In this document: positions 1 to 64,000 of the stretch, one piece after another
Position numbering within the stretch: the stretch's first letter is position 1
How the letters are laid out: every line of letters begins with the position of its first letter
Source of the DNA: Candidatus Aminicenantes bacterium
GTDB lineage: Bacteria > Acidobacteriota > Aminicenantia > Aminicenantales > JAFGBC01
Direction: 5' to 3'
Length of the DNA: 64,000 nt
Assembly (NCBI GenBank): GCA_022867325.1
Contig: JALHUR010000084.1
Coordinates: 6,084 to 70,083 of the forward strand
The notes under the pieces: model-generated
Told to the model about the DNA's origin: nothing
Databases searched by the model: none
Seen by the model: the letters and a program-made list of their open reading frames with translations, nothing else
Made by a program: the position numbers and the translations under genes

Positions 1-139
1 CTCCCTCAAGCACCTTAAGGAAAACGTCAGCGAGGTCAAGAAGGATTACGAATGCGGAATCGGGGTCGAGAAGTTCAAGGACTTTCTGGCCGGGGACGTC
101 ATCGAGGCCTTCCTGACCGAGAAAGTCAAGCCCACCTGA
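1..139 (+). CDS. infB: translation initiation factor IF-2, C-terminal end (5'-partial)
   Basis: Frame open from window edge to TGA at 137-139. Tail ...GIGVEKFKDFLAGDVIEAFLTEKVKPT resembles the IF-2 C-terminus. Followed by the conserved infB-DUF503-rbfA-truB arrangement. Confidence 0.7.
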   Translation, partial: SLKHLKENVSEVKKDYECGIGVEKFKDFLAGDVIEAFLTEKVKPT

Positions 140-160
140 GCGGCGGCCGTCGAGAGGGTC

Positions 161-442
161 ATGATCATCGGGTTGCTCCGTCTTGAGTTTTTTCTCCCCT
201 ACGCCCATTCGCTCAAGGACAAACGAATGTTCCTCAGGAGCCTCAAGGACCGCCTGCGGACCCGATTCAACGTCGCCGTCGCCGAGCTCGATTTCCACGA
301 CAAATGGCAGCGGGCGGCGGTCGGGATCGTGACCCTCAACCAGCAAAGAGCCTTCGTCGAACAGGTTCTGGACAAGGTCCTCCGGGATATCGAGGCGACG
401 GCCGAGGCCGAGATCGTCGGGCGCCGGATCGAATTCCTCTGA
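161..442 (+). CDS. DUF503 family protein (YlxP-like)
   Basis: 93-aa ORF between infB and rbfA. Sequence and position are typical of DUF503. Confidence 0.7.
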   Translation: MIIGLLRLEFFLPYAHSLKDKRMFLRSLKDRLRTRFNVAVAELDFHDKWQRAAVGIVTLNQQRAFVEQVLDKVLRDIEATAEAEIVGRRIEFL

Positions 443-458
443 GGCCGGAACGGACGCC

Positions 459-800
459 ATGAGCGGCTATCGGGACAAGCGGATCGGGGCCCTGATCAAA
501 GAAGCCGTCTCGCCGCTTCTGATCAAGGAGTTCCAGGACGCCGGTTCGGGCTTCCTGACCGTGACCCGGGTCGAGATGACAGACGACCTGAGAACGGCCC
601 GGATCTTCATCTCCGTCTTCGGCTCGGCCGATCGGGCCGCCCTGCTCGACCGGCTCACCCGAAGCGCCGGATCCTTGCGCAAGGCTGTTGCCTCCCGGGT
701 CAAATTAAAGTATAATCCACTGCTTATTTTCGCCCTGGACCCGGGCCCGGACCATGAGGCCCGGATCGACGAACTTCTCAAGCTGGCGAAGAAGACATGA
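459..800 (+). CDS. rbfA: ribosome-binding factor A
   Basis: 113 aa with RbfA-like sequence, in the infB-rbfA-truB context. Confidence 0.85.
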   Translation: MSGYRDKRIGALIKEAVSPLLIKEFQDAGSGFLTVTRVEMTDDLRTARIFISVFGSADRAALLDRLTRSAGSLRKAVASRVKLKYNPLLIFALDPGPDHEARIDELLKLAKKT

Positions 801-1765
801 TGAACGACAGCACCCGGCGCATCGCCGACAAGATCCGCTCCTGCCGGCGGATCGCCATCACCTCCCACCTGAGACCCGACGGCGATTCGATCTGCACCAG
901 CCTCGCCCTGGCCCTGATGGCGGAGAGCCTGGGAAAAGAGGCCTGCGTCATCAACCAAGACCGGACGCCGTCCCCCTTCCACCGTTTTCCGGACGCGGAT
1001 CGGATCAGGATCGGCCAGATCGCCCCGCAGCCCTTCGACGCCGTCATTCTTCTCGAATGCGCCGACGTCTCCCGCTCCGGCCAGGATAATCTGGACGGAT
1101 ACTTCAAGATCAACATCGATCATCATTACTCGAACACCCCCTACGCCGACATCAACTGGATCGACCCCGAAGCTCCGGCCGTCGGCGAGATGGTCCTCGC
1201 CCTGGCCCAGACGCTTCCGGTCGGGTTCACGCCGATCATGGCCAACCATCTCTACTGCTCAATCGTCTCGGACACGGGATCGTTCCAGTTTTCGAACACG
1301 ACGGGCCGGGCGCTGGGGGCCTGCGCCAGGCTGGCCGAGTTGGGGGCGAGCCCGATCGATGTCTCCGAGCGGCTCTACAACAACAATCCTCCGGAAAAAA
1401 TCAAGCTCCTGGGCAAGGTCCTCACGACTCTCCAGCTCAACGCCCGGGGCAATGTCGCCGTCATCTCCATGTTCAAGGACGATTTGAAAGCTCTCAACCT
1501 CAAGGAAATCGACACCGAAGACATCACCACCCTGGCCCGCTCGATCAAGGACGTCGAGATCGTCCTTTTTTTCAAGGAAATGGACAGGGACACCTTCAGG
1601 ATCAGCCTTCGGTCCAAGGGCCGGGCCAACGCCGCCCGGGTGGCCGAACAATTCGGCGGAGGCGGCCATGTCCACGCCGCCGGGTTCACCGTCTACGGCC
1701 CTTATGACCGGCTGATCAAGGAAATCCCGCAAAGGGTCGAAAAGCTCCTGACCCGGGACGCCTGA
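797..1765 (+). CDS. nrnA: DHH-family phosphoesterase, NrnA-like bifunctional oligoribonuclease/pAp phosphatase
   Basis: 322 aa with a DHH motif region (ITSHLRPDGDSICTSLAL...DHH). Overlaps the rbfA stop by 4 nt. Confidence 0.75.
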   Translation: MMNDSTRRIADKIRSCRRIAITSHLRPDGDSICTSLALALMAESLGKEACVINQDRTPSPFHRFPDADRIRIGQIAPQPFDAVILLECADVSRSGQDNLDGYFKINIDHHYSNTPYADINWIDPEAPAVGEMVLALAQTLPVGFTPIMANHLYCSIVSDTGSFQFSNTTGRALGACARLAELGASPIDVSERLYNNNPPEKIKLLGKVLTTLQLNARGNVAVISMFKDDLKALNLKEIDTEDITTLARSIKDVEIVLFFKEMDRDTFRISLRSKGRANAARVAEQFGGGGHVHAAGFTVYGPYDRLIKEIPQRVEKLLTRDA

Positions 1766-1795
1766 CCGGCTCCGGACCGGACCATCCCCAAGACC

Positions 1796-2716
1796 ATGGA
1801 CGGAATCATCCTCGTCGCTAAACCCGCCCTGAAGACGTCCCACGACGTCGTTCTGGAATTGCGGCGGATCCTGAGAATCGGAAAAATCGGACATTTCGGA
1901 ACGCTCGATCCCATGGCGACCGGGGTTCTGATCGCGGCCTGCGGCCGGGCCGCACGCCTTTTTCCCTATTATTCCAGGCATGACAAGGCCTACCGGGGCC
2001 GGATCCGCCTCGGATTCTCGACGGATACCTATGATGCCCAGGGGAAACCCACTTCACAACCGGCGGACAGATTACCCGAGGAAGATGAGCTTCGCGCAGC
2101 CATGGCCAGTTTCCTGGGAAGCCTGAACCAAGTCCCGCCGGCCTATTCCGCCAAGAAATTCAAGGGGAAACCTTTGTATCGCTTGGCTCGGAACGCCGAA
2201 CCCGTGCCCCTGAAACCATCGCCCGTCGTCGTTCACGCTCTCAAGCTCGAATCCTACGCGCCGCCCGACTTCGATATTTCCGTCCGTTGCTCGGGAGGGA
2301 CCTACATTCGATCGCTCGCCCATGACATCGGTCTCAAGCTCGGCTGCGGCGGCCATCTCTTGGAGCTCGTCCGCACGGCCGTCGGGCCGTATACGCTGGA
2401 CCGCTGTTCATCCCTGGAGCGCATCCGGACGCTGGCCGAGGCGGAAGCGATCGGATCGTTCTTGCTACCCCTAGAAGCCCTCCTCCCCGACTTCCCCAAG
2501 CTGATCCTGACCGAAAAAGGGGAACGCTGCGCAAAAAACGGCAATTCGATCCTGCCCGAACACATTCTGTCCGCCGAGACGCCCGGGCCGCCGGCCGGTT
2601 CCCAAGCCGAAGACGAGGCTTTGTTCCGCCTGTTCGGACCCGGAGGAAGGTTCATCGCCCTGGCCCGAAGGGCGCCGGACAAAGCCGTCCTCCAGCCTAT
2701 CCTCGTTTTCAACTAA
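1796..2716 (+). CDS. truB: tRNA pseudouridine(55) synthase
   Basis: 306 aa with the TruB motif [43 protein letters not shown]. Confidence 0.9.
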   Translation: [306 protein letters not shown]

Positions 2717-2777
2717 ATCCAAATCATTGAATTCCGTCCTTGAATTTTCCCCCCTGATATTGTATTGTATCAGGGTT

Positions 2778-3056
2778 ATGAGGCTGAACAAAAATCAGAT
2801 CGAGCACCTGAGTTTCGTCATAGTCCGTAATTTAAACAAGGACGGCAAGGTGCTCATCGAAGACAGAGCCAGGATCCTTGATGAAGTAACGGCCCTGATC
2901 ACCGAGGAATTCATGAAGGAGGACAAGCTGGACCAGGAGGTCCGCGAGATCCTCAGCAAGCATATTGAGAAAATCCGCCGCGAGAATATCGAGTACCAGA
3001 CGATGTTCCGGATGATCAAGACCAAGCTGGCCAAGGAAAGGAACATCGTCCTATGA
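2778..3056 (+). CDS. DUF507 family protein (paralog 1)
   Basis: ORF track 2727..3056. Start moved to ATG 2778 (MRLNKNQIEHLSF...). DUF507-like charged helical protein. Confidence 0.6.
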   Translation: MRLNKNQIEHLSFVIVRNLNKDGKVLIEDRARILDEVTALITEEFMKEDKLDQEVREILSKHIEKIRRENIEYQTMFRMIKTKLAKERNIVL

Positions 3057-3343
3057 GCAATCGTCTGTCCAGGGAAAAGATCAATTTCATGGCCCGCCAG
3101 GTCCTCAACTGTCTCATGAAAAACGACCAGGTCGAGTTTCTGGACGACGATAACGAAATCCGCCTCGGCATCGTCCACTCCATCGAAGAAGAGATCCGGC
3201 TCTACGACCAGCTCGACAAGAAGGCGATCGAGAAAATCCAATCACAGAAACGGGCCATCGAGGAAGGGAGCCGGGAATGGGAGATCCTCTACCGCAAGTA
3301 TTATAACGAGGAGCTCTCGAAGCTCGGGAAGCTCACCGAATAG
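3053..3343 (+). CDS. DUF507 family protein (paralog 2)
   Basis: 96 aa. ATGA start/stop overlap with the upstream paralog. Ends with TAG at 3341-3343. Confidence 0.6.
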   Translation: MSNRLSREKINFMARQVLNCLMKNDQVEFLDDDNEIRLGIVHSIEEEIRLYDQLDKKAIEKIQSQKRAIEEGSREWEILYRKYYNEELSKLGKLTE

Positions 3344-3401
3344 CCCTCCCCCCTTTTCCTCCTCCAGCCGGCCGATAGGCAGCTCAAAAAGCAGTCCTTT
3401 C

Positions 3402-4256
3402 TCAGGGCCTTTTTCCGGTCAAGTAGTCCCCGAGGGCTTCTTGCCATGGGGAAAAGGGCGAAAGCCCGACGGCCTTGGCCCTTCGATTCTCGAGGACCGA
3501 ATAGGCCGGCCGGCGGGCTCGGGCCCCGAATTCCTTGCTGCTGACGGGCCGTATCTCGGCCTCGATCTCGGCCAGGGCGAGAATCGTTCGCGCGAATTCA
3601 TGCCAGGTGCAATCACCTTCGTTGGTCAGGTGATAAAGGCCGTAGGCCGAGGTCCGGATGAGCTCGTCGATCGTCCGGGCCAATTCCCGGGCCGATGTCG
3701 GAGTCGCTCTTTGATCGTCGACGACGCTGAGCGGTTGACCTTGCCGGGCCAGGTCGAGGATCCGGTCCACGAAATTCATGCCTTTTTCGAGACAGCCGGC
3801 CGCGCCGTAGAGCCCGCAGGTCCTGATCAGGAAATGCTTCTCCCAATACGTCCGGAGCAGGTATTCACCCGCCAATTTGGATACGGCATAGACGCTCAAC
3901 GGGCGGGGCGGATCCTCCTCGACGTAGGGAGAACCCTTGGCCCCGTCAAAGACATAATCCGTGCTGAAATGGACGAGCGGGCAGTCCAGCTCCCTGCAAA
4001 CCAGGGCGAGGTCGCGGACGGCCGTCGCATTGACTGCGAACGACTTGTCGGGATGCAGCTCGCATTCGTCGACCCGATGGTAGGCGGCCGTGTTGATGAC
4101 GCAGTCGGGCGCGAGTTCGGTAAAGACGCGGCGGACGCCGTCGGCCCGGGTCACGTCGAAGTCGGGATAATAGAGCGGGAGAAGGATGTCTCCGGTCAAG
4201 CGTCGGACGAGGTCGGACCCGAGCTGTCCGTCCGCCCCGATGATGGCTATCCTCAT
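3402..4256 (-). CDS. rfbD: dTDP-4-dehydrorhamnose reductase
   Basis: 284 aa: MRIAIIGADGQLGSDL... NAD-binding Rossmann N-terminus and overall RmlD-like sequence. Confidence 0.85.
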   Translation of the reverse strand: MRIAIIGADGQLGSDLVRRLTGDILLPLYYPDFDVTRADGVRRVFTELAPDCVINTAAYHRVDECELHPDKSFAVNATAVRDLALVCRELDCPLVHFSTDYVFDGAKGSPYVEEDPPRPLSVYAVSKLAGEYLLRTYWEKHFLIRTCGLYGAAGCLEKGMNFVDRILDLARQGQPLSVVDDQRATPTSARELARTIDELIRTSAYGLYHLTNEGDCTWHEFARTILALAEIEAEIRPVSSKEFGARARRPAYSVLENRRAKAVGLSPFSPWQEALGDYLTGKRP

Positions 4257-4289
4257 GACTGCAGATTATTATAACGCGGCCTCGGCCCG

Positions 4290-4335
4290 AATAAAATGGG
4301 CCGGGGGGCTTCAACGCGCCCCCGGCCCTTTGTCA
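4290..4335 (-). terminator. putative rho-independent terminator downstream of the PKD/beta-barrel OMP gene
   Basis: GC stem gggccggggg/cccccggccc followed on the minus strand by an A/T-rich tail (attttatt). Confidence 0.3.
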
Positions 4336-4352
4336 ATGCGGAGTCGGATCCC

Positions 4353-5810
4353 TTAAAAAATGTACCTGAACCCGAGCGCGAACTTGTGATAATCGTCAAA
4401 GGAGCGATCGCCGCCCAGCGGTGAGCGGAACTCGAAGAACAGGGCGCCGGCCGAGCGACCGCGGCCGAAAAGGTCGACGCCGACCTGGCCGACGAGATCG
4501 AGCCCGGATTTGCGGGTCACCTGATCCTTGCCGCTGTAACCGAGGCCGCCCGCGATGAAGGCGGGCCCGGCATGGAGATTGAGGAGGGCGTTCGCCAGGA
4601 AGAAAGTCCTCCAGGGGTCTCCCTTAAGCCGCGGCGCGACGCCGGCCGCCAGGATGAAGTCCAGATTGCCGGGGACGATATTGTAGAGGAAGCCGCCCCG
4701 AGCGAAGGCGAACATCGTATAGGTCCCCTTGGCCAGGAGAGGGCCGGCTTCGAAGAGGAGGAAAAACCGCCGCTGGGTGATATCGAACTCGAGCCGGCAG
4801 GGCTCCGTCGAAACGGCGCCCAGGTTGTCGGCCACGACGAGGGTCGCGGCGTATTTCCCGGCTTTTTGAAAAACCTTTTCGAAGGTGTACGGCTTCTCGC
4901 TGTCGACGAAAGTGTCGATGACCCGGCCCGTGGCGTCCGTGATTTCGAAGGTCGCCTTGGCGATATCGCCGTCGGGATCGGTCGATCCGTTGGCGTCGAA
5001 GACGACCGGGCGGCCCACGTAGTCTTCGCAGGGGAGGCAGGACGTCCACAGCTTACAGACGGGCGGGAAGTTCACGTAAACCTTGGCCGAGCAGCCGCTG
5101 CCCGAAAGCGAGCCCTTAAGGTCGAAGACCCGGGCCTTGAAGGTGTACTCGCCCGCCTTGGAAAGCGTCGTCTGCCACTTGGGCGATTCGGCCGTCAGCG
5201 TCTTGGAGCCGACTTTGGTTCCGGTCGCGTCGAAGACGTCGACCTCCATGGATTTAGCGTGCTGAGTCCCGCTCATGTCGACCGTGATCGGGTCGTTGAC
5301 GTTACATTTGCCGGGGCTGACGGTGATGTTGCAGACCGGGCCGGGGATGAGGTCGGTCGTTCCCTTGAGGGCGATATTGCCGCAGGGCCTGGGCATCAGG
5401 AACTCGTATTCCTTGAAATCCTTGACGACCTTGAAGACGAAAACGTCGAGAGGCTTGGCGCCCGCCCATTCGACCTCCCGCGCTACCTTGACCTTGCCCT
5501 GGGATCGGAACAGCATCCAGAGGACGCGATCGCCGACGGCGAGCTGCTTTTCCTCTAACTTGGCTGTTTTGAGCTGGTCCATGAAGGGAAGATAGAGATC
5601 GCCGTTCCCGGCCAGGTCGAAGCCGTACTTGATATCGCCCGAATAGCGATCAAACAGGGTTTTCATGACTTCGGAAGTCGGGACGTTCCCCCTGATGCGC
5701 ACGAACGTGTAGCGGCCGATGGTTTTGAGCTTGGTGGCGGCGAAGGTTGATCCGGCACAGATAATGGCGAGAAGAACCACGGTAACGATTAAGACTTTTC
5801 TGTTTCTCAC
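4353..5810 (-). CDS. outer-membrane protein: signal peptide, PKD/Ig-like repeat region, C-terminal beta-barrel ending ...FRYIF
   Basis: GTG start with GGAGG 7 nt upstream. Signal peptide LLAIICAGSTFAA. PKD-like motif FDANGSTDPDGDI. C-terminal about 190 aa of alternating amphipathic strands ending in a terminal aromatic (Phe). Confidence 0.6.
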   Translation of the reverse strand: MRNRKVLIVTVVLLAIICAGSTFAATKLKTIGRYTFVRIRGNVPTSEVMKTLFDRYSGDIKYGFDLAGNGDLYLPFMDQLKTAKLEEKQLAVGDRVLWMLFRSQGKVKVAREVEWAGAKPLDVFVFKVVKDFKEYEFLMPRPCGNIALKGTTDLIPGPVCNITVSPGKCNVNDPITVDMSGTQHAKSMEVDVFDATGTKVGSKTLTAESPKWQTTLSKAGEYTFKARVFDLKGSLSGSGCSAKVYVNFPPVCKLWTSCLPCEDYVGRPVVFDANGSTDPDGDIAKATFEITDATGRVIDTFVDSEKPYTFEKVFQKAGKYAATLVVADNLGAVSTEPCRLEFDITQRRFFLLFEAGPLLAKGTYTMFAFARGGFLYNIVPGNLDFILAAGVAPRLKGDPWRTFFLANALLNLHAGPAFIAGGLGYSGKDQVTRKSGLDLVGQVGVDLFGRGRSAGALFFEFRSPLGGDRSFDDYHKFALGFRYIF

Positions 5811-5863
5811 ATAAACCTCCTTCTTTGTCGTCTCCAGACCTTTACTCGCGTAAAAGCAAGATA

Positions 5864-5892
5864 ATTATAAGTCAATAGGAAAACGTTTTCAA
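5864..5892 (-). promoter_or_regulatory. sigma-70-type promoter TTGAAA-17-TATAAT for the OMP gene
   Basis: Minus strand reads gcTTGAAAacgttttcctattgactTATAATtat, about 45 nt upstream of the GTG start. Confidence 0.45.
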
Positions 5893-5920
5893 GCGATATT
5901 CGAATCATTTTTTTCCAAAA

Positions 5921-6315
5921 TCAGGCCGTTCGGCCAAACGGCCTGGCCGCCATGAAGACGGCCGTGATCCTCTTGATCAGCCCCGAATCCCTGGGCTCTC
6001 CCTTGAGGCCGGCTTCGAACAGGGCCCGCCGCACCGGGCTGCGATCGGCGAAATTCCGGAGCAGCTCCCTCCCCCGCTCGACCGATATTTCGGGATGGAT
6101 CTGAAAACCCCAGAGCGTTCCAGGATGGACGCTTCGGACCCGGTCAGTATGAGGTGCGTATAGCCGTCTCCGAGATCCGGGAGCCGTCCGTCCCTGGCCC
6201 GGAAGGAATCGAAGGGGACGCTCAGGAATTCCCCCCACTGGGCGCAGGGCGGGTAAGAGTCGGGATCGACCGAGTTGTCGATAAGGGCGAGTTTGACGGC
6301 TTGGGTCACGGCCAT
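5921..6315 (-). pseudogene. class I glutamine amidotransferase-like gene remnant (frameshifted, internal deletion)
   Basis: ORF 5977..6315 gives a GATase1 N-terminus (MAVTQAVKLALIDNSVDPDSYPP...LILTGSEASILER). Overlapping ORF 5921..6370 gives a GATase1 C-terminus in another frame (WGFQIHPEISVERGRELLRNFA...). The Cys/His catalytic core of about 100 aa is absent. Total locus is only about 130 codons. Confidence 0.5.
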
Positions 6316-6382
6316 GTCTCCCGGATCGAACTGAAAACTTATTATAGGCCTTCGACTCGTCCTTTTTCAAACACGAAGTCTC

Positions 6383-6410
6383 TTGTCTGGGCCGGGCGAT
6401 TTGATATAAT
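6383..6410 (+). promoter_or_regulatory. putative promoter TTGTCT-16-TATAAT upstream of the ACT-domain gene
   Basis: cTTGTCTgggccgggcgatttgaTATAATactc, then AAGGAGG RBS and GTG start at 6439. Confidence 0.35.
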
Positions 6411-6438
6411 ACTCGCCTGTGAACAAGGAGGCTTGACC

Positions 6439-6834
6439 GTGCACGCAGTCAAAGAGGACACCGAGCTTCATGTCGTTGTTCCCAACGATCCCGGTATACT
6501 GGGCCGTGTCCTGGGGACCATGGCCAATGCCGGGGTCAACGTGAAGGCCATGTGCGTCTCTTCCGAGGGCGATCGGGGGCATTTCCTCCTCGTCACCGAC
6601 AACTACCGGAAGGCCCAAACCGCCCTCAAGTCCCTCCGCTATAAAGTCATGCTGAATAAAGTCGTCACGGTGGCCGTCACCGACCGGATCGGCGCAGGCG
6701 CCGAGTTCGGCGCCTTGCTCGGCAACGCCGTCATCAATATTCTCTATGCCTACGGATCCTCCGGGGGCGCCGGCCAGTCGCTTCTCGTGTTTCACACCAA
6801 CAACAACAAGAGGGCCTTGGAGACCTTGAGATAA
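6439..6834 (+). CDS. ACT-domain protein (tandem ACT-like, about 131 aa)
   Basis: GTG start in frame within ORF 6154..6834, preceded by AAGGAGG. ACT-like ligand-binding fold motifs (GILGRVLGTMANAGVNV..., AVTDRIGAGAEFGALLGNAVINI). Confidence 0.55.
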   Translation: MHAVKEDTELHVVVPNDPGILGRVLGTMANAGVNVKAMCVSSEGDRGHFLLVTDNYRKAQTALKSLRYKVMLNKVVTVAVTDRIGAGAEFGALLGNAVINILYAYGSSGGAGQSLLVFHTNNNKRALETLR

Positions 6835-6889
6835 AGACCGCCCCGGAACGCCTCCGGATCTTGAGGACGGAGGGGACGCGAAGAAACCC

Positions 6890-7948
6890 ATGGCGAAGCG
6901 CATCCTGGTTGTGACCTCGGACGTCCCTTTCGTCGAGGGCGGGCACCTGGTCATCGCCCGAGGGACGGTTCGGGCCCTGCGCGAGGCGGGGCACGAAGCG
7001 GAACTCCTCCTGACTCCCCAGAACCGGTTCGGCCGGCAATTGCGGGCCTACGCGGCCACCCGATTCACGGATGTCGGGATGGACGGGCAGGGTCGTTCCA
7101 TCGACCAGGTCATTACCTTCCGTTTCCCGAGCTACGCCGTCCGGCATCCCGCCCACGTCTGCTGGCTGAACCACCGGATGCGGGAATACTACGACCTCTG
7201 GAGCCTCCTTTACAGCCGCCTCGGCTGGAAGGGCCGGATCAAGGAGACGGTCCGCCGGACGCTCATCCGCGCCATCGACAACCATCTTCTTAAGAGGAAC
7301 GTGACGAAGCTGTACACCATATCCAAGACCGTCCAGGCCAGGCTCCGGCGCTGGGGACGGATCCCTTCCGAAGTCCTCTACCCTCCCCCTCCTCAGAGGG
7401 CGTACCGGACCGAGAGCTACGGGAGCTTCATCTTCACGGTGTCGCGTCTCCACAGCCTCAAGCGGATCGACCTGCTCGTCGAGGCCATGGCCCTGGTTCA
7501 CAATCGCGCGTTCAAGGCCATCATCATGGGCGAAGGGCCGGAGCGTTCCAACCTGGCCGCGCTCATCAAGGCCCGTAATCTGGAAGGCCGGATCGTGCTT
7601 CTCGACGAGACCGACGAGGAGACCATGCTGGATCGCTACGCGCGCTGTCGGGCCGTCTTCTTCTCCCCTCTCCAGGAGGACTACGGGTTCGTGACGGCCG
7701 AGGCCTTTGCCTCACGAAAGCCGGTCTTAACGGCCACGGACAGCGGCGGCCCGGTCGAGCTCGTCGAGGACGGCCGGACCGGATTCGTCGTCCCGCCCAA
7801 TCCCGCGGAGATCGCCGCGAAGCTCGACCTCCTGGCCGAGGATAAAAAGCTGGCCGAGAGGCTGGGGGGAAACGGATATGACTTCATCTCCGGGATAACC
7901 TGGGAGAACGCCGTCGCTAAGCTCATCCTCGGGGAAAAAACTCGTTGA
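6890..7948 (+). CDS. glycosyltransferase family 1 (GT4-like)
   Basis: 352 aa with a C-terminal GT1 motif region (...[39 protein letters not shown]). Confidence 0.8.
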
Positions 7949-7973
7949 CAAATCCCCACCCTTTGCCTAAAAT
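7945..7973 (+). promoter_or_regulatory. near-consensus sigma-70 promoter TTGACA-17-TAAAAT upstream of exbD
   Basis: cgTTGACAaatccccaccctttgccTAAAATgtt. GAGGAGG RBS 6 nt before ATG 8013. Confidence 0.5.
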
Positions 7974-8012
7974 GTTACTCTATTGGCGTAGTCCAATATT
8001 GAGGAGGCGAAT

Positions 8013-8405
8013 ATGTCCCATGCCGAACCCAACGTCGTTCCCCTCTGTGACGTACTTCTCGTCCTTCTGATCATCTTCATGGTCATCACGCCCCTTGTCC
8101 AGAAGGGGGTCGACGTGCAATTGCCCGAAACGGTCCAGGGAGGGACAGATCCGCAGAATGTCCAAGGAGTAATCGTCCTGACGGTTAAAAAGGGCAATAC
8201 GGTCATGATCAATCAGCAGCCGATCGAGCTCCAAGCCCTCCAAGAACAGCTCCGCCAGTACTACGCCGCGCGCCAAGACAAGACCATCTTTGTCCGGGCC
8301 GATTCCAAGCTTCCCTTCAGCAAAGTCATGGAGGTCATCGACATCGCCAAGGGTGCCGGCGTCGAAAAGCTGGGGATCATTCCCGAACTCTTCACGGAAG
8401 AATAG
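8013..8405 (+). CDS. exbD: biopolymer transport protein ExbD/TolR (orphan, no adjacent exbB/tonB/tolQ)
   Basis: 130 aa with N-terminal TM (LLVLLIIFMVITPLV) and an ExbD periplasmic domain. Confidence 0.8.
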   Translation: MSHAEPNVVPLCDVLLVLLIIFMVITPLVQKGVDVQLPETVQGGTDPQNVQGVIVLTVKKGNTVMINQQPIELQALQEQLRQYYAARQDKTIFVRADSKLPFSKVMEVIDIAKGAGVEKLGIIPELFTEE

Positions 8406-8439
8406 GCGGCCGTTCTCCTTGTCCCGGAGACCGGACCCG

Positions 8440-8928
8440 ATGCGCGCCGTCCTCTCCATCGGTTTCTTTTTTCTAATCTCTATCGTATCCCTATCGGGAA
8501 CGGCTTATTCCCAAGAAGGCCAGGTTGAAATGGTCGGTCCGTTGACCCTGGAGGAAATCCTGCAGGCCCTTCCCGATTGGCAGGATAGGATGGTCGCCTA
8601 TGCTCCCAAGCTCGGCGCCGTCAACGAGTTGAAAGCCTTCCCGGATTTTGTCCAGGTCGAGGTCTATCTCGGGACCTGGTGCTCGGACAGCCAATCCCAC
8701 GTCACGGCCTTTTTCCAAGTCCTGAACTTTGTCAATTCCCCCCAAATCCAGGTCTCTTACATGGGCGTCCCCAAGGACAAGCCGTCCCGTGAGCCCTATA
8801 TCGCCGGAAAAGATATCGAGAAGCTTCCGACCTTTATCGTCCTGGTCAACGGAATCGTGAAAGGCCGGATCGTGGAAACCCCGACCCGCACGGTCGAGGA
8901 AGACCTCTTGGCCCTTCTCCGCCGCTGA
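8440..8928 (+). CDS. secreted thioredoxin-fold protein with monothiol WCSDS (CxxS) motif
   Basis: Start set at ATG 8440 (MRAVLSIGFFFLISIVSLSGTAYSQ signal peptide). Thioredoxin-like block VEVYLGTWCSDSQSHV. Confidence 0.55.
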   Translation: MRAVLSIGFFFLISIVSLSGTAYSQEGQVEMVGPLTLEEILQALPDWQDRMVAYAPKLGAVNELKAFPDFVQVEVYLGTWCSDSQSHVTAFFQVLNFVNSPQIQVSYMGVPKDKPSREPYIAGKDIEKLPTFIVLVNGIVKGRIVETPTRTVEEDLLALLRR

Positions 8929-8934
8929 AGGCGG

Positions 8935-10092
8935 CTACTTCGCGTCCCGGACGGGGCCGACCACTTCGTGGGCGATGACCAGGCGCTGAATCTCGTTCGT
9001 TCCCTCGTAGATCTGGAGAAGCTTCGCGTCCCGCATCAGCTTCTCCATCGGATAGTCTTTCATATAGCCGTACCCTCCGCAAATTTGAAGGGCTTCGGTC
9101 GTCGTCCGCATGGCCACGTCGCTGGCAAAGCACTTGGCCATGGCCGATTCTTTCCCGCAGGGTTTTCCCCGGTCCATCAGCCAGGCCGCGTTCCAGACGA
9201 GATGGCGGGCCGCGTTGATCTCCATGGCCATCTGGGCGATCTTGAGCTGGTTGGCCTGGAAAAGGGCGATCGCTTTCCCGAACTGGACCCGTTTCTTGGC
9301 GTACTCGACGGCATAGTCGAGCGCCGCCCGGGCGACCCCGACTCCGGCCGCCCCGACCGGGGCCCGTGTGTTGTCGAGCGTCTTCATGGCGACCATGAAT
9401 CCCAAGCCTTCCCGCCCCAGCAGGTTCGCCCGCGGAACCCGAACGTCGTCGAAGAAGACCTCGGCCGTGTTCGAGGCCCGGTGACCCATCTTGTCCTCGA
9501 CCTTTCCGACCGAGACTCCGGGCGTGTCGCGCGGGACGATGACGGCGCTGATTCCCCGCTTGCCCTTGCCGGGCGCGGTCAGGGCGAAGACGACGTAGAG
9601 GTCGGCGATCCCGCCGTTGGTGATGAAGCACTTGGACCCGTTGATGACGAAATCGGAGCCGTCCTTGAGGGCCCGGCTCTTGAGGCCGCCCGCGTCCGAA
9701 CCGGCTTCCCGCTCGGTCAGGCAGAAGGAGGCGAACGTCATCTTGCGGGTCGCGGGCGCCAGGAAGCGCTTTTTCTGTTCGGGCGAACCGAACAGGATGA
9801 GCGGCGTGTAGGCCAGGGAATTGGCCATGATCGTCGTGTACATGCCCGCGCAGCCGGCCGCCAGCTCTTCGCTGACGATGACCGTGTCGACGTTGCCCAG
9901 CTCTCCCCCGCCGTACTCGGCCGGAATGTTGCAGGTCATGAAGCCCGCCTCGAAAGCTTTCTGGAAGACGTCGGTCGGCGTCTCGTGGCCTTGATCGTAC
10001 TTGGCCGCCTTGGGTTTCATCTCTTTTTCGGCGAACTCGCGGGCCATTTCACGAAGGGCCAGCTGTTCTTCGGACAAGCTGAAATCAATCAT
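8935..10092 (-). CDS. acyl-CoA dehydrogenase
   Basis: 385 aa. Full-length ACAD similarity (MIDFSLSEEQLALREMAREFAEKEM ... YEGTNEIQRLVIA). Confidence 0.9.
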   Translation of the reverse strand: MIDFSLSEEQLALREMAREFAEKEMKPKAAKYDQGHETPTDVFQKAFEAGFMTCNIPAEYGGGELGNVDTVIVSEELAAGCAGMYTTIMANSLAYTPLILFGSPEQKKRFLAPATRKMTFASFCLTEREAGSDAGGLKSRALKDGSDFVINGSKCFITNGGIADLYVVFALTAPGKGKRGISAVIVPRDTPGVSVGKVEDKMGHRASNTAEVFFDDVRVPRANLLGREGLGFMVAMKTLDNTRAPVGAAGVGVARAALDYAVEYAKKRVQFGKAIALFQANQLKIAQMAMEINAARHLVWNAAWLMDRGKPCGKESAMAKCFASDVAMRTTTEALQICGGYGYMKDYPMEKLMRDAKLLQIYEGTNEIQRLVIAHEVVGPVRDAK

Positions 10093-12844
10093 TGTCTTTT
10101 CCTCTCCCGGGGCTCGGACGTTCGCCGAGACGTTGACCTTTTATACCCGAATCGAGAATCTCTGTCAAACCCTCGACTCCCCGGCCTGAAGGCCGGGGCT
10201 TGGTCAGGGTTGACCCTGAGCCGCCCTTTTCGTCCCCGCCTTGAAAGGAGGGGCTTAGCGTCGGCGAACGGGTCAATTTGGCCGTTTCCCCGCGCGGCGC
10301 GGCGGGGAGCACGGGCAGGAACCGGACTTCCTCACGGGCCATATCGTAGACCTGGTCCTCGAGGTTCAGGAGCTCGAAGACGACATCCTGGGGCCTGGGC
10401 GCTTTGCCGGGGCCTTGCGGGATGATCAGGACGAGGATCCGGGGAGGGCCCGACATTCGAATTTGGAGTCCGGACTCTCCTCCCTTGTCCTCGAGAAAGC
10501 GCCGGATCAGGGCGGAGAGCCTGTCGGCAAAGGAACCGTCCGGGATTTCTTTCCGGGCGCAGGCCGTCCGGACCGCTTCTTCCGCTTCGGGTCGATCAAG
10601 ATTCAGCGAATAGACCATGGAATGGACCGCCCGGGATAAAGGCGGCTCCGAATCGGCTAAAAGCCTAAGCTCAAGAAAACGGACGCCCTCCGGGGCCGAT
10701 GCGTTGAGGCGAACGATCGTCTCTTGGGCGGAGAGGGCGGTCCTGGATTTGAGCTCCAGGCAATCCTTTTTGGCCTCCATCCCCAGGGGAAGCGCGGGGA
10801 GAAACGAGACGATCATTTTGGGATGGAACCCTTCGGACATGGCGACCGAAAGGCCGGCCCTCCGGAATATTCTCTGGAGGACGTTGATGAGATCGAGATG
10901 GGACATGAAACGCGCCCGTCCTCCCTTTGAGTAAAAAAGACGGTAGCGAAGAGGCTGGGCGGAATCGCGGCCGAGACGAGGGAAAGGCTCTTCTCGATCG
11001 CCGGCCTCCCCTTCCTCGGAGGACCTGTCCAGGAAAGCGGGCAAGTCGCAGCCCCGGCAGTCGGCGCAAGTCCTTTCCAGACAGGACGGGGTCCTCTCCT
11101 CCGCCATGGCCCTGTCGAGCTCGCCTTGCAGGAATTCTTTCCTGACGCCGGTGTCGATATGGTCCCAGGGCAATAAGGCGTCGCGGTCCAGGGCGCCGAG
11201 ATAATCTCCTTTCTCGATGCCCGACGACATGAAGGCCTGCTCCCAACAGCGGGCCTGGAAACGGTCCTTCCAGCCGTCAAAACGGGCTCCATTCTCCCAG
11301 GCCGCCCTGAGAAGACGGGAGACCGCCCGATCTCCTCGCGAGAGTACCGCTTCCAGCACGGATTTCTCAACCGGATGGTCCTTGAAATCGATGAAACGGA
11401 ACCTTTTCAAACGATCCTTGAGGAAAGCCTGTTTTTCAAGGAGAGTCTCCGGTCCGTCCATGGCCTGCCATTGGAAGGGCGTATGCGGTTTAGGTATGAA
11501 TGAGGAGACGCTGAGGTTGAAGCGCGGCGGCGAATGGAGGATCGATCGGCCTTCCTCGACGAGGGCCTTGACGAGATCGACGATTGCAACCAGGTCTTCG
11601 TCCCGCTCCGTCGGCAGCCCGATCATGAAATAGAGCTTGAGAAGCCTCCAGCCATGGCGGAAAGCGCTCCGGGCCGCTTCGAAGATGTCGGCATCGTCGA
11701 GGTGCTTGTTAATGACCCGGCGCAACCTCTCGGTCCCGGCCTCGGGGACCAGGGTCAGGCCGGTCTTACGGACCGTGAGGATGCTCCGGACGATTTCGGT
11801 CGAGACGCCCTTGGGCCTCAATGACGACAGGGAGAGTGAAATCTTATCGGGCTCGAGCTCGGCCATGGCTTTCTTGATCAAACCGTCGAGGCCGGGATAG
11901 TCGCTCAGGGAAAGGGCGGTCAGGGACGCGTCTTCGTAGCCTGTCGCCCGCAGGCTTTTTTTCATCGTATTGAGGATGAACGCCCGGCTTTTGACCCGGA
12001 AGGGATGGTAGAGGGTTGTGGCCTGGCAGAACCTGCATTTATGGGGGCAGCCGCGGGCCGCCTCGACCGCGACGCGGTCGAATACGGCTTTAATGTTGGG
12101 GACGACGATGTCCTCCGGGAAATAAGACTCCCGGAACGACCGAACGATTCTTTTCTTTATGCGGGAAGGTTCCCCCGGCCCGGCCTTAACGGCCAGGAGT
12201 CTTGAGCGGTCCGGCCGATAGGTCTCGTAGAGGGACGGGACATAAACGCCGGGAATCCCGGCCAAATCCTTGAGAATCCGGCCCCTGTCTTGGGCGGCCC
12301 CTTTGAGCTCGATCAGCCGTTCGACGATTTCCGGGAATGCCTCCTCGCCGTCGCCGATCAGGAAGAGGTCGAAGAAATCCGCGACGGGCTCGGGATTGAA
12401 GGCGGACGGGCCGCCGGCGATGACGAGAGGATGGTTTCCGGTCCGGTTCGCCGCGAGAAGGGGGATCCGGCCCAAATCGAGCATGGTCAGGATGTTCGTC
12501 GCGTTGAGCTCGTAGAGGAGCGAAAAGCCCACGATGTCGAACCGGCCGAGCGGAGTGGCCGTCTCCAGCGAGAAGAGCGGAAGATCCCGCGCCCGGAGCT
12601 CGGCCTCGCAATCCGGCCAGGGCGCGAAGACGCGTTCGGCCTGGATATGGGGACGGTTGTTGAGGATGGCGTAGAGGATCTTCTGCCCCAGATACGACAT
12701 GCCGATTTCATAAACGTCGGGAAAGGCGAGCGCGACCCTGGCCCTGACGGCGGCCGGATCCTTGCGGCGGGCGTTCCATTCCCCTCCCGTGTAGCGGGCC
12801 GGCTTCTCGACCCGGCGCAGGACCCGGTCCAGGCCGTCAGACAT
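10085..12844 (-). CDS. B12-binding radical SAM protein (TIGR03960 family) fused to DUF2344 (TIGR03936)
   Basis: 919 aa with radical SAM Cys cluster AARGCPHKCRFCQ, followed by a DUF2344-like C-terminal half. The last about 65 codons read through repeat copy A1. 8-nt overlaps with rodA upstream and ACAD downstream. Confidence 0.8.
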   Translation of the reverse strand: MSDGLDRVLRRVEKPARYTGGEWNARRKDPAAVRARVALAFPDVYEIGMSYLGQKILYAILNNRPHIQAERVFAPWPDCEAELRARDLPLFSLETATPLGRFDIVGFSLLYELNATNILTMLDLGRIPLLAANRTGNHPLVIAGGPSAFNPEPVADFFDLFLIGDGEEAFPEIVERLIELKGAAQDRGRILKDLAGIPGVYVPSLYETYRPDRSRLLAVKAGPGEPSRIKKRIVRSFRESYFPEDIVVPNIKAVFDRVAVEAARGCPHKCRFCQATTLYHPFRVKSRAFILNTMKKSLRATGYEDASLTALSLSDYPGLDGLIKKAMAELEPDKISLSLSSLRPKGVSTEIVRSILTVRKTGLTLVPEAGTERLRRVINKHLDDADIFEAARSAFRHGWRLLKLYFMIGLPTERDEDLVAIVDLVKALVEEGRSILHSPPRFNLSVSSFIPKPHTPFQWQAMDGPETLLEKQAFLKDRLKRFRFIDFKDHPVEKSVLEAVLSRGDRAVSRLLRAAWENGARFDGWKDRFQARCWEQAFMSSGIEKGDYLGALDRDALLPWDHIDTGVRKEFLQGELDRAMAEERTPSCLERTCADCRGCDLPAFLDRSSEEGEAGDREEPFPRLGRDSAQPLRYRLFYSKGGRARFMSHLDLINVLQRIFRRAGLSVAMSEGFHPKMIVSFLPALPLGMEAKKDCLELKSRTALSAQETIVRLNASAPEGVRFLELRLLADSEPPLSRAVHSMVYSLNLDRPEAEEAVRTACARKEIPDGSFADRLSALIRRFLEDKGGESGLQIRMSGPPRILVLIIPQGPGKAPRPQDVVFELLNLEDQVYDMAREEVRFLPVLPAAPRGETAKLTRSPTLSPSFQGGDEKGGSGSTLTKPRPSGRGVEGLTEILDSGIKGQRLGERPSPGRGKDND
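10133..10168 (-). promoter_or_regulatory. putative internal promoter TTGACA-17-TATAAA for the acyl-CoA dehydrogenase gene; the -35 lies at the edge of repeat A1
   Basis: Minus strand: ggtTTGACAgagattctcgattcgggTATAAAagg, about 40 nt upstream of ACAD ATG at 10092. Confidence 0.35.
10181..10290 (-). repeat. palindromic mosaic repeat, family A copy 1 (minus orientation)
   Basis: Minus strand reads ttgacccgttcgccgacgcta...ggcggggacgaaaag...gctcagggtcaaccctga...ccccggccttcaggccgggg...gggtttgaca. Homologous to copies at 28880-29109 and 45287-45350. Confidence 0.7.
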
Positions 12845-13928
12845 TGGCGAAGCGCCTCATCTTGACGTTGAGGATCAATCCCACGGCCAGGAAGGTGGCC
12901 GTCAGGGACGAGCCTCCGTAGCTCAGGAGCGGAAGGGGAATTCCCGCGATGGGCAGGACGCCGATGATCATCAGGATGTTGATGAAGAATTGAAAGGCGA
13001 TGAAGGAGGAGGCCAGGAACGAGATATAAACGCCGGCCCTGTCCCGGGACTGTCCGACCGACTTGAACAGCCGGCCCAGGAACAAGTAATAGAGGATCAG
13101 GGCGGCCAGACTCCCGGCGAACCCGAATTCTTCGCCGATGACCGAAAAGATGAAATCGGTATGGCGGGCCGGCAGGAAGCGAAGCTGACTCTGGCTTCCT
13201 TTCTTGAAGCCTTTTCCTAAGAGCCCGCCGGACCCGATGGCGATCTTGGATTGGCGGATTTGATAGCCCGCCCCCTGCGTATCCTGACCCGGGGAGAGGA
13301 ACGTCATGATCCGCTTCTTCTGGTAGTCTTTGAGAGTCAAGTTCCAGGTCACCAGGCTCAGGAGAACTATGATGATGAGGAGGACGACGAGCGTCTTCTT
13401 GGTCCGGCCGGCCAGGATCAGGGCGGCCGCCAGGATCGGGATATAGCAAACGGCCGTGGCCAGGTCGGGCTGGAGGGCCACCAGGACGAACGGAACGAAG
13501 ACGGCGCCGGCGCCGGTTAAGGCGATTGTCCGCGTCACGAATGTTTTTTTGGCGGCCCCGAACAGCTGGGCCAGGACCAAGATCAGGACGACCTTAAGGA
13601 TCTCGGACGGCTGGATTTGGAAGAACGGCATCCGGATCCAGGACTTGGTCCCGGCCGTGGTCCGGGCGAACGGGATCATGGCGGCCAAGACGGCCACGAT
13701 CAAAACATAGACGGGCAGGGCGAAGGTCATCAGCGTTTTATAGTCGACGGCCAGGATGAAAAAGAGCATAACCAGGCTGAAGGCCGCGAAGGTGAATTGC
13801 TTCAGGAAATAGGCGCCGCCGGCTTGGTGAGAAGAGCTGTAGATGGCGGCGATGCCCAAGGCCGTATTCAGGAGCAGAAGAACGATCAACCTCCAGTCGA
13901 TTTCCTGGAAATGCTGTCTGTCAATCAT
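12837..13928 (-). CDS. rodA: rod shape-determining protein RodA (SEDS family)
   Basis: 363 aa, multi-TM, FtsW/RodA family. Confidence 0.9.
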   Translation of the reverse strand: MIDRQHFQEIDWRLIVLLLLNTALGIAAIYSSSHQAGGAYFLKQFTFAAFSLVMLFFILAVDYKTLMTFALPVYVLIVAVLAAMIPFARTTAGTKSWIRMPFFQIQPSEILKVVLILVLAQLFGAAKKTFVTRTIALTGAGAVFVPFVLVALQPDLATAVCYIPILAAALILAGRTKKTLVVLLIIIVLLSLVTWNLTLKDYQKKRIMTFLSPGQDTQGAGYQIRQSKIAIGSGGLLGKGFKKGSQSQLRFLPARHTDFIFSVIGEEFGFAGSLAALILYYLFLGRLFKSVGQSRDRAGVYISFLASSFIAFQFFINILMIIGVLPIAGIPLPLLSYGGSSLTATFLAVGLILNVKMRRFANV

Positions 13929-15732
13929 TCCTGGACCTACAGAGCTCGAACAGGGGTTTGGCCAGCGGGGCGGCGACCGCTCCGCCCATTCCGCCGTACT
14001 CGACGAGCACGGTCACGACGTAGCGGGACTTCTGGCGCGGGGCGAAGCCCGTGAACCAGGAATGGGTCTTGATCGTCCTCTTGAGCTTCTCCGCCTTCTC
14101 GGTGCTGATGATCTGAGTCGATCCCGTCTTGCCGCAGACGTCGAAGCCGTCGACCCGGGCCGCCCGCCCCGTCCCCTCCTCGTTCACCGAACGGTACATA
14201 CCCTCGATAACTTTCTCAAAACTGGAGGGCCGGATATCGACCCGGCCGGCCTGCTTGAAGGGATCGGCCGATGTTTTGGCCGTTTCGTCGACGGGCGCCA
14301 AAAAAAGACGGGGGACGACGGGCTCCCCGCGATTGGCGATGAGCGCCGTGTAAGCGGCGACCTGGAGTGGAGTCACAATCAGGGGGCCCTGTCCGATGGC
14401 CACCGAGATCGTCTCGCCCGCGAACCAGCCCGCCTTGTGGGTCCTTTTTTTCCAGTCCGGATGGGGTACCAATCCCTCTTTCTCACCCGGGAGATCGATT
14501 CCCGTCTTCCGTCCCAGGCCCATTTTTTCGGCCGTCTTGGCGATGTCCTCGATCCCCATTCGGCGGCCTATGTTGTAGAAATAGATGTTGCACGAGTAGC
14601 TGAGCGCATTGGGCAAGTTCAGGGAGCCGTGGCCCGCCTCGAACCAGCAGGCGAACGGATGACCGTAGATCTCGATCTTGCCGCCGCAATAATAAGTCGT
14701 GTCCTCGCCGATCAGGCCGGATTCGAGGGCGCCGATGGCCATGACCGGCTTGAAGACCGAGCCCGGGCTGTAAAGGCCCCGGATGGCCCGGTTCTCGAGC
14801 GGGTAGTTGGGGCTTCGGATCAAGGACAGCCATTCATCGACCGTGAATCGGTTGATGAACTTATTGGGATCGAAGGTCGGAAAACTCGCCAAAGCCAGGA
14901 CCTCGCCGTATTCAGCGTCGAGGACGACGATGGCCCCTTCCTTGCCCAGGAGAAGCTCCTCGGCCCTTTTCTGAAGGCTGATGTCGATCGAAAGCGTCAG
15001 GTTCTCCCCCTGTTTGGGCTCCTCCCTGGCCTCCTCTCCCTTGGGCTTTCCCACGCTGTCGACGATCTCCAGGATGCGGCCCTTCTTCCCGACCAGACGC
15101 GCTTCGTACTGCCGTTCAATCCCGTTCCTGCCGACAAGGTCTCCGGCCTGATGATCGCGAAAGCGGTTGGACCTCAGCTCTTCCAGCGTCAATTCCTGTA
15201 GATAGCCGAGGACATGGGCTGCAGCGCTTCCCTGAGGATAGATGCGCTTGGGTTCGGCCGTGACCAGGAGTTCGGGAAACTCGTACAGGCGCGCCTAGAT
15301 TCGCGAGACCTCCTCCCTGGTCAGGTTGTCCTTGACCGGGACCGGCTTATAGCCCGGCAACGAACCGAAGCGCCCGATGCGCGCCCGGATCGTCTCGACC
15401 GGAAGCCCGAGCAGGTCTCCGATCCGCCGGACGGAGGCATCGAGGTCGCCGCTATTGTCGCGGACGATCGAAGCCGTGAATGAGGCGGCGTTGTCGGCGA
15501 GCTTGACGCCGTTCCTATCCAGGATCAGTCCGCGCGGGGCGGCCAGAACGACCTCGCGGGTTCGATTGGACTCGGACAGGGCCCAGTACTTGGCATGATC
15601 CAAGATCTGAATTTTCCAGTAAAGAACGAGCACGGCCCCGAACAGGATCTTGACGATCGCAAATACGGCCTTCGACCGCCGGCAGACGAGCGTCAGGTCC
15701 TCGTAGATGCGTTCCGTATCCTGGGGGCTCAC
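13921..15732 (-). CDS. mrdA: penicillin-binding protein 2 (transpeptidase), interrupted by a single in-frame TAG at 15295-15297
   Basis: ORFs 15295..15732 (PBP dimerisation N-terminus) and 13921..15192 (transpeptidase domain) are in the same frame, 604 codons in total. The 34 codons between them translate coherently (ARLYEFPELLVTAEPKRIYPQGSAAAHVLGYLQE). The only disruption is one TAG. Confidence 0.8.
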
Positions 15733-16220
15733 GCTTGGGCGCGCCTTTCCCGACGGCGGCGGATGAAGTTAAAAACCAGACACCCCCCCAGGGCCGTATT
15801 GAGGGGTTGGAGAAAGAGGAGGCCGCCCGCCGTATCGGCTCGATGGCCGTAGATGAGGCTCGATAGAACCATCCAGACGGCGAGATCCGCGGCGGCGGCC
15901 GTGAACAGGAATAGAAACAGCCTGCGTAGAGGCGTCACGTCGAACTTCTGCGAAAAACTCCCCGCCAGGTAGCCGACCAGGGTCAGGGCGATCCCCGAGC
16001 TGCCCAGGACGCTCCGCGAGAAGGCGTCCTGGACGAGCCCGCAGGCCATGCCCATGACGGCCCCGGCCGCTTCGCCGCCCGTCATCGCGAAATGGAGGAC
16101 GACAAGCAGGAAGACGTTGAAGACAAGAAGTCCTGCCGGCGCGATCCTTCCCGCCAGCGTATAGACGGCGAACCCGAACAGAATCCCGAGCAGGGCTCTG
16201 GCGATATCCCGGGTTGTCAT
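15729..16220 (-). CDS. mreD: rod shape-determining protein MreD
   Basis: Start ATG 16220 overlaps the mreC TGA (ATGA). 163 aa polytopic membrane protein in mreBCD order. Confidence 0.7.
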   Translation of the reverse strand: MTTRDIARALLGILFGFAVYTLAGRIAPAGLLVFNVFLLVVLHFAMTGGEAAGAVMGMACGLVQDAFSRSVLGSSGIALTLVGYLAGSFSQKFDVTPLRRLFLFLFTAAAADLAVWMVLSSLIYGHRADTAGGLLFLQPLNTALGGCLVFNFIRRRRERRAQA

Positions 16221-17068
16221 CGCCCCCCCTCGGGGAAATAATCGCGGGCCGGACGCTTGAGGATGGCGACCTGGCCGAAGCCGGCGATGTCGAAGAAGGG
16301 CTTGACTCGAACCTTTTGAAAAAGGGTCCCGTCCCGCTTGACGTTGATAACTGTTCCCACCCGAATGCCTGGAGGATAGAGTCCGTCCAGCCCCGAGGTC
16401 AGAATCCGGTCGCCCGCCGCTAGGGTCGGGCCCGAGTCGAGCAGGTACTTGAGCTCGCACGTCCCGTCGCCCAGACCCTTCAGGATGACGACCGCGGGGG
16501 GCGACCCGGCCAGGACGCTGACGCCGCATTCCGAATCCGTGATGAGCTGGATATGGGCTTCGCGGCCGGCCACCGTTCCATAGACGCGCCCGATCAGACA
16601 ACCGTTTCTGTCCAGGACCGGCATGTCTTTGCGGACGCCGTGGACCGTTCCCCGGTCGATGACGGCCGAACGGTGGATATTGGTCGCGTCCAATCCGATG
16701 ACCGAGGCGATCTCCAGGTCGTCCCGCCAGCGGGCGGTCGCGTCGCGGATGTCCTTCTCGGATTTCAACTCACGGAGCCAGTTGCGGAGAAATTCGTTCT
16801 CTTCCCGGAGGACGAACAACTCGCGATGGAGAGCCTGGTTTTGGCGCTGGACGTGGCGGAGATAGGCGTATTGAATCCAGAGTCCGCGGACGCCTCCGAC
16901 GGCGCTGGCCAGCCCGTGCTGGACCGGGGACAGGACGGAGAAGATGATCCTGTTCAGCAAGGACACCTTGGCGCCGACCGGGACCTGAAGCGAGATAAGG
17001 AGGAATTGAACGACCAGGAGGACGACGAGCAGCCTGGGCTTTTTCCTGACTCTCAGTTCAAGGGGCAT
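16217..17068 (-). CDS. mreC: rod shape-determining protein MreC
   Basis: 283 aa with N-terminal TM and coiled coil, MreC-like. Confidence 0.8.
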   Translation of the reverse strand: MPLELRVRKKPRLLVVLLVVQFLLISLQVPVGAKVSLLNRIIFSVLSPVQHGLASAVGGVRGLWIQYAYLRHVQRQNQALHRELFVLREENEFLRNWLRELKSEKDIRDATARWRDDLEIASVIGLDATNIHRSAVIDRGTVHGVRKDMPVLDRNGCLIGRVYGTVAGREAHIQLITDSECGVSVLAGSPPAVVILKGLGDGTCELKYLLDSGPTLAAGDRILTSGLDGLYPPGIRVGTVINVKRDGTLFQKVRVKPFFDIAGFGQVAILKRPARDYFPEGGR

Positions 17069-17113
17069 GCCTCGTTCACGCCGCTTCCGGGGCCCGTTCC
17101 TAAGCCCCGCGGA

Positions 17114-18145
17114 CTATGACATCGCGATCTTCTTGAGGAGATCGAGGTTGTCCAGCATCTTCCCGGCGCCGAGAACGACCGTCGTCAGCGGATTCTCTGT
17201 GATGAAAACGGGGAGTTGGGTCTCTTCGCGGATCCGTTTGTCCAGGTTCTTGAGCAGGGCCCCGCCGCCGGTCAGGATGATGCCGTGATCGATGATATCG
17301 GCCGAAAGCTCGGGGGGCGTCTTTTCCAGGGCGATCCGGATGGCGTTGATGATGGCGGCGATGACGTCCTCGAGGGCTTCCCGGATCTCCTGGTCGTCGG
17401 CGACGATGGTCTTGGGGATGCCCTCGCGCAGGTCCCGGCCCGTGATCTCCATGGTCAAAGGCTGGTCGAGCGGGTAGGCGGAGCCGATCTGGATCTTGAC
17501 CAGCTCGGCCGTCCGTTCCCCGATCAGGAGGTTGTACTTCTTCTTGAGGAATTGGATGATGGCCTCGTCCATCTCGTTCCCGGCGACCCGGATCGAATGG
17601 TTGAAGACGATGCCGTTGAGGGAGATTATGGCGATGTCCGTCGTCCCGCCCCCGATATCGACGACCATGTTTCCGGTCGGTTCCGAAATGGGGAGGTCGG
17701 CCCCGACGGCCGCCGACATGGGCTGCTCGACCAGGTAGACCTCGGAGGCCTTGGCCCTCATCGCCACGTCCTTGACGGCGCGCCGCTCGACCTGGGTGAT
17801 GCCGGTCGGAATCCCGATGACGATCCGGGGCCGGAGCAGGAATCCCCGGTTGTTGGTCGCCTGCTTGATGAAATAATCCAGCATCTTCTCGGCGATCTCG
17901 AAGTCGGCGATGACGCCGTCCCGCATCGGCCGGATCGAGAGGATGTTGGCCGGCGTCTTGCCCAGCATCTCCTTGGCCCGCCGGCCGACGGCTTCGATCT
18001 TGCCGGTCAGCTTGTTGACGACGACGATCGAAGGCTCCTGGACGATGATCCCTTTTCCCTTCAGGTAGACGAGGGTGTTGGACGTACCCAGGTCTATGGC
18101 CAAGTCGCAAAATAGCCTATTCTTGAACCAGCCGATGACGCTCAT
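17114..18145 (-). CDS. mreB: rod shape-determining protein MreB (actin homolog)
   Basis: 343 aa: DLGTSNTLVY..., MreB signature throughout. Confidence 0.95.
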   Translation of the reverse strand: MSVIGWFKNRLFCDLAIDLGTSNTLVYLKGKGIIVQEPSIVVVNKLTGKIEAVGRRAKEMLGKTPANILSIRPMRDGVIADFEIAEKMLDYFIKQATNNRGFLLRPRIVIGIPTGITQVERRAVKDVAMRAKASEVYLVEQPMSAAVGADLPISEPTGNMVVDIGGGTTDIAIISLNGIVFNHSIRVAGNEMDEAIIQFLKKKYNLLIGERTAELVKIQIGSAYPLDQPLTMEITGRDLREGIPKTIVADDQEIREALEDVIAAIINAIRIALEKTPPELSADIIDHGIILTGGGALLKNLDKRIREETQLPVFITENPLTTVVLGAGKMLDNLDLLKKIAMS

Positions 18146-18305
18146 GTTAAACCTGCCGTCCGTACCCGACTATTACTAACACAATTCGTCCCGGGACGCA
18201 ATCGGAAACCGGACGCGCGGCCGGGGGGTAGAGGGGTTGACACGTTCGCCGAGCCTCAGTGTTACCCCTGGACAAGCCTTGGCACTTATGCCGGCGGTCG
18301 AGGGG

Positions 18306-18335
18306 TTGACTTTGGACAGGGAAATTGAATATAAA
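18306..18335 (+). promoter_or_regulatory. putative sigma-70 promoter TTGACT-18-TATAAA for the OPT transporter gene
   Basis: ggggTTGACTttggacagggaaattgaaTATAAAttatg. AAAGGAG RBS before ATG 18367. Confidence 0.4.
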
Positions 18336-18366
18336 TTATGCATTACGTCCCGCAAAGGAGTATCGG

Positions 18367-20412
18367 ATGAAGCATCAGCCCTACGTTCCCGAGAAAACCG
18401 AGATGAGGGAGTTCACCCTGCGGGCCCTCCTGATCGGATTGATCATGACGGTCATCCTGGGCGCCGCCAACGCCTATCTCGGTCTCCGGGCCGGGATGAC
18501 GATCGCGGCGACCTACCCGGCCGCCGTCATCGGCATGGCCGTTCTCAGGATCTTCAAGGGATCGATCCTTGAAGAAAACTTAGCGCGGACGGTCGGCTCG
18601 ATCGGCGAGTCCGTGGCCGCAGGCGCCATCTTCACCATACCCGCCTTCCTGATCGCCCGCGTCTGGGTGAAATTCAACACCGTCGAGGCCTACCTCAAGA
18701 CGTCCGCCCTCCTGTTCGTGGGCGGCGTCCTCGGAATTCTGTTCGTCACCTTCCTGCGCCGGGTCATGGTCAGCGATCCCGACCTGACCTTCCCGGAGTC
18801 GGTCGCCGCCGCCGAGATCCACAAGGCCGGCCAGAAAGGCAGCGCCGGGGCCAAGCACCTTTTCCAGGCGATGGGCCTGGGAGCCGTCTTCTACGCCCTG
18901 GGCGTCGCCCAGCTCTATGCCCAGAGCAAGGATTTCATCATCAAGATCGGAACGATCGCATCGAGCTTCGTGCGCTTCGGAACCGAACAGAACTCGCCCA
19001 AGATCGATGCGGGCGGCACGGTCGCCGTCTCCGGGCCCGGCATTTACCCGGCCTATCTCGGAGTCGGCTACATCATCGGCCCGCGGCTGGCTTCCCTCAA
19101 CTTCGCGGGCGGCGTGCTGGCCTGGGGTCTGTTCGCCCCCCTCCTCATGTTCGTCCTCGGCCCGCAGCTCATCGCCAAGTTCTACGGCCCGGGCATCGCC
19201 ATGGCCGACGTCGCCTGGCCGGACCTCGTGACCAACGTCTGGAAATTCATCATCCGTCCGATCGCGGTCGGCGGCATGCTCGTCGGCGCCGGCTACACCC
19301 TGTACCGGATGAGGAAAAACCTGGCGGCGGGCATGAAGCGATCGTTGGGCGACGTCAAGAAGGCCGCCGGGCAGGCCGAAACGACCTCCCGGCTCGAAAA
19401 AGACCTTAACATCAAGGTCGTCCTGGGCGGGCTGGGCCTGACGTTCGTCCTCATGATTCTCGTCTACCGGGTTTTCGCCGGCGCGTTCGGTCCGGCCGTT
19501 ATCGCGGCCATCGTCATGGCCTTGGCCGGATTCTTCTTCGCCGCCGTCTCGGGGAACCTGGTCGGCACGATCGGCTCTTCGAACAATCCGATCTCGGGTC
19601 TTACTTTATCGACGCTCATCATCGCCGCCCTCCTCATGGTCGTTGTCGGAGCTTCCGGAACGAGCGGAGTCTCCGCCGTCCTGGGCGTGGCCGCGGTCGT
19701 CTGCGTCTCCTCGGCCGTCGCCGGCGAGATGCTCCAAGACCTCAAAGTCGGGCATATCCTGGGCGGCACGCCCTGGAAGATGCAGGTCGGCAATATTTTC
19801 GGCATCCTTTTCGCTTCCCTGGTCCTCTATTTTCCCTTGATGCTCCTGATCGGCGCCTTCGAGCTCGGAAGCAAGGATCTAGCCGCTCCCCAGGCGGGAT
19901 TGATGGCGGCCCTCGCCCAGGGCATTGTCGGCGGCGAGATGGCCTGGCCGCTCGTCATCGTCGGCATGCTGATGGGCTTCGCCTTTATCCTGATCCAGGT
20001 TCGATCGCCGATGCTGGTCGCGGTCGGGATGTACCTCCCGCTCGAGACTACCTTCGCCATTTTCGTCGGCGGCATGTTCAAAGGGATCGTCGACAGGCTC
20101 GCCGCCAAGAGGGGGCTCAATGCGGCCCAGAAGGCGCGGACCGAAAACATCGGCATCCTCCTTGCGGCCGGACTGATCGCGGGCGAAAGCCTGACCGGGC
20201 TGCTGCGCGCCCTCTGGAAGTTCCTCTTCCTCCAAAACGTCCTCAAGTTCGACATCCCCAAGATCTTCAAGGGCACGAGCTATTTCGGCGGCTTCGACCT
20301 GTACTTCGGCGGGCTCGCCGTCCTCATCCTGATCGCGCTCTATCTCATCTACAAGCCGCTCCGGAACGCCGGGGCCGCCGACGAGCCGCCGCCGCCGTCG
20401 GCCATCATCTGA
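18367..20412 (+). CDS. OPT-family oligopeptide transporter
   Basis: Start ATG 18367 (MKHQPYVPEK...) after AAAGGAG. 681 aa polytopic membrane protein with OPT family similarity. Confidence 0.85.
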   Translation: MKHQPYVPEKTEMREFTLRALLIGLIMTVILGAANAYLGLRAGMTIAATYPAAVIGMAVLRIFKGSILEENLARTVGSIGESVAAGAIFTIPAFLIARVWVKFNTVEAYLKTSALLFVGGVLGILFVTFLRRVMVSDPDLTFPESVAAAEIHKAGQKGSAGAKHLFQAMGLGAVFYALGVAQLYAQSKDFIIKIGTIASSFVRFGTEQNSPKIDAGGTVAVSGPGIYPAYLGVGYIIGPRLASLNFAGGVLAWGLFAPLLMFVLGPQLIAKFYGPGIAMADVAWPDLVTNVWKFIIRPIAVGGMLVGAGYTLYRMRKNLAAGMKRSLGDVKKAAGQAETTSRLEKDLNIKVVLGGLGLTFVLMILVYRVFAGAFGPAVIAAIVMALAGFFFAAVSGNLVGTIGSSNNPISGLTLSTLIIAALLMVVVGASGTSGVSAVLGVAAVVCVSSAVAGEMLQDLKVGHILGGTPWKMQVGNIFGILFASLVLYFPLMLLIGAFELGSKDLAAPQAGLMAALAQGIVGGEMAWPLVIVGMLMGFAFILIQVRSPMLVAVGMYLPLETTFAIFVGGMFKGIVDRLAAKRGLNAAQKARTENIGILLAAGLIAGESLTGLLRALWKFLFLQNVLKFDIPKIFKGTSYFGGFDLYFGGLAVLILIALYLIYKPLRNAGAADEPPPPSAII

Positions 20413-20436
20413 TCCGATTTCGGTTTGTCGCTTCCA

Positions 20437-20470
20437 CGACCGGCCCTCCTCAGGGAGGGCCGGCTTTTTC
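20437..20470 (+). terminator. rho-independent terminator after the OPT gene
   Basis: gaccggccctcc tcag ggagggccggc followed by ttttt. Confidence 0.6.
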
Positions 20471-20502
20471 GTTGATTCGGGATCGCGCCGGCCCGCCCGG
20501 GT

Positions 20503-20531
20503 TTGACCGCCTTCAGGGCATCGTCTAAAAT
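20503..20531 (+). promoter_or_regulatory. putative promoter TTGACC-17-TAAAAT for def-fmt
   Basis: cccgggtTTGACCgccttcagggcatcgtcTAAAATag, 19 nt before def ATG. Confidence 0.45.
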
Positions 20532-20549
20532 AGTGTTGAGAAGACAGTC

Positions 20550-21065
20550 ATGGCCGTACGAAAAATTCTGACGATCGGACATCCGATCCTGACCAAGGTC
20601 GCCGAACCCATCACCGAGATCGACGATGAAATTCGCGCCCTGGCCGCGGATATGGTCGAAACCATGCACAAGGCGCCCGGTCTCGGCCTGGCCGCGCCCC
20701 AGGTCGACGTCTCCAAACGCCTGATCACGGTCGACCCTTCGATCGGCGAGAATCCCGAAGAGCTCCTTGTCTTGATCAACCCCGAAATCACGGACCAAGA
20801 AGGCCAGGTGACCTGCGAGGAGGGATGCCTTTCCGTCCCCGACGTTTCCGAGCCGGTGACCCGTCCGACCCGCGTCGTCGTCTCCTTCCTCGACCTCAAA
20901 GGCGTTCCCTGCAGCGTCGAGGGCTTCGACCTTATGGCCCGGGCGCTCTGCCACGAGATCGATCATCTCAACGGCAAGTTGTTCATCGAAAGGCTCTCCC
21001 CGCTCAAGCGGGCCCTGATCAAGAAGAAGCTCAAGAAGAAGCGGGACAAAGACGGAGAGAGATGA
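20550..21065 (+). CDS. def: peptide deformylase
   Basis: 171 aa with motifs GLGLAAPQ, EGCLS, HEIDHLNG. Confidence 0.9.
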   Translation: MAVRKILTIGHPILTKVAEPITEIDDEIRALAADMVETMHKAPGLGLAAPQVDVSKRLITVDPSIGENPEELLVLINPEITDQEGQVTCEEGCLSVPDVSEPVTRPTRVVVSFLDLKGVPCSVEGFDLMARALCHEIDHLNGKLFIERLSPLKRALIKKKLKKKRDKDGER

Positions 21066-21994
21066 GAATTGTTTTTTTCGGAAGTCCCGTTTCCGCGCTT
21101 CCCGCCCTGAAGAAGCTCGTCGCTTCGTCCCACCAGGTGACGCTCGTCGTCACCCAGCCCGACCGGGCTTCGGGAAGGGGGCGCAGAGAGACGGCCTGCC
21201 CGGTCAAAGCCTTCGCCCGTGAGCGCGGGCTTCCCGTCTACCAGCCCGAGCGGATCAGGAAAGACCCATCGGCGCTCGACAGGCTCCGGGACGCCCGTCC
21301 CGACTTGAACGTCATCGTCGCTTTCGGCCAGATCATGCCCGCCTCCGTCATCTACCTGCCGCCCTTCCATTCTCTCAACCTCCACTTCTCGCTTCTGCCC
21401 AAGTACCGCGGCGCCTCGCCGGTCCAATGGGCCATTCTCAGCGGTGAGGCCGTGACCGGGATCACGATTTTCGAGCTTGACGAGAAGATGGATGAAGGCC
21501 CCATCCTGGCTCAACGGGAGGTCCCGATCGCCCCGGGTGAAAAATCCTTCGAGCTCGAAGCCCATTTGGCCGAAATCGGGGCCGACCTCCTGCTCAAGAC
21601 CCTGGAGGAGCTGGGCCGAATCCGGCCCGCCGCCCAGGACCATGCTCTCGCCAGCTACGCCCCGAAAATCAAGAAGGAAGACGGCCGGATCGACTGGACG
21701 AACGACGCCGCGACCGTGGACAGGCGCGTCAGGGCTTTCGCCGGATGGCCGTCGGCCCATGCCCGGTTCAAGGAGCGGCGTCTGATCATCCATGACGGCC
21801 GGCCGCTCGGCGCCTTCGCGCGCGAAGGCCCCCCCGGAGAAGTCCTCCGTGTCTCGGAGGAAGGGATCGAGGTCCGCTGCGGCGGCGGCTCCTCTTATCT
21901 CATCAGGCGCCTCCAGGGCGAGAACGGTCGGGAGATGGACGCAGCCCCTTTCGCCAGGGGACACCGAATCTCGACGGGGTTGAAGCTCGACTAA
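21062..21994 (+). CDS. fmt: methionyl-tRNA formyltransferase
   Basis: ATG 21062 overlaps the def TGA (ATGA). MRIVFFGSP... with formyltransferase N- and C-domains. Confidence 0.9.
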   Translation: MRIVFFGSPVSALPALKKLVASSHQVTLVVTQPDRASGRGRRETACPVKAFARERGLPVYQPERIRKDPSALDRLRDARPDLNVIVAFGQIMPASVIYLPPFHSLNLHFSLLPKYRGASPVQWAILSGEAVTGITIFELDEKMDEGPILAQREVPIAPGEKSFELEAHLAEIGADLLLKTLEELGRIRPAAQDHALASYAPKIKKEDGRIDWTNDAATVDRRVRAFAGWPSAHARFKERRLIIHDGRPLGAFAREGPPGEVLRVSEEGIEVRCGGGSSYLIRRLQGENGREMDAAPFARGHRISTGLKLD

Positions 21995-22037
21995 AACGAT
22001 TTCTGAGGAAAGGGCGGGGATAAAGGACCGGAGGATG

Positions 22038-22961
22038 CTATTCTTCGTAAATATAGATAATCGGGTTTTGAGCCTTGTCGTTGACGCGGACTTCATAATG
22101 GAGATGGGGTCCTGTCGCTTTCCCCGATTTGCCGACCAGCCCGATGATGTCGCCCCTCTTGACCTTCTGGCCGGGACGGACCAGCCATTTGTCCAGGTGG
22201 AAAAAATGCGTCGTGACGCCCCAACCGTGGCTGATGACGACGACCTTGCCGGTTATCCGATCCGCTTTTGTTTCCACGACGATTCCGTCCGCCGACGCAA
22301 TGATCTGGTTGCCGTAGCTCGTGGCGATGTCGATGCCGTTGTGGAATTGCCGTTTCTGGGTAAAGGGGTCTGTCCTGTAACCGAACCCCCCCGCGACCCA
22401 TCCGACCGTAGGCCAAATCGTCGGCGTCGAGGCTAACTGGACCGACTTGTTCTCGGCGATATCGCTCAGCATCATCAGGTTCTTTTGAAGGCTGTCGGCC
22501 TTCCGGCTTAAATCTTGTACATGAGAAAGGCTTAGCTCTTGAGGAGGCGGAGCCTCGGAGGGACTCGACGCAAGATCCTGGGCGGGATCGTCGCCTCCGC
22601 CCAAGCCGGTCTCGGTGATTTTTTCGGTGTCCTTGAGACCCACGTAGACGTTTAGCTTTTTGACGTAGGACTCCATCCTATCGATGGTCGTCTGGAGGCC
22701 CCTGACCTGGTTCTCGTAGGTCGCCATGGTTTCTTCCTGCCATCGCGTTTGCTTCTGGAGCTCTCGGTATTTGACTCTGGTGACCGTCATCGTAAAATAA
22801 TCGACCAGGAAAGCGATGATAGCCAAGCTGAAGACAATCGCGCTTCCCAACAAGATCCGGGACGCCCGTTGGGACAGAGTGAAACGCCGGGTGTTCGATT
22901 TGGAATGGGGGACGATGAAGACTGACAGAGAACCCTTGGATTTAGTCATCGGCTTCCCCAT
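22038..22961 (-). CDS. M23 family metallopeptidase with N-terminal TM and coiled coil
   Basis: C-terminal LytM/M23 domain (HNGIDIATSYGNQIIASADGIVV...GPHLHYEV). Exact start uncertain (MGKPM or MTKSK). Confidence 0.8.
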   Translation of the reverse strand: MGKPMTKSKGSLSVFIVPHSKSNTRRFTLSQRASRILLGSAIVFSLAIIAFLVDYFTMTVTRVKYRELQKQTRWQEETMATYENQVRGLQTTIDRMESYVKKLNVYVGLKDTEKITETGLGGGDDPAQDLASSPSEAPPPQELSLSHVQDLSRKADSLQKNLMMLSDIAENKSVQLASTPTIWPTVGWVAGGFGYRTDPFTQKRQFHNGIDIATSYGNQIIASADGIVVETKADRITGKVVVISHGWGVTTHFFHLDKWLVRPGQKVKRGDIIGLVGKSGKATGPHLHYEVRVNDKAQNPIIYIYEE

Positions 22962-23034
22962 TCAATACCATAAGCCCCTTTTCCCTGTCAAGAGCTTCCT
23001 TTGGCGCTTTTAAGGGAGATAGCCCGCTTCGGCA

Positions 23035-23811
23035 TTATCCCCCGCAGAGGACGGATCCCCCGTTGACGTTGAGGATTTCGCCCGTAATGTGCCGGGCCAA
23101 ATCCGAAGCCAGGAAAACGATCGGCCCGGCAATGTCCTCGGGGGGCGGCACCCTCCTCAAGGGGATCGTATCCTCGACCTTCTTACGGTAGCCGGGGATG
23201 CTGAAGACCTCGCTGCACATGTCCGTATCGACCCAGCCGGGGGCGACCGTATTGACCCGGATATTGAAAGCGGCCAACTCGACGGCCAGGGATTTGGTCA
23301 GGGAGTGGAGGGCTCCCTTGCTGGCCGCATAGTGGGAATGGAAGGCCTCGCCCCGGACCGCGGCCGTCGAGGAGATATGGATGATGACTCCGAAGCTATG
23401 CTCCTTCATCAGGGGGACGACGGCATTGGTCGCTAGAAAAACGCCGCCCAGGTTGATGTCCATCGTTTCATCCCATAACGACTTGGTCATCTTTCCCATC
23501 TCGCCGTAGGTCCATATGCCCGCGTTGTTGACGAGAACATCGATCCGGCCCCAGGCCGACCGGCAGCCCTCGACCATGGCCAGGACATCCTTCTCATCCG
23601 AAATCTCGGCCTTGAAGACGAGGCATTCGCGCCCGAGTTTGCGGACCTCGTCGCGGACGAATCCCGCGGCCTCCGCCCGCTTTTGATAGTTGAGGGCGAC
23701 ATCGCAACCGGCCTTCGCGAACAGAAGGGCGGCGGCCCGGCCGATGCCCCGGGACCCGCCCGTGATCAGGACCTTGCGGCCCGCCAAACCCAGATCGATC
23801 CCGTGCGTCAT
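23035..23811 (-). CDS. SDR-family oxidoreductase (3-oxoacyl-ACP reductase-like)
   Basis: TGGSRGIGRA Rossmann motif and a YxxxK-type catalytic region. ATGA overlap with acnB upstream. Confidence 0.85.
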   Translation of the reverse strand: MTHGIDLGLAGRKVLITGGSRGIGRAAALLFAKAGCDVALNYQKRAEAAGFVRDEVRKLGRECLVFKAEISDEKDVLAMVEGCRSAWGRIDVLVNNAGIWTYGEMGKMTKSLWDETMDINLGGVFLATNAVVPLMKEHSFGVIIHISSTAAVRGEAFHSHYAASKGALHSLTKSLAVELAAFNIRVNTVAPGWVDTDMCSEVFSIPGYRKKVEDTIPLRRVPPPEDIAGPIVFLASDLARHITGEILNVNGGSVLCGG

Positions 23812-26351
23812 GGCAGGTATCCCAGGCTGAACGGCCCCATCTCATCGAACTGAAGATAACGGTAGATCTCGTCGACCTTGGGCATGATTTTCTCCCGCAT
23901 GACGGCGAAATAATCCTCGACCGTGGGGAGCTTGCCCCGCAGCGCGGCCACCGCGCTCAGCTCGGCCGAGCCCAAATAAACCCGGGCCCCGTCTCCCATC
24001 CGGTCGTCGAAGTTCCGGGTCGACGTCGAGATGATGGTCGCTTTGGGCCGGACCCGCGCCTGGTTTCCCATGCAGAGGGAGCAGCCCGGGATCTCCATCC
24101 TGGCCCCGGCGCAAACGAACAGTCCGTAGTAACCTTCGCGCATGAGCTGCGCCGCGTCCATCTTGGTCGGCGGGGTCATCCAGAGAGCGACCGGCAGGTA
24201 ACCTTCGCCTTCGAAGATCTTCCCGGCGGCCCGGAAATGCCCTATGTTCGTCATGCACGACCCGATGAAGACCTCGTCGATTTTGTCTCCGGCGACCTCG
24301 GAGAGAGGTTTGACGTCGTCCGGGTCGTTGGGACAGGCCAGGATCGGTTCCTTGATCTCGGACAGATCGACCTCGATGACGGCCGCGTACTCGGCCTTGG
24401 CGTCCCTCTTGACGAGAACCGGGTTCTCGAGCCAGCGCCGGCAGGCTTCGATCCGTCTTTGCAGGGTCGAAGCCGTTTGATAGCCCTCGGCGATCATGCG
24501 CTCCATCAGGGCGACGTTGCTCTTCAGGAACTTGGCAACGGTCGCTTCGCTCAGGGCGATCGTCCCGCCGGCGGCGGACCGTTCGGCCGTGGCGTCGGTC
24601 AGCTCGTAGGCTTGCTCGCAGGTCAGGTCGGGAAGGCCTTCCATCTCGATGATCCGGCCGTTGAAGATGTTCTTCTTCCCTTTCTTGGCCACGGTCAGAA
24701 GCCCCTTTTGGAGGGCGGCCAAGGGAATGGCGTTAACGACGTCGCGGAGGGTGATCCCCGGATTCAGAGAACCCGAGAACTTGACCAGGACGGACTCGGG
24801 CATGTCGAGGGGCATGAATCCGAGGGCGCCGGCGAAAGCGACCAGGCCCGATCCGGCCGGGAAGGACAGGCCGATCGGGAAACGAGTGTGGGAGTCGCCG
24901 CCCGTTCCCATCGTGTCGGGAAGGATGAGGCGGTTGAGCCAGGAGTGGATGACGCCGTCCCCCGGCTTGAGGGCGACGCCTTTCCGCTCGATGATGAACG
25001 GGGGCAGGGATTTGTGCATTTTGACGTCGGTGGTCTTGGGGTAGGCCGCCGTGTGGCAGAAGGACTGCATGAAGAGCTCGGACTGGAATTCGAGGCAGGA
25101 CAGCTCCTTGAGCTCGTCGGCCGTCATGGGGCCGGTCGTGTCCTGGGAGCCGACCGTCGTCATCTTGGGCTCACAGGAAGCGCCGGGCAGGACGCCCTGG
25201 CTTCCGCAGGCAAGGCCGACGATCTTCTGGGCCTGGCTGTAGCCCTGGCCTTTTCGGGGCGACGGCTGTTCGAGCTTGATGAAGAAATCGGCCTCGGGAA
25301 GATCGAGCGCCCTGCGCGCTTTATTGGTGAGCTGCCGGCCGACGATGAGGTTCAGCCGCCCGCCCGCCCTGTATTCGTCTCGAAGGGTCGACGGCTTGAG
25401 ATCGAAGGCGGCGACGGCATCCCCTTTTTCATTGACGATCGTCCCCGAGGCTGTCCGAATCGTGATCAGGTCGCCCGTCGCCAGCATGGAGACGTCGGCC
25501 GTGATCGGAAGACCGCCCGAGTCCTCGGTCGTGTTGAAGAAGATCGGCGCGATCAGGCCGCCGATGACGACCCCTCCCCTGCGCTTGTTGGGGACGAAGG
25601 GGATATCTTCGCCGATGTGCCACATGACCGAATTGCAGGCCGATTTGCGCGAGGAGCCGGTTCCGACGACGTCGCCGACGAAGACGACCCGGTGTCCCTC
25701 CTCGCGGAACTTGCGGATGAGGCCGATCCCGTCCGGAAAGCGCGTTTCGCCCATGACCAAGGCGTGGAGCGGAATGTCGGGACGGGTTGAGGCATGCTTG
25801 GCCGGCGAAAAGTCATCCGTGTTGATCTCGCCGTCGACCTTGAAGACCTTGAGCTCGAGCGTCTCGGGAAAGACCGGCCGGGACAGGAACCAGTCGCCCT
25901 TGGCCCAGGATTCGAGGATGCCCCGGGCCGCGGCGTTTGTCTTAGACTTGGACAGGACGGCTTCGAAAGCTCCGTAGACGAGGATCGTCTTCTTGAGGGC
26001 TTCGGCCGCGTCCGTCGCCAGCCCTCCGTCATCCAGCAGAAAGACGAGGGGATCCACGTTGTATCCGCCCAGCATGGTGCCCAGCATGAACACGGCGTCC
26101 TTCCCGGAGACGAGGGGCGGACGGATTTCGCCCTTTCCGACTTTAGCCAGCCATTCGGCTTTGACCTTAGCCGCCGGATCGACGCCGGGAGAGACCCTAT
26201 TCTTAAGCAAGCCGAGGGCGATCCTCGCCTCATCCCCGGAATCTTTTTCCAGGATCCGGCAGACTTCGGCCGTTTCCGGCGGGTTTAAGGGCAGGGGCGG
26301 AATGCCCTGGTTCTCGCGTTCTTTGGCCTGCTGGAAATAGGTCTCTAACAT
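23808..26351 (-). CDS. acnB: aconitate hydratase B / 2-methylisocitrate dehydratase
   Basis: Start ATG 26351 (MLETYFQQAKERENQGIPPLPL...) with AAGGAG 8 nt upstream. About 847 aa AcnB-type aconitase. Confidence 0.9.
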   Translation of the reverse strand: MLETYFQQAKERENQGIPPLPLNPPETAEVCRILEKDSGDEARIALGLLKNRVSPGVDPAAKVKAEWLAKVGKGEIRPPLVSGKDAVFMLGTMLGGYNVDPLVFLLDDGGLATDAAEALKKTILVYGAFEAVLSKSKTNAAARGILESWAKGDWFLSRPVFPETLELKVFKVDGEINTDDFSPAKHASTRPDIPLHALVMGETRFPDGIGLIRKFREEGHRVVFVGDVVGTGSSRKSACNSVMWHIGEDIPFVPNKRRGGVVIGGLIAPIFFNTTEDSGGLPITADVSMLATGDLITIRTASGTIVNEKGDAVAAFDLKPSTLRDEYRAGGRLNLIVGRQLTNKARRALDLPEADFFIKLEQPSPRKGQGYSQAQKIVGLACGSQGVLPGASCEPKMTTVGSQDTTGPMTADELKELSCLEFQSELFMQSFCHTAAYPKTTDVKMHKSLPPFIIERKGVALKPGDGVIHSWLNRLILPDTMGTGGDSHTRFPIGLSFPAGSGLVAFAGALGFMPLDMPESVLVKFSGSLNPGITLRDVVNAIPLAALQKGLLTVAKKGKKNIFNGRIIEMEGLPDLTCEQAYELTDATAERSAAGGTIALSEATVAKFLKSNVALMERMIAEGYQTASTLQRRIEACRRWLENPVLVKRDAKAEYAAVIEVDLSEIKEPILACPNDPDDVKPLSEVAGDKIDEVFIGSCMTNIGHFRAAGKIFEGEGYLPVALWMTPPTKMDAAQLMREGYYGLFVCAGARMEIPGCSLCMGNQARVRPKATIISTSTRNFDDRMGDGARVYLGSAELSAVAALRGKLPTVEDYFAVMREKIMPKVDEIYRYLQFDEMGPFSLGYLP

Positions 26352-26525
26352 GCGCGATCTCCTTGGTCGAATAAAGATGTCTCGCTCCCAAGTTTTATAA
26401 TGGGTTTTGGCGGATTTGTCAAAGACAGGGCGCCTTATAGTCATTGCTTTTCCCGAGAAAAAAAGTTACAATAACCTGCCTTTTCAAGCTCCATTTAAAA
26501 TATTTTGTATTTGGAGGACAATCGG

Positions 26526-27725
26526 ATGGATAAGGCCGCGATCGCAAGAGCCACGGAGCACTTCGGCAAGTTGCTGGAAGTTCAGATGAAGCGCATGGAG
26601 CGGGTCAAGGCCGCTCCGGACTGGATCGACTACAGCAAGGTCAAGCCCCTCAAAATCGGTATTCTCGCCGGCGACGGCATCGGCGTCTATATCGCCGCCG
26701 AGTCCAAGCGGGTCCTCGAGTTCCTGCTCAAGGACGAGGTCAAGGCCGGAACGGTCATCATCAAGAATATCGAGGGACTGACGATCGAGAACCGGGCTGC
26801 CCACAAAAAAGCCATCCCGGATGACGTCCTGGCCGAAATCAAGGAATATCAAATAACCCTCAAGGGCCCGACCACGACCCCGCGCAAGGGCGACCCCTGG
26901 CCCAACATCGAGAGCTGCAACGTGGCCCTGCGGAAGGAGCTGGACCTGTTCGCCAACGTCCGGCCCATCCGCATCCCCAAGCAGGGGATCGACTGGATCT
27001 TCTTCCGCGAGAACACCGAAGATCTCTACGCCCTCGGCCCCTACGGCATCGACGTCGACGCCGATATCTCGATCGACTTCAAGCTGATCACCGGACCCGG
27101 TTCCGACCGGATCTGCAGGCTGGCCTTCGAACACGCCAAGAAGAACAACCGCAAGAAGGTCACTTGCGTCACCAAGGCCAACGTCGTCAAGACGACCGAC
27201 GGCCGCTTCCTGGAGAACTTCTACCGGATCGCCAAGGATTATCCCGGAATCGAGGTTGACGACTGGTACATCGACATCATGACAGCCAAGCTCGTCGACG
27301 AGAAGCGCCGCCGCGACTTTCAGGTCATGGTCCTGCCCAACCTCTACGGCGACATCCTGACCGACGAGGCCGCCGAGTTCCAGGGCGGCGTCGGGACGGC
27401 CGGCAGCGCCAACATCGGCAAGCAGTTCGCCATGTTCGAGGCCATTCACGGCTCCGCGCCGCGGATGGTCACCGAGGGCCGCGCCCAGTATGCCGACCCC
27501 TGCTCGATGATCCGGGCCGCCGCCATGCTCCTCGGCCACGTCGGCTACCCCGAGAAGAGCCGGAAGCTCGAGATGGCCCTGGACATCACCGGCCAGTACG
27601 AGAAGAAGCTCGCCATCACCGGCCGCAACACCGGCGCGACCGGCAAGGCCTTCACCGACTACATCATGGAATGGATCGTCAGCCCCAAGCTCCAGGCGGC
27701 CTGGGAAGGCTACGTCAAGGGCTGA
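26526..27725 (+). CDS. icd: isocitrate dehydrogenase (isocitrate/isopropylmalate dehydrogenase family)
   Basis: ATG 26526 after GGAGGA. About 399 aa with IDH/IMDH family sequence. Divergent from acnB. Confidence 0.8.
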   Translation: MDKAAIARATEHFGKLLEVQMKRMERVKAAPDWIDYSKVKPLKIGILAGDGIGVYIAAESKRVLEFLLKDEVKAGTVIIKNIEGLTIENRAAHKKAIPDDVLAEIKEYQITLKGPTTTPRKGDPWPNIESCNVALRKELDLFANVRPIRIPKQGIDWIFFRENTEDLYALGPYGIDVDADISIDFKLITGPGSDRICRLAFEHAKKNNRKKVTCVTKANVVKTTDGRFLENFYRIAKDYPGIEVDDWYIDIMTAKLVDEKRRRDFQVMVLPNLYGDILTDEAAEFQGGVGTAGSANIGKQFAMFEAIHGSAPRMVTEGRAQYADPCSMIRAAAMLLGHVGYPEKSRKLEMALDITGQYEKKLAITGRNTGATGKAFTDYIMEWIVSPKLQAAWEGYVKG

Positions 27726-27794
27726 GGGAAGGGCATCGATTTGAGACCCGGCCATGAGGTTCGGGCATCACATTCATTAAAAGGAGGCTTTTCG

Positions 27795-28727
27795 ATGAGA
27801 AAGAAGATCGCTCTCGTCGGCGGCGGCCAGATCGGACAGAACCTGGCCATGCTCGCCGCCCAGAAGGAGCTCGGGGATATCGTCATCCTCGACGTCGAGG
27901 CTTACGTCAACGCGGCCAAGGGAAAGGCCCTCGACCTCATGGAGATGGCACCCCACGGGAACTATGACGCCAACATCTCCGCGACCTCGGACTACAAGGA
28001 CATCGCGGAGGCCGACGTCGTCATCGTCACGGCCGGCAAACCCCGCGAGGCCGGGATGACCCGCGAGGACCTCCTCGCCGTCAACCTGAAAATCATCACC
28101 GATGTCGCCGCCGGCGTCAAGCAGTACGCGCCCAAGGCCTTCTGCATCATCGTCACCAATCCGCTCGACGCCATGGTCTACGCGTTCTACAAGCTGACCG
28201 GCTTCCCCAAGAGCCAGGTCCTTGGCATGGCCGGAACCCTGGACACGGCCCGCTGGCGCGCCTTCATCGCCATGGAGCTCGGCGTGTCCGTCGGCGACGT
28301 CGCCGGCACCGTCCTGGGCGGCCACGGCCCCGACATGGTTCCCCTGCCCCGGCTGACGACCGTCGGCGGCGTCCCGCTGACCGAAATCGCGACCAAGGAG
28401 CAGATCGACAAGCTCGTCCTCAGGACGCGCGAGGCCGGGACCGAAATCGTCAAGCTCTTCGGCAAGGGATCGGCCTTCTTCAGCCCGGCCTGGAGCGCGA
28501 TCGTGATGGCCGAGAGCTACCTCAAGGACAAGCACCGGGTGCTACCCGCCTGCGCCCTGTGCGAGGGCGAGTACGGCGTCAAGGGGCTGTTCATCGGAGT
28601 CCCTTGCCTGATCGGCGCCAAGGGACTGGAGAAAATCTACGAGATCAAGCTCGCCGAGGACGAAAAGGCCCAGCTCGAAAAGACGATCACCTCCGTCAAG
28701 AAGACCGTCGAAGAAACCAAGCTCTGA
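27795..28727 (+). CDS. mdh: malate dehydrogenase (LDH-like MDH)
   Basis: ATG 27795 after AAAGGAGG. MRKKIALVGGGQIGQ... over the full length. Confidence 0.9.
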   Translation: MRKKIALVGGGQIGQNLAMLAAQKELGDIVILDVEAYVNAAKGKALDLMEMAPHGNYDANISATSDYKDIAEADVVIVTAGKPREAGMTREDLLAVNLKIITDVAAGVKQYAPKAFCIIVTNPLDAMVYAFYKLTGFPKSQVLGMAGTLDTARWRAFIAMELGVSVGDVAGTVLGGHGPDMVPLPRLTTVGGVPLTEIATKEQIDKLVLRTREAGTEIVKLFGKGSAFFSPAWSAIVMAESYLKDKHRVLPACALCEGEYGVKGLFIGVPCLIGAKGLEKIYEIKLAEDEKAQLEKTITSVKKTVEETKL

Positions 28728-28792
28728 CGGTCCAGCCCCTGGGCAGAAGGCTGAATCGTCCCCCCCGGGTGGGGCGCTCCAGCCGCTCGGAA

Positions 28793-28827
28793 AGCCGGTG
28801 ATAGGAATCTATCACCGGCTTTTTTTT
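28793..28827 (+). terminator. rho-independent terminator after mdh
   Basis: agccggtgatag-gaat-ctatcaccggct followed by T7-9. Confidence 0.7.
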
Positions 28828-28879
28828 GGGCCGCGACCCCCCCCATACGCTTTTCGCCGACCGTGTCCGGCCCGTCAAA

Positions 28880-29109
28880 GCTCCTCCCGGTTGACGGACC
28901 GGATGCGAATTTGACCCGTTCGCCGACGCTACCCCGCCCTGAAAGGCGGGGACGAGAAGCGACACTTTTGTACTCAGCCCCTTGAGAGGAGATGGGGCTG
29001 AGTGGGCTCAGGGTTAACCCTGAGCAAGCCCCGCCTTGCAGTACTCAAGGAGCCGAAACAACGGCTCCTTGGGTGCCGGCATTCATGCCGGGGCGTCGAT
29101 GGGTTGACA
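28880..29109 (+). repeat. palindromic mosaic repeat, family A copy 2 (longest copy, with an extra internal hairpin module)
   Basis: ...cggttgacggaccggatgcgaatttgacccgttcgccgacgctaccccgccctgaaaggcggggacgagaagcgac[ctcagcccc..ggggctgag]ggctcagggttaaccctgag...ccggcattcatgccggggcgtcgatgggTTGACA. Confidence 0.7.
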
Positions 29110-29132
29110 CCTGCATGCGGCCGGGCGATAAT
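29104..29132 (+). promoter_or_regulatory. sigma-70 promoter TTGACA-17-GATAAT for the MBL-fold gene; the -35 hexamer is the terminal motif of repeat A2
   Basis: gggTTGACAcctgcatgcggccgggcGATAATcg, 40 nt before ATG 29172. Confidence 0.45.
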
Positions 29133-29171
29133 CGACAATAAGAGATGTTCATCTCATCAAGGAGACCGTTC

Positions 29172-30050
29172 ATGAAACGCCTTCCAACCTTCATTTTCGC
29201 CATCAGCATGATCGTGACGGCCGGGCTCATCCCCGCCCTGCAGGCGGGAGGCCAGACGCCCCCGCCCCTCGCGGCTCAAGTCATCAAGCCCGGGCTCTAT
29301 TGGGTCGAGGGCGGAGCCGGCGCCAACACGGGCTTCTGGATCGGCAAGGACGCGGTCGTGGTCATCGACGCCAAGATGACTCCGGACGCGGCGCGCGAAA
29401 TGCTGGCCAAGATCAAGGAGCTGACACCGAATCCGGTCCAGTCTATCGTTTTAACCCACAGCGACGGCGACCATGTCAACGGATTGACCGGCTTTCCCCA
29501 AGGGCTCAAAATCGTGAGCCAGGAGACGTGCAAGACGGAACTCGAAGCGGCTTTCACGGATCCGGCCCTTCGCGCCTATCTGCCCACGGTCACTTTCAAG
29601 GACCGGATGGACCTTCTCCTTCCGGGAGGATCCATCCGGCTTCTCCATTTCGGCTCGGCCCACACCAGCGGAGACGCGATCGTTCTCTTCCCCGCCGAAA
29701 AAGTCGCGTTCATAGGGGATCTCGCCTTCATCGGGAGGGATCCCTTGATTCACAAAAGCAAGGGCGGGACATCGTTCGGATTGACCGCAACCTTGAAGTC
29801 CATCCTGGCGCTCGAGGCCGACACCTTCATCCCCGGTCACGGCAAACCCCTGGCCAAATCCGACATCGAGGGACTTCTCAAGAGCGTCGAGGACAAGCAG
29901 GCTCAAGTCAAGGACATGGTCGCCCGGGGGAAGTCCTTGGATGAGGTCAAGAAAGCGTTCGGCATCGAGGAGGAGACGGCGCAGCCGGGACGCCGGCGTT
30001 GGCCGAGCCTGGTCGAGGTCATTTATCTCGATCTGACGGAGAAAAAATAA
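29172..30050 (+). CDS. secreted MBL-fold metallo-hydrolase
   Basis: AGGAGA RBS. Signal peptide MKRLPTFIFAISMIVTAGLIPALQA. Metallo-beta-lactamase motif LTHSDGDHVNG plus HTSGD and PGHG. Confidence 0.8.
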   Translation: MKRLPTFIFAISMIVTAGLIPALQAGGQTPPPLAAQVIKPGLYWVEGGAGANTGFWIGKDAVVVIDAKMTPDAAREMLAKIKELTPNPVQSIVLTHSDGDHVNGLTGFPQGLKIVSQETCKTELEAAFTDPALRAYLPTVTFKDRMDLLLPGGSIRLLHFGSAHTSGDAIVLFPAEKVAFIGDLAFIGRDPLIHKSKGGTSFGLTATLKSILALEADTFIPGHGKPLAKSDIEGLLKSVEDKQAQVKDMVARGKSLDEVKKAFGIEEETAQPGRRRWPSLVEVIYLDLTEKK

Positions 30051-30082
30051 CGAAGTTCGCCGCGGTCGTCGGGGAGGATCCC

Positions 30083-33034
30083 ATGAAGCGTTCCCGGTGG
30101 GGCCGGGGCTTTTTCGCTCTCGCCGCCGCGATTGTCGCCCTCGCAAGCTGCGGCCGTTCCGGCTGGACGACGATCGAAGACAAAGCCCAGGTTTTCAAGA
30201 CTTACGCTTATTCGGAACCGGACCCGGTGCCGGTCTTCGCCCGGCCGGGCTCGGGCGGCCGGGGCGAACGCCTCTATCCCTATTTCTTCTTCGACGGGTT
30301 CTCAAGGACCGCGATCGAGAAATCCTGGAACGTGGTCAGGCTCGAAAACCCCTATCTCTCGGTTTCGGTCCTTCCCCAGGTCGGCGGCAAGGTCTGGGGA
30401 GCAACCGACAAACGCGACGGCGCCGAATTCCTATACACGAACCATGTCATGAAGTTCAGAGAAATCGCGTTGCGCGGTCCCTGGACCTCGGGCGGGATCG
30501 AATTCAACTTCGGGTTCATCGGCCATACGCCGTCGACGGCCGCCCCGGTCGACTACGCCCTTCGCCGCAACAGAGACGGAAGCGTCTCCTGTGTCGTCGG
30601 GAACCTCGATCTTCCCTCCAGGACGTTCTGGAGCGTCGAAGTCAACCTGCCTCCGGATAAGGCCTTCTTCCGGACGCGAACCCAATGGTTCAACCCGACC
30701 CCCTTCCATCAATCCTATTATAACTGGATGACGGCGGCTTTGCCGACCGCGGGCGATCTGGAGTACATCTCGCCCGGCCGCTTCCAAATCGGCCATGATT
30801 ATTCGGTGCCGCTCGAACCCTGGCCCTTGGACGGGCGTGGTCACGATCTTTCCAAATACCGCGATAACGCCTTCGGGTCCTCCAAGAGCTACTTTACGGT
30901 CGGAGAGTACGAAGACACGAGCGGGGCTTACTACCGGGATGCCGACAAAGGCTTCGGCCACTGGGCCCTCTACGACGATATGCCGGGCCGTAAAATTTGG
31001 ATCTGGGACTTGTCCCGGGCCGGAGCCATCTGGGAAGACCTGCTGACCGATGAAGACGGCCAGTATAGCGAACCCCAGTTCGGCCGGCTGTTCAACCAAT
31101 CCGATCATGAATTCTTGACGCCGTCCCGGACGGATCGCTGGTCCGAGGTCTGGTTCCCTTATTCCAAAATCGGGCCCCTGGTCAAGGCGTCACCCTGGGC
31201 CGTTCTGAACGCGGAGCATCGGGACGGGGCTCTGAAGATCGCCCTTTTCTCCCTTCAAGCCCTCGACGACGACCTGACCGTGACGGCCGGCGGCGCCGAA
31301 ATTTTCCGCGAACGCCTCCGGCTCGAACCCGCCCGCGTCTATCGGAAAACGGTTCGACTCGAGTCCGCCGGCGTTCCGTACGAAATCCGCCTGGCGGCGA
31401 ACAAGCTCGTCTACCGGAGCGACCCCAAGGCCAACGACATCGAGAGGCCTTTACGTTTCCGGCCCGACGACGAGTCCACGACCGAGGGCATTTATCTGGC
31501 CGCGGACAGACTTCACAAGGAGCGCCAATACGGCCTCGCGCTCGAAAAGTATCTCGCCTGCATCGCCCGCGAGCCGCGCCATGTCCGGTCGCTGGTCCGG
31601 ACCGCCGAACTCTTCAGCCGGCGCGGCGAGGACGGGAAAGGCCTCGGCTATGCGCGGACGGCCCTCGAGCATTCCATGTACGACCCGGCGGCGAACTATA
31701 TTTACGGCGTGATATCACGGCGGCTGGAACGGCTCGTCGACGCCAAGGAAGCCCTCGGCTGGGCGGCCCGCTCCCTCGAATTCCGGTCAGGCGCCTACGG
31801 ACTCCTGGCCGAGATCGCCCTCCAGGAAAATGACGCCGACTTAGCGCTGGAATACGCCGGCCGCGCCCTCGAAACTAACGCATTCAACTTCAACGCCTTG
31901 GACGTCCGGGCGACCGCCCTCCGTCTGAACGACGAGCGCGGACCTGCCGTCAACGTTATAAACCGCATCCTGGACGCCGATCCCCTCCACCATCTCGCCC
32001 GCTTTGAAGGGTATCTTCTCAACCCGGGTCCGGCCTCCCTCAAGGCATTCCAGTCGAATATCCGAAACGAATTCCCCCAGGAGACTTATCTGGAATTAGC
32101 GCTCTACTATGTCCGGCTCGGCCTCCACCGAGACGCCGTCCGCCTCCTCAAACTGTCCCCCGAATCGCCGACGGTCTGCGCCAGGCTTGCCTATTTAACG
32201 AAGGCGGATTCGCCGGCCGAGAGCGCCGCCCATCTCAAGAAGGCCTTCCAACTCTCTCCCTGGCTCGTCTTCCCCTTCCGCGAGGAGGACATCCCGGTCT
32301 ACGAATGGGCGATCCGGGAACGGCCGTCGGATTGGAAACCCCAATATTATCTCGGCCTCCTTCTTTGGTCGAAGGGAAGGCTCGACGAAGCCAAGGCGCT
32401 TTTCGAGGGCTGTTCCGGAGTCGATTTCGCGCCGTTCTTCCTGACGCGGTCCGCGCTTTATCTCGACGGCGCGCCCGGTAAGGCGGCGGCAGACCTCAGG
32501 CAAGCGTTGGCGCTGGACCCCAAGACATGGCGAACCTGGCACGCTTTAAGCCGGTTTACCATCGAAACGGGACTCAAGGCCGAGTCTCTCGAAACGACGG
32601 CCAGGGCCATGGAGCTCTTCCCCGATGACGTTTCCATACAGGTGGACCGGGTCAAGGCCCTGCTCGGGAACGGGCTCCCGCGCGACGCCGCGGCCCTCCT
32701 CGACCGGATCGAAGCCCTGCCGTCCGAAGGCGCGAGCGCTCTCCATTCCCTTTTCGTGAGGAGCCATATCTTAATCGCTCTGGATGAAATCCGAAAACGA
32801 GACTACCGGGCCGCTCTCAAGAGCTTGGATCTGGCCAAGACCTATCCCGAACGCCTGGGCAGCGGACAGCCGTTCGATCCCGACTGGAGGCTTCAGGACT
32901 ACCTCCGGGCCGTTTGCTTCGAGAGGCTCAACGATAAGGATCAAGCCGCGGCGATCAGGACAACGATTCGTGATCTGACGGATGCCGAACTCGAAAGCCG
33001 GCTCCGGTCGCTTCGCCGTGCCCATAAGCCGTAA
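30083..33034 (+). CDS. DUF5107-domain lipoprotein with long TPR-repeat C-terminal region
   Basis: Start ATG 30083 (MKRSRWGRGFFALAAAIVALASCG lipobox). About 984 aa with a DUF5107-like N-terminal domain and TPR-like helical repeats. Confidence 0.65.
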   Translation: MKRSRWGRGFFALAAAIVALASCGRSGWTTIEDKAQVFKTYAYSEPDPVPVFARPGSGGRGERLYPYFFFDGFSRTAIEKSWNVVRLENPYLSVSVLPQVGGKVWGATDKRDGAEFLYTNHVMKFREIALRGPWTSGGIEFNFGFIGHTPSTAAPVDYALRRNRDGSVSCVVGNLDLPSRTFWSVEVNLPPDKAFFRTRTQWFNPTPFHQSYYNWMTAALPTAGDLEYISPGRFQIGHDYSVPLEPWPLDGRGHDLSKYRDNAFGSSKSYFTVGEYEDTSGAYYRDADKGFGHWALYDDMPGRKIWIWDLSRAGAIWEDLLTDEDGQYSEPQFGRLFNQSDHEFLTPSRTDRWSEVWFPYSKIGPLVKASPWAVLNAEHRDGALKIALFSLQALDDDLTVTAGGAEIFRERLRLEPARVYRKTVRLESAGVPYEIRLAANKLVYRSDPKANDIERPLRFRPDDESTTEGIYLAADRLHKERQYGLALEKYLACIAREPRHVRSLVRTAELFSRRGEDGKGLGYARTALEHSMYDPAANYIYGVISRRLERLVDAKEALGWAARSLEFRSGAYGLLAEIALQENDADLALEYAGRALETNAFNFNALDVRATALRLNDERGPAVNVINRILDADPLHHLARFEGYLLNPGPASLKAFQSNIRNEFPQETYLELALYYVRLGLHRDAVRLLKLSPESPTVCARLAYLTKADSPAESAAHLKKAFQLSPWLVFPFREEDIPVYEWAIRERPSDWKPQYYLGLLLWSKGRLDEAKALFEGCSGVDFAPFFLTRSALYLDGAPGKAAADLRQALALDPKTWRTWHALSRFTIETGLKAESLETTARAMELFPDDVSIQVDRVKALLGNGLPRDAAALLDRIEALPSEGASALHSLFVRSHILIALDEIRKRDYRAALKSLDLAKTYPERLGSGQPFDPDWRLQDYLRAVCFERLNDKDQAAAIRTTIRDLTDAELESRLRSLRRAHKP

Positions 33035-33038
33035 CACG

Positions 33039-33243
33039 GCTGATGGGTGCGCTCGATCCGTTGACGGACGGCGAATCCCCTCCGCGCCATTCCACGGACG
33101 TCAGTCCGTGGAGGGATAGCGTATCGTCGCTTCGGGGACAGGCAGCGGTTTCGCAGTACTCATGAACCGGAAACGGTTCATGGGTGCGCTCCACCGCCTT
33201 CGACGGGCAGATCCCCGGACGTAAGTTCGTGGAGCTTCAGTCC
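33039..33243 (+). repeat. palindromic mosaic repeat, family B copy 1 (tandem units bounded by ccacggacgtNagtccgtgg hairpins)
   Basis: Begins 5 nt after the DUF5107 stop. Contains atgggtgcgctc modules, gaaccgGAAAcggttc and ccacggacgtcagtccgtggag / ccccggacgtaagttcgtggagcttcagt. Confidence 0.7.
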
Positions 33244-34006
33244 TATCCGCGATCCCAGCGCCGGTAAGGGATGACGCTCAAGTCCTGGGCGCGGGCCAAC
33301 CGGATGATATCGAAGAAGTTTCCGGCTTCGGGGACGAGCTTATAGGTCCGGTAGCGGATGAAGCCGTACTCGGACTGGGGCTCGAGCAGGCACGGGATAA
33401 GAACGGCGCCGGGCTGGGTGGATCGTGGCGCGAGGCGCCCTCCTGGATGAAGGACAGGGTTTGGAAAATCCCCGGGCTGTTGCGGCCGTCGTTGAGGTCC
33501 GTCGTGCTGAAGCGCGTCATCTCCTCCCGTCCGGCCGTATCCTCGGGGCGGAGGGCGGCGCCGGCCGAGGTATTGACGCCCATTTCCTCCGTCACCAGAT
33601 ACTCCTGAAAAGTCACTCCGTCCTTGGCCAGGCTTTTCTCGACCGAGGCCAGAAGCCGATTCCTGGAAAAGTCCTGGAGACGCCGATCGATATTGGCGTT
33701 CGAGACGCAGCCGATCGAGACCCGGTAATAGTCGTCGCCTTTTTCGTGGACGTCGATGGTGACCTCGGGCATCCAGGCCCTGAAAACGGCATGGACGGCC
33801 TTGACCTCCTCGGATTCGATCTTGACGTGGTCCCGGTTGAGGTCGATCCCGTACTCGTTGGCCCGGACGTCGAAATAATTTCCGTAGGGATTGGTTTGGG
33901 GAATGACCAGGACGTTGATCCTATCCAGGAGGCGCCCCCATTCTCCGGCGGCCAGATCCCGGATCAGCCCGAGGGCGGCCTCCTTGGGTGAGAGATTTTT
34001 AATCAT
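33243..34006 (-). pseudogene. M14-family zinc carboxypeptidase gene remnant (N-terminally truncated, frameshifted near 33410)
   Basis: ORF 33278..34006 has M14 motifs (IPQTNPYGNYFDVRANEYGIDLNRDH) but lacks the HxxE zinc site, and its C-terminus degenerates into P/S-rich out-of-frame sequence. The plausible continuation (PGAVLIPCLLEPQSEYGFIRYRTYKLVPEAGNFFDIIRLARAQDLSVIPYRRWDRG) is in another frame and ends at TAG about 33243, directly abutting repeat B1. Confidence 0.5.
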
Positions 34007-34084
34007 CTCCTCATCGTCCTCTAAACAGGGATCGGCTATAATAGCGATCCCATGAACGATTTCATCCCGAAAGGAGTTCGAATC

Positions 34085-35395
34085 ATGAACAGAACGCGCG
34101 TCATCTCCATCTTGACCGTTCTCATCCTAGCAACCATGACATCGGGAGCCGTCCTGGCCCAGGACGCCGAAGACGACCAGGGCCTTGAGGATATCGCCGT
34201 CATCAAGCAGAAAGCGCCCAAGGTTTACATCGACTGTGAGCATTGCGACCTTGATTAGGTCCGGACCGAGATCCCCTACGTCAATTATGTCCGTGACCGC
34301 AAGGAGGCCGACGTCCACATCCTGATCACGACCCAGACGACCGGGAGCGGCGGCACGGAATATACGATGGCCTTCATCGGCCGGGGCGCCTACGAAACGA
34401 TCAACAGCACCCTCGTCTATGCTTCGGGTAAGACGAATACCGAGGATGAAGTTCGCCGCGGCTATGTTCAGGTGCTTAAAATGGGGCTGATGCATTATGC
34501 GTCGCGGACGCCGATCTGCAGCTTAATCGATATCGGCTTCCGTCGCACCGTCAAGCCGACCGACGTCATCGATCCCTGGAAGTTTTGGGTGTTCAGCTTG
34601 GGCCTGGGCGGAGATCTCCGGGGCGAATCGCAGGCCAAAAACAGCATGTTCTACGCCAACTTCTCGGCGAATAAAGTCACGCCGGACATCAAGCTCCGGC
34701 TCGGTCTGACAGGCTGGTTCGAAAACAGCAGCTTCGACTATGACGGCAAAGTCATCGACAGCTCGTCGGAAAGCGGATCAATCAACGCCCTCGTTGTCAA
34801 GAGCCTCTCCGACCACTGGTCGGCCGGCGCCCTGCTGTCCGTCGAGACTTCGACCTACAGCAACCTTAAGTCTAGGATTACGCCCTCGCCCGCCCTTGAA
34901 TACAATCTTTTCCCCTATGCCGAATCGACCCGCCGCCAGCTCCGCTTTCTCTATCGTGTCGGCTACGAGATGACCCGTTACCGGGATATGACCATTTACG
35001 ACAAGATGAAGGAAAATCTCCTGAGCGAGGCCCTCTCGGCCACCATCGAGGTCAACGAACCCTGGGGGACGATCGAGGCGTCCTTGGAGGGGTCCCACTA
35101 TTTCCACGATTTTAAAAAGAACAGGCTCGAGTTTGGGGGCGAGGTGTCCTTCCGTATCTTCAAGGGCCTCAGCCTGGAGATCGACGGCCGCTACGAGCGC
35201 GTTCGCGATCAGCTCGCTCTGGCCAAGGGAAACTTGAGCCTGGACGAGATCCTTCTCCGACGCCGGGAGTTGGCCACCGACTATAACTACTTCGTCTTTC
35301 TGAGCCTTAGCTACACGTTCGGATCCATTTACAGCAACGTCGTCAACCCCCGCTTCGGGGATTGGGGCGTCCCCCATATGGAGGAATATGACTGA
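34085..35395 (+). CDS. DUF4835-like secreted/outer-membrane protein, interrupted by an in-frame TAG at 34256-34258
   Basis: AAAGGAG RBS and signal peptide (MNRTRVISILTVLILATMTSGAVLA). ORFs 34052..34258 and 34367..35395 are in the same frame with a coherent read-through (CEHCDLD*VRTEIPYVNYVRDRKEADVHILITTQTTGSGG). The stop aligns with an aromatic (Tyr) position of the DUF4835 CD..Y..EI motif as recalled from family members. Confidence 0.5.
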
Positions 35396-35457
35396 GAGGA
35401 CGGCGGGGGACGCCCGAAGGCCTCTTCAATGAGAGGGATTTCCCCTATAATAAGGAC

Positions 35458-36138
35458 ATGAGGATTCTTGTTGTCGAGGACGACCGGAAGGTCGGCGCCT
35501 TCCTGCAGAAAGGGCTGCGCGAGGAGCACTACGCGGTCGACTTGGCCCGCGACGGGGAGGCGGCCCTGGAGCTGGCCCAGGTCCATTCCTACGACGTCAT
35601 TCTCCTCGACGTCATGCTCCCGCGCAGGGAAGGTTTCTCCGTCTGCCGCGAGCTGCGCCAGAAAGGAATCCTGACGCCCGTCCTGATGCTGACGGCCAAG
35701 GACACGGTCGAGGACAAGGTCGCCGGCCTGGGCGAGGGCGCCGACGACTATCTGACCAAGCCTTTCTCCTTCGAAGAGCTGCTGGCCCGGATCCGGGCCC
35801 TGCTCCGCCGCAGCCAGGATTACAAGACCAAGGTCCTCAAGGTCGCCGACCTCGAGCTCGACCCGGTCAGCCGCCGGGTGAGCCGGGCCGGCAAACCGGT
35901 CGCGCTGACCGGCCGCGAATACGCCCTGCTCGAGTTTCTCATGCGCAACAAGGGCCGCATCCTGACCGAGTCCCGGATCATCGAGCACGTCTGGGACATG
36001 AATTACGAGGGGACGAGCAACATCGTCAGCGTTTACATCAAATACCTTCGCGGGAAGATCGACAACGCTTCCCCGCTCAAGCTTATCCGGACCGTCCGGG
36101 GCCACGGCTATGTCATCGATGAGAATCGCGAAGACTAA
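35458..36138 (+). CDS. OmpR-family response regulator
   Basis: 226 aa with REC domain (VVEDD...LLDVMLP...LMLTAK) plus a winged-helix trans_reg_C domain. Confidence 0.9.
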   Translation: MRILVVEDDRKVGAFLQKGLREEHYAVDLARDGEAALELAQVHSYDVILLDVMLPRREGFSVCRELRQKGILTPVLMLTAKDTVEDKVAGLGEGADDYLTKPFSFEELLARIRALLRRSQDYKTKVLKVADLELDPVSRRVSRAGKPVALTGREYALLEFLMRNKGRILTESRIIEHVWDMNYEGTSNIVSVYIKYLRGKIDNASPLKLIRTVRGHGYVIDENRED

Positions 36139-37537
36139 GTCTCTGACCTTCCGGCTGACGGTTTGGTACATCGTCATCCTGGGCCTCCTCGTATCCGCGT
36201 CCGGAGCCTTCCTCTATCAAGGATTCCGGACCAGCCTTCTGGACGAGATGGACCGGTCGCTGCGGGAAATCGCCTACCGCGTCAACTCCTTCTGGCAGCG
36301 GACGCGGGGCACCTCCTGGGCGGACGCCATCCGGCGGGCCGAGGAGGAATTCAGGAGACAGGAACCGTTCATCCTGGTCGTCGAGCTCAGCGAGGATGAA
36401 GGGGCCCGGATCGAGAACGTTTACGGCTCCGGACGTTTCGCCAAGGACGCGTTTCTGTTCGAACTCGAGACCTACAAGGGAGCCGAGGACGCGAGCTGGG
36501 ACAAGGCGCCGATATTGAACTGGAACGGGCGGGCTCTCGCGGGATCCCCGTTGCGGGTCGTTTTCCTGCCGGCCCGCGGCGATCATATCATCCAGGTCGG
36601 GCTGTCCCTGGGATACGTATCCGGCGAGCTGCGGCGCTTGACCCTGATCCTGGTCCTGGCCGGACTCCTTCTTCTCCTGTTCGCCTCGTTCGGCGGGAGC
36701 TTTATCATCCGCAAGGCCCTGCGGCCCGTCCGGAGCGTCGTCGAGACGGCCCGACGCATCTCGGCCGACGACCTCGGTCTCCGGATCGACGCCCCCAAGC
36801 GAAAGGACGAGATCGGCGAGCTGGTCGCCACGATCAACGACATGATCGCCCGGCTGGACGGCTCGGTCAACAAGATCCGGAAGTTCTCGGGCGACGTCTC
36901 CCACGAGCTCCGGACCCCGCTGACCATCATCCGGGGCGAGATCGAGGTCGTGCTGCGCAAGGAGCGGCGCGAGAAGGAATACCGGGCGACACTCGACAGC
37001 GTCCTCGAGGAAACCTATCACATGGAGAAGATCATCGAGGACCTTCTCTTCCTGTCCCGGATCGAAGCCGTCCGCAAGACGCGGTTCGACCAGGAAGTCC
37101 CTCTCTCGGACATCCTGGCCCGGGTCCGGGAAAGCCGGGCCCCGGCCGCGAAGACAAAACAGGTCGGGCTTGAGATGGGGGCCTGCCTGGACCTCCTCGT
37201 CTTGGGAGACCGCACCCTGCTCGAGCGGCTCGTCGCCAACCTGGTCGACAACGCCATTCGTTACACGCCCTCGGGAGGCCGCGTCGAGTTGAGCTGCGAG
37301 GACAGGGACGGCCGGGCGGCCCTGGCCGTCCGGGATACCGGAATCGGAATTCCCGAGGAGTCCCTCCCCTTCATTTTCGACCGCTTCTACGTCGTCGATC
37401 CCTCGCGCTCCAAGGAGAGCGGCGGATCGGGGCTGGGCCTGTCCATCGTCAAGTCCGTTGCCGAAATTCATGGCGCCGCGATCCAGGTCGAGTCCCAACT
37501 CGGGGCCGGGACCGTGTTCAGGGTCGTCTTTCCCTAA
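36110..37537 (+). CDS. sensor histidine kinase (HAMP-HisKA-HATPase_c)
   Basis: Two TM segments. H-box DVSHELRTPLT. G-boxes DTGIGIP...GGSGLGLSIV. Overlaps the response-regulator 3' end. Confidence 0.85.
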   Translation: MSSMRIAKTKSLTFRLTVWYIVILGLLVSASGAFLYQGFRTSLLDEMDRSLREIAYRVNSFWQRTRGTSWADAIRRAEEEFRRQEPFILVVELSEDEGARIENVYGSGRFAKDAFLFELETYKGAEDASWDKAPILNWNGRALAGSPLRVVFLPARGDHIIQVGLSLGYVSGELRRLTLILVLAGLLLLLFASFGGSFIIRKALRPVRSVVETARRISADDLGLRIDAPKRKDEIGELVATINDMIARLDGSVNKIRKFSGDVSHELRTPLTIIRGEIEVVLRKERREKEYRATLDSVLEETYHMEKIIEDLLFLSRIEAVRKTRFDQEVPLSDILARVRESRAPAAKTKQVGLEMGACLDLLVLGDRTLLERLVANLVDNAIRYTPSGGRVELSCEDRDGRAALAVRDTGIGIPEESLPFIFDRFYVVDPSRSKESGGSGLGLSIVKSVAEIHGAAIQVESQLGAGTVFRVVFP

Positions 37538-37558
37538 GCCGGAACGGAAGGAATCGCC

Positions 37559-38709
37559 ATGGACGTCGCCAAGCCTCATGCGGCCAAAACGCTCCGGACC
37601 TTCGCCCTGGCCTCGTTCCTGAACGACCTGGGATCGGACATCGTCTACCCGATCTGGCCCCTGTTCGTCACCCAAGTCCTGAAGGCCAACATGGCCGCCC
37701 TCGGGTTTCTGGACGGGCTGGGCGAAGCCCTCGTCTCCCTCTCCCAGGCCGCGTCCGGCTATCTTTCGGACAAGCTGCGCCGGCGCAAGATCTTCATCTG
37801 GACCGGCTATTTCTGCGGAGGGCTGTCGCGCCTGGGCTATGCCGCCTCGTCGATCTGGCAGCACCTTATTCCTTTTCGCGTCCTGGACCGCGCCGGCAAG
37901 ATCAGGGCCGCTCCGCGCGACGCCCTGATCGCCGACATCTCCGACGACGACAACCGGGGCCGCCACTTCGGCTTGCTCCGGACCATGGACAACCTGGGCG
38001 CCGTTGCCGGAATCCTCATCTGTATCGCCTTCGTCAGCCTGCTCGGCTACAAGCTGTTATTCGCTCTGGCGGCCCTGCCGTCTCTGGCCGCGGGCCTGCT
38101 CATCCTGACTCGGATCCGGGAACAGCGCCCGGACGGGCGGCGCGTTTACAAAGGCCTGTCCATCAAAGAACTCGGCCCGAATCTCCGCCTCTATGTCCTG
38201 CTTAACGCGATTTTCGCCCTGGGCGCCTTCAGCTATTCGTTCCTGCTCATCTACGCCAAGGGCGCCGGTTTCAAGGTCGTCTTCATCCCTGTCCTCTACC
38301 TCGTCTCTACGGCGACGGCGAGCCTCTTGTCCTACCCTTTCGGAAGGCTCTCGGACCAGATCGGCCGCAAGCCCGTCCTGTTTATCGCCTTCGGCCTGTG
38401 GGTCGCGGTCTGCCTGGGCATCCTGATCGGCCGAAATACAATCCTGGTTGCCGCTCTTTTTGTCCTCTACGGGGCCCACAAGGCGGCGCTCGACCCGGTC
38501 CAGAAAACCTTGGTCTGCGAGCTGTCCCCCTTGTCATTCCGGGCCAGCTGCTTGGGCGGGTTTCAGATGATCGTCGGGCTCTGCGCGCTGCCGGCCTCGT
38601 TCCTGGCCGGTATCCTCTGGGACCGGATGGGGATGTCGGCCCCCTTCATTCTAAGCCTGGCTTTGACGGCCGCCGCCTGCGGCCTGCTCGTTTTCGTTAA
38701 AGAGCGGCT

Positions 38710-38713
<4 letters not shown>
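37559..38713 (+). CDS. MFS transporter
   Basis: 384 aa, 12-TM-like hydropathy with MFS-type motifs. Confidence 0.75.
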
Positions 38714-40806
<2,093 letters not shown>

Positions 40807-40978
40807 GTCGATGCCTCCAAGTCCAACTCGGTAAAAGATTATACATAATACACTAAAACCGCGGCTCTTCTCAAGAACAAAACCGCAAAGTTGACTTCGG
40901 GCCGGAGGATGTGATAAGTGTTGAGCGTACAATGAGTTCGAAAGATGGAGTGAATCGGATCAAGGAGGGAGATCGTCC

Positions 40979-41632
40979 ATGAAAAACCCGAGGATCGCCG
41001 TCTGCGTCTTCGCCGTCCTGGCCGTTTCCGCCGCCTGCGGCGTGAATATGATGCCGTCCAAGGACGCCTGGTATACCCAGCATTATTTCGTGATGCAGGA
41101 CTTCGAACGCCAGGCCTATAAGGACTTTTCGCCCCAGGCGCGGATCGAATTCCAGAAAATTTTCTGGGAAGCCCGCGAGCTCGGCTCGAAGAAAGAGTTT
41201 GAAAAGCGGATGGACTATATCCAGAAAACCTACAAAAGGGACAACAGCCAGCAGCCCTGGAACTGCGACCGGGCCCGAATCTTTCTTCTCAACGGACCTC
41301 CCGCCTCCATCGACTATAAGCAGATGGACGACTGGGCGACCAACGTCACTCAAGGAGCGGCTCGCACCAATGCCTCGACCGACCGGTCAAACGAGGACAT
41401 CTCCGCCACCTCGGCCGAAATCTGGACCTATCCCTACAATAATCAGTTCGTCCAATATGCCTTCGCTTTTAAGCCGCCGAACGAATGGCGGCTGGCCCCG
41501 GCCGCTTTCGCCGGCAACAGGTTTATCGGAGCCCTGGAAGCCCTGAACAAGGAACAAGTGTACGGGGTATTGAATTTAGACCAATATCAACGCCGGATCG
41601 AAGAATTGAAGAAAATTAAGGACGTTAAATAA
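40979..41632 (+). CDS. GWxTD-domain protein (small secreted paralog 1)
   Basis: AGGAGGG RBS and signal peptide MKNPRIAVCVFAVLAVSAACG. Shares the block ...W.[SC][DE]..RI(Y/F)..G.P... with the two downstream GWxTD paralogs. Confidence 0.55.
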   Translation: MKNPRIAVCVFAVLAVSAACGVNMMPSKDAWYTQHYFVMQDFERQAYKDFSPQARIEFQKIFWEARELGSKKEFEKRMDYIQKTYKRDNSQQPWNCDRARIFLLNGPPASIDYKQMDDWATNVTQGAARTNASTDRSNEDISATSAEIWTYPYNNQFVQYAFAFKPPNEWRLAPAAFAGNRFIGALEALNKEQVYGVLNLDQYQRRIEELKKIKDVK

Positions 41633-41645
41633 CGCTCGATTGTTT

Positions 41646-41808
41646 TAATCCCCTTCGAGGGATTCCACGGACGTTAGTCCATGGAGGAACCCCCTTTCGG
41701 GGGCTGGCAGCGATTTTGCAGTGCCCTTGAACCGGAAACGGTTCGTGTGCGCGCTCCGACGCCTGCAAAGGGTAGATCCCATGGACGTAAGTCCGTGGAG
41801 CTTCAGTA
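41646..41808 (+). repeat. palindromic mosaic repeat, family B copy 2
   Basis: Begins 14 nt after the GWxTD1 stop. attccacggacgttagtccatggag ... gaaccgGAAAcggttc ... gcgcgctccgacgcctgcaaagggtagatcccatggacGTAAgtccgtggagcttcagt. Confidence 0.7.
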
Positions 41809-41914
41809 GATGTTCCAAGATTCATTTAATTGGATAAATACATTTTTTTGTATTTCGTTCCCCCCAACGTTTTCCTAAACTATTGAATATATTTAAATTA
41901 TCTTTCCAATTTTT

Positions 41915-41930
41915 TGGCATGAATATTGCT
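41915..41930 (+). promoter_or_regulatory. sigma-54 (RpoN) -24/-12 promoter TGGCAT-N5-TTGCT inside a 300-bp AT-rich island upstream of the TBDR-like gene
   Basis: ttTGGCATgaataTTGCTtaaa matches the TGGCAC-N5-TTGCW spacing exactly. Lies about 190 nt upstream of ATG 42120. Local GC is far below the window average. Confidence 0.4.
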
Positions 41931-42119
41931 TAAATAGATTTGGAAAGAAATGTTTAGGAACTATGAGAGAGGAGGTGAAACAAGCGGGGAATTAACTAAT
42001 CTGGTCAAAGGTTGGAGCGGTTCATTGCAGCCGCTCCTGGTGGGGGGAAAAACGAGTTTTGCTTCTATCCTCAATCCACCGATTGGGAAAGAAGGGTGAA
42101 AAAGGAGAATTTCCAGAGA

Positions 42120-45100
42120 ATGCGTAAATCATGGACTTTAGCTTTGCTTGCGCTCCTCCTGGTCGCCGGATTCGCTTCAGCCCAGGGCCGCCCTGAAGGC
42201 AAGTTCGTCGGCAAAGTCAGCGACGATCAGGGCAACCCGCTCCCCGGCGTCACGGTCGAGGCGATAAGCCCCAAACTGGTCGGTAAAGCGGCGACGGTCA
42301 CGGATCAGACCGGAACCTTCCGGCTGTTCCAGCTGCCTTCCGGGCTGTATGAAATCAACTTCACCCTGCCCGGGTTCAAAACGATGTCCCGTAAGGACGT
42401 CGTCCTGCAGCTGTCGCAGACCGTGACCCTCAACATCACGATGGAGCCGTCCACTCTCGAAGAGACGGTGACCGTCATCGGGATGAGCCCCCTGATCGAC
42501 GTCAAGAGCACGGTCAAGGGCCAGACTATGACGCGGGAAGTGTTCATGAAGCTTCCCAAGAGCCGGAACTTCGACGGCCTGCTGAGCACGGTCCCCGGCG
42601 TTCAGTATGACAACGTCGGAGGCGGCCTGCTGGTCGACGGCGCCACCGGTACCGAGAACATGTGGTACATGGACGGCGCCGACGTCACCCAGCCGCATAT
42701 CGGAACCCGGGCCCAGAGCGTGGTCATGGAGATCATCGAGGAGGTCAAGGTTACGGCCTCCGGGTACAATGCCGAGTTCGGCGGCTCGATGGGCGGCGTC
42801 GTCAACGTCGTCACCCGTTCGGGCGGCAACGCCTTCCACGGCGATGCCATCGGCTATTACGAGGGCAACAGCCGGCTGATGCAAGGCAAAGCCCGCGATT
42901 ACGGCCGCTGGAATCCCTACGACGACGAGATCTATGAGTACGTCAACGAAGACGACCTTTATTTTGACGGCGGCAAGAAGCGGGATGTCTATAATCGCTT
43001 CGAGGGCGTCTTCAACCTGGGCGGCTATATCATGCGGGACAAGCTGTGGTTCTTCGCCTCCTTCAACCCCCAGTACAGCCACCAGACGTTCGACCGGTAC
43101 TTCCTGAGCGAACAGGGCAAGCCGATTCATCAATTCAGGAGAAATTGGAACTGGTGGAACGGCCAGGTCAAGGTAACGGCGGCCCCGCTGGCCGGGATGC
43201 GCTTGAGCGCCAGCTTCGTCAACAATTTTTCCAAGTACAGAGGCGGGGGCAATAACGATCGTAGCGCGAACGGGATGCCGAGCCTCGCCGGCACGAGCAA
43301 CGCCACCTACAAATGGGACCAAGAAGGCTATGACTATCCCAACTGGAGCGCGGCCTTCCTGCTGGACTACAGCATCAGCAACTCCCTGCTGCTGAGCATG
43401 CGCGGCGGCTACCACATGCAGGACACGGCGAACCAGCAGATCAAGAACGACTTCACCACCTATTATTTCAACCAAAGCAACTACGGCTATAAGAGCGACC
43501 CGTTCTTCATTGCGAATCCCAATCTGCTCGGCTACGCCGGAACCGCCAACTATGGCGGCAGCACCATGATCACCGAACGCTACAAATTGGAGAAGTACTC
43601 CGGCAACTTCGACCTGTCCTACTATCTCAACCTGGCCGGCGATCACGCCTGGAAGGCCGGCCTGCAGTGGATCCGCGACGCGGAAGACGTCTTCAACGGC
43701 CGTCCCAAGCCTATGGTCAACATCTATTGGGGCCGCGGATACTACGGCCTGGCCAGCGGCGAGCCCGTTCTGGGCACCTACGGCCATTACGAGATCCGGA
43801 GCGGCTGGACGTCGCCCTACGGCTATGTCTGGAAAATTCAAAGAGACAGCTGGTCCCTCTATCTCCAGGATTCCTGGACGATCGGCAACAAGCTGACCGT
43901 CAACGCCGGTCTCCGGACCGAAAGCGAGTACATCCCGGCCTTCACCGCCGACACGGCCCTGGTAGGCTACCAGGCCAAACCCATCAAGTTCGGTTTCGAC
44001 AAGAAGCTGGCTCCCCGCCTCGGCGCCGTCTATGACGTCTTCGGCGATTCCACCCTGAAGATTTTCGGCAGCTTCGGAATCTACTACGACGTCATGAAGC
44101 TGTACATGGCCGAGGGCGCCTTCGGCGGCTTCAAGTGGAAAACCGACTATTACGAGCTGAACAACCCGAACTACCTCCTGATCGCGGCCAGCGGAACTCT
44201 GGATGATCGGGCCAGTCAGGAAGCGGGTGGACGGTACGTCGGCACCATGGATTGGCGCATCCCCTCCTGGGACACGACCGATCCCGACATGCTGCCCGTC
44301 TCCCAGAGAGAAATCTCGTTGGGCGCCGAGTACAAGCTCGCCGAGAACGTTTCCCTGTCGGCCCGCCTGGTCCAGAAGCACCTCATGCGGACGATCGAGG
44401 ACATCGGAGTCCTGACGCCGGCAGGCGAGATGTACTACAACGCCAATCCCGGTTTCGGGTGGTCTCGCAGCATCAAGAACGGCGGGAAGTTCGACGACAT
44501 GTACTGGGAGTGTCCCAAGGCCACGAGAGAGTACTACGGAATGAACCTCTCTCTCGAAAAGCGGTTCAGCAACAACTGGCAGGGCGGCGTCAACTACACC
44601 CTGAGCCGCGTCGCCGGCAATTACGGCGGCCTGTCGTCCCCCGACGAGGTCAACCGGAACTCCCCGAACGTCGAGCGCTATTTCGACCTCTGGTTCATGG
44701 CCTATGATCTGAAGGGCAATGTCCTCGACGGCCCGCTGCCCCAGGACAGAAGCCACTACGTCAAGGCCTACGGCTCCTACGCCTTCCCGTTCGGGCTGAC
44801 GGTCGGCGTCGTCGGCTATGCCAGAAGCGGCATGCCGTTGACAACCGAGCTCTTTGCCAACAACGTCTCGGGATATTATCCCAACCAGCGCGGCGACCTC
44901 GGCCGCGCGCCCTGGACGGTCTGGGCCGACGTGTACATGGAATACACGTTGAACCTCGGCCGGAACACCCTCAACTTCAACGTCCAGATAAACAACATCA
45001 CCAACACCAAGACGTGGCAGTGGTACAACAACCGCATCAACAGACTCTCCATGCGCATCACCGACGAGGAGATCCTGAGCAAGACGTTCGACTGGCAGTC

Positions 45101-45197
45101 CAGGGTCGCCGACTACTGGCCCAACGCTTCGTTCAACAAGCCGAGCTGGCAGTTCGGAACCTGGTCGGCCCGCGTCGGCACCCGGTTCTCGTTCTAA
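42120..45197 (+). CDS. TonB-dependent receptor-like outer membrane protein with N-terminal carboxypeptidase-regulatory-like domain
   Basis: AAGGAG RBS and signal peptide MRKSWTLALLALLLVAGFASAQG. CarbopepD_reg-like block GKVSDDQGNPLPGVTVEAISP...TGTFRLFQLPSGLYEINFTLPGFK. Plug-like region, then about 1025 aa barrel ending ...VGTRFSF. Confidence 0.75.
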   Translation: MRKSWTLALLALLLVAGFASAQGRPEGKFVGKVSDDQGNPLPGVTVEAISPKLVGKAATVTDQTGTFRLFQLPSGLYEINFTLPGFKTMSRKDVVLQLSQTVTLNITMEPSTLEETVTVIGMSPLIDVKSTVKGQTMTREVFMKLPKSRNFDGLLSTVPGVQYDNVGGGLLVDGATGTENMWYMDGADVTQPHIGTRAQSVVMEIIEEVKVTASGYNAEFGGSMGGVVNVVTRSGGNAFHGDAIGYYEGNSRLMQGKARDYGRWNPYDDEIYEYVNEDDLYFDGGKKRDVYNRFEGVFNLGGYIMRDKLWFFASFNPQYSHQTFDRYFLSEQGKPIHQFRRNWNWWNGQVKVTAAPLAGMRLSASFVNNFSKYRGGGNNDRSANGMPSLAGTSNATYKWDQEGYDYPNWSAAFLLDYSISNSLLLSMRGGYHMQDTANQQIKNDFTTYYFNQSNYGYKSDPFFIANPNLLGYAGTANYGGSTMITERYKLEKYSGNFDLSYYLNLAGDHAWKAGLQWIRDAEDVFNGRPKPMVNIYWGRGYYGLASGEPVLGTYGHYEIRSGWTSPYGYVWKIQRDSWSLYLQDSWTIGNKLTVNAGLRTESEYIPAFTADTALVGYQAKPIKFGFDKKLAPRLGAVYDVFGDSTLKIFGSFGIYYDVMKLYMAEGAFGGFKWKTDYYELNNPNYLLIAASGTLDDRASQEAGGRYVGTMDWRIPSWDTTDPDMLPVSQREISLGAEYKLAENVSLSARLVQKHLMRTIEDIGVLTPAGEMYYNANPGFGWSRSIKNGGKFDDMYWECPKATREYYGMNLSLEKRFSNNWQGGVNYTLSRVAGNYGGLSSPDEVNRNSPNVERYFDLWFMAYDLKGNVLDGPLPQDRSHYVKAYGSYAFPFGLTVGVVGYARSGMPLTTELFANNVSGYYPNQRGDLGRAPWTVWADVYMEYTLNLGRNTLNFNVQINNITNTKTWQWYNNRINRLSMRITDEEILSKTFDWQSRVADYWPNASFNKPSWQFGTWSARVGTRFSF

Positions 45198-45236
45198 GCT
45201 CGAGCTGAAGCAGGACACGCAGAAGTAGAAGCACAA

Positions 45237-45273
45237 ACCCCGTCCCGCCCTTCGGCGGGGCGGGGTTTTTTTT
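45237..45273 (+). terminator. rho-independent terminator after the TBDR-like gene
   Basis: ccccgtcccgcc-cttc-ggcggggcgggg followed by T8. Confidence 0.8.
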
Positions 45274-45286
45274 GTCGTCTCTTTCA

Positions 45287-45424
45287 CCCGTTCGCCGACG
45301 CTACGCCGCCCTGAAAGGCGGGGACGAGAAGCGAGGCTCAGGGTTAACTTCCGCGCTTCGGGGACAGGCGCTCCAACACCTGCAAAGGGCAGATCCCACG
45401 GACGTAAGTCCGTGGAGCTTCAGT
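45287..45424 (+). repeat. composite repeat: family A copy 3 fused to a short family B copy 3
   Basis: cacccgttcgccgacgctacgccgccctgaaaggcggggacgagaagcgaggctcagggttaac | ttccgcgcttcggggacaggcgctccaacacctgcaaagggcagatcccacggacGTAAgtccgtggagcttcagt. Confidence 0.7.
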
Positions 45425-45557
45425 TCGCTTGTTTCAGATTGCCGATTAGTAGCGAGAATCAGCGGGAGCCTCAAGGGGGTATAATTTTCGGCTACCGCAA
45501 AATTTAAAACGCTTCCCGCTGACGACCTATCTCATTGATATAAAATAAGATATGATT

Positions 45558-45596
45558 AAAGAAAACCGAGGAATCGAAAACGATCTCGGTCCGATC
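45558..45596 (-). terminator. putative terminator for the minus-strand sulfatase/TPR/GWxTD operon
   Basis: Minus strand: ccgagatcgttttcgattcctcgg followed by ttttctttaat. Confidence 0.35.
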
Positions 45597-45616
45597 TTAG
45601 CTGAAGCCCTCTTCCT

Positions 45617-47875
45617 TCACTTAGAGGGATTAGCTTCAAGCCTCTGAAGTTCGGCCCGGGCGGCCCGGATGCTCTTTTCAGGCTCGCCCCGCGGATCGTC
45701 CAGGTATAATTTCAGATAACGGACGGCCTCTCCGAAATCGCCCGTCTTACGGTAAGCGGTCGAAAGGTTATAATAAGCGGTAGGCGTGGGTTTCAGATAA
45801 ACGGCCTGTTTCAGGCTCTCGATCGACTTGGCGTAATCGCCGGAAAAGCCGTAGGCGATGCCCAAATACTGGAATAGGACCTGATCCTCCGGATAATCCA
45901 GGGTGAGCTCCTCGTAAGTCTCGATCGCTCGGTCGAGCCGTCCGCTCGAAGCCAGGTTGTTGGCGTAGCTCATGCGCAGGTACTTGTTTTCGGGCTCGAT
46001 GGCAATGGCCCGCTCGTAGAACGACCGCGCTTCGTCCTTGCGCCGCAGCGTATCCAGGACTCCGGCCGTGACCGTCAAGGCGTCCACATTCTTGGGGTTG
46101 ATCCTCAGAACCTCGGCCATCGTATCCAGCGCTTCTCCGAGGCGGTTGGTGACGAGATAGGTGTGCCCGAGTCGGGCCAGCAGGATCTCCGAGCCGGGGA
46201 TTTTTTTTATACCCGATTTCAGGGTTTGAACGGCCTCGTCGAATTTACCCCGGCGCGCCCGGCTCAGGGCCAGGTTGACGTAGGACGCCGGCGCGTCGGG
46301 AATGAGGTCCAGGAGTCGCTCATAGACGGCGGCCGCTTCGGCGTATCGCCCCTGGAATTCGAATCCCTCGGCCTGTTGAGTCAGACGCAGGACATCGGTT
46401 TTATCCTTGGGGTCGGGATAGGACGCGCGGGCGCCTCCGTCCGAGAAACTCGTGTATCCCAGCGAACGCAGGCGCTCCTGGACCTCGGCCGAGGGGGTTC
46501 GCCCCCCGGCCGACGCCAAGCCGGCGCCCGCCTTGACCAGCTCCTCCAGACGGGCATTCAGGTCCGAGGCCCGTTTGGCCGCCGAGGCGATGAGATTCCT
46601 GTTCTCGCCGGGATCGGCCGCCAAGTTGTAGAGCTCGGGCTTGGGAGCCCGGATGAACTTCCAATCCCCCCGGACCAGTCCGACGAGCTCCGACCAACCG
46701 TAGTTCTCCCTGGGATAGAAAGTTTCCAGATAAATGTCCAGGTCCTCGCGGCTTCGTCCCTCGATCGCGGGAATCAGGCTCTCCCCGGTCGTTCCGGCCG
46801 GCGCGGGAATTTCCAGGATATCCAGGATGGAAGGCATGATATCGATCAGCCGGACCCGGGATTTGACGACGGCCCGGGGAGGGATGCGATGATCGGCCAG
46901 GATTATCAGGGGGACCCGCATCGTCCCGTCATAGATAAAGATACCGTGCCCGGTCTCGACCTTCTCCCCGAAGGCCTCCCCGTGGTCTCCGGCCAGAACG
47001 ATCAGGGTCTTGTCCCGCAGCCCCTTCTCGGCGAGCTTGTCGACGACCCGGCCGACGTGAAAATCCATGAAAGCGACCTCTCCATCGTAGGGATCGGCGG
47101 CGAACTCCTCGCTGTAGGGCGGGGGGGGCTGGTAAGGAAGATGGGGGTCGAAAAAATGGACCCAAGCGAAAAATTGCGCATCGGCGTTCCGATCGAGCCA
47201 GCTCGAAAAAACGGCGCTGATCTGATCCGCTTTCCGCTCGGAGTTCAGCGGCTTGAAGGGAAGTCCGGTCTGAAAATTGTCGTCGTAGACGTCGAATCCC
47301 TGGCCGAGCCCGAACCTGGAATCGACCGAGAAGGAGGCTACAAAGGCGGCGGTCCGGAACCCCGCATTCTTAAGGACTTCGGCCAAGGTCTCCCACCCGG
47401 TCGCAAGCTCGTAGCTGCCGTTGTTGTGAACGCCGTGGGAGACCGGCGTCAACCCGGTCATGATCGAGCAATGCGAGGGGAGGGTCAGCGGAGCCGGGCA
47501 ATAGACGTTTTCAAACCGGACTCCCTTTCCGGCCAGACCGTCGATGTTCGGGGTCCTGCCCTTGGAATATCCGTAACAGCCGAGCCGGTCGGCCCGGGTT
47601 GTGTCCAGAGTGATGAGCAAAACGTTCAGCCGACCGTCCTTTTGGATTCGGGTCCGGCCGCCGGGACTGAAAACCACGAAAAGCGCTGCCGCCAGAGCCA
47701 TCACTCCGACGGCGATGAACGGGAGTTTCGAGACCGGGCGTTTTCGGGCCTCTCTCCCGCCGGCGAGCCGGGGAGCGGCCGGACCCGAGCGGCCGACCTG
47801 CGGACACGGCGCGCCGCTGGGATTGGGATCCGTCCGGCTCCTTCCGCGGCGGCGGGAGCGTCTTTTTTTTCCCAT
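45617..47875 (-). CDS. sulfatase-like hydrolase/transferase (alkaline-phosphatase superfamily) fused to C-terminal TPR repeats, N-terminal membrane anchor
   Basis: 752 aa. TM segment LPFIAVGVMALAAALFVVF. AP-superfamily core (LLITLDTTRADRLGCYGY...DHGE). No canonical CxPxR sulfatase motif. TPR-like C-terminal third. Confidence 0.7.
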   Translation of the reverse strand: MGKKRRSRRRGRSRTDPNPSGAPCPQVGRSGPAAPRLAGGREARKRPVSKLPFIAVGVMALAAALFVVFSPGGRTRIQKDGRLNVLLITLDTTRADRLGCYGYSKGRTPNIDGLAGKGVRFENVYCPAPLTLPSHCSIMTGLTPVSHGVHNNGSYELATGWETLAEVLKNAGFRTAAFVASFSVDSRFGLGQGFDVYDDNFQTGLPFKPLNSERKADQISAVFSSWLDRNADAQFFAWVHFFDPHLPYQPPPPYSEEFAADPYDGEVAFMDFHVGRVVDKLAEKGLRDKTLIVLAGDHGEAFGEKVETGHGIFIYDGTMRVPLIILADHRIPPRAVVKSRVRLIDIMPSILDILEIPAPAGTTGESLIPAIEGRSREDLDIYLETFYPRENYGWSELVGLVRGDWKFIRAPKPELYNLAADPGENRNLIASAAKRASDLNARLEELVKAGAGLASAGGRTPSAEVQERLRSLGYTSFSDGGARASYPDPKDKTDVLRLTQQAEGFEFQGRYAEAAAVYERLLDLIPDAPASYVNLALSRARRGKFDEAVQTLKSGIKKIPGSEILLARLGHTYLVTNRLGEALDTMAEVLRINPKNVDALTVTAGVLDTLRRKDEARSFYERAIAIEPENKYLRMSYANNLASSGRLDRAIETYEELTLDYPEDQVLFQYLGIAYGFSGDYAKSIESLKQAVYLKPTPTAYYNLSTAYRKTGDFGEAVRYLKLYLDDPRGEPEKSIRAARAELQRLEANPSK

Positions 47876-47919
47876 GGGACTGCCTGGTGGCGAGTGACGG
47901 CGGGCCGGCTCCGGACCCT

Positions 47920-48870
47920 TTATTTCTTGATGGAATCCAGGATGGCTCTGGCCTGGGCGGCCTTTTCGGCGTTGGACTCGAGCTTGATATACGCCTCGAG
48001 AGATTCGGCCGCCTTGGCCATGTCGCCCTTGTTGAGGTGGACGTACCCCATCTTGAGATAGGGATCGGGCCAGTCCGGCTTGATCCGGATGGCCAGATCG
48101 AAATACCGGACGGCCTCGTCGATCTGCTGATTGGAAAAACAGATCTCGCCCACGTTGTAGGCCAGATTCTCGTCCTGGGGATCGGTTTCGATCGACTGCT
48201 TGAAGTAGTTCTGGGCTTCGCTGAGGTTGTTCTGCCGCAAATAACAGAGTCCGACGGCGGCCAGCGCCTTGGCCGTCATGTTTTTCCCCATCGACGCGTC
48301 GTTCTTGGCCCGCTCGATAACCGTGTTGTAGTCGGCGATAGCTTTTTCGTATTCGGCCTTTTCCCGACGGCAGTCGCCGATATTGAGGATGACCTGATAG
48401 ACCGCGGGGTTTTTCTCCAAGAATTGCTCAAACATGAGGCGCGCCGTGTTGTACTTGCCGTCCGCGTAGAAAGCGTTGGCATCATCCAGGAGCTGCAAAG
48501 AGGAATCATCCTGAACCAGGCCGGACGACTTTTCGACCCTGGTCAATTTGACGTTCAGCCGGGGATTTTTGTCCAGCTGCCTGACGTAGTAGCTGACGCT
48601 AGCCGGCAGGTAACCCTCGGCGGAGGCCGTGATCGTCCAATTGCCGGTGCCGAGCCCGATGATCGACCACTCGCCCTTGTCGTTAGCGGTCGCTTCCTTC
48701 TTGACTCCGCCATCCTGCTGGAACTCGGCCAGGATCTTCGCGTCCGGGATCGGATTGCCGGCCAGGTCCTCGACGTTTCCGACCAGACGCGCTAATCCCA
48801 TCCCAGCCTGAGCCGAGGCGGTTCCGGCCGTCAGCACGACCGCGACCGCGATCGCGGCCGCGATTCTCAA
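47920..48870 (-). CDS. secreted TPR-repeat protein with carboxypeptidase-regulatory-like N-terminal domain
   Basis: Track ORF 47920..48903. Likely TTG start at 48870 giving signal peptide MRIAAAIAVAVVLTAGTASAQA. CarbopepD-like block LVGNVEDLAGNPIPDAKILAEF, then TPR repeats. Confidence 0.55.
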   Translation of the reverse strand: MRIAAAIAVAVVLTAGTASAQAGMGLARLVGNVEDLAGNPIPDAKILAEFQQDGGVKKEATANDKGEWSIIGLGTGNWTITASAEGYLPASVSYYVRQLDKNPRLNVKLTRVEKSSGLVQDDSSLQLLDDANAFYADGKYNTARLMFEQFLEKNPAVYQVILNIGDCRREKAEYEKAIADYNTVIERAKNDASMGKNMTAKALAAVGLCYLRQNNLSEAQNYFKQSIETDPQDENLAYNVGEICFSNQQIDEAVRYFDLAIRIKPDWPDPYLKMGYVHLNKGDMAKAAESLEAYIKLESNAEKAAQARAILDSIKK

Positions 48871-48916
48871 CCCGTTTTCATTTTCATCCTCTCCTCCCTG
48901 CACTCGGCGTTATCAA

Positions 48917-49819
48917 TTATAAAACAAGTTTCGCCTTTTTTTCAATGCGAGCCCCGGGAAAAACGTTAAGAAGCGTAATGCGGAGATCATACTCTCCCCG
49001 AGGAAGTTTGATCGGAACCTTGATTAGGTACGTCTCTCCGCGGATTTTCATGAATTCATCCTTGGAGAACGAGAGCGGATAGCTCTGCTCTTCCTGCCAA
49101 GCCCGCGCTCCGGCGGCGTCGGTCGCTTCGACCGAGAGTCGAAGCGTCGTCGTCATCCGGTCGCCGTCGAGATTGAGCCAGATATCCTTGTAGGGAAGCT
49201 TAACCAGGACGATGGCCTCCCCCGGCCCGGCCTTTTGAATTTCCAACAGCACGTCCTTCATCCAGGAATCCGAGCCGACCTTCGGCCTGAGCATGACCTG
49301 GGTCTTGGTCATTTCGCCGATCTGGGCGGCGCTCTGCGGATCGAGCCGGTAGTTGCCGGTCCAGTTGTCGTCGACGAACATGACGGGGAAGAAACCGTAA
49401 TACCAGACCTCGGTCGGTTTCCCATAGAAAGTGACTCCGCGCGGATAGGTCACCCGGTTCTCGGGCGGTCCGAGCGTAATATACAGCCTGCCCCGTTCGC
49501 TCATCCAGCCGGGTGTCGTCCCCTCCTTGAACAGGAAATTGGCCCCGTCGATCCGGGCGAAATATTCGATCTTGAACTCGTTGGCCTCGGTGTCCGGGTC
49601 GGGATCCCGCTTCTTCCAGAAATCCTCGCTAAAGGCCTTTCGGTCTTCCGGATCGGCCAAACCGAGGAAGGCCGTTCGTTCGTCTTTGCCGATCAGGTAG
49701 CGGACCTTGGACAGGAATTCCCTGCTTTCGGGGTCGAGAGAACCCAGCGCCGGCCGCAAGAAGCAGGCCAAGCTCAGGCAGATGCCCGCCAACACCAGCC
49801 CCCAACCTGTTTTCCTCAT
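48917..49819 (-). CDS. GWxTD-domain protein (paralog 2)
   Basis: Start ATG 49819 (MRKTGWGLVLAGICLSLACFL) forms an ATGA overlap with the upstream gene stop. Motif GTTPGWMSERGRLYITLGPP. Confidence 0.55.
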   Translation of the reverse strand: MRKTGWGLVLAGICLSLACFLRPALGSLDPESREFLSKVRYLIGKDERTAFLGLADPEDRKAFSEDFWKKRDPDPDTEANEFKIEYFARIDGANFLFKEGTTPGWMSERGRLYITLGPPENRVTYPRGVTFYGKPTEVWYYGFFPVMFVDDNWTGNYRLDPQSAAQIGEMTKTQVMLRPKVGSDSWMKDVLLEIQKAGPGEAIVLVKLPYKDIWLNLDGDRMTTTLRLSVEATDAAGARAWQEEQSYPLSFSKDEFMKIRGETYLIKVPIKLPRGEYDLRITLLNVFPGARIEKKAKLVL

Positions 49820-51882
49820 TTTTTTTCCTTGTGCGACTTGACCACAGCCTTGATCGTGTCCTGATTGGGGTTGATCTCGAGAGATTTTTCGTAGGCGAGC
49901 AGGGCCTCGGGAATATTGACCAGCTGGCGGTAGCAATCTCCTATGCTGTTGAGAATATTCAAGTTGGTCCCGAGGCGAACAAGATAGTCCTTGTAATACG
50001 CGATGGCCTCCGCGAATTCGCCCAAGGCATGCGAGGATTGGCCGAGGAGCTCCAAGAAATCAAACTTCTGCATGTCCCTGACGAAGGGCAGGGCGATTGT
50101 CTTTACCTGGAGATAGTCCTGGGCCTTATACAGGAACCGGCAGTAATCGAGGGCGAAGGCCGGAGAAGCCGGATCCTTGCGGTAGGCTTGTTCGAGGTAG
50201 GCGCGGGCCTTGGTGGTATCCTTCACGTTCATGTACTGGATGCCCAAGGCGTTGAGCGTCTCGGCATCGTCGTCGGCCGGCTTGGGCATTGACAAAATCC
50301 AGGGCCGGGGCAGCGTCGGCACGTAGCTGATGTAGAAAAGGGCCTTATCCGAGAGAAGAACGGTTTGGCCTCCGTCGGACAGCGTGGCCGTGATTTCGTA
50401 GTTGGCCGGCGCGAGATCGGCCAGGCTGAATAGCTCCAGAATATTGAGCGGGTCGGGGATGTCGGCCAGTTTCCGTGTCCTCGACAGGAGCTTGGCGTCT
50501 CCCCTATGGAGCGCGAACTCCAGGCTGCCGTTCCGGCGAAGGTCCCCGCCCAAGCCCTGGAGTTGGATGAAAACGAAAAGCGTGTCCTTTGCGGTAAAAT
50601 CGTGCCGGGGGGAGGGAATGAGCTGGGCGCGCCCCAGCAGGAAAGGCTTGTTCTGGCCGACGTATTTCGAGTTCACGTCGGCCCGGCTGGCCAGCAGGAT
50701 CGGGCTCATTCTAAGATCCGCCCTATCCGGAACGGTGATCTCGGATTCCAACGAGGTGAATTCCTTGGAAACGGTGTTCTTGAAGAGAATGCTCAATTTG
50801 TAGCGCCCGGCGATGAGCGGCAGCATATCCTGGAAGCTGAAGAGCTTAGGACGGATCGCCGCGATCTGATCCCGGTTCATTTCGATCGGGGCCTTGCGCT
50901 CGAATTGATAGACAAGATTCCCGTTGGGGTCCGTGACGTTGCCGTTGATCTCGAGGTTGGACAGGAACCGATTATCGTACTGCTCGAAGGTTAGGCGGGC
51001 CGGCTCGATCAGATAGTGGACATAGAACAGACCGGTCGCATCCTGGAAGACCCGGACGAGGGCGTCGGAGTCCATGTAGTTGGCCGAGTACTCGACGTCG
51101 ATGATGTCTTTAAGGGCCAGCAGCTTTTCGGCATAGGAATCCTTGACCTTGACCATGGGGGCCATGGGGATTTTCTGATGGACGAGGGCCTCCGAGGCGA
51201 TCGAGGGGCTGGTGACATTTTGTGTTTCCCCTTCGATCAGGGTCAGAGAGATGTGGGCGATCGACGGTTCGATCCGGAACAACTGGTCGTAGGCCGTTGC
51301 GTATTCCGTCATGTCCCCGCTGTAATGGGGCATCAGGTACTGGGGGCCGAACCTGATCGGAGTGTACAGCTCGTACTCGCCGACGCCGTCCTTCTTGAAG
51401 AAGACGACGGAGAAGGCGTTGGGCAAACCGAACTCAAGCATCCCGCTGTAGAACCAGATTTCGATCGGATAGACCTCGCTCCGGTTATCGAAGCGATCGG
51501 TCGAATTCGGCTCGCCCAGCGTGATGTAGATCCGTCCCTGGTCCGACCGCCAGCCCGGCCCCGGAGAGCTCTTGCCGTAGCGTTCGTTGGCGAAGGCGAT
51601 CCGGCGCATGTGTTCGATCTTGAATTCGTTTTCGGGTGTCGCCGGGTTCGGGTCCCGCTGCTTCCAGAAGGCCTCGATGAACATCTCCCGCTGCCGGTCG
51701 TTGTCGAGCTGGAGGAAAACCTCTTTTTCCTTGGCGGTAATGATGAAAACCACCTCTTCCTGCAGCCATTTCCGGTAGAAAGGGCCCAAGTCCTTGACGG
51801 ACTTCTTCGTCTGCGCAAAGGTAGATATAATCGTAAAGACGGCAACCGCCCCGAGAACGCTGAGGACGAGGGTTTTCTTCAT
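49816..51882 (-). CDS. GWxTD-domain protein fused to C-terminal TPR repeats (paralog 3)
   Basis: Start set at ATG 51882 to give signal peptide MKKTLVLSVLGAVAVFTIISTFAQT (track ORF extends to 51960). Motif GPGWRSDQGRIYITLGEP. TPR-like C-terminus. TATAAT lies 8 nt upstream of the ATG. Confidence 0.55.
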   Translation of the reverse strand: MKKTLVLSVLGAVAVFTIISTFAQTKKSVKDLGPFYRKWLQEEVVFIITAKEKEVFLQLDNDRQREMFIEAFWKQRDPNPATPENEFKIEHMRRIAFANERYGKSSPGPGWRSDQGRIYITLGEPNSTDRFDNRSEVYPIEIWFYSGMLEFGLPNAFSVVFFKKDGVGEYELYTPIRFGPQYLMPHYSGDMTEYATAYDQLFRIEPSIAHISLTLIEGETQNVTSPSIASEALVHQKIPMAPMVKVKDSYAEKLLALKDIIDVEYSANYMDSDALVRVFQDATGLFYVHYLIEPARLTFEQYDNRFLSNLEINGNVTDPNGNLVYQFERKAPIEMNRDQIAAIRPKLFSFQDMLPLIAGRYKLSILFKNTVSKEFTSLESEITVPDRADLRMSPILLASRADVNSKYVGQNKPFLLGRAQLIPSPRHDFTAKDTLFVFIQLQGLGGDLRRNGSLEFALHRGDAKLLSRTRKLADIPDPLNILELFSLADLAPANYEITATLSDGGQTVLLSDKALFYISYVPTLPRPWILSMPKPADDDAETLNALGIQYMNVKDTTKARAYLEQAYRKDPASPAFALDYCRFLYKAQDYLQVKTIALPFVRDMQKFDFLELLGQSSHALGEFAEAIAYYKDYLVRLGTNLNILNSIGDCYRQLVNIPEALLAYEKSLEINPNQDTIKAVVKSHKEKK

Positions 51883-51970
51883 TTGATTATTATAGGCAAT
51901 ATTCGTCGCTTCTTCAAGAAGCTTCCGATCCGCCGCCTGCATCCGATGAGTCTGGGACAAGGGCCGCCGA

Positions 51971-52906
51971 TCAGGTTTCGGGGGGACGGACCGCGGAGGC
52001 CCTGAGCTTGTCCAGGATCGTGTCGAGCTCCAGGGGGAGGGGCGAGAAGAACTCGACCCATTCCATCCGGACCGGATGGATGAAGCCCAGGCGTTGGGCG
52101 TGGAGGAAGACCCTGAGCTCGAAGCCCTTCGCCCTCATCGGCCCGTAGAGCCTATCCCCGTAGAGCGGATGGCCGGCCGCGGCCAGATGAACGCGGATCT
52201 GGTGGGTCCGGCCCGTCAGGGGCTTGATCTCGAGAAGGGCGAAATCGTTGAACTGCTCCAGGACCCGGAAACAGGTCTTGGCCTCCTTGGGTTTCCGGGT
52301 CTTGATCGAGAAGCGCTGGCCGTCTTTGACGTGGCGGCCGATCGGCCAGTTGATCCGGCCTTCCTCGTCCGGCCGGCCCCGGGCCAGCCCCAAGTAGGTC
52401 TTCTGGACGACCCGGTACTTGAATTGCCTCTGAAGGTCAGAGTAAGCCCGCTCGGTCCGGGCGACGACCATGACCCCCGAGGTCTCCTTATCCAATCGAT
52501 GGACCAGCCCCGGACGCTCGGGGGCGCCGACGCGCCGGACTTCGGGAAAATGATGGAGGAGGGCGTTGATGAGCGTCCCCGAGTGGACCCCGGCCCCGGG
52601 GTGGACGACCAGCCCCGAGGGCTTGTCGATGACGGCGACGTCCTCGTCCTGGTAGATGATCAGGAGAGGGATGGGCTCGGGGTCGAGGGAGGGCGGTTCG
52701 AAGTCCCGGACCTTGATGACGACGACGTCCCCGGGCCTGAGACGGGTGCCGGATTTCCGGGTTCGTTCGTTGACCGTGACCAGGCCCTGCTCGATGTGAT
52801 CCTGGATCTGGGCCCGGGTCAGGTCCCGGACCTGGTCGACCAGGTAGACGTCGAGCCTGAGGTTGTCATCCTCGCCGTGAACAAACCTGAATTCCCGTTC
52901 AGACAC
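51971..52906 (-). CDS. rluD: RluA/RluD-family 23S rRNA pseudouridine synthase
   Basis: 311 aa with S4-like N-terminus and catalytic HRLDKETSG motif. Confidence 0.85.
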   Translation of the reverse strand: MSEREFRFVHGEDDNLRLDVYLVDQVRDLTRAQIQDHIEQGLVTVNERTRKSGTRLRPGDVVVIKVRDFEPPSLDPEPIPLLIIYQDEDVAVIDKPSGLVVHPGAGVHSGTLINALLHHFPEVRRVGAPERPGLVHRLDKETSGVMVVARTERAYSDLQRQFKYRVVQKTYLGLARGRPDEEGRINWPIGRHVKDGQRFSIKTRKPKEAKTCFRVLEQFNDFALLEIKPLTGRTHQIRVHLAAAGHPLYGDRLYGPMRAKGFELRVFLHAQRLGFIHPVRMEWVEFFSPLPLELDTILDKLRASAVRPPET

Positions 52907-53696
52907 GTTGGCGTCGTTTGAAAATCAGGCCCGCCAGGATCCCGGCCCCGAGACCCAACAGGCAAAAAAGCTGAGGATAGGACACGCTCAAGTAGGGCGA
53001 GGGGCCCTGGATGAGGTAAGCCCGGCCCGGATGGTCGCCCCGGAAGAATTCGGTGATATAGCGGATGACCGAATAATTGACGATATATAAAGAAAAAACC
53101 TGGCCGTCGAACTTTTTCCGTCTCAGGATCAGGAACAGGATGCCGAAGTTGAGGAAATTGAGGGCTGCTTCATACAGCTGAACGGGATGAAGGCGCTCCC
53201 CGAGCGGAATTCCGGTCAGGTTGTGGGCATAATCGTCCTTGAACACGACCCCCCAGGGCGCGTCGCAGACCCTGCCGTAACAACATCCGGCGGCAAAGCA
53301 GCCGATCCGTCCGACGGCGTGGCCCAGGGCGAGGGCGGGGACAATGATGTCGGCCGCCTTCCAGGTCGGGATCTTCTTCCGCCGGAAGTACCAGAGCGCG
53401 AAGACGACGCCGAAGGCCAACCCCCCCTGAAAGACGCCGCCCGACCGGGCCAGGCTGAAAAGCTCGCCCGGGTAGCTCGTGTAATAATCGAAGTTGGAAA
53501 TGAAGAGAATGAGCTTGGCGCCGACGAGCGAAATCAGGATCGTGTAAAAAGCGGCGTCGATCAGCTTGACGGTGTCGAGCCCCCGCTTCTTGGCCTGAAC
53601 GTAGAAAAACCAGAGCCCGAGGCCGACGCCCAGGGCCATCATCAGTCCGTAGCTGTGGAGCGTCAACGGGCCGAGCTTGAAGACGATGGGGATCAT
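52899..53696 (-). CDS. lgt: prolipoprotein diacylglyceryl transferase
   Basis: 265 aa polytopic, Lgt signature (G..R.G...G). Confidence 0.9.
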   Translation of the reverse strand: MIPIVFKLGPLTLHSYGLMMALGVGLGLWFFYVQAKKRGLDTVKLIDAAFYTILISLVGAKLILFISNFDYYTSYPGELFSLARSGGVFQGGLAFGVVFALWYFRRKKIPTWKAADIIVPALALGHAVGRIGCFAAGCCYGRVCDAPWGVVFKDDYAHNLTGIPLGERLHPVQLYEAALNFLNFGILFLILRRKKFDGQVFSLYIVNYSVIRYITEFFRGDHPGRAYLIQGPSPYLSVSYPQLFCLLGLGAGILAGLIFKRRQRV

Positions 53697-54169
53697 GCCG
53701 GTTTTCTCCTGAAAAGAACGATAAGGAGGAGGCAGGCGCCGATCGAAATGCAGGAATCGGCGAGGTTGAAGATCGGCCAGTGCCAGCGCTTGATGTAGAC
53801 GTCCATGAAGTCGATGACCGAGCCGCGCAGGATCCGGTCGACGTTGTTGCCGACGGCCCCGGCCAGGATCAAGGACAACGCGGCCAGCATCAGGACGTCC
53901 CGGCCCGGAGTCTTTATGAAATAGAAGACGACCAGCCCCAGGGCCAGGAAAGACGCCAGGGCCAGAATCCAGCGAAAGGCCGGGTTTCCGGCGTGGGACA
54001 GAAAGCCGAAGATGGCCCCGTCGTTGCGATTATAGGTAAGGTTGATAAACCCCCGGATGATGGGCCGGCTTTCATAGAGGGTCATGCTCTTGGCGATCAG
54101 GGACTTGGTCCATTGGTCCAGGACGACCGTAAGGCCGATCAATCCCAGGGCGAGTCCTTTCCGTTTCAC
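53693..54169 (-). CDS. lspA: lipoprotein signal peptidase II
   Basis: GTG start at 54169 overlapping the ileS TGA (GTGA). LspA motifs NRNDGAIFGF, FNLADSCISIG. Track ORF extends further upstream but would overlap ileS. Confidence 0.75.
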   Translation of the reverse strand: MKRKGLALGLIGLTVVLDQWTKSLIAKSMTLYESRPIIRGFINLTYNRNDGAIFGFLSHAGNPAFRWILALASFLALGLVVFYFIKTPGRDVLMLAALSLILAGAVGNNVDRILRGSVIDFMDVYIKRWHWPIFNLADSCISIGACLLLIVLFRRKPA

Positions 54170-56943
54170 GTCCGATTCCCTTCCAGGACTCCGGAGCAGC
54201 GACTGCAGCAGTTGGGAAAAGCCTTGGACAAGCCGACCGTCGTTGCGTAGTTCCAGCAGCGCTCGCATTTCTCCCCCGGGGCCCGGCCGACCCGGACCTC
54301 CAGCTCCGGGCCTCCCCCCTCCCCGAGCGTCACGGCCGAAACGATGAACAGGGCCGGGAGGGCGGCCTCGTGCTTTCGGAGAAGCCCGAGCTGGGCTTGG
54401 GGCGCGGCCAGGCTCAGCGACGCCTCGAGCGAATTCCCGATGAGTTTGTCCACACGGGCCTTCTCGAGCTCCTTGAGGACCTTCTCCCGGACGGCCATCA
54501 GAGCTTCCTGTTCGTTGAAGGGGTCCGGTTCGAGCCATCTTTCCTCGAAAGCGGGAAACAATCCCAAGTGGACGGACTCCGTTTTGCCGGAGAAAGCCGG
54601 CATGGCCTCCCAGGCCTCTTCGGTCGTGAAGGGGAGGATGGGCGCCATGAGGGCCAGCGTATCCTTAAGGATCCGGAACAGGGCCGTCTGGGCCGAACGC
54701 CTAAGGCGCGACTTTTTGGCCGAGCAGTAGAGCCGGTCCTTGATGATGTCGAGATAGACGGCGCACATCTCGACCGTGAAGAACTGGTAAAGGGAGTGGA
54801 AAACGACGTGGTACTCATAGTCTTGGTACCCCTGCAGGATGCGTCGGCCGGTCCGGGCCGTCGTCTCCAGCGCCCAGCCGTCGAAGATCTCCATCTCGGC
54901 GGCCGGGACGGCATCGGCGGCCGGGTCGAAATCGTAGAGGTTGCCGAGCAAGTAGCGCCAGGTGTTGCGGATCTTGCGGTAGGCCTCGACCAGGCGCTGG
55001 AGGATCTCGGTCCCGAACCGGGCGTCCTCCTTGAAGTTCAGCATGGCGACCCACAGCCGCAGGATCTCCGCCCCGTTCTGGGCGATGATCCGGCCGGGAT
55101 CGATGACATTCCCCATCGATTTCGACATCGCCCTCCCCTGCTCGTCCAGGACAAAGCCGTGGGTGATGCAAGTCCGGTAGGGCGATCCGCCTTTGGCTCC
55201 GACTCCGATCACGATCGAGCTGTTGAACCAGCCCCGGTACTGGTCGTGACCCTCGACGTAGACGTCGGCGGGCCAGGGCAGGTCGGGCCGTTTGCCCAGT
55301 TCGCCTTGGCTGGCCCCGGATTCGAACCAGACGTCGATGATGTCGTTGGCTTTTTCGAACTCCGCGGCGCCGCAGGAGGCGCAGGACGTTCCCCGGGGGA
55401 TGAGATCCCCGGCCGGCTTGATGTACCAGGCGTTCGAACCCTCCCTTGAAAAGACATCGGCGACGTGGCGGGCGATGCTGTCGCCGGCCACGACGGCCCC
55501 GCATCGGACTCAGTGAAAGGCCGGGATGGGTACGCCCCACAGGCGCTGGCGCGAGATGCACCAGTCGGGGCGGCCGCTCATCATATTGGCGATCCGCTCC
55601 TCGCCCCAGGCCGGAATCCAGCGGACCTTGCCGACCGCTGCCTGGGTTCGATCCCTCAGGCCGGCCGCGTCCATCGAGATGAACCATTGCTCGGTGGCCC
55701 GGAAGATGACGGGGTTCTTGCAGCGCCAGCAGTGGGGGTAGGAGTGGCTGATGGCTGTTTCCTTGAGGAGGCTCCCGTCCTTCTTCATGTCTTCGCTGAT
55801 GGGCTTATTGGCCTTGAAAACGTTGAGGCCGGCGTACTTGGCGACGTCGGGCGTGAAGTTCCCGGCGCCGTCGACGGGCGTGTAGATGTCGAGGCCGTAA
55901 GCCATGCCGGTCAGATAGTCGTCGTGGCCGTGTCCGGGCGCGGTGTGTACGGCGCCCGTCCCGTCCTCGAGAGTCACGTAATCGCCCAGGACGAAGACCG
56001 ATTCCCTGTCGATGAAGGGATGGCGGGCCTTGAAGCCCTCGAGTTCGCCGCCCAGGAAAGTCGCCAGGAGCTTAGTTTCCTTGAATCCGAGCTCTTCGGC
56101 CACCACCGGGACGAGGCGCTTGGCCAGGAGATAAACTTCGGCGCCGACCTCGACGGCCGCGTACTCGTGCTCGGGATGGAAGGCGATGGCCAGGTTGGCC
56201 GGCAGGGTCCAGGGCGTCGTCGTCCAGATCAGGACGTAGACCGTCTTTCCTTTGAGGGCCGGCGCTTTGGCGGACAGGTCGGAGACGACCGGAAACCGGA
56301 CGTAGATCGAAGGCGACGTCTTGTCCCTATACTCGATCTCGGCCTCGGCCAGGGCCGTTTGACAGTGGAAGCACCAATGGACCGGCCGCTTCCCTTTATA
56401 GACATTGCCCGAGGCAAAGAAAGCGGCCAGGTAGCGAATCGTCTCGGCCTCGTACTCGGGATTCATGGTCAGGTAGGGCGTTTCCCATTCGCCCAGGACG
56501 CCCAGCCGGATGAATTCGGAGCGCTGGATGTCGATGTATTGAAGGGCGTACCGCCGGCACTCTTCGCGGATCTGGGTGATCGACATGGATTTCTTTGCGT
56601 CGCCCAACTGCTTGTCGACCTGGATCTCGATCGGCAGGCCGTGGCAGTCCCAGCCGGGCAGGTAGGCGGCCTGGAATCCCTGCATGCTCTTGGTCTTGAC
56701 GATAAAATCCTTTAGGATCTTGTTGAGGGCCGTCCCGAGGTGGATGTGGCCGTTGGCGTAGGGAGGCCCGTCATGGAGGACGAAGCAGGGGCGGCCTTTC
56801 CGGGATTCCAGGATTTTCTTGTAGAGACCGATGGCGTCCCAGGCCTTGATGATTTCGGGTTCGTTCTGGGCCAGCTTGGCCTTCATCGAGAAAGACGTCT
56901 GGGGCAGGTTCAGGCTGAGCTTGAGATCCTTGTCGTCCGACAT
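54166..56943 (-). CDS. ileS: isoleucine--tRNA ligase, interrupted by a single in-frame TGA at 55510-55512
   Basis: ORFs 55510..56943 (HIGH-region half: PYANGHIHLG) and 54166..55491 (KMSKS half: KMSKSMGNV, C-terminal Zn-finger CERCW...CSRC) are in the same frame, 926 codons in total, with a coherent link ...WGVPIPAFH*VRCGAVVAGDSIARHVADVF. The stop sits where many IleS sequences have Cys (FYCExCG). Confidence 0.85.
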
Positions 56944-57014
56944 GTGCGACTCCCATAGATACGGCCGGAAATTAACTCATTATAAATCAATTTATTCTAT
57001 CCGACCAGCCCTAA

Positions 57015-57512
57015 ATGTCAATTCCGCGCGCGGTCAAAGCGCTCGTCAAGGATTACGACCTGGTTTTAAGCGCGGTCCCGGGCGCGCTGGGATTCCAAAC
57101 GCTGCGCGCCGTAATCGAAGCCCGCCGAACCGTCGTCGACATCGCCTTTTTCCCCGAAGATCCATTCGCCCTGTCGGAGGCGGCCGATAAAGCCGGCATC
57201 CAGGCCGTCGTCGACTGCGGGGTCGCCCCGGGCCTGAGCAATGTCCTGGTCGGACACGTCCAAACCCGGCTCGACGAAACGCGATCGGCGGCCATCTACG
57301 TCGGAGGCTTGCCCGAGGTCAGGGAGCGCCCCTTCGAGTATAAGGCCGTTTTCTCGCCCTCCGACGTCATCGAAGAGTACTTAAGGCCGGCCCGGCTTAT
57401 TCAAAACGGACGCCTCGTCGTCCGGCCCGCGCTATCCGAACCGGAGCTCATGGATTTTCCGGGCGTCGGGACGCTCGAGGCCTTCAACACCGATGAAGAA
57501 GTCGGGACTTGA
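57015..57512 (+). pseudogene. saccharopine-dehydrogenase-like gene fragment (central portion only)
   Basis: 165-aa ORF resembles only the middle of about 400-aa saccharopine dehydrogenase-like NAD(P) enzymes (DLVLSAVPGALGFQTLRAVIEARRTVVDIAFFPEDP...). No Rossmann GxGxxG N-terminus and no C-terminal domain. Squeezed between the ileS promoter region and a convergent radical SAM gene. Confidence 0.4.
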
Positions 57513-57533
57513 GGGAATGAGCCGTCTCCGGCT

Positions 57534-58490
57534 TCACTCCGGAATCCGGCGCAGGTCGTAGCTGTACCCGGAAGCAAGCCGATCCGCCGCCTCGAGGTGT
57601 TTCCTGAGGTATTGGCCGCAGTTGCTGCCGATCAGGTTTTCCTCGGGCTCGCCGATGCTGACCAGAACCTGATAGCCGGCCGACTTGAGCGCTTCGACGA
57701 TCCCATACCGCTCATCCTCCCGGAACGGGTCGATATAAGACGACAGCCCGTGCCGCTCGGCCTGGTAGGTCGGGTTGAGGGGCGTGATTTTCAGAAGGAA
57801 CCGGTCCGGATGGAAATGGGCCAAGAGGACGTCGGGATCGACGGGCATCCCGTGGGCCAAGGCGAAGTTCAAGGCGATCTTCCGGTCTCCGGGTTCGAAG
57901 AATTCGTCCCCGTAGGCGGCCATCCGGCCGAAATCCCATTTGGGGATCGGCATGAACCGGTCCCTCAGCACGGAGTCGGTCGTATGGATTGAAAATTGGA
58001 ATTGAAAGCGTCCGCCCCGATACCTGTCTTTCTTGATCCTCAGCAACCTTCGGAAAAATGAGCCGGAGCCCAGCGGGGCGATCGTCGATAGCGAGGGCAT
58101 GAAACCGGGAGCCCGATAGCGGTCGGGAAACGTCTCGAGGACGTCCAGGACGGCCGGGTTGAGGGCGGGCTCGCCCATCCGGGCGAACTGGATCTTGAAC
58201 TGGGCTTGGGGAATCCGGCCGTCCGGATACCGGCCGCGGACCATGTAATCGACCTGGGCGAAGATGTCCTCGACTCCGGCGTTCCCCCGGAACAGGCCGC
58301 CCGCGTCGCACATCCGGCAGCCGACGGGACAGCCGAACATCGTCGACACCAGCAATACCCATTTGGATCCCTGACGGATCCCGGGCTGATAGGCATCCAC
58401 GAATTCCGCGTATCGGCCTTCCCCGAAATCGGCCAGGTAGACGACGGCCACGCCTTCTTTCCCGGCCGAGCCGATCACTTTCATGGCCAT
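57534..58490 (-). CDS. radical SAM enzyme, function unknown
   Basis: 318 aa. Single CxxxCxxC cluster (FGCPVGCRMCDAGG). GGE-like SAM motif ARMGEPALNP. Confidence 0.6.
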   Translation of the reverse strand: MAMKVIGSAGKEGVAVVYLADFGEGRYAEFVDAYQPGIRQGSKWVLLVSTMFGCPVGCRMCDAGGLFRGNAGVEDIFAQVDYMVRGRYPDGRIPQAQFKIQFARMGEPALNPAVLDVLETFPDRYRAPGFMPSLSTIAPLGSGSFFRRLLRIKKDRYRGGRFQFQFSIHTTDSVLRDRFMPIPKWDFGRMAAYGDEFFEPGDRKIALNFALAHGMPVDPDVLLAHFHPDRFLLKITPLNPTYQAERHGLSSYIDPFREDERYGIVEALKSAGYQVLVSIGEPEENLIGSNCGQYLRKHLEAADRLASGYSYDLRRIPE

Positions 58491-59380
58491 GCGAGTTGAC
58501 CCGTTTTCGATTCGGCGGCTATCTTCATGGCCGCCCGGACTCCGTCCCCAACGGCGATCGAGGCCTGGCGGAAAAGACCGTTTTTCACGTCGCCCACGAA
58601 ATGAAGCCGGCCGCGGAGCTTCCCCAGGCGCGATGCTCTGTCCAAGCGTTCGGTTAGAAAATCCCGACTTGGCTCACGGCCGACGGCCGTCACCAAATAA
58701 TCGACCTTGAGCAGGAACGTACCCGACGGTCCCCGTCCCTCCAGGCAAATCGCCCGAGGTCCGGCCGGCCAGACCCTTTCGATCCTTGTCTTGGGAACAT
58801 ATCGAATGCGGGGCCGCGCCAGGACTCGGTCCAGGAGGAGCGGCAGGCAGCGCGGAGAATTCCCACGATCGAAAACGATCACCCGGTTGGCCCCGGCCAG
58901 GTTGAGCGCGTAATCCATCGCCGCGTCGCCCGCTCCGATGACGGCGATATCGCGGCCGGAGACATTCCCGATCGGGACGATTTCGCCGACGACCCGGCGG
59001 CGGGCCTCGGGGGCGATCTCGAGTCCGGCCGGAGGCTTGGCTTTGGTTCCGGTCGCCACGACGACGATCCCGGATTGGAGCAGCCTTCGCCTGGTTTTAA
59101 GGACGAAGCGTCCTCGAACGACGTCCAGGCGCAAGACTTCGTCGAAGATGACGCGGAGCCCGATCCGCTCGGCCTGCTTTTCCAGCCGCCGAACGAGGCT
59201 CGGACCGCCGATCCCGCCCGGGAATCCCGGGTAATTCTCGACGCGAAAGGCATTGCGCAACAGTCCGCCCAGCGCCTCCTTCTCCACGAGAAGCGGGTTC
59301 AGTCCCGACCGCTGGAGCTGGACGGCCGCCGCGATCCCGGCCGGGCCGCCGCCGACGACGGTGACGAACTCATTCCCCAT
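58481..59380 (-). CDS. thioredoxin-reductase-like FAD/NAD(P)-dependent oxidoreductase (no CxxC redox motif)
   Basis: VVGGGPAGIAAA FAD motif, second dinucleotide motif VIGAGDAAMDYA. C-terminal GD motif HFVGDV. Confidence 0.7.
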   Translation of the reverse strand: MGNEFVTVVGGGPAGIAAAVQLQRSGLNPLLVEKEALGGLLRNAFRVENYPGFPGGIGGPSLVRRLEKQAERIGLRVIFDEVLRLDVVRGRFVLKTRRRLLQSGIVVVATGTKAKPPAGLEIAPEARRRVVGEIVPIGNVSGRDIAVIGAGDAAMDYALNLAGANRVIVFDRGNSPRCLPLLLDRVLARPRIRYVPKTRIERVWPAGPRAICLEGRGPSGTFLLKVDYLVTAVGREPSRDFLTERLDRASRLGKLRGRLHFVGDVKNGLFRQASIAVGDGVRAAMKIAAESKTGQLAWP

Positions 59381-60041
59381 CGGACCTCACCGCCTTCAAA
59401 ACTTCTCGCACCAGGACGGGCAGGGCGAAGCCGTAGGACAGGTTCAGGAGGCTGGCCCGATGATAAGCCTCCCGGTAAGTCGCGGTCCCATCAACGGCGA
59501 AGAAGACCTCGAAGCCGCGGACGAATGCCGATCTGGCCGTCGTTTCGCAACAGAGATGGGTCATGACCCCGCAAATGACGAGTTGGGTCACGGAGCGTTC
59601 CTTGAGGAACGCTTCCAGGGACGTCTCATGGAAGGCGTCATATTGGTTTTTGTCCAGGATCGTTCCCCGGCCGACATCGAGACGGCGGGTGATCGAACTC
59701 AAGGGATTGTCCTCCGTCAACAGCTCCCGCCACCAGATCCCCATTCGGCCCGCATCCCCGGCGGCGTTGAGATGTCGGGTGAAGCAGACGGGCCGGCCGG
59801 ACCGTCCGAAACCGGCGATCATCGCCCGAATGCCCGGGACGATCGCGGGCGCGCTGGGGATGAACGCATGCGAGGCGGGCTCGAGGAAATAGTCCTGCAT
59901 GTCGAGGACGAGCAAGGCCGCCCGCCCCCGCTTCAGCCCCAAGGCGCGCCGTTTCCGGAACGAGGCCAGCCGCCGCATCATCTCTCCCGATTTCAGGCGG
60001 ATGGTGGATGTCTTGAAATAGGCCTGTCTGGAATTGTCCAT
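59370..60041 (-). CDS. isochorismatase-family cysteine hydrolase (possibly nicotinamidase-like)
   Basis: ALLVLDMQDYF... and LVICGVMTHLCC (catalytic Cys context). Sits between the flavoprotein and nadB. Confidence 0.7.
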   Translation of the reverse strand: MDNSRQAYFKTSTIRLKSGEMMRRLASFRKRRALGLKRGRAALLVLDMQDYFLEPASHAFIPSAPAIVPGIRAMIAGFGRSGRPVCFTRHLNAAGDAGRMGIWWRELLTEDNPLSSITRRLDVGRGTILDKNQYDAFHETSLEAFLKERSVTQLVICGVMTHLCCETTARSAFVRGFEVFFAVDGTATYREAYHRASLLNLSYGFALPVLVREVLKAVRSDGE

Positions 60042-60073
60042 GTTCGTTCTCGAGGCCGGTCTTGGTCCCCCCC

Positions 60074-61648
60074 TCAATCCTTCCGGAAGTGCGCGCCGCG
60101 CGAGACGGGATTGCTGAGGGCGGCCCGCGTGATCATCAGGGCGACCAGGATCCCGTTGCGGAGCCCTACGATTTCGGCGTCCATCTGGGCTTCACGGTAG
60201 AACTTTTCGATCCGATGGAGGAGGTATTCGAGGTCGGCCTTCGCCCTTTCCAGGCGCTTCCGGGTCCGGATGATCCCGGCGTAGTTCCATAGCGTGGAGC
60301 GGATGGTCAGCCAGTCCTGCTGGATGAGGGCCGGGTCGATCTCCTCTTCTTTGCGCGGATAATACCAGAGATGGATCTCGGACGGCTTGACCGGAATCGC
60401 CGGCTCGAACCGCTCGGCGATGCGACGTCCGGCCCTAGTTCCCCAGACAAGTCCCTCCAGAAGCGAGGTCGAGGCGAGACGATTCGCGCCGTGGACGCCC
60501 GTGCAGGAAACTTCGCCGACGGCATAGAGGCCGGGGAGGGTCGTCTGTCCCCAGTCGTCGACCAGGACGCCGCCGCAGCAGTAATGGGCGGCCGGGACGA
60601 CCGGGATGGGCTCTTTGCTGATGTCGATCCCGTAAAGGCGACAGGTCTTATAGATGTTGGGAAAACGCTTCTTGACGTCGGATTTGGCGTAGGAGGCGAG
60701 GTCGAGAAGGACGTAGGGCGTGTTCGTCGCGATCATCTCCTCATAGATGGCCCGGGTGACCTCGTCGCGCGGCGCCAGATCGCGCCGGGGGCTATATTTC
60801 TCCATGAATGTCCGGCCGTCTCTGGTCTTGAGACGCCCCCCTTCGCCCCGGACGGTCTCCGAGATCAAAAAGCCCTCGGAATCCCTGTGGTAGAGGGAAG
60901 TCGGATGGAACTGGATGTATTCCATGTTCACGATCCGGGCCCCGGCCCGCAGGGCCATCGCATAGCCGTCCCCGATCGATTCGCGCGGGTTCGAGGTATA
61001 GAGAAAGACGGCCCCGCAGCCGCCCGTGGCCAGGACGGTCGTCGAAGCGAAAACGGACCGGACTTTCCCGGTCTTGTTGTCCAAGATGTAGGCGCCGATG
61101 CAGGCCGGCGATCGGTAGTAGGCGATCGGGTTCTTGGAGTGGTGGGGAACGGTCAGAAGGTCGACGGCCGTGTGGTCGGCCAGCAGGGTCACGGACTTGC
61201 GTTTCTTGAGGGCGGCGACGAACCGCTCCTCGATCGTCCGCCCCGTCGTATCCTGGACGTGGAGGATCCGGCGCCGCGAGTGACCCGCCTCCTGGGCGTA
61301 GTCGAGCTCGTCCGGCGCGTTCCGGGTGAAGGGGATGGCGAGCTCTTCGATCAGGATCCGCTCGACGAGCTCCTTCCCCTCCCCGGCCAGGACCTCGACC
61401 GCCTTCGGATCGCTCGTCCCGTCGCCCTTCTCGATGATATCGGCGACGAGCAGGACCGGCGCGTCGTTCCTACCCAGCGAGACGATCCCGCCCTGGGCGT
61501 AGAACGTATTGGACTCCTCGATCCGGGAGGATTTGTTGACGACCAGGACCTTCAGCCCGGACTTGGAGGCTTGGAGGGCCGCGCTGGCGCCGGCGATCCC
61601 GGAGCCGATGACCAGGACATCGGTATGGAGAATGTCGCCGCGGGTCAT
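60074..61648 (-). CDS. nadB: L-aspartate oxidase
   Basis: DVLVIGSGIAGASAAL FAD motif and NadB/succinate-dehydrogenase-flavoprotein family throughout. Start chosen at ATG 61648 with AAGAGG RBS (ATG 61666 also possible). Confidence 0.9.
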   Translation of the reverse strand: MTRGDILHTDVLVIGSGIAGASAALQASKSGLKVLVVNKSSRIEESNTFYAQGGIVSLGRNDAPVLLVADIIEKGDGTSDPKAVEVLAGEGKELVERILIEELAIPFTRNAPDELDYAQEAGHSRRRILHVQDTTGRTIEERFVAALKKRKSVTLLADHTAVDLLTVPHHSKNPIAYYRSPACIGAYILDNKTGKVRSVFASTTVLATGGCGAVFLYTSNPRESIGDGYAMALRAGARIVNMEYIQFHPTSLYHRDSEGFLISETVRGEGGRLKTRDGRTFMEKYSPRRDLAPRDEVTRAIYEEMIATNTPYVLLDLASYAKSDVKKRFPNIYKTCRLYGIDISKEPIPVVPAAHYCCGGVLVDDWGQTTLPGLYAVGEVSCTGVHGANRLASTSLLEGLVWGTRAGRRIAERFEPAIPVKPSEIHLWYYPRKEEEIDPALIQQDWLTIRSTLWNYAGIIRTRKRLERAKADLEYLLHRIEKFYREAQMDAEIVGLRNGILVALMITRAALSNPVSRGAHFRKD

Positions 61649-61668
61649 GCCTCTTGCCTTTTTCATTT

Positions 61669-62502
61669 TCAAGCCTCGAACTCGAGGCTGATGTCGAGGG
61701 ACCGGAAGGAGTGGGTCAGCGCGCCCACCGAGATATAATCGACACCCAGCCGGGCGACGGTCCGGACGCCCTCCAGGCCCATTCGGCCCGAGGCCTCGAC
61801 CGGGACCCGGCCCGCGATCCAGTCCACGACCTCCCGCATCTCCTCTGGGGCCATGTTGTCGAGCATGAGCATGGTCGCTCCGCCGGCCAAGGCTTCGCGC
61901 GCCTGCTCCAGGCTCCTGACCTCGACCTCGACGGCCATCCCGGCGGGGACTCTGCCCCGGATCCGGTTGAGGGCCTCGCCCACGCTCCCGGCCAGGGCGA
62001 GATGGTTGTCCTTGACGAGGACCATGTCCGAGAGGCTCATTCTGTGATTGACGCCGCCGCCCATCCGGACCGCGTATTTCTCCAGGGCGCGCCAGCCGGG
62101 CGTCGTCTTGCGCGTATCCAGGATCCTGGTCTTTGTCCCCCGGACGGCTTCAACGAATGCCCGGGTGTAGGTGGCGATGCCCGAGAGCCTCTGTAAAAAA
62201 TTGAGGGACGTCCGCTCCGCCTTGAGCAGCCAGAGGGACGGACCGTTCACGGTCGCCAAAACGTCCCCGAACGCGAAGGATTCGCCGTCGTTCTTGGCCT
62301 TCTCGAATCGGATCGAGGCGTCGATTCTTTCGAAGACCCGGCCGGCGACGTCGATCCCGGCCAGGACGCCGTCCTCCTTGGCCAGAAAGACGCCCTTGGA
62401 GACGGAGCCTTCCGCCACGATGCTCTCCGAAGTCGGATCGCCGCCGGGGAGGTCTTCCCGGATGGCGAGGTCGATGAGAAGATCCGTTCCTTCGGGCAGC
62501 AT
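61669..62502 (-). CDS. nadC: nicotinate-nucleotide diphosphorylase (carboxylating)
   Basis: Start ATG 62502 (MLPEGTDLLIDLAIREDLPGGD...). QPRTase family, 277 aa. Confidence 0.9.
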   Translation of the reverse strand: MLPEGTDLLIDLAIREDLPGGDPTSESIVAEGSVSKGVFLAKEDGVLAGIDVAGRVFERIDASIRFEKAKNDGESFAFGDVLATVNGPSLWLLKAERTSLNFLQRLSGIATYTRAFVEAVRGTKTRILDTRKTTPGWRALEKYAVRMGGGVNHRMSLSDMVLVKDNHLALAGSVGEALNRIRGRVPAGMAVEVEVRSLEQAREALAGGATMLMLDNMAPEEMREVVDWIAGRVPVEASGRMGLEGVRTVARLGVDYISVGALTHSFRSLDISLEFEA

Positions 62503-62513
62503 CCGGAAAAACC

Positions 62514-62918
62514 TTATTCCTTTTGCCTCAAGTAATGGAGGGCTTGAACGGCCGCCACGCACCCCTCCCCCGCCGCGGACACGACTTGCAGGCCGCCGCA
62601 GGTCACGCAATAGCTTACGCCCATGCCGAGGAGCCTCTCCTCGCCCGGAATCATCCTCTCTTTGGGCAGGGGCTTGCCGGAGGCGATGATGACGGCTCCG
62701 GCCTCGATGAAGGCGTCCTTGGTCGCGACGTACTTGACCTGGCCGGACAGGTTGAAGTCGATGGACAGGCGGGATCCGGCGCCCCCCTCGAGGATCAGCG
62801 TCTTCTTGCCGGCGCGGGCCGCGTAGAGACCCGCCGTCAGCCCGGCCGGACCTCCGCCCAGGACGAGAACATCGGCTTTTTTCGCAGACGCGCTTGCGCC
62901 GCTTGCCGTCATTGACAT
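62514..62918 (-). CDS. 134-aa thioredoxin-reductase-like mini-flavoprotein (possible decayed gene or novel truncated form)
   Basis: Retains the FAD N-terminus VLVLGGGPAGLTAGLYAARAG, a CxxC-containing block GVSYCVTCGG and the C-terminal FAD helix. Lacks about 170 residues, including the NADPH domain, relative to canonical TrxR. Confidence 0.4.
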   Translation of the reverse strand: MSMTASGASASAKKADVLVLGGGPAGLTAGLYAARAGKKTLILEGGAGSRLSIDFNLSGQVKYVATKDAFIEAGAVIIASGKPLPKERMIPGEERLLGMGVSYCVTCGGLQVVSAAGEGCVAAVQALHYLRQKE

Positions 62919-63021
62919 CTCCTTGGAGGCCGGCCGGCCTCGGAGTCGTTTATACCAGACTTGGCCCGCCTATTCAACTTTCCGGGCCCAACGGTTTTCC
63001 CGGGCGGCTCCCGAAGTTGCC

Positions 63022-63459
63022 CTACTCCATCAGCGTCCCGCTGTCGGCGACCTTCCAAGCCCCCTTGACCTCGATGTAGAGGATGGTCCTTTGAACCTCG
63101 CGGCCTTTTTCGTTCTTGAACTTGAGGTCGATGAGTTTCCAATCCTCGAGCCCGGGATTCATGGCGAGCAGGACGCCTTCCCGCGCCCCTGCGAAGTTCA
63201 TCCCCTTGAAGCGGCCGAGGGCCTTTCGGTTCCGGCCGTAGTTCTTGACATAGACCGGGAGCAGCCCTTTGGCGACCGCATCGTTTTTAATATACGCCTC
63301 GACATCGTCCTCGGGCGTGTAGTTCAGGTCGATGGTCTTCCAGACCACGGCCGAGGCCTCCCGGGCCGCCGCTGACTGGCTCTTGTAGAGGAGATAGCCT
63401 CCGACCACGATGGCATCGAATATCAGGAAGATGATCAGGATCTTGGCCGTCTTGTTCAT
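63022..63459 (-). CDS. hypothetical membrane-anchored protein
   Basis: Start at MNKTAKILIIFLIFDAIVVGGYLLY (single N-terminal TM). No recognisable domain. Confidence 0.4.
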   Translation of the reverse strand: MNKTAKILIIFLIFDAIVVGGYLLYKSQSAAAREASAVVWKTIDLNYTPEDDVEAYIKNDAVAKGLLPVYVKNYGRNRKALGRFKGMNFAGAREGVLLAMNPGLEDWKLIDLKFKNEKGREVQRTILYIEVKGAWKVADSGTLME

Positions 63460-63567
63460 GTCCCTCCTCACCGGATTCAAGCTGACTCCATGATAGGAAT
63501 GGACCCGTTAAAAGTCAACCATCGAGGATTTGACAAAACCCGGCGCCCTTCCTAAGATACACGGAAG

Positions 63568-64000
63568 ATGAACAAGAAGTGGCGGTACGCTCTCGTCTCG
63601 CTGGCCTTATCCTTTTTGCTCATGGGACTCCTGTTGAAGCAAATCGAGCCCGGCCAGATCGCCCGGACCTTGAGGGCCATTCACATCCCGGCCCTCCTCG
63701 CCTACCTGGCCCTGATGCTGGCCGGGTCGGTCGTGCGCGCCCTCCGCTACAAATGGTTTCTCAAGCCGACCGAGATCGGCTGGGGCCCGATCCTGCTCAC
63801 GACTTTCATCCGGAACAGCCTGGTCGACCTTCTTCCGGCGCGCTTGGGATCCCTGTCCTTTATCTACATCCTGAACCGAAGGCTCGGCTACACCTTCGAG
63901 CTGGCTTCCTCCACTTTCATCCTGGCTTTTATCTTCGATTTCCTGACCTTGAGCCCGTTCGTCGTTGCCGCCGTTCTCATCGTCGGTTTCGGCTCGACGG
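63568..64000 (+). CDS. flippase-like / lysylphosphatidylglycerol-synthase-TM-region family membrane protein (3'-partial)
   Basis: MNKKWRYALVSLALSFLLMGLL... multi-TM. UPF0104/LPG_synthase_TM-like. Runs off the window end. Confidence 0.55.
   Translation, partial: MNKKWRYALVSLALSFLLMGLLLKQIEPGQIARTLRAIHIPALLAYLALMLAGSVVRALRYKWFLKPTEIGWGPILLTTFIRNSLVDLLPARLGSLSFIYILNRRLGYTFELASSTFILAFIFDFLTLSPFVVAAVLIVGFGST

What the first reader, a model, noticed from the sequence alone, without database searches (positions are those of the whole stretch)
41820..42119. AT-rich 300-bp island with a perfect-spacing sigma-54 promoter upstream of the CarbopepD-type TonB-receptor-like gene
In a window of about 65% GC, the leader of the 1025-aa TBDR-like gene is strikingly AT-rich. 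It contains ttTGGCATgaataTTGCT (41915-41930), matching the RpoN -24 GG / -12 GC elements with canonical spacing, about 190 nt upstream of the start codon. Sigma-54 promoters need a bacterial enhancer-binding protein, and a long AT-rich, bendable upstream region is typical. No bEBP gene is in the window, so the regulator is encoded elsewhere. The leader also contains an imperfect hairpin gagcggttcattgcagccgctc close to the RBS.
Basis: seen in the sequence. Interest (0 to 1): 0.55.

Follow-up and report, generated by a model that had tools for sequence, protein, structure and literature searches.

The report
Conserved sigma-54 promoter with translated leader
The AT-rich stretch in front of this outer-membrane transporter gene is very likely a real sigma-54 promoter with an upstream activator site, kept almost unchanged across uncultured Aminicenantes bacteria, and it is followed by an unexpected short upstream reading frame whose role is unknown.

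Summary
Window 41820-42119 is the most AT-rich 300 nt of the window (37% GC against 61%). It carries TGGCATGAATATTGCT (41915-41930), one mismatch from the sigma-54 consensus.

Comparison with relatives makes a strong case:
- In 26 of 27 Aminicenantes orthologue loci (57-81% protein identity) and five further contigs, TGGCA and TTGC are invariant with exact spacing, while the spacer varies.
- A double dyad (ATYCA-N6-TGGAT) sits at a fixed -96 nt from the promoter, centred about -114 and -96 from the predicted start site. This is the usual place for an enhancer-binding protein.
- The same 17-mer precedes glnA and amtB in unrelated metagenome bacteria.
- No sigma-70-type promoter is conserved.

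I could not search the genome for rpoN or the activator. Neither lies in the window or within 10 kb of the gene in two relatives.

The leader is more than an untranslated region. A 32-65-codon upstream ORF is open in 31 of 31 orthologues. It contains a near-invariant AGGAGGTGA box found nowhere else in about 400 kb, then a positioned hairpin, and it ends at the main ribosome-binding site.

The promoter is a new member of a known kind. The translated leader is the unusual part.

The parts
41820..41835 (.). Upstream dyad 1, ATTCATTTAATTGGAT (family consensus AATCCAAT-N2-4-ATTGGATT). Candidate enhancer (UAS) half, centred about -113.5 from the predicted start site.
   Evidence: T[CT]CA-N6-TGGA is present 60-140 nt upstream of the promoter in 25 of 27 sequences, and at exactly -96 (+/-1) in 20 of them. 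Only about 10 such sites occur elsewhere in 322 kb. Alignment A2 has invariant columns at T41831, G41832 and A41834.
41838..41853 (.). Upstream dyad 2, ATACATTTTTTTGTAT (perfect 7-6-7 palindrome over 41836-41855), centred about -95.5 and 18 bp from dyad 1.
   Evidence: Invariant columns T41839, C41841, A41842, G41850 and A41852 across 28 sequences. It is a full second palindrome in L001, L002, L013, L016, L017 and L024, and half-conserved (GTCCAAAA) in the main clade.
41876..41889 (.). Conserved AT-rich block (TAA-N4-TTGAATA), a possible IHF-type bending site about -60 from the predicted start site.
   Evidence: The block TAA..(TTG/CAC)ATAATAAA is conserved in alignments. The minus strand 41876-41888 matches WATCAANNNNTTR with one mismatch. 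The same position scores 0-1 mismatches in 7 loci, but overall this is no better than shuffles. Inconclusive.
41915..41930 (+). Sigma-54 type -24/-12 promoter TGGCATGAATATTGCT (GG 41916-41917, GC 41928-41929).
   Evidence: TGGCA and TTGC are invariant in 26 aligned sequences (2.0 bits each column), the spacer is variable, and flanking columns carry under 0.6 bits. The motif is present in 26 of 27 orthologue loci.
41941..41941 (+). Predicted transcription start (12 nt after the C of the -12 GC), +/- 2 nt. Inferred, not mapped.
   Evidence: Inference from the standard geometry of sigma-54 promoters (own knowledge). No transcript data are available.
41950..42099 (+). Conserved upstream ORF, 49 codons (MFRNYERGGETSG...), stop TGA 42097-42099, which ends 20 nt before the main ATG.
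   Evidence: There are 0 stops in this frame in 27 of 27 sequences, against 77 and 51 stops in the other two frames. It is also open in L039, L049, L071 (GTG start) and L149. The peptide is not conserved.
41970..41978 (+). Near-invariant Shine-Dalgarno-like box AGGAGGTGA inside the upstream ORF, with no start codon after it.
   Evidence: Invariant columns in alignment A1. All 26 occurrences of the nonamer in about 400 kb of Aminicenantes DNA are in this leader, and none is elsewhere. Close relatives read it in two different frames.
42014..42037 (+).
   Evidence: -14.7 kcal/mol. A comparable stem starts 33-40 nt after the box in most loci, with different arm sequences. Whole-leader stability is not above shuffles (z = -0.03).
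42102..42122 (+). Main ribosome-binding site AAGGAG (42102-42107) and start codon ATG (42120-42122).
   Evidence: A signal-peptide-like N-terminus MRKSWTLALLALLLVAGFASA begins at the same point in the orthologues.
42120..45197 (+). Gene for a 1025-aa Oar-type TonB-dependent transporter (CarboxypepD_reg N-terminal extension, Plug, 22-strand-type barrel).
   Evidence: Pfam hits. There are 768 homologues with E <= 1e-50, and all of the best 120 listed are at least 58% identical. No relative has a solved structure by sequence search.

Best explanation
The AT-rich island is the regulatory region of an Oar-type outer-membrane transporter gene, and its core is a sigma-54-dependent promoter.

Proposed mechanism:
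1. RNA polymerase carrying sigma-54 binds TGGCAT-N5-TTGCT (41915-41930) as a closed complex.
2. An ATP-hydrolysing enhancer-binding protein, encoded elsewhere, binds the two dyads centred about 114 and 96 bp upstream of the start site.
3. The conserved AT-rich block between them lets the DNA bend or loop.
4. The activator opens the complex, and transcription starts near 41941.

The roughly 180-nt leader is then probably translated from an ATG about 10 nt into the transcript. Ribosomes run through a perfect anti-Shine-Dalgarno-binding box and a positioned hairpin, and terminate at or next to the main ribosome-binding site. This would tie expression of the transporter to ribosome traffic on the leader.

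Shown: the sequence elements, their invariance, their fixed geometry and the open frame.
Inferred: sigma-54 binding, the activator, the start site, translation of the upstream ORF and its effect.
For: Promoter:
- It has one mismatch to the consensus and exact GG-N10-GC spacing.
- It is present 160-245 nt upstream of the orthologue in 26 of 27 loci of 57-81% protein identity. It is also present in L039, L049, L065 (46% identity), L071 and L149.
- TGGCA and TTGC carry 2.0 bits per column, while spacer and flanks vary.
- Only 4 other matches to TGGCA[CT]-N5-TTGC occur in 348 kb on both strands. One of them is the missed orthologue site in L025.
- The single exception, L006, has a 9-nt deletion relative to the near-identical contig L049, which keeps the promoter.

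Enhancer:
- The dyad T[CT]CA-N6-TGGA lies at -96 +/-1 from the promoter in 20 of 27 sequences and is present in 25 of 27. About 10 sites occur elsewhere in 322 kb.
- It stays with the promoter whatever the upstream gene is.

Same sequence in known sigma-54 contexts:
- The exact 17-mer TTGGCATGATAHTTGCT lies 50-130 nt upstream of glnA, amtB and a type III glutamine synthetase gene in unrelated metagenome contigs.

No competing promoter:
- The sigma-70 scan finds nothing on the + strand in 40800-42300.

Leader:
- The upstream ORF is open in 27 of 27 sequences, against 77 and 51 stops in the other frames.
- The box is unique to this leader.
- The hairpin keeps its position.
Against: - rpoN and bEBP genes could not be searched for in this genome or in any Aminicenantes genome with the tools available. 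None lies in the window, in the 28 loci or within 10 kb in L149 and L150.
- No transcript or start-site data exist.
- The IHF-type site is no better than chance in most loci.
- The dyad spacing of 18-20 bp and the dyad sequence match no characterised activator that I can name.
- No paper links Aminicenantes with sigma-54.
- For the leader: the upstream ORF has no evident Shine-Dalgarno sequence if transcription starts at 41941, the whole leader is not more stable than shuffles, and the 46%-identical homologue L065 keeps the promoter and box but not the long ORF.
Confidence: 0.85

Rival explanations
1. Chance match: an AT-rich intergenic region happens to contain a sigma-54-like string that has no function.
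For: Taken alone, a hit with at most one mismatch appears in 24 of 100 shuffles of the window. A weaker second match sits 210 nt upstream, at 41705.
Against: The same motif is at the same place in 26 of 27 orthologue loci, with invariant core bases and a variable spacer. The 41705 match lies inside a repeated element and is not kept in its other copy.
Confidence: 0.01
2. The conserved block belongs to a sigma-70-family promoter (TTGGCA as a -35 element) or is the operator of an ordinary transcription factor. It only resembles a sigma-54 site, and the dyads bind a classical activator or repressor.
For: TTGGCA matches TTGACA in 5 of 6 positions. The sigma-54 machinery is not demonstrated in this lineage. 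The dyads could bind any dimeric regulator.
Against: No -10-like hexamer lies 16-18 bp after TTGGCA in the window or in the family consensus (reading). The sigma-70 scan finds nothing on the + strand. Invariant TTGC would fall in a sigma-70 spacer, where invariance is not expected. The block is not a dyad, as most operators are. The identical 17-mer precedes glnA and amtB elsewhere.
Confidence: 0.07
3. The sigma-54 site is real but secondary. Most transcription of the transporter gene comes from another promoter or from read-through of the upstream GWxTD gene, and the conserved leader is the main control point.
For: In the window clade the upstream gene is co-directional. No intrinsic terminator is detected in 40800-42300. 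The leader features are as strongly conserved as the promoter.
Against: In other clades the upstream gene differs or is divergent, yet the promoter and dyads remain. No other promoter-like block is conserved between the dyads and the leader.
Confidence: 0.07

Closest known systems
Enhancer-dependent sigma-54 promoters with an intervening bending site (for example glnAp2 with NtrC, nifH with NifA and IHF, Pu of the TOL plasmid with XylR and IHF). Recalled from my own knowledge. General mechanism in PMC7057263 and PMC3162934.
   Same: The -24 GG and -12 GC elements have exact spacing and the extended consensus TGGCAYG-N4-TTGCT. Two dyad-symmetric sites lie about 95-115 bp upstream of the start. 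An AT-rich stretch lies between them. The activator gene is not adjacent.
   Different: The dyad sequence (AATCCAAT..ATTGGATT) matches no characterised activator site known to me. The target is an outer-membrane transporter in an uncultured class. The IHF site is not convincingly present. Nothing has been tested biochemically.
Oar subclass of TonB-dependent transporters (Myxococcus xanthus Oar, needed for PopC secretion; PMC6434023).
   Same: The domain order is the same: signal peptide, CarboxypepD_reg N-terminal extension, Plug, large beta-barrel.
   Different: No close sequence relationship to Oar was tested. The substrate and direction of transport are unknown. The genes nearby (GWxTD proteins, a sulfatase-TPR protein, a CarboxypepD_reg-TPR protein) are different.
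STAB-SD and ribosome-protected 5' regions of Bacillus mRNAs (cryIIIA STAB-SD recalled from my own knowledge; hbs in PMC5737220).
   Same: A Shine-Dalgarno-like sequence with maximal complementarity to the 16S rRNA 3' end lies far upstream of the main start codon. It is not followed by a start codon, and it sits in the 5' part of a long leader.
   Different: Here the box lies inside a conserved open reading frame, 21-30 nt after that frame's start codon. The organism is a diderm acidobacterium. No stability data exist.
Regulatory leader ORFs and translational coupling, meaning upstream ORFs whose translation matters rather than their peptide (general class, recalled from my own knowledge).
   Same: The start codon and the open frame are conserved while the peptide is not. 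The stop codon lies in or next to the main ribosome-binding site or start codon (CTAGGAGG, ATGA, TAATG).
   Different: There is no terminator/antiterminator pair. There is no run of regulatory codons. An internal invariant SD-like box and a hairpin at a fixed distance are not features of the classical examples.

Membership tests
Sigma-54 (-24/-12) promoter | GG and GC dinucleotides separated so that they fall at -24 and -12 (GG-N10-GC) | tested here: met
   GG is at 41916-41917 and GC at 41928-41929. The spacing is the same in all 26 aligned sequences.
Sigma-54 (-24/-12) promoter | Extended consensus YTGGCACGr-N3-TTGCW | tested here: met
   15 of 16 specified positions match in the window. The family consensus is TTGGCATGATAcTTGCTaa.
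Sigma-54 (-24/-12) promoter | Intergenic, correctly oriented, upstream of a gene, and kept in orthologous positions | tested here: met
   26 of 27 orthologue loci plus 5 further contigs.
Sigma-54 (-24/-12) promoter | Genome encodes sigma-54 (rpoN) | not testable with these tools
   No RpoN box in the window or in any of the first 28 loci. The prior from PMC3162934 is that sigma-54 is nearly universal in LPS-containing diderms.
Sigma-54 (-24/-12) promoter | Upstream activator sequence for a bEBP, usually dyad-symmetric and 80-150 bp upstream | tested here: met
   Two dyads are centred at about -114 and -96, with fixed phasing (-96 +/-1 from the promoter) in 20 of 27 sequences. The binding protein is unknown.
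Sigma-54 (-24/-12) promoter | Dependence on ATP hydrolysis by a bEBP, and a start site 12 nt after the -12 GC | not testable with these tools
   This needs transcript mapping or in vitro transcription.
IHF-assisted sigma-54 promoter | Match to WATCAANNNNTTR between the enhancer and the promoter | tested here: inconclusive
   The window has a one-mismatch site at 41876-41888 (-). Seven loci have 0-1 mismatches at the same position. The main clade has 2-3 mismatches, and most loci are no better than shuffles.
Oar-type TonB-dependent transporter | CarboxypepD_reg N-terminal extension, Plug domain and TonB-dependent beta-barrel | tested here: met
   PF13620 at 1e-16, PF07715 at 1.2e-5 (above its cut-off), PF25183 at 2.3e-27. 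PF00593 is below its cut-off. The definition is taken from PMC6434023.
Oar-type TonB-dependent transporter | TonB box in the plug | not tested
   Not examined.
STAB-SD-type mRNA stabiliser | SD-like sequence in the 5' leader that does not serve a start codon | tested here: met
   AGGAGGTGA at 41970-41978. No ATG, GTG or TTG lies 4-12 nt downstream in the window or in relatives.
STAB-SD-type mRNA stabiliser | Lies in untranslated RNA and stabilises the mRNA | tested here: not met
   The box lies inside a conserved ORF. Stability cannot be tested here. I therefore do not file it as STAB-SD.
Leader-ORF (attenuation-type) control | Conserved short ORF in the leader | tested here: met
   The frame is open in 27 of 27 sequences, with 77 and 51 stops in the other frames. 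Four more loci are also open.
Leader-ORF (attenuation-type) control | Alternative terminator and antiterminator structures | tested here: not met
   No intrinsic terminator in 40800-42300. No consensus fold was found. The leader fold z-score is -0.03.
Known RNA families (Rfam 15) | Match to a curated covariance model | tested here: not met
   No hit at gathering score in the window. Only a chance-level miRNA hit (E = 4.6) in 41550-42200.

The most novel reading that the evidence does not exclude
The leader may be a previously undescribed control device that is conserved across the class. In this reading, a sigma-54 transcript begins with an almost leaderless upstream ORF whose peptide is irrelevant. 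Its translation carries ribosomes over an invariant, perfectly anti-SD-complementary box (AGGAGGTGA), followed 33-40 nt later by a hairpin, and it ends on the main ribosome-binding site. The box would pause or capture ribosomes and so set how often the transporter gene is translated or how long the mRNA survives. That would add a translational gate to an enhancer-dependent promoter for an envelope protein.
Probability: 0.35. Interest if true: 0.65.

Novelty: new member of a known kind. Interest (0 to 1): 0.45.

Why it matters
Aminicenantes are abundant, uncultured and have no genetics. A promoter, an enhancer site and a leader conserved in every orthologue give the first concrete handle on gene regulation in this class.

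- The dyad can be used to search for the cognate activator and its regulon.
- The promoter can be tested in a surrogate host with a promiscuous activator.
- The result fits the proposal that sigma-54 governs the cell exterior.
- The translated leader with an invariant anti-SD-binding box may be a new way of coupling ribosome traffic to expression of an outer-membrane protein. If so, it is directly testable with reporter fusions.

Tried and rejected
- Rfam search of the window and of the leader: nothing.
- Consensus folding of the MAFFT leader alignment: no pairs, because the hairpin region aligns badly. A second alignment of box-to-hairpin segments also failed to bring the arms into register. 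I therefore built no covariance model, and the hairpin evidence stays qualitative.
- Whole-leader stability is not above shuffles.
- IHF consensus test: inconclusive.
- A bEBP in the window: the only ESELFGH match is antisense to ileS. Large unannotated ORFs carry other domains or none.
- A bEBP next to the orthologues: none within 4 kb in 28 loci or within 10 kb in L149 and L150.
- The metagenome scan with the promoter 17-mer was meant to reveal other genes of the same regulon. It returned mostly other phyla. It was useful only as a control (glnA, amtB) and for four more homologous loci of the transporter gene, one only 46% identical.
- A second sigma-54-like site upstream of the neighbouring CarboxypepD_reg-TPR gene in L016 is not kept in the window or in L150 and fits the chance expectation.
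- I considered programmed frameshifting (SD-like box plus hairpin) and dropped it. There is no conserved slippery sequence, the spacing is wrong, and there is no second conserved frame.
- I considered a start codon served by the box and dropped it. None is present.
- Literature searches for Aminicenantes with sigma-54 or RpoN found nothing.

Full report
**Observation.** TGGCATGAATATTGCT lies at 41915-41930 on the + strand. It differs from TGGCACG-N4-TTGCW at one position and has the exact GG-N10-GC geometry. It is the only match with at most one mismatch in the 64-kb window. That by itself is weak, because a quarter of shuffled windows contain one. The 300 nt at 41820-42119 have 37.0% GC, the lowest of any 300-nt window. 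The lowest value elsewhere is 45.3%. The window average is 61.1%, not 65%. The gene that starts at 42120 encodes 1025 aa with a CarboxypepD_reg N-terminal domain, a Plug domain and an OMP_b-brl_4 barrel. This is the architecture of the Oar subclass of TonB-dependent transporters (PMC6434023). The hairpin is real (42014-42037, 9 bp, -14.7 kcal/mol), but it ends 65 nt before the ribosome-binding site.

**Origin and relatives.** The protein has hundreds of close homologues. All of the best 120 listed are at least 58% identical, and the sources that name them call them Aminicenantes, Acidobacteria or Latescibacteria. A scan of species-representative genomes returned 28 orthologue loci of 57-81% identity. 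Their records are titled Aminicenantes, Acidobacteria, uncultured Eubacteriales or simply uncultured bacterium.

**The promoter is a phylogenetic footprint.**
- TGGCA[CT]-N5-TTGC lies 163-245 nt upstream of the start in 25 of the 27 loci that have upstream DNA.
- L025 has it too, once the true gene start is recognised.
- The one exception, L006, differs from a near-identical metagenome contig (L049) by a 9-nt deletion that removes the -24 element.
- When the sequences are lined up on the motif, TGGCA and TTGC carry 2.0 bits in every column. The spacer varies (GAATA, GATAC, ATATC, AAAAT, GTTAA, GAACC), and the flanks carry under 0.6 bits.
- Across 348 kb, both strands, only four other matches exist. 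They are the L025 site, two at a homologous antisense position inside the gene, and one stray site in L016.
- The architecture is also present in L039, L071, L149 and a 46%-identical homologue, L065.

**An enhancer-like element at fixed distance.**
- Alignment A2 shows a conserved AATCCAATTWWTTGGATT dyad followed by a second, partly degenerate dyad.
- In the window they are ATTCATTTAATTGGAT (41820-41835) and ATACATTTTTTTGTAT (41838-41853).
- T[CT]CA-N6-TGGA lies 60-140 nt upstream of the promoter in 25 of 27 sequences, and at exactly -96 +/-1 in 20 of them. About ten such sites occur in the other 322 kb.
- With the start site predicted at 41941, the dyad centres fall near -114 and -96. This is the usual range for bacterial enhancer-binding proteins.
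- The dyads stay with the promoter whether the upstream gene is a co-directional GWxTD gene, a different gene, or a divergent one.
- Between dyads and promoter lies a conserved AT-rich block, TAA-N4-(TTG/CAC)ATAATAAA. It matches the IHF consensus well in the window and six other loci at the same position, but it is no better than shuffles in most. I treat bending as plausible and IHF as unproven.

**Controls and rivals.**
- The sigma-70 scan finds no candidate on the + strand between 40800 and 42300, and it finds no intrinsic terminator.
- Reading TTGGCA as a -35 element fails. No -10-like hexamer follows at 16-18 bp in the window or in the consensus, and the invariant TTGC would lie in the spacer.
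- An exact-match scan of metagenomes with the family 17-mer, TTGGCATGATAHTTGCT, mostly hit other phyla. Among those hits it lies shortly upstream of a glutamine synthetase gene, an ammonium transporter gene and a type III glutamine synthetase gene, which are textbook sigma-54 targets.
- The weaker match at 41705 belongs to a repeated element and is not kept in its other copy.

**What could not be shown.**
- No bEBP or rpoN signature occurs in the window or in the 28 loci.
- The lone ESELFGH is antisense to ileS.
- The large ORFs tested carry other domains or none.
- Nothing lies within 10 kb of the orthologue in two long contigs.
- I could not scan a whole Aminicenantes genome, so the presence of sigma-54 rests on a prior. 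[quoted passage not shown]
- No paper in the library links Aminicenantes to sigma-54.

**The leader is probably translated.**
- A conserved ATG lies about 10 nt after the predicted start site (window 41950, GTG in L071). It opens a frame of 32-65 codons that runs through the whole leader and stops between -39 and +8 of the main ATG. The stop often falls inside CTAGGAGG or overlaps the start as ATGA or TAATG.
- In 27 of 27 sequences this frame has no stop before the last 40 nt. The other two frames hold 77 and 51 stops and are open in only 2 and 4 sequences. Shuffles of each segment keep the frame open in 5-25% of trials.
- L039, L049, L071 and L149 also keep it open. The distant L065 does not.
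- The peptide is not conserved beyond M-[KRC]-N-[HT]-x-I-[FL].
- Close relatives (L008 against L012, L026 against L028) read the most conserved nucleotides, AGGAGGTGA, in different frames, as EEVR or RGGE.
- That nonamer is exact in 24 of the 27 sequences and has a one-base variant in the other three. It is complementary to the 16S rRNA 3' end and has no start codon after it.
- It occurs 26 times in about 400 kb of Aminicenantes DNA, always in this leader.
- A GC-rich hairpin begins 33-40 nt after it in most loci, with different arm sequences in different clades.
- The leader as a whole is not unusually stable (z = -0.03 in the window, mean about -1.3 across loci).
- No Rfam family matches.
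- I could not obtain a formal covariation statistic, because the alignments do not bring the arms into register.

**Mechanism.** I commit to enhancer-dependent sigma-54 transcription from about 41941, at 0.85. It would be driven by an unidentified activator bound to the two dyads. For the leader, the most likely reading is that translation of the upstream ORF matters and the peptide does not. Translation would keep ribosomes on the long leader, melt the hairpin and deliver ribosomes to the main start. The box would act at the RNA level as a ribosome-binding or pausing site. This is inference only. Its weak point is that the upstream ORF has no evident Shine-Dalgarno sequence if transcription starts where predicted.

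**Comparison and novelty.** The promoter works like, and passes the sequence tests for, a sigma-54 promoter with an upstream activator sequence. The biochemical criteria are untested. It is a new member of a known kind, in a lineage where nothing was known. The leader resembles STAB-SD in having a non-initiating SD-like element, but it fails the criterion of lying in untranslated RNA. It resembles leader-ORF control, but it lacks terminator and antiterminator structures. It may be a new variant, and I give that 0.35.

Noticed in passing
window 41950-42099 (+): A conserved upstream ORF of 49 codons lies in the leader. It is open in 31 of 31 orthologues of at least 57% identity, while the other two frames carry 77 and 51 stops. 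The peptide is not conserved. The stop lies at or next to the main ribosome-binding site.
   Followed up: yes
window 41970-41978 (+): The box AGGAGGTGA is complementary to the 16S rRNA 3' end and is not followed by a start codon. It is read in two different frames in close relatives. All 26 copies found in about 400 kb of Aminicenantes DNA are in this leader.
   Followed up: yes
window 41633-41806, 33050-33243, about 45402-45440; L150 2977-2995: A repeated intergenic element of about 175 nt with 21-nt terminal inverted repeats (TCCACGGACGTTAGTCCATGG / CCATGGACGTAAGTCCGTGGA) and internal hairpins, resembling a MITE or REP element. The copy upstream of the enhancer is an insertion that the closest relative (L021/L150) lacks. 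It has no Rfam match.
   Followed up: partly
window 41705-41720 (+): A second, weaker sigma-54-like string, TGGCAGCGATTTTGCA. It lies inside the repeated element, and the copy at 33050 does not keep it. It is probably chance.
   Followed up: yes
window 55510-55512 (- strand), inside ileS (56943..54166): The isoleucyl-tRNA synthetase gene is interrupted by an in-frame TGA exactly where the first Cys of a C-x-x-C motif is expected (…IPAFH*VRCG…). The same frame continues after it. This could be a sequencing error, a pseudogene or selenocysteine.
   Followed up: partly
L016 10528-10544 (- strand): TTGGCATGAAGATTGCG lies 22 nt upstream of the neighbouring 327-aa CarboxypepD_reg-TPR gene. The site is not present at the homologous place in the window (48904-48916) or in L150. 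One stray hit is about what chance predicts.
   Followed up: partly
L017 3798-3845: The -12 half of the promoter and the following bases are tandemly duplicated: CACGTTAATTGCTATTAATAG occurs twice. This gives a second TTGC without a matching TGGCA.
   Followed up: no
L006 about 3880 compared with L049: The only orthologue without the -24 element has a 9-nt deletion (TTGGCATGATAA replaced by TTA) relative to a near-identical metagenome contig. This is either an assembly error or a strain that has lost the promoter.
   Followed up: partly
window 40979-51960; L016, L149, L150: The transporter gene has conserved neighbours: GWxTD-domain proteins, a CarboxypepD_reg-TPR protein of about 325 aa and a sulfatase-TPR protein of about 750 aa. 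In L149 a SurA-like isomerase and a small beta-barrel protein are also nearby. This suggests an envelope-related gene neighbourhood.
   Followed up: partly
L093, L140, L106 (metagenome contigs from other organisms): The exact promoter 17-mer of the Aminicenantes family lies 50-130 nt upstream of glnA, amtB and a type III glutamine synthetase gene in unrelated bacteria.
   Followed up: yes

What the first reader, a model, noticed from the sequence alone, without database searches (positions are those of the whole stretch)
45617..51960. Four-gene minus-strand operon of secreted GWxTD / TPR / sulfatase-like proteins next to a TBDR-like receptor
Genes run right to left: GWxTD-TPR (688 aa), GWxTD (300 aa, ATGA-coupled), CarbopepD-TPR (about 317 aa) and a membrane-anchored sulfatase-like-TPR (752 aa). 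A third, smaller GWxTD paralog (40979-41632) and the TBDR-like gene lie just upstream. Both repeat families flank the locus. GWxTD (TIGR04514-type) is a domain of unknown function. All three paralogs here share the block [GP]W.[STC][DE].[GA]R.[YF]I.LG.P, and all have signal peptides. TBDR-like importer, AP-superfamily hydrolase and TPR scaffolds together suggest an envelope-associated substrate capture or processing system, possibly for sulfated or phosphorylated glycans. This is a candidate uncharacterised system and not a known PUL type.
Basis: partly seen in the sequence, partly recalled or inferred. Interest (0 to 1): 0.6.

Follow-up and report, generated by a model that had tools for sequence, protein, structure and literature searches.

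The report
Conserved GWxTD/TPR partners of a TonB-dependent transporter
This is a real gene cluster of unknown function, conserved across the whole Aminicenantes class, that pairs a sigma-54-controlled outer-membrane TonB-dependent transporter with envelope proteins built on the uncharacterised GWxTD domain, and its "sulfatase" is not a sulfatase.

Summary
Four co-directional minus-strand genes are present: A (GWxTD-TPR, 688 aa), B (GWxTD lipoprotein, 300 aa, ATGA-coupled to A), C (CarboxypepD_reg-TPR) and D (membrane-anchored "sulfatase"-TPR). They lie tail-to-tail with an Oar-class TonB-dependent transporter (F) and a small GWxTD lipoprotein (E).

The synteny is real. In 80 Aminicenantes genomes, A precedes B in 58/65 loci, C follows B in 54/69, and F lies within 10 kb in 38/44. 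The arrangement varies between genomes. A-, C- and D-like genes also cluster with Oar-type TBDTs or ExbBD-TonB in distant Acidobacteriota.

New findings:
- F carries a class-wide conserved sigma-54 promoter with an upstream palindrome and an IHF-like site.
- A starts 6 nt after a TATAAT box, which suggests a leaderless mRNA.
- D has an invariant T-x-P-S-H motif (threonine nucleophile, NPP-like) in place of the sulfatase C/S-x-P-x-R motif.
- The GWxTD domain models confidently (pLDDT 91) but matches no solved fold.
- GWxTD recurs as the periplasmic part of BlaR1-type M56 sensors, once together with a TonB C-terminal domain.

No CAZymes and no SusD are present, so the sulfated-glycan PUL reading is not supported. 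My best reading is a TonB-dependent envelope transport module with GWxTD/TPR accessory proteins. The substrate is unknown.

The parts
49816..51882 (-). Gene A. Secreted protein with a type-I signal peptide. It has an N-terminal GWxTD domain and a beta-sandwich (aa 1-373, paralogous to B), about 170 aa of unassigned sequence, and C-terminal TPR repeats (aa ~540-688).
   Evidence: Pfam and NCBIfam. hhalign of A against the B family gives probability 100% and E = 2e-39. TPR-only PDB matches fall at aa 540-688. More than 120 orthologues at 54-91% identity.
51889..51917 (-). Sigma-70-type promoter TTGAAG-17-TATAAT. Its -10 box ends 6 nt before A's ATG, which implies a leaderless transcript for the A-B-C-D operon.
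   Evidence: The same geometry (-10 box 5-9 nt before the start codon, mode 6 nt) occurs in 41/54 orthologous loci. The transcript itself is inferred, not shown.
48917..49819 (-). Gene B. Lipoprotein with a GWxTD domain (aa ~27-185) and a C-terminal Ig/FN3-like beta-sandwich (aa ~190-300). It is translationally coupled to A through an ATGA overlap.
47920..48903 (-). Gene C. Secreted protein with an N-terminal CarboxypepD_reg (transthyretin/Ig-like) domain followed by TPR repeats. The N-terminal domain is 33% identical to the N-terminal extension of transporter F. The likely start is GTG 48903 or TTG 48870.
   Evidence: C lies directly downstream of B in 54/69 loci. A promoter-like TTGAAA-18-TATAAT lies at 48945-48916.
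45617..47875 (-). Gene D. Alkaline-phosphatase-superfamily enzyme anchored in the inner membrane by a single N-terminal hydrophobic segment, with its catalytic domain in the periplasm and C-terminal TPR repeats. It has a threonine nucleophile (T131 in TLPSH) and intact metal ligands (D91, D297, H298).
   Evidence: D is present in about half of the orthologous loci, either after C or downstream of F on F's strand.
42120..45197 (+). Gene F. Oar-subclass TonB-dependent transporter: signal peptide, CarboxypepD_reg N-terminal extension, candidate TonB box (EETVTVIG), plug and large beta-barrel.
   Evidence: The subclass definition comes from PMC6434023. F is convergent with the operon in 33/44 loci and present within 10 kb in 38/44. 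The background of other Oar-like genes is low.
41915..41930 (+). Sigma-54 promoter (-24/-12 elements), TGGCATGAATATTGCT, about 190 bp upstream of F's start codon.
   Evidence: An exact consensus lies upstream of 39/48 F homologues.
41819..41834 (+). Putative enhancer-binding-protein site (UAS), ATTCATTTAATTGGAT. It matches the class-wide palindrome ATYCAA-N4-TTGRAT and lies about 96 bp upstream of the -24 element.
   Evidence: With at most 1 mismatch the palindrome is found in 37/40 promoter regions, mostly at -60 to -180. Density there is 3.0 per kb against 0.09 per kb overall. Its function is inferred.
45235..45268 (+). Intrinsic terminator after F: a 15-bp G+C-rich stem followed by a T run.
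40979..41632 (+). Gene E. Small (217 aa) divergent GWxTD lipoprotein. It is found inside the cluster in variable positions in other genomes.
   Evidence: A Cys is present in the signal peptide of 13/13 orthologues.
41751..41807 (+). REP-like 57-nt intergenic repeat containing a hairpin. A second copy lies at 45368-45424, so the two copies bracket gene F.

Best explanation
The locus encodes a conserved envelope module built around an Oar-class TonB-dependent outer-membrane transporter (F).

**Expression.** F is switched on from a sigma-54 promoter by an unidentified enhancer-binding protein. The accessory operon A-B-C-D is transcribed from a strong sigma-70-type promoter, probably as a leaderless mRNA.

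**Proposed roles of the proteins.**
- A (secreted) and B and E (lipid-anchored) carry the GWxTD domain. This is a periplasmic domain of new fold that I interpret as a ligand- or partner-binding module.
- A, C and D carry TPR arrays that would assemble the proteins into one complex.
- C adds a free copy of the transporter's N-terminal-extension fold.
- D, anchored in the inner membrane, is a threonine-nucleophile phosphoesterase or phosphotransferase that would act on what the transporter handles.

**What is shown.** The genes, the domains, the conserved linkage, the promoter elements, the D active-site motif and the lipoprotein signals.

**What is inferred.** Physical complex formation, GWxTD as a binding module, the direction of transport (I favour import), and a phosphoester-bearing substrate.
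For: **Linkage.**
- Among 80 species-level genomes, A-B is conserved in 58/65 loci, B-C in 54/69, and F lies within 10 kb in 38/44. The order is rearranged between genomes: convergent, divergent, or with D moved behind F.
- Only 7 other Oar-like genes occur in 1.13 Mb of flanking sequence.

**Beyond the class (distant Acidobacteriota).** A-like genes lie beside:
- an Oar-type TBDT (L091);
- a TBDT followed by a D-like gene with a TFPSH motif (L093);
- a C-like gene (L094);
- ExbB-ExbD-ExbD-TonB (L092).

**Domain fusions.** At least 12 representative proteins are BlaR1-type M56 proteins carrying 2-3 GWxTD domains. One has a TonB C-terminal domain as well, and one lies next to a BlaI-type repressor.

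**Regulation.** The sigma-54 -24/-12 elements, the UAS palindrome and the IHF-like site are conserved.

**Individual proteins.**
- F has an N-terminal extension, a TonB-box-like motif and a plug.
- C's N-terminal domain is 33% identical to F's N-terminal extension.
- D's catalytic residues are invariant.
Against: - No experiment exists, and no paper mentions GWxTD.
- The GWxTD fold has no solved relative, so its activity cannot be read from structure.
- D is absent from about half of the loci, so the phosphoester step cannot be essential to the module.
- No inner-membrane permease, TonB/ExbBD genes or enhancer-binding protein lie in this window or in the Aminicenantes loci.
- The accessory operon and F use different promoters, so they may not be co-expressed.
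- Class-wide conservation at near-housekeeping rates fits an envelope-maintenance role at least as well as nutrient uptake.
Confidence: 0.45

Rival explanations
1. Envelope maintenance or export machine. The module is a housekeeping trans-envelope complex in which the Oar-class transporter exports or places a protein or envelope component, as Oar does for PopC in Myxococcus. The GWxTD/TPR proteins would be its periplasmic chaperones or adaptors, and D would modify an envelope lipid or glycan as LtaS-, EptA- and YejM-type threonine enzymes do.
For: - Oar-subclass architecture of F.
- The cluster is present class-wide, apparently once per genome, and diverges at near-housekeeping rates: A 58%, F 67% and D 65% identity against nadC 61% and ileS 68-73%.
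- A-D has a constitutive-looking promoter.
- VWA, transglutaminase-TPR and LptFG genes are neighbours in some loci.
- No catabolic genes lie in the cluster.
Against: - F sits behind a regulated sigma-54 promoter, which is unusual for a housekeeping exporter.
- No candidate cargo lacking a signal peptide is encoded.
- D has one membrane segment, not the five of LtaS, EptA or YejM.
- Nothing here was tested experimentally.
Confidence: 0.25
2. One reading: a PUL-like capture and processing system for sulfated or phosphorylated glycans.
For: - A TBDT with a CarboxypepD_reg N-terminal extension, as in SusC.
- Secreted or lipoprotein binding-type proteins with Ig-like domains.
- An AP-superfamily hydrolase.
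- Inducible transporter expression.
Against: - D lacks the formylglycine motif.
- No SusD-like protein, glycoside hydrolase, lyase or sugar permease lies in the cluster in the window or in about 90 loci.
- The cluster is conserved across a whole class rather than varying by strain.
Confidence: 0.07
3. A signalling module. GWxTD proteins sense an envelope or periplasmic signal, as in the M56-GWxTD sensors, and regulate F or other genes rather than taking part in transport.
For: - Recurrent BlaR1-type M56 fusions with GWxTD.
- A BlaI-type repressor is a neighbour of one of them.
Against: - A, B and E have no transmembrane or output domain.
- No kinase, enhancer-binding protein or anti-sigma factor lies in the cluster.
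- Three paralogues plus TPR scaffolds look structural.
Confidence: 0.1
4. Not a system. The genes are neighbours by descent only.
For: - All Aminicenantes loci come from one class, so shared ancestry inflates the counts.
- The upstream context (ileS-lspA-lgt-rluD) is indeed only locally conserved.
Against: - The linkage survives rearrangements of order and strand.
- It survives 40-50% protein divergence.
- It recurs in distant Acidobacteriota with different neighbours.
- A and B are translationally coupled.
Confidence: 0.03

Closest known systems
Oar-subclass TonB-dependent transporters (Myxococcus xanthus Oar; PMC6434023)
   Same: F has the same architecture: signal peptide, PF13620 N-terminal extension, TonB-box-like motif, plug, and a large barrel of about 1000 aa. 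In distant relatives the cluster lies beside ExbB-ExbD-TonB, as oar does.
   Different: No PopC-like cargo is encoded. F is sigma-54-controlled and is tied to GWxTD/TPR proteins that are not described for Oar. F has no detectable sequence match to any solved TBDT.
SusC/SusD polysaccharide utilisation loci of Bacteroidota
   Same: Both combine a TBDT carrying a carboxypeptidase-D-regulatory-like N-terminal extension (whose function is unknown but which is essential in SusC, PMC7782687) with lipoproteins and TPR-type helical proteins encoded alongside.
   Different: There is no SusD family protein, no CAZymes and no hybrid two-component or ECF regulator. The accessory genes are on a separate, oppositely oriented operon. 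The cluster is conserved class-wide.
BlaR1/MecR1-type M56 signal-transducing metalloproteases
   Same: In relatives, tandem GWxTD domains occupy the extracytoplasmic position that the penicillin-binding sensor domain holds in BlaR1, next to a BlaI-type repressor.
   Different: The window's A, B and E have no M56 domain and no membrane-spanning region. They are soluble or lipid-anchored.
Alkaline-phosphatase superfamily: S1 sulfatases versus NPP-type phosphodiesterases
   Same: D has the sulfatase-family fold (PF00884, E = 8e-46; best PDB matches are sulfatases) and intact metal ligands. Its nucleophile motif, T-L-P-S-H...TG..P..HG, resembles the NPP/autotaxin signature T-F-P-N-H...TG..P..HG. 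That comparison rests on my own knowledge. The PF01663 hit (62 bits) is.
   Different: D has no Cys or Ser for formylglycine, so it is not an S1 sulfatase. Unlike NPPs it is membrane-anchored and fused to TPR repeats. Unlike LtaS, EptA or YejM it has one membrane segment rather than five.

Membership tests
GWxTD domain family (TIGR04514 / PF20094) | Score above the curated cut-off of the family model | tested here: met
   - A: 112 bits in NCBIfam and 39.5 in Pfam.
- B: 101 bits in NCBIfam and 41.4 in Pfam.
- E: 33.6 bits in NCBIfam only, with no Pfam hit.
- Cut-offs are 28 (NCBIfam) and 26.9 (Pfam).
GWxTD domain family (TIGR04514 / PF20094) | The name-giving GWxTD motif | tested here: inconclusive
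   A has GWRSD, B has GWMSE and E has PWNCD. The G-W and the acidic position are kept in A and B. E is a degenerate member that also lacks the RDPxPxTxxNE loop.
S1 formylglycine-dependent sulfatases | C/S-x-P-x-R motif providing the formylglycine nucleophile | tested here: not met
   The aligned position reads T-L-P-S-H (alignment to 7oz8). T-x-P-[SA]-H holds in every full-length D-type sequence of the alignment (40 of 42 rows; the two without it are truncated ORFs), window included, and in the distant L093 homologue.
S1 formylglycine-dependent sulfatases | Sulfatase-fold catalytic domain with metal-binding Asp and His residues | tested here: met
   PF00884 at 157 bits. D91 is kept in 39 of 42 aligned sequences, and D297 and H298 in all 42.
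NPP-type (PF01663) threonine-nucleophile phosphodiesterases | Thr nucleophile in a T-x-P-x-H context, and a family model hit above cut-off | tested here: met
   PF01663 at 62 bits against a cut-off of 23. The motif is conserved. The NPP signature used for comparison is from my own knowledge. Enzyme activity was not tested.
TonB-dependent transporter, Oar subclass | PF13620 N-terminal extension plus plug plus beta-barrel | tested here: met
   CarboxypepD_reg at 61.4 bits, Plug at 26.1 (cut-off 23.9) and OMP_b-brl_4 at 96 bits. PF00593 scores only 21.2, below its cut-off of 27. The definition is from PMC6434023.
TonB-dependent transporter, Oar subclass | Functional TonB box and energisation by TonB-ExbBD | not testable with these tools
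   The candidate box EETVTVIG lies between the N-terminal extension and the plug. No tonB or exbBD genes are in the window. They are adjacent to the A-like cluster only in L092.
SusC/SusD-type PUL | SusD-family lipoprotein adjacent to the TBDT, and CAZymes in the locus | tested here: not met
   No SusD or glycoside-hydrolase family hit for any cluster protein in the window. None appears in the gene tables of the related loci.
Sigma-54-dependent promoter | -24 GG and -12 GC elements at the right spacing, conserved among orthologues, with upstream activator sites | tested here: met
   TGGCAT-N5-TTGCT lies at 41915-41930. The exact consensus is upstream of 39/48 F homologues. The UAS palindrome is in 37/40 regions and IHF-like sites were found in 15. 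The activator protein is not identified, and transcription was not tested.

The most novel reading that the evidence does not exclude
GWxTD proteins, together with the free 'N-terminal-extension-like' TPR protein C, would be a previously unrecognised class of periplasmic partners of NTE-bearing (Oar/SusC-type) TonB-dependent transporters. They would couple the transporter's N-terminal extension and the TonB system to periplasmic processing or signalling. This would give the first functional handle both on a family of more than 10,000 clusters with a new fold and on the unexplained essential NTE domain.
Probability: 0.15. Interest if true: 0.8.

Novelty: new variant of a known kind. Interest (0 to 1): 0.55.

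Why it matters
- GWxTD is a large family with no literature. It has 10,710 clusters at 50% identity with E <= 1e-3, and no paper mentions it. A confident model of the domain has no solved structural relative.
- This locus gives the family a concrete, testable context. It shows tight and evolutionarily robust linkage to an Oar-class TonB-dependent transporter, to TPR scaffolds and, elsewhere, to TonB/ExbBD and BlaR1-type sensors.
- Oar-class transporters dominate the outer membranes of Acidobacteriota and Myxococcota, and the role of their N-terminal extension is unknown.
- A dedicated partner set with a clean sigma-54 regulatory architecture would be a good entry point. The organisms involved are abundant in anoxic sediments and subsurface habitats but remain uncultured.
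- The work also corrects an annotation trap. The widespread 'sulfatase-TPR' proteins of this type cannot be formylglycine sulfatases.

Tried and rejected
- **Literature.** A search for 'GWxTD' returned nothing. The 'Aminicenantes' plus 'TonB-dependent' search found nothing relevant.
- **PDB by sequence.** Profiles of A and B returned only TPR hits or nothing. F matched nothing.
- **Rfam.** No RNA family was found on 40-53 kb.
- **Sigma-54 activator.** GAFTGA/ESELFGH motifs were searched in the window and in 87 loci. The single hit, on the strand opposite ileS, has no Pfam domain and was rejected as chance.
- **Link to lipoprotein processing.** The idea came from lspA-lgt lying just upstream. 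I rejected it because that context exists only in the closest relatives (L001, L009), while other genomes have nadB or aspS there.
- **P0392 as an A-B fusion.** I rejected this reading of the 988-aa protein. Only its N-terminal GWxTD domain aligns with B.
- **Second UAS-like palindrome.** The site at window 2716 has no sigma-54 site nearby, and I did not pursue it.
Full report
**1. What is in the sequence**

The region holds four co-directional minus-strand genes.
- A runs 49816-51882 and is 688 aa from its ATG.
- B runs 48917-49819 and is 300 aa.
- C runs 47920-48870 or 47920-48903, depending on the start codon.
- D runs 45617-47875 and is 752 aa.

A's TGA stop and B's ATG overlap as ATGA. 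The B-C gap is 14-47 nt, depending on which start C uses, and the C-D gap is 44 nt.

- A has GWxTD plus TPR.
- B has GWxTD.
- C has CarboxypepD_reg plus TPR.
- D has Sulfatase/Phosphodiest plus TPR.

On the plus strand lie E (40979-41632) and F (42120-45197). E is a weak GWxTD member that passes TIGR04514 only. F carries CarboxypepD_reg, Plug and OMP_b-brl_4. F is convergent with D and ends in a strong terminator.

Upstream of A on the minus strand are rluD, lgt, lspA and ileS.

The closest relatives are MAGs of Candidatus Aminicenantes.

**2. Is the cluster more than chance?**

Yes. I examined look-ups of B orthologues at 83%, 53%, 47% and 46% identity. All showed A-B-C, and all had an Oar-type TBDT nearby. 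The upstream context differed between them: ileS-lspA-lgt-rluD, nadB or aspS.

A scan of one genome per species returned 80 loci, all Aminicenantes-like. I ran tblastn of the window proteins against the non-redundant loci with enough flanking sequence.
- A lies directly upstream of B in 58/65 loci.
- C lies directly downstream of B in 54/69.
- An F-type transporter is convergent within 6 kb in 33/44 and present anywhere in the flank in 38/44.
- D is present in 22/44.

The arrangement is not frozen.
- F is divergent from A in some genomes (L047, L048, L052, L063).
- D sometimes sits behind F on F's strand (L007, L016, L035, L040).
- E moves around.
- In Saccharicenans-type genomes the cluster is split, with two transporter paralogues.

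The background is low. Only 7 other Oar-like genes occur in 1.13 Mb of flanks, against 53 F-type genes.

The cluster proteins diverge only slightly faster than housekeeping genes of the same genome pair. A is 58% identical, B 53%, C 59%, D 65%, E 52% and F 67%, against nadC 61%, ileS 68-73% and nadB 72%.

**3. Beyond the class**

I found full-length A-like proteins (25-29% identity) in high-GC Acidobacteriota. They sit in related neighbourhoods.
- In L091, the A-like gene is divergent from an Oar-type TBDT, with a small GWxTD gene nearby.
- In L093, an Oar-type TBDT is followed by a D-like gene, about 5 kb from the A-like gene. That D-like protein is 34% identical over 638 aa and has TFPSH and DTLRAD motifs.
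- In L094, a C-like gene is present, 28.5% identical over 298 aa.
- In L092, ExbB-ExbD-ExbD-TonB lies alongside.

These loci add FG-GAP/ASPIC, transglutaminase-TPR and Big_7-VWA genes. The association of GWxTD-TPR, CarboxypepD_reg-TPR, 'sulfatase'-TPR and Oar-type or TonB components is therefore older than the Aminicenantes.

**4. Regulation**

*Sigma-54 promoter of F.*
- An exact sigma-54 consensus, TGGCATGAATATTGCT, lies at 41915-41930, about 190 bp before F.
- The same consensus (TGGCAY-N5-TTGCW) lies upstream of 39 of 48 F homologues. The expected chance rate for a 700-bp region is about 1e-5, by my own calculation.
- Aligning these regions shows a 16-bp palindrome, ATYCAA-N4-TTGRAT.
- With at most 1 mismatch it occurs in 37/40 regions, and with at most 2 mismatches two or more copies occur in 35/40.
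- The copies are concentrated 60-180 bp upstream of the -24 element.
- Their density there is 3.0 per kb, against 0.09 per kb overall.
- A TTGATAAYAA-type, IHF-like motif lies at -40 to -80; 15 such sites were counted across the 40 regions.
- This is the canonical architecture of an activator-dependent sigma-54 promoter.
- No activator gene is nearby.

*Promoter of the A operon.*
- The A operon has a TTGAAG-17-TATAAT promoter whose -10 box ends 6 nt before the ATG.
- That geometry recurs in 41/54 orthologous loci, with a 6-nt gap in 25.
- This implies a leaderless mRNA. That is inference only.

**5. The proteins**

*Signals.*
- B has an invariant lipobox Cys, and E has a Cys in all 13 orthologues.
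- A and C have type-I signals.
- D has a conserved N-terminal hydrophobic anchor in 36/38 sequences.

*A and B as paralogues.* A and B are paralogous over A's first 373 residues (hhalign E = 2e-39).

*Structure of B.*
- The AlphaFold model of B has pLDDT 83.
- It shows a helical N-terminal domain with a small sheet, followed by an Ig/FN3-like sandwich.

*The GWxTD domain.*
- Modelled alone it reaches pLDDT 91.2 and pTM 0.83.
- It has no relative among solved structures.
- The family is large: 10,710 clusters at 50% identity.
- Among the top representatives, at least 12 are BlaR1-type M56 membrane proteases with 2-3 GWxTD domains in the position of the sensor domain.
- One of these also has a TonB C-terminal domain and comes from Candidatus Acidoferrales.
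- Another lies directly after a BlaI-type repressor.
- Other representatives combine GWxTD with Big_7 and VWA domains.
- I take this as evidence that GWxTD is a periplasmic recognition module. This is inference.

*C.* Its N-terminal domain is 33% identical to the N-terminal extension of F. That domain is essential but unexplained in SusC (PMC7782687).

*F.* It fits the Oar subclass defined in PMC6434023 and has a TonB-box-like EETVTVIG motif.

**6. D is not a sulfatase**

- In the alignment to choline sulfatase 7oz8, the formylglycine motif S/C-T-P-A-R is matched by T-L-P-S-H.
- T-x-P-[SA]-H, DT(T/L)R.D and GDHG are invariant or nearly so in 42 D-type sequences, including a paralogous subfamily.
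- A threonine nucleophile with this context is typical of NPP-type phosphodiesterases (own knowledge). PF01663 also scores 62 bits.
- D is therefore most likely an active phosphoesterase or phosphotransferase.

**7. Interpretation**

- The sulfated-glycan PUL idea fails on D's active site and on the complete absence of SusD-like and CAZyme genes.
- The best-supported reading is a TonB-dependent envelope module. It has an inducible Oar-class transporter and a constitutively expressed set of GWxTD/TPR accessory proteins, with an optional periplasmic phosphoesterase.
- The evidence does not settle whether the module imports a nutrient or serves export or envelope maintenance. I favour import at about 0.45. 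Oar's role in PopC secretion and the near-housekeeping conservation support the export or maintenance alternative, which I put at about 0.25.

**8. Novelty**

- The domains are catalogued, and TBDT loci with accessory proteins are a known kind.
- This particular partner set, its sigma-54 architecture and the M56/TonB fusions of GWxTD appear undescribed in the searched literature.
- I rate it a new variant of a known kind, of moderate to good interest.

Noticed in passing
window 55510-55512 (minus strand), within ileS (54166-56943): ileS is interrupted by an in-frame TGA. The codon aligns with the first Cys of the CxxC zinc motif: the window reads WGVPIPAFH*VRCG, while the 83%-related genome reads WGVPIPAFRCVRCG. 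It could be a sequencing error, a pseudogene or a selenocysteine codon. A downstream hairpin is not significant (z = -1.7)..
   Followed up: partly
window 33092, 33213, 41665, 41779, 45396: A REP-like hairpin, CCAYGGACGTWAGTCCRTGG, occurs at five intergenic sites. A 57-nt extended version brackets the transporter gene at 41751-41807 and 45368-45424. No Rfam family matches in the part scanned, 40-53 kb; the two copies near 33 kb lie outside it.
   Followed up: partly
window 51889-51917 (minus strand) and 41 of 54 orthologous loci: The -10 box of gene A's promoter ends 5-9 nt (mostly 6 nt) before the start codon. This points to a conserved leaderless mRNA in Aminicenantes.
   Followed up: partly
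window 2716-2731: This is an exact copy of the ATYCAA-N4-TTGRAT palindrome found upstream of the sigma-54 promoters. It lies just after an ORF ending at 2716 and before two small ORFs, and no sigma-54 consensus is nearby.
   Followed up: no
window 41705-41720: A second sigma-54-like site with one mismatch (TGGCAGCGATTTTGCA) lies 210 bp upstream of the exact one, among the REP-like repeats. I did not check whether it is conserved.
   Followed up: no
L006 4526-6396; L015, L022, L034, L039 (similar positions): Several Aminicenantes genomes carry a second, divergently oriented pair a few kb upstream of the main cluster. It consists of a B-like GWxTD protein (about 318 aa) and a C-like CarboxypepD_reg-TPR protein (about 305 aa). 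The B-C pairing is therefore itself duplicated as a unit.
   Followed up: partly
L092, L093, L094 (distant Acidobacteriota): A-like GWxTD-TPR genes there are embedded among repeated FG-GAP/UnbV_ASPIC proteins, transglutaminase-core-TPR proteins and Big_7-VWA proteins. This recurring larger neighbourhood has unknown function.
   Followed up: no
window 29999-33034 (+): A 1011-aa DUF5107 + TPR protein is encoded about 8 kb away on the plus strand. It is another large TPR protein of unknown function in the window.
   Followed up: no

What the first reader, a model, noticed from the sequence alone, without database searches (positions are those of the whole stretch)
55510..55512. In-frame TGA in ileS at a position aligned with a conserved Cys
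ORFs 55510..56943 and 54166..55491 are co-frame and give a 926-codon IleS. The link reads ...WGVPIPAFH-TGA-VRCGAVV..., and many IleS sequences have FYCExCG at this position. TGA where Cys is expected is the classic signature of selenocysteine insertion. It also fits TGA to Cys/Trp/Gly recoding, a TGC/TGT to TGA point error, or a pseudogene. IleS is essential and is co-transcribed here with lspA (GTGA overlap), so a dead gene is unlikely unless a paralog exists. No obvious bacterial SECIS hairpin was recognised by eye in the 40 nt 3' of the TGA.
Basis: partly seen in the sequence, partly recalled or inferred. Interest (0 to 1): 0.7.

Follow-up and report, generated by a model that had tools for sequence, protein, structure and literature searches.

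The report
One-off stop codon in ileS
The in-frame TGA in this isoleucyl-tRNA synthetase gene is a single-base oddity of this one sequence (a same-species contig reads TGC, cysteine), so it is most likely a sequence error or sporadic nonsense mutation, not selenocysteine.

Summary
ileS (window 56943..54166, minus strand, 926 codons) has one in-frame TGA at 55512..55510. It replaces the first Cys of a conserved CxxC-x39-CxxC motif (codons 478, 481, 521, 524).

The selenocysteine reading is not supported:
- A conspecific metagenome contig (L044, 98.4% nt identity, gapless) has TGC there, with identical flanking residues and the same downstream hairpins.
- The next relative (L002) and all 80 species-representative genomes fetched also have TGC or TGT.
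- A degenerate DNA pattern requiring TGA at this site found nothing in the 185,579-species genome collection or in 241 million metagenome records.
- TGA is the commonest ordinary stop in the window.
- No Rfam SECIS family matched. A hairpin that formally fits the loose bacterial SECIS model occurs at 18% of control codons.

The window carries other lesions compared with conspecific contigs. PBP2 has an in-frame TAG where the conspecific has GAG. The saccharopine dehydrogenase gene next to ileS has two deletions. ileS itself shows strong purifying selection and keeps its promoter-like site.

Verdict: a singleton C-to-A change, either an assembly or consensus artefact or a very recent nonsense allele. 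Low interest.

The parts
54166..56943 (-). ileS (type-1 isoleucyl-tRNA synthetase), 926 codons with one internal TGA
   Evidence: Translation. Hits are IleRS of Aminicenantes/Acidobacteriota carrying PF00133/PF09334/PF08264. Gapless 925-codon alignment to L002 with dN/dS 0.14.
55510..55512 (-). In-frame TGA at codon 478, where relatives have TGC/TGT (Cys)
   Evidence: Conspecific L044 has TGC, L002 has TGC, and 81/81 relatives have Cys. No TGA at this site in the genome or metagenome scans.
55372..55503 (-). Remaining three Cys codons of the CxxC-x39-CxxC motif: codon 481 = 55503..55501, codon 521 = 55383..55381, codon 524 = 55374..55372. Inferred structural zinc knuckle.
   Evidence: Conservation in 182-186 of 186 sequences. 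All four positions are non-Cys in the solved Bacillales-type IleRS 8c9e and 1ffy, an all-or-none pattern. Zinc binding itself is inferred, not tested.
55461..55495 (-). Most stable hairpin 3' of the TGA: 35 nt, loop CAGCA, about -22.5 kcal/mol. It has no G in the first two loop positions.
   Evidence: The 76-nt fold has z = -0.5 against shuffles. The sequence is identical in the Cys-encoding conspecific L044.
55480..55494 (-). Alternative hairpin that formally fits the bacterial SECIS model: 5-bp stem, loop GGCCG, 20 nt after the UGA, -14.7 kcal/mol. It is mutually exclusive with the stronger hairpin.
   Evidence: using the model constraints quoted in PMC13188914. The same criteria are met at 18% of 3,438 control codons in the window's genes. 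The hairpin is also present in L044.
55489..55491 (-). First in-frame GTG after the TGA. It starts the 441-aa downstream ORF and is the only conceivable restart for a two-piece enzyme (speculative).
   Evidence: ORF list and sequence. No adaptation relative to L044.
56994..57021 (-). Promoter-like site upstream of ileS (TTGACA-16-TAGAAT, 11/12 match), retained in the window
   Evidence: The upstream deletion relative to L044 ends 1 nt before the -35 hexamer.
53693..54169 (-). lspA (signal peptidase II). Its start overlaps the ileS stop as GTGA.
   Evidence: Pfam Peptidase_A8, E = 2.6e-40. Sequence.

Best explanation
The TGA is not a coding signal. It is a singleton C-to-A change at the third base of the Cys478 codon (TGC), specific to this assembled sequence. 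Read literally, translation ends after His477. That leaves a 477-residue fragment lacking the second half of the Rossmann fold with the KMSKS loop (here AMSKS), the anticodon-binding domain and the C-terminal zinc finger, which would be inactive. A cell cannot live on that alone. So the base most likely does not represent the working gene of a viable population. It is either a consensus or assembly error, or a rare or very recent deleterious allele that the assembly captured. The functional gene reads TGC, coding for Cys, the first ligand of an inferred structural zinc knuckle. What is shown: the single-base difference from a conspecific contig, invariance of Cys in relatives, absence of any other TGA at this site, ordinary use of TGA as a stop, and other lesions in the same window. 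What is inferred: that the codon terminates translation, and that the origin is an artefact or an unfixed variant.
For: (1) Conspecific contig L044 (98.4% nt, gapless over 2,472 nt) has TGC with the same flanks, PAFHCVRCGAVVAGDSIAR. (2) L002 (87% nt) has TGC, and 81/81 relatives have TGC/TGT. (3) The pattern W-G-V-P-I-x-x-F-x-TGA-x-x-C-G gave 0 hits in genome contigs and 0 in metagenome contigs. (4) 29 of 50 greedy ORFs in the window end in TGA. (5) ileS is otherwise intact: dN/dS against L002 is 0.10 before and 0.18 after the stop, with no indels. There is no excess of derived non-synonymous changes on the window branch (7:12 against 3:7, Fisher p = 1). The promoter-like site is kept. So the change is very recent or is not real. 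(6) The same window has an in-frame TAG in PBP2/mrdA at 15295-15297 where conspecific L203 (97.2% nt, gapless) has GAG. It also has two deletions (489 and 404 nt) in the saccharopine dehydrogenase gene that is intact in L044. (7) None of about 76 full-length species-representative ileS genes shows an internal stop.
Against: No reads were available, so error and real allele cannot be separated. Alignments to conspecific contigs are gapless over about 10 kb, so the assembly is not obviously error-prone, and substitution errors are rare in such assemblies. Two nonsense codons in housekeeping genes within 64 kb is odd under any simple model. A hairpin formally fitting the bacterial SECIS model exists.
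Confidence: 0.6

Rival explanations
1. A real, fixed pseudogene. This ileS copy was inactivated very recently, and the cell relies on a second IleRS (for example a type-2 paralogue) elsewhere in the genome.
For: The neighbouring saccharopine dehydrogenase gene is a true remnant with two deletions relative to L044, so real gene decay occurs at this locus. Gapless agreement with conspecific contigs argues against a sloppy assembly.
Against: There is no sign of relaxed constraint in ileS: dN/dS 0.10-0.18, no indels, branch test p = 1. The promoter-like site is retained. ileS is translationally coupled to lspA. No second ileS lies in the window. PBP2 also has a stop, and that would need its own backup.
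Confidence: 0.2
2. A real nonsense allele that is tolerated. Either low-level near-cognate readthrough of UGA (by Trp or Cys tRNA) supplies some full-length enzyme, or the two halves (residues 1-477, plus a fragment restarted at GTG 55491) assemble non-covalently. From memory, split E. coli IleRS fragments can do this (Shiba and Schimmel 1992).
For: An in-frame GTG lies 6 codons after the TGA. Both halves remain under purifying selection against L002.
Against: Nothing around the site is adapted for this: the sequence matches the Cys-encoding conspecific except for one synonymous change. There is no good Shine-Dalgarno sequence before the GTG. A restart would delete the second Cys of the CxxC. 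No other genome shows this arrangement.
Confidence: 0.08
3. Selenocysteine insertion. UGA478 is decoded as Sec by SelB and tRNA-Sec, using the downstream hairpin as a SECIS, so that Sec becomes a zinc ligand.
For: The TGA aligns exactly with an invariant Cys. A hairpin 20 nt downstream (loop GGCCG, -14.7 kcal/mol) formally meets the published bacterial SECIS constraints.
Against: The conspecific contig has TGC with the same hairpins, so the hairpins were not selected for Sec. There were 0 TGA in 81 relatives and 0 in two collection-wide scans. The SECIS criteria are met at 18% of control codons, and a stronger competing hairpin lacks the loop G. No Rfam SECIS family matched, even at E <= 10. 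The window has no tRNA-Sec and no SelA, SelB or SelD domain. No aminoacyl-tRNA synthetase turned up as a selenoprotein in term searches of two 2026 papers: searching the selenoproteome review for 'tRNA synthetase' gave only seryl-tRNA synthetase and 'isoleucyl' gave nothing; searching the BSepDB database paper for 'tRNA ligase' gave nothing and 'synthetase' gave one occurrence, not an aminoacyl-tRNA synthetase. The site is an inferred structural metal ligand, not a redox centre. The second in-frame stop in the window is TAG replacing Glu, which Sec cannot explain.
Confidence: 0.02
4. Genome-wide reassignment of TGA to Trp, Gly or Cys.
For: None beyond the in-frame TGA itself.
Against: TGA terminates 29 of 50 ORFs in the window, including ileS itself, lgt, lspA and nadB. 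GC content is 57-64% across the window. No other gene needs TGA readthrough.
Confidence: 0.005

Closest known systems
Sporadic nonsense substitution or consensus error in a metagenome-assembled genome (what annotation pipelines flag as an 'internal stop' pseudogene)
   Same: A single base differs from the conspecific sequence. The rest of the gene is intact and under purifying selection. The change is not conserved anywhere. Other isolated lesions occur in the same contig.
   Different: It falls exactly on a Cys codon, which mimics the Sec/Cys signature. Two housekeeping genes are hit within 64 kb.
Bacterial selenoprotein genes (in-frame UGA plus a bacterial SECIS read by SelB; Sec/Cys homologue pairs)
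   Same: An in-frame UGA aligned with Cys in homologues. A downstream stem-loop within the 16-37 nt spacing window.
   Different: No orthologue has UGA. The Cys-encoding conspecific has the same hairpins. The hairpin is no better than background. The site is an inferred structural zinc ligand rather than a redox residue. Sec machinery was not found in the window.
Type-1 IleRS with a CxxC...CxxC zinc knuckle in the connective polypeptide region. From memory, Thermus thermophilus IleRS has a second zinc site at Cys461/464/502/504 (Nureki et al. 1998).
   Same: Four-Cys spacing and position. The alignment to PDB 1ile (query 8-185 to chain 421-602) puts codon 478 at about chain residue 459-461.
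   Different: In this window the first ligand codon is TGA. Bacillales IleRS (8c9e, 1ffy) lack all four Cys, so the module is not universal.

Membership tests
Bacterial selenoprotein gene | In-frame UGA aligned with Cys (or Sec) in homologues | tested here: met
   Codon 478 TGA against Cys in 81/81 relatives.
Bacterial selenoprotein gene | The UGA recurs in orthologues of other organisms or strains | tested here: not met
   Conspecific L044 has TGC.
Bacterial selenoprotein gene | [quoted passage not shown] | tested here: inconclusive
   One formal hit (d = 20, loop GGCCG, -14.7 kcal/mol). It competes with a stronger hairpin that lacks the G. The criteria are met at 18% of control codons. The sequence is identical in the Cys-encoding L044. 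No Rfam SECIS match.
Bacterial selenoprotein gene | selA, selB, selC and selD present in the genome | not testable with these tools
   Only 64 kb is available. The window has no tRNA and no SelA, SelB or SelD domain. The source genome is not in the look-up collection.
Bacterial selenoprotein gene | Sec sits at a redox-active or catalytic position | tested here: not met
   The site is the first Cys of a CxxC-x39-CxxC motif that is absent as a whole from active Bacillales IleRS. The structural zinc role is inferred.
Alternative genetic code with TGA as a sense codon | TGA is not used as a terminator and occurs in-frame in many genes | tested here: not met
   29/50 ORFs end in TGA. Only ileS has an in-frame TGA.
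Long-standing pseudogene | Relaxed selection and further lesions in the same gene | tested here: not met
   dN/dS 0.10 and 0.18, gapless over 925 codons. Branch test p = 1.
Long-standing pseudogene | A functional paralogue compensates | not testable with these tools
   No second ileS in the window. The rest of the genome is unavailable.
Type-1 isoleucyl-tRNA synthetase | Full-length class I architecture: HIGH (here HIHLG) and KMSKS (here AMSKS) motifs, tRNA-synt_1, Anticodon_1 and zf-FPG_IleRS domains | tested here: met
   Translation. Precomputed Pfam domains of close homologues and of L002. PDB IleRS hits with E down to 3.6e-58.

The most novel reading that the evidence does not exclude
A strain-specific, very recent Cys-to-Sec swap at a structural zinc ligand of IleRS, made possible by a fortuitous SECIS-like hairpin already present in the coding sequence. 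This would be the first selenocysteine-containing aminoacyl-tRNA synthetase and a snapshot of the birth of a selenoprotein.
Probability: 0.02. Interest if true: 0.8.

Novelty: not a real feature. Interest (0 to 1): 0.07.

Why it matters
If the TGA coded for Sec, it would be a new selenoprotein class in an essential translation enzyme. The evidence says it does not. The practical lesson is that 'TGA aligned with Cys' alone is a weak Sec signature. Any TGC/TGT codon is one transversion away from TGA. In GC-rich DNA the loose bacterial SECIS model is met at roughly one codon in five. For users of this assembly, ileS and PBP2 should be treated as carrying unverified internal stops.

Tried and rejected
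- Looked for gene fragments ending at the same site in other genomes. P0017 ends at '...PAF' only because its contig ends there.
- Looked up five window proteins by exact sequence to find the source assembly or the same strain. None is on record.
- A short-query protein search meant to catch conspecific IleS fragments failed, because that tool returned only hits up to about 1.75 times the query length. This also explains why no full-length IleS appeared.
- An early idea that the ileS promoter had been deleted (from the L002 comparison) was rejected. L044 shows that the deletion stops 1 nt before a retained TTGACA-16-TAGAAT site.
- Tested for relaxed selection on the window branch of ileS. No signal.
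- Searched the literature for Sec use in Aminicenantes. Nothing relevant.
- Checked every pair of adjacent long co-frame segments in the window for further interrupted genes. Only ileS and PBP2 are real cases.
- Noted that both nonsense changes are G:C-to-T:A transversions. With n = 2 this is not informative.

Full report
**Observation.** On the minus strand the window reads GCC TTT CAC TGA GTC CGA TGC GGG, i.e. A F H * V R C G, with the TGA at 55512..55510. The ORFs 55510..56943 and 54166..55491 are co-frame. Translating 56943..54166 gives a 926-codon IleRS with this single internal stop. The ileS stop overlaps the GTG start of lspA as GTGA (Peptidase_A8). lgt and a pseudouridine synthase follow, in the same order as in the nearest relative.

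**Organism and code.** IleS and PBP2 homologues place the window in Aminicenantes (Acidobacteriota). GC content is 57-64% across the window. TGA is the commonest ordinary terminator, ending 29 of 50 greedy ORFs. Genome-wide TGA reassignment is therefore excluded. The window holds no tRNA gene and no Rfam family at gathering score.

**What the codon replaces.** All 80 IleS loci fetched from species-representative genomes, plus L002, have TGC or TGT at this position: 74 and the remaining 7. The residue is the first Cys of a CxxC-x39-CxxC motif (codons 478, 481, 521, 524). The second pair is conserved in 182-183 of 186 sequences (the first pair was required by the selection, so only the second pair is informative). 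The closest solved IleRS structures (8c9e, 1ffy) have Ala, Glu/Gly, His and Ser/Pro at the four positions. So the module is present or absent as a whole. I infer a structural zinc knuckle. From memory it corresponds to the Cys461/464/502/504 site of Thermus thermophilus IleRS, and the coordinates of the 1ile alignment are consistent with that. Zinc binding was not tested.

**Is the TGA found anywhere else?** No.
- The nearest relative by protein search, L002 (a 4.3-Mb contig, 87% nt and 90% aa identity), has TGC.
- A degenerate pattern encoding W-G-V-P-I-x-x-F-x-TGA-x-x-C-G matches the window. It found nothing in 185,579 species-representative genomes and nothing in 241 million metagenome records.
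- One of those control loci, L044 (Ga0315274_10003025), is conspecific with the window. It is 98.4% identical and gapless over window 54551-57022, and 99.1% identical over 57494-61402.
- At codon 478 L044 has TGC, within the same peptide PAFHCVRCGAVVAGDSIAR.

The TGA is therefore a single C-to-A change specific to this sequence.

**SECIS.**
- The 76 nt from the TGA fold to -30.2 kcal/mol, which is ordinary for this composition (z = -0.5).
- The most stable hairpin (55495..55461, loop CAGCA, -22.5 kcal/mol) fails the loop-G rule.
- A weaker, mutually exclusive hairpin (55494..55480, loop GGCCG, -14.7 kcal/mol) passes.
- The same criteria are met at 18% of 3,438 control codons in the window's own genes.
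- The hairpin sequences are identical in the Cys-encoding L044.
- No Rfam SECIS family matched, even at E <= 10.

The hairpin evidence is at chance level.

**State of the gene.**
- Against L002, the 925 sense codons align without gaps. dN/dS is 0.10 upstream and 0.18 downstream of the stop.
- I polarised the window/L044 differences with L002. The window branch has 7 non-synonymous and 12 synonymous changes, and the L044 branch has 3 and 7 (Fisher p = 1).
- A strong promoter-like site (TTGACA-16-TAGAAT, 57021..56994) is retained.

ileS was therefore a constrained, functional gene until essentially the present. The stop is either very recent or not real.

**Other lesions in the window.**
- PBP2/mrdA lies in the mreB-mreC-mreD-mrdA-rodA cluster and carries an in-frame TAG at 15297..15295. 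The PBP_dimer domain is split across the two resulting ORFs.
- All close PBP2 homologues are full length, about 600 aa. The conspecific contig L203 (97.2% nt, gapless over 3.6 kb) has GAG at that codon.
- The saccharopine dehydrogenase gene divergent from ileS is a 165-aa remnant. Compared with the intact gene in L044, the window lacks 489 nt (in frame) and 404 nt (the 5' end plus upstream DNA, ending 1 nt before the ileS -35 hexamer).
- All other ORFs examined look intact by domain coverage.

A TAG that replaces Glu cannot be Sec. The common explanation for these findings is sporadic damage to this particular sequence, whether biological or technical.

**Interpretation.** The most likely reading (about 0.6) is that the A at 55510 does not represent the working gene of a viable population. 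It would be a consensus or assembly error, or a rare or very recent deleterious allele captured by the assembly, and the functional codon is TGC.

The rivals are:
- A fixed pseudogene backed up by a second IleRS (about 0.2). Real decay next door supports it. The absence of any relaxed constraint weakens it.
- A tolerated nonsense allele, through leaky readthrough or a two-piece enzyme restarted at GTG 55491 (about 0.08). There is no supporting adaptation.
- Selenocysteine (about 0.02).
- Code reassignment (essentially excluded).

**What argues against a simple error.** The window agrees with conspecific contigs without a single indel over about 10 kb. Only reads can settle whether the stop is an error or a real allele.

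**Novelty and interest.** This is not a recoding feature. It is an ordinary one-off nonsense codon that happens to fall on a Cys codon. Interest is low. The useful by-products are a calibration of how weak the 'TGA-at-Cys plus loose SECIS' signature is in GC-rich DNA, and a warning about internal stops in this assembly.

Noticed in passing
window 15295-15297 (minus strand), within PBP2/mrdA 13921-15732: In-frame TAG in penicillin-binding protein 2 (...LTREEVSRI*ARLYEFPELL...). The PBP_dimer domain is split across two ORFs. The conspecific contig L203 has GAG (Glu) at that codon. Like the ileS change, it is a G:C-to-T:A transversion.
   Followed up: yes
window 57015-57512 (+), junctions at 57022/57023 and 57493/57494: The saccharopine dehydrogenase gene is a 165-aa remnant. 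Compared with the intact gene in conspecific L044, the window lacks 489 nt (in frame, 163 codons) and 404 nt (5' end plus upstream DNA). The junctions are blunt, with at most 1 nt of microhomology.
   Followed up: yes
window 56994-57021 (minus strand): Near-consensus sigma-70-type promoter-like site (TTGACA-16-TAGAAT, 11/12) about 50 nt upstream of the ileS ATG. The upstream deletion ends exactly 1 nt before its -35 hexamer.
   Followed up: partly
L002 about 12180-12190 (ENA ERZ25039515 contig_23035): The nearest relative's ileS is itself split (759 + 160 aa) by a 1-nt insertion (GCCGTTCTATC against GCCGTCTATC). This looks like an indel error in that 4.3-Mb assembly.
   Followed up: partly
window 57534-58490 (minus strand): A 318-aa ORF with good coding composition but no Pfam match lies between the dehydrogenase remnant and a Pyr_redox gene. 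It is present in conspecific L044 but absent from this position in L002.
   Followed up: no
window 54166-56943, codons 27, 169 and 727: Three window-specific amino-acid changes in IleS fall at positions that are invariant (L169I, S727C) or K/R-only (K27N) in 14 other Aminicenantes sequences. The number is not significantly above that of the conspecific branch.
   Followed up: partly
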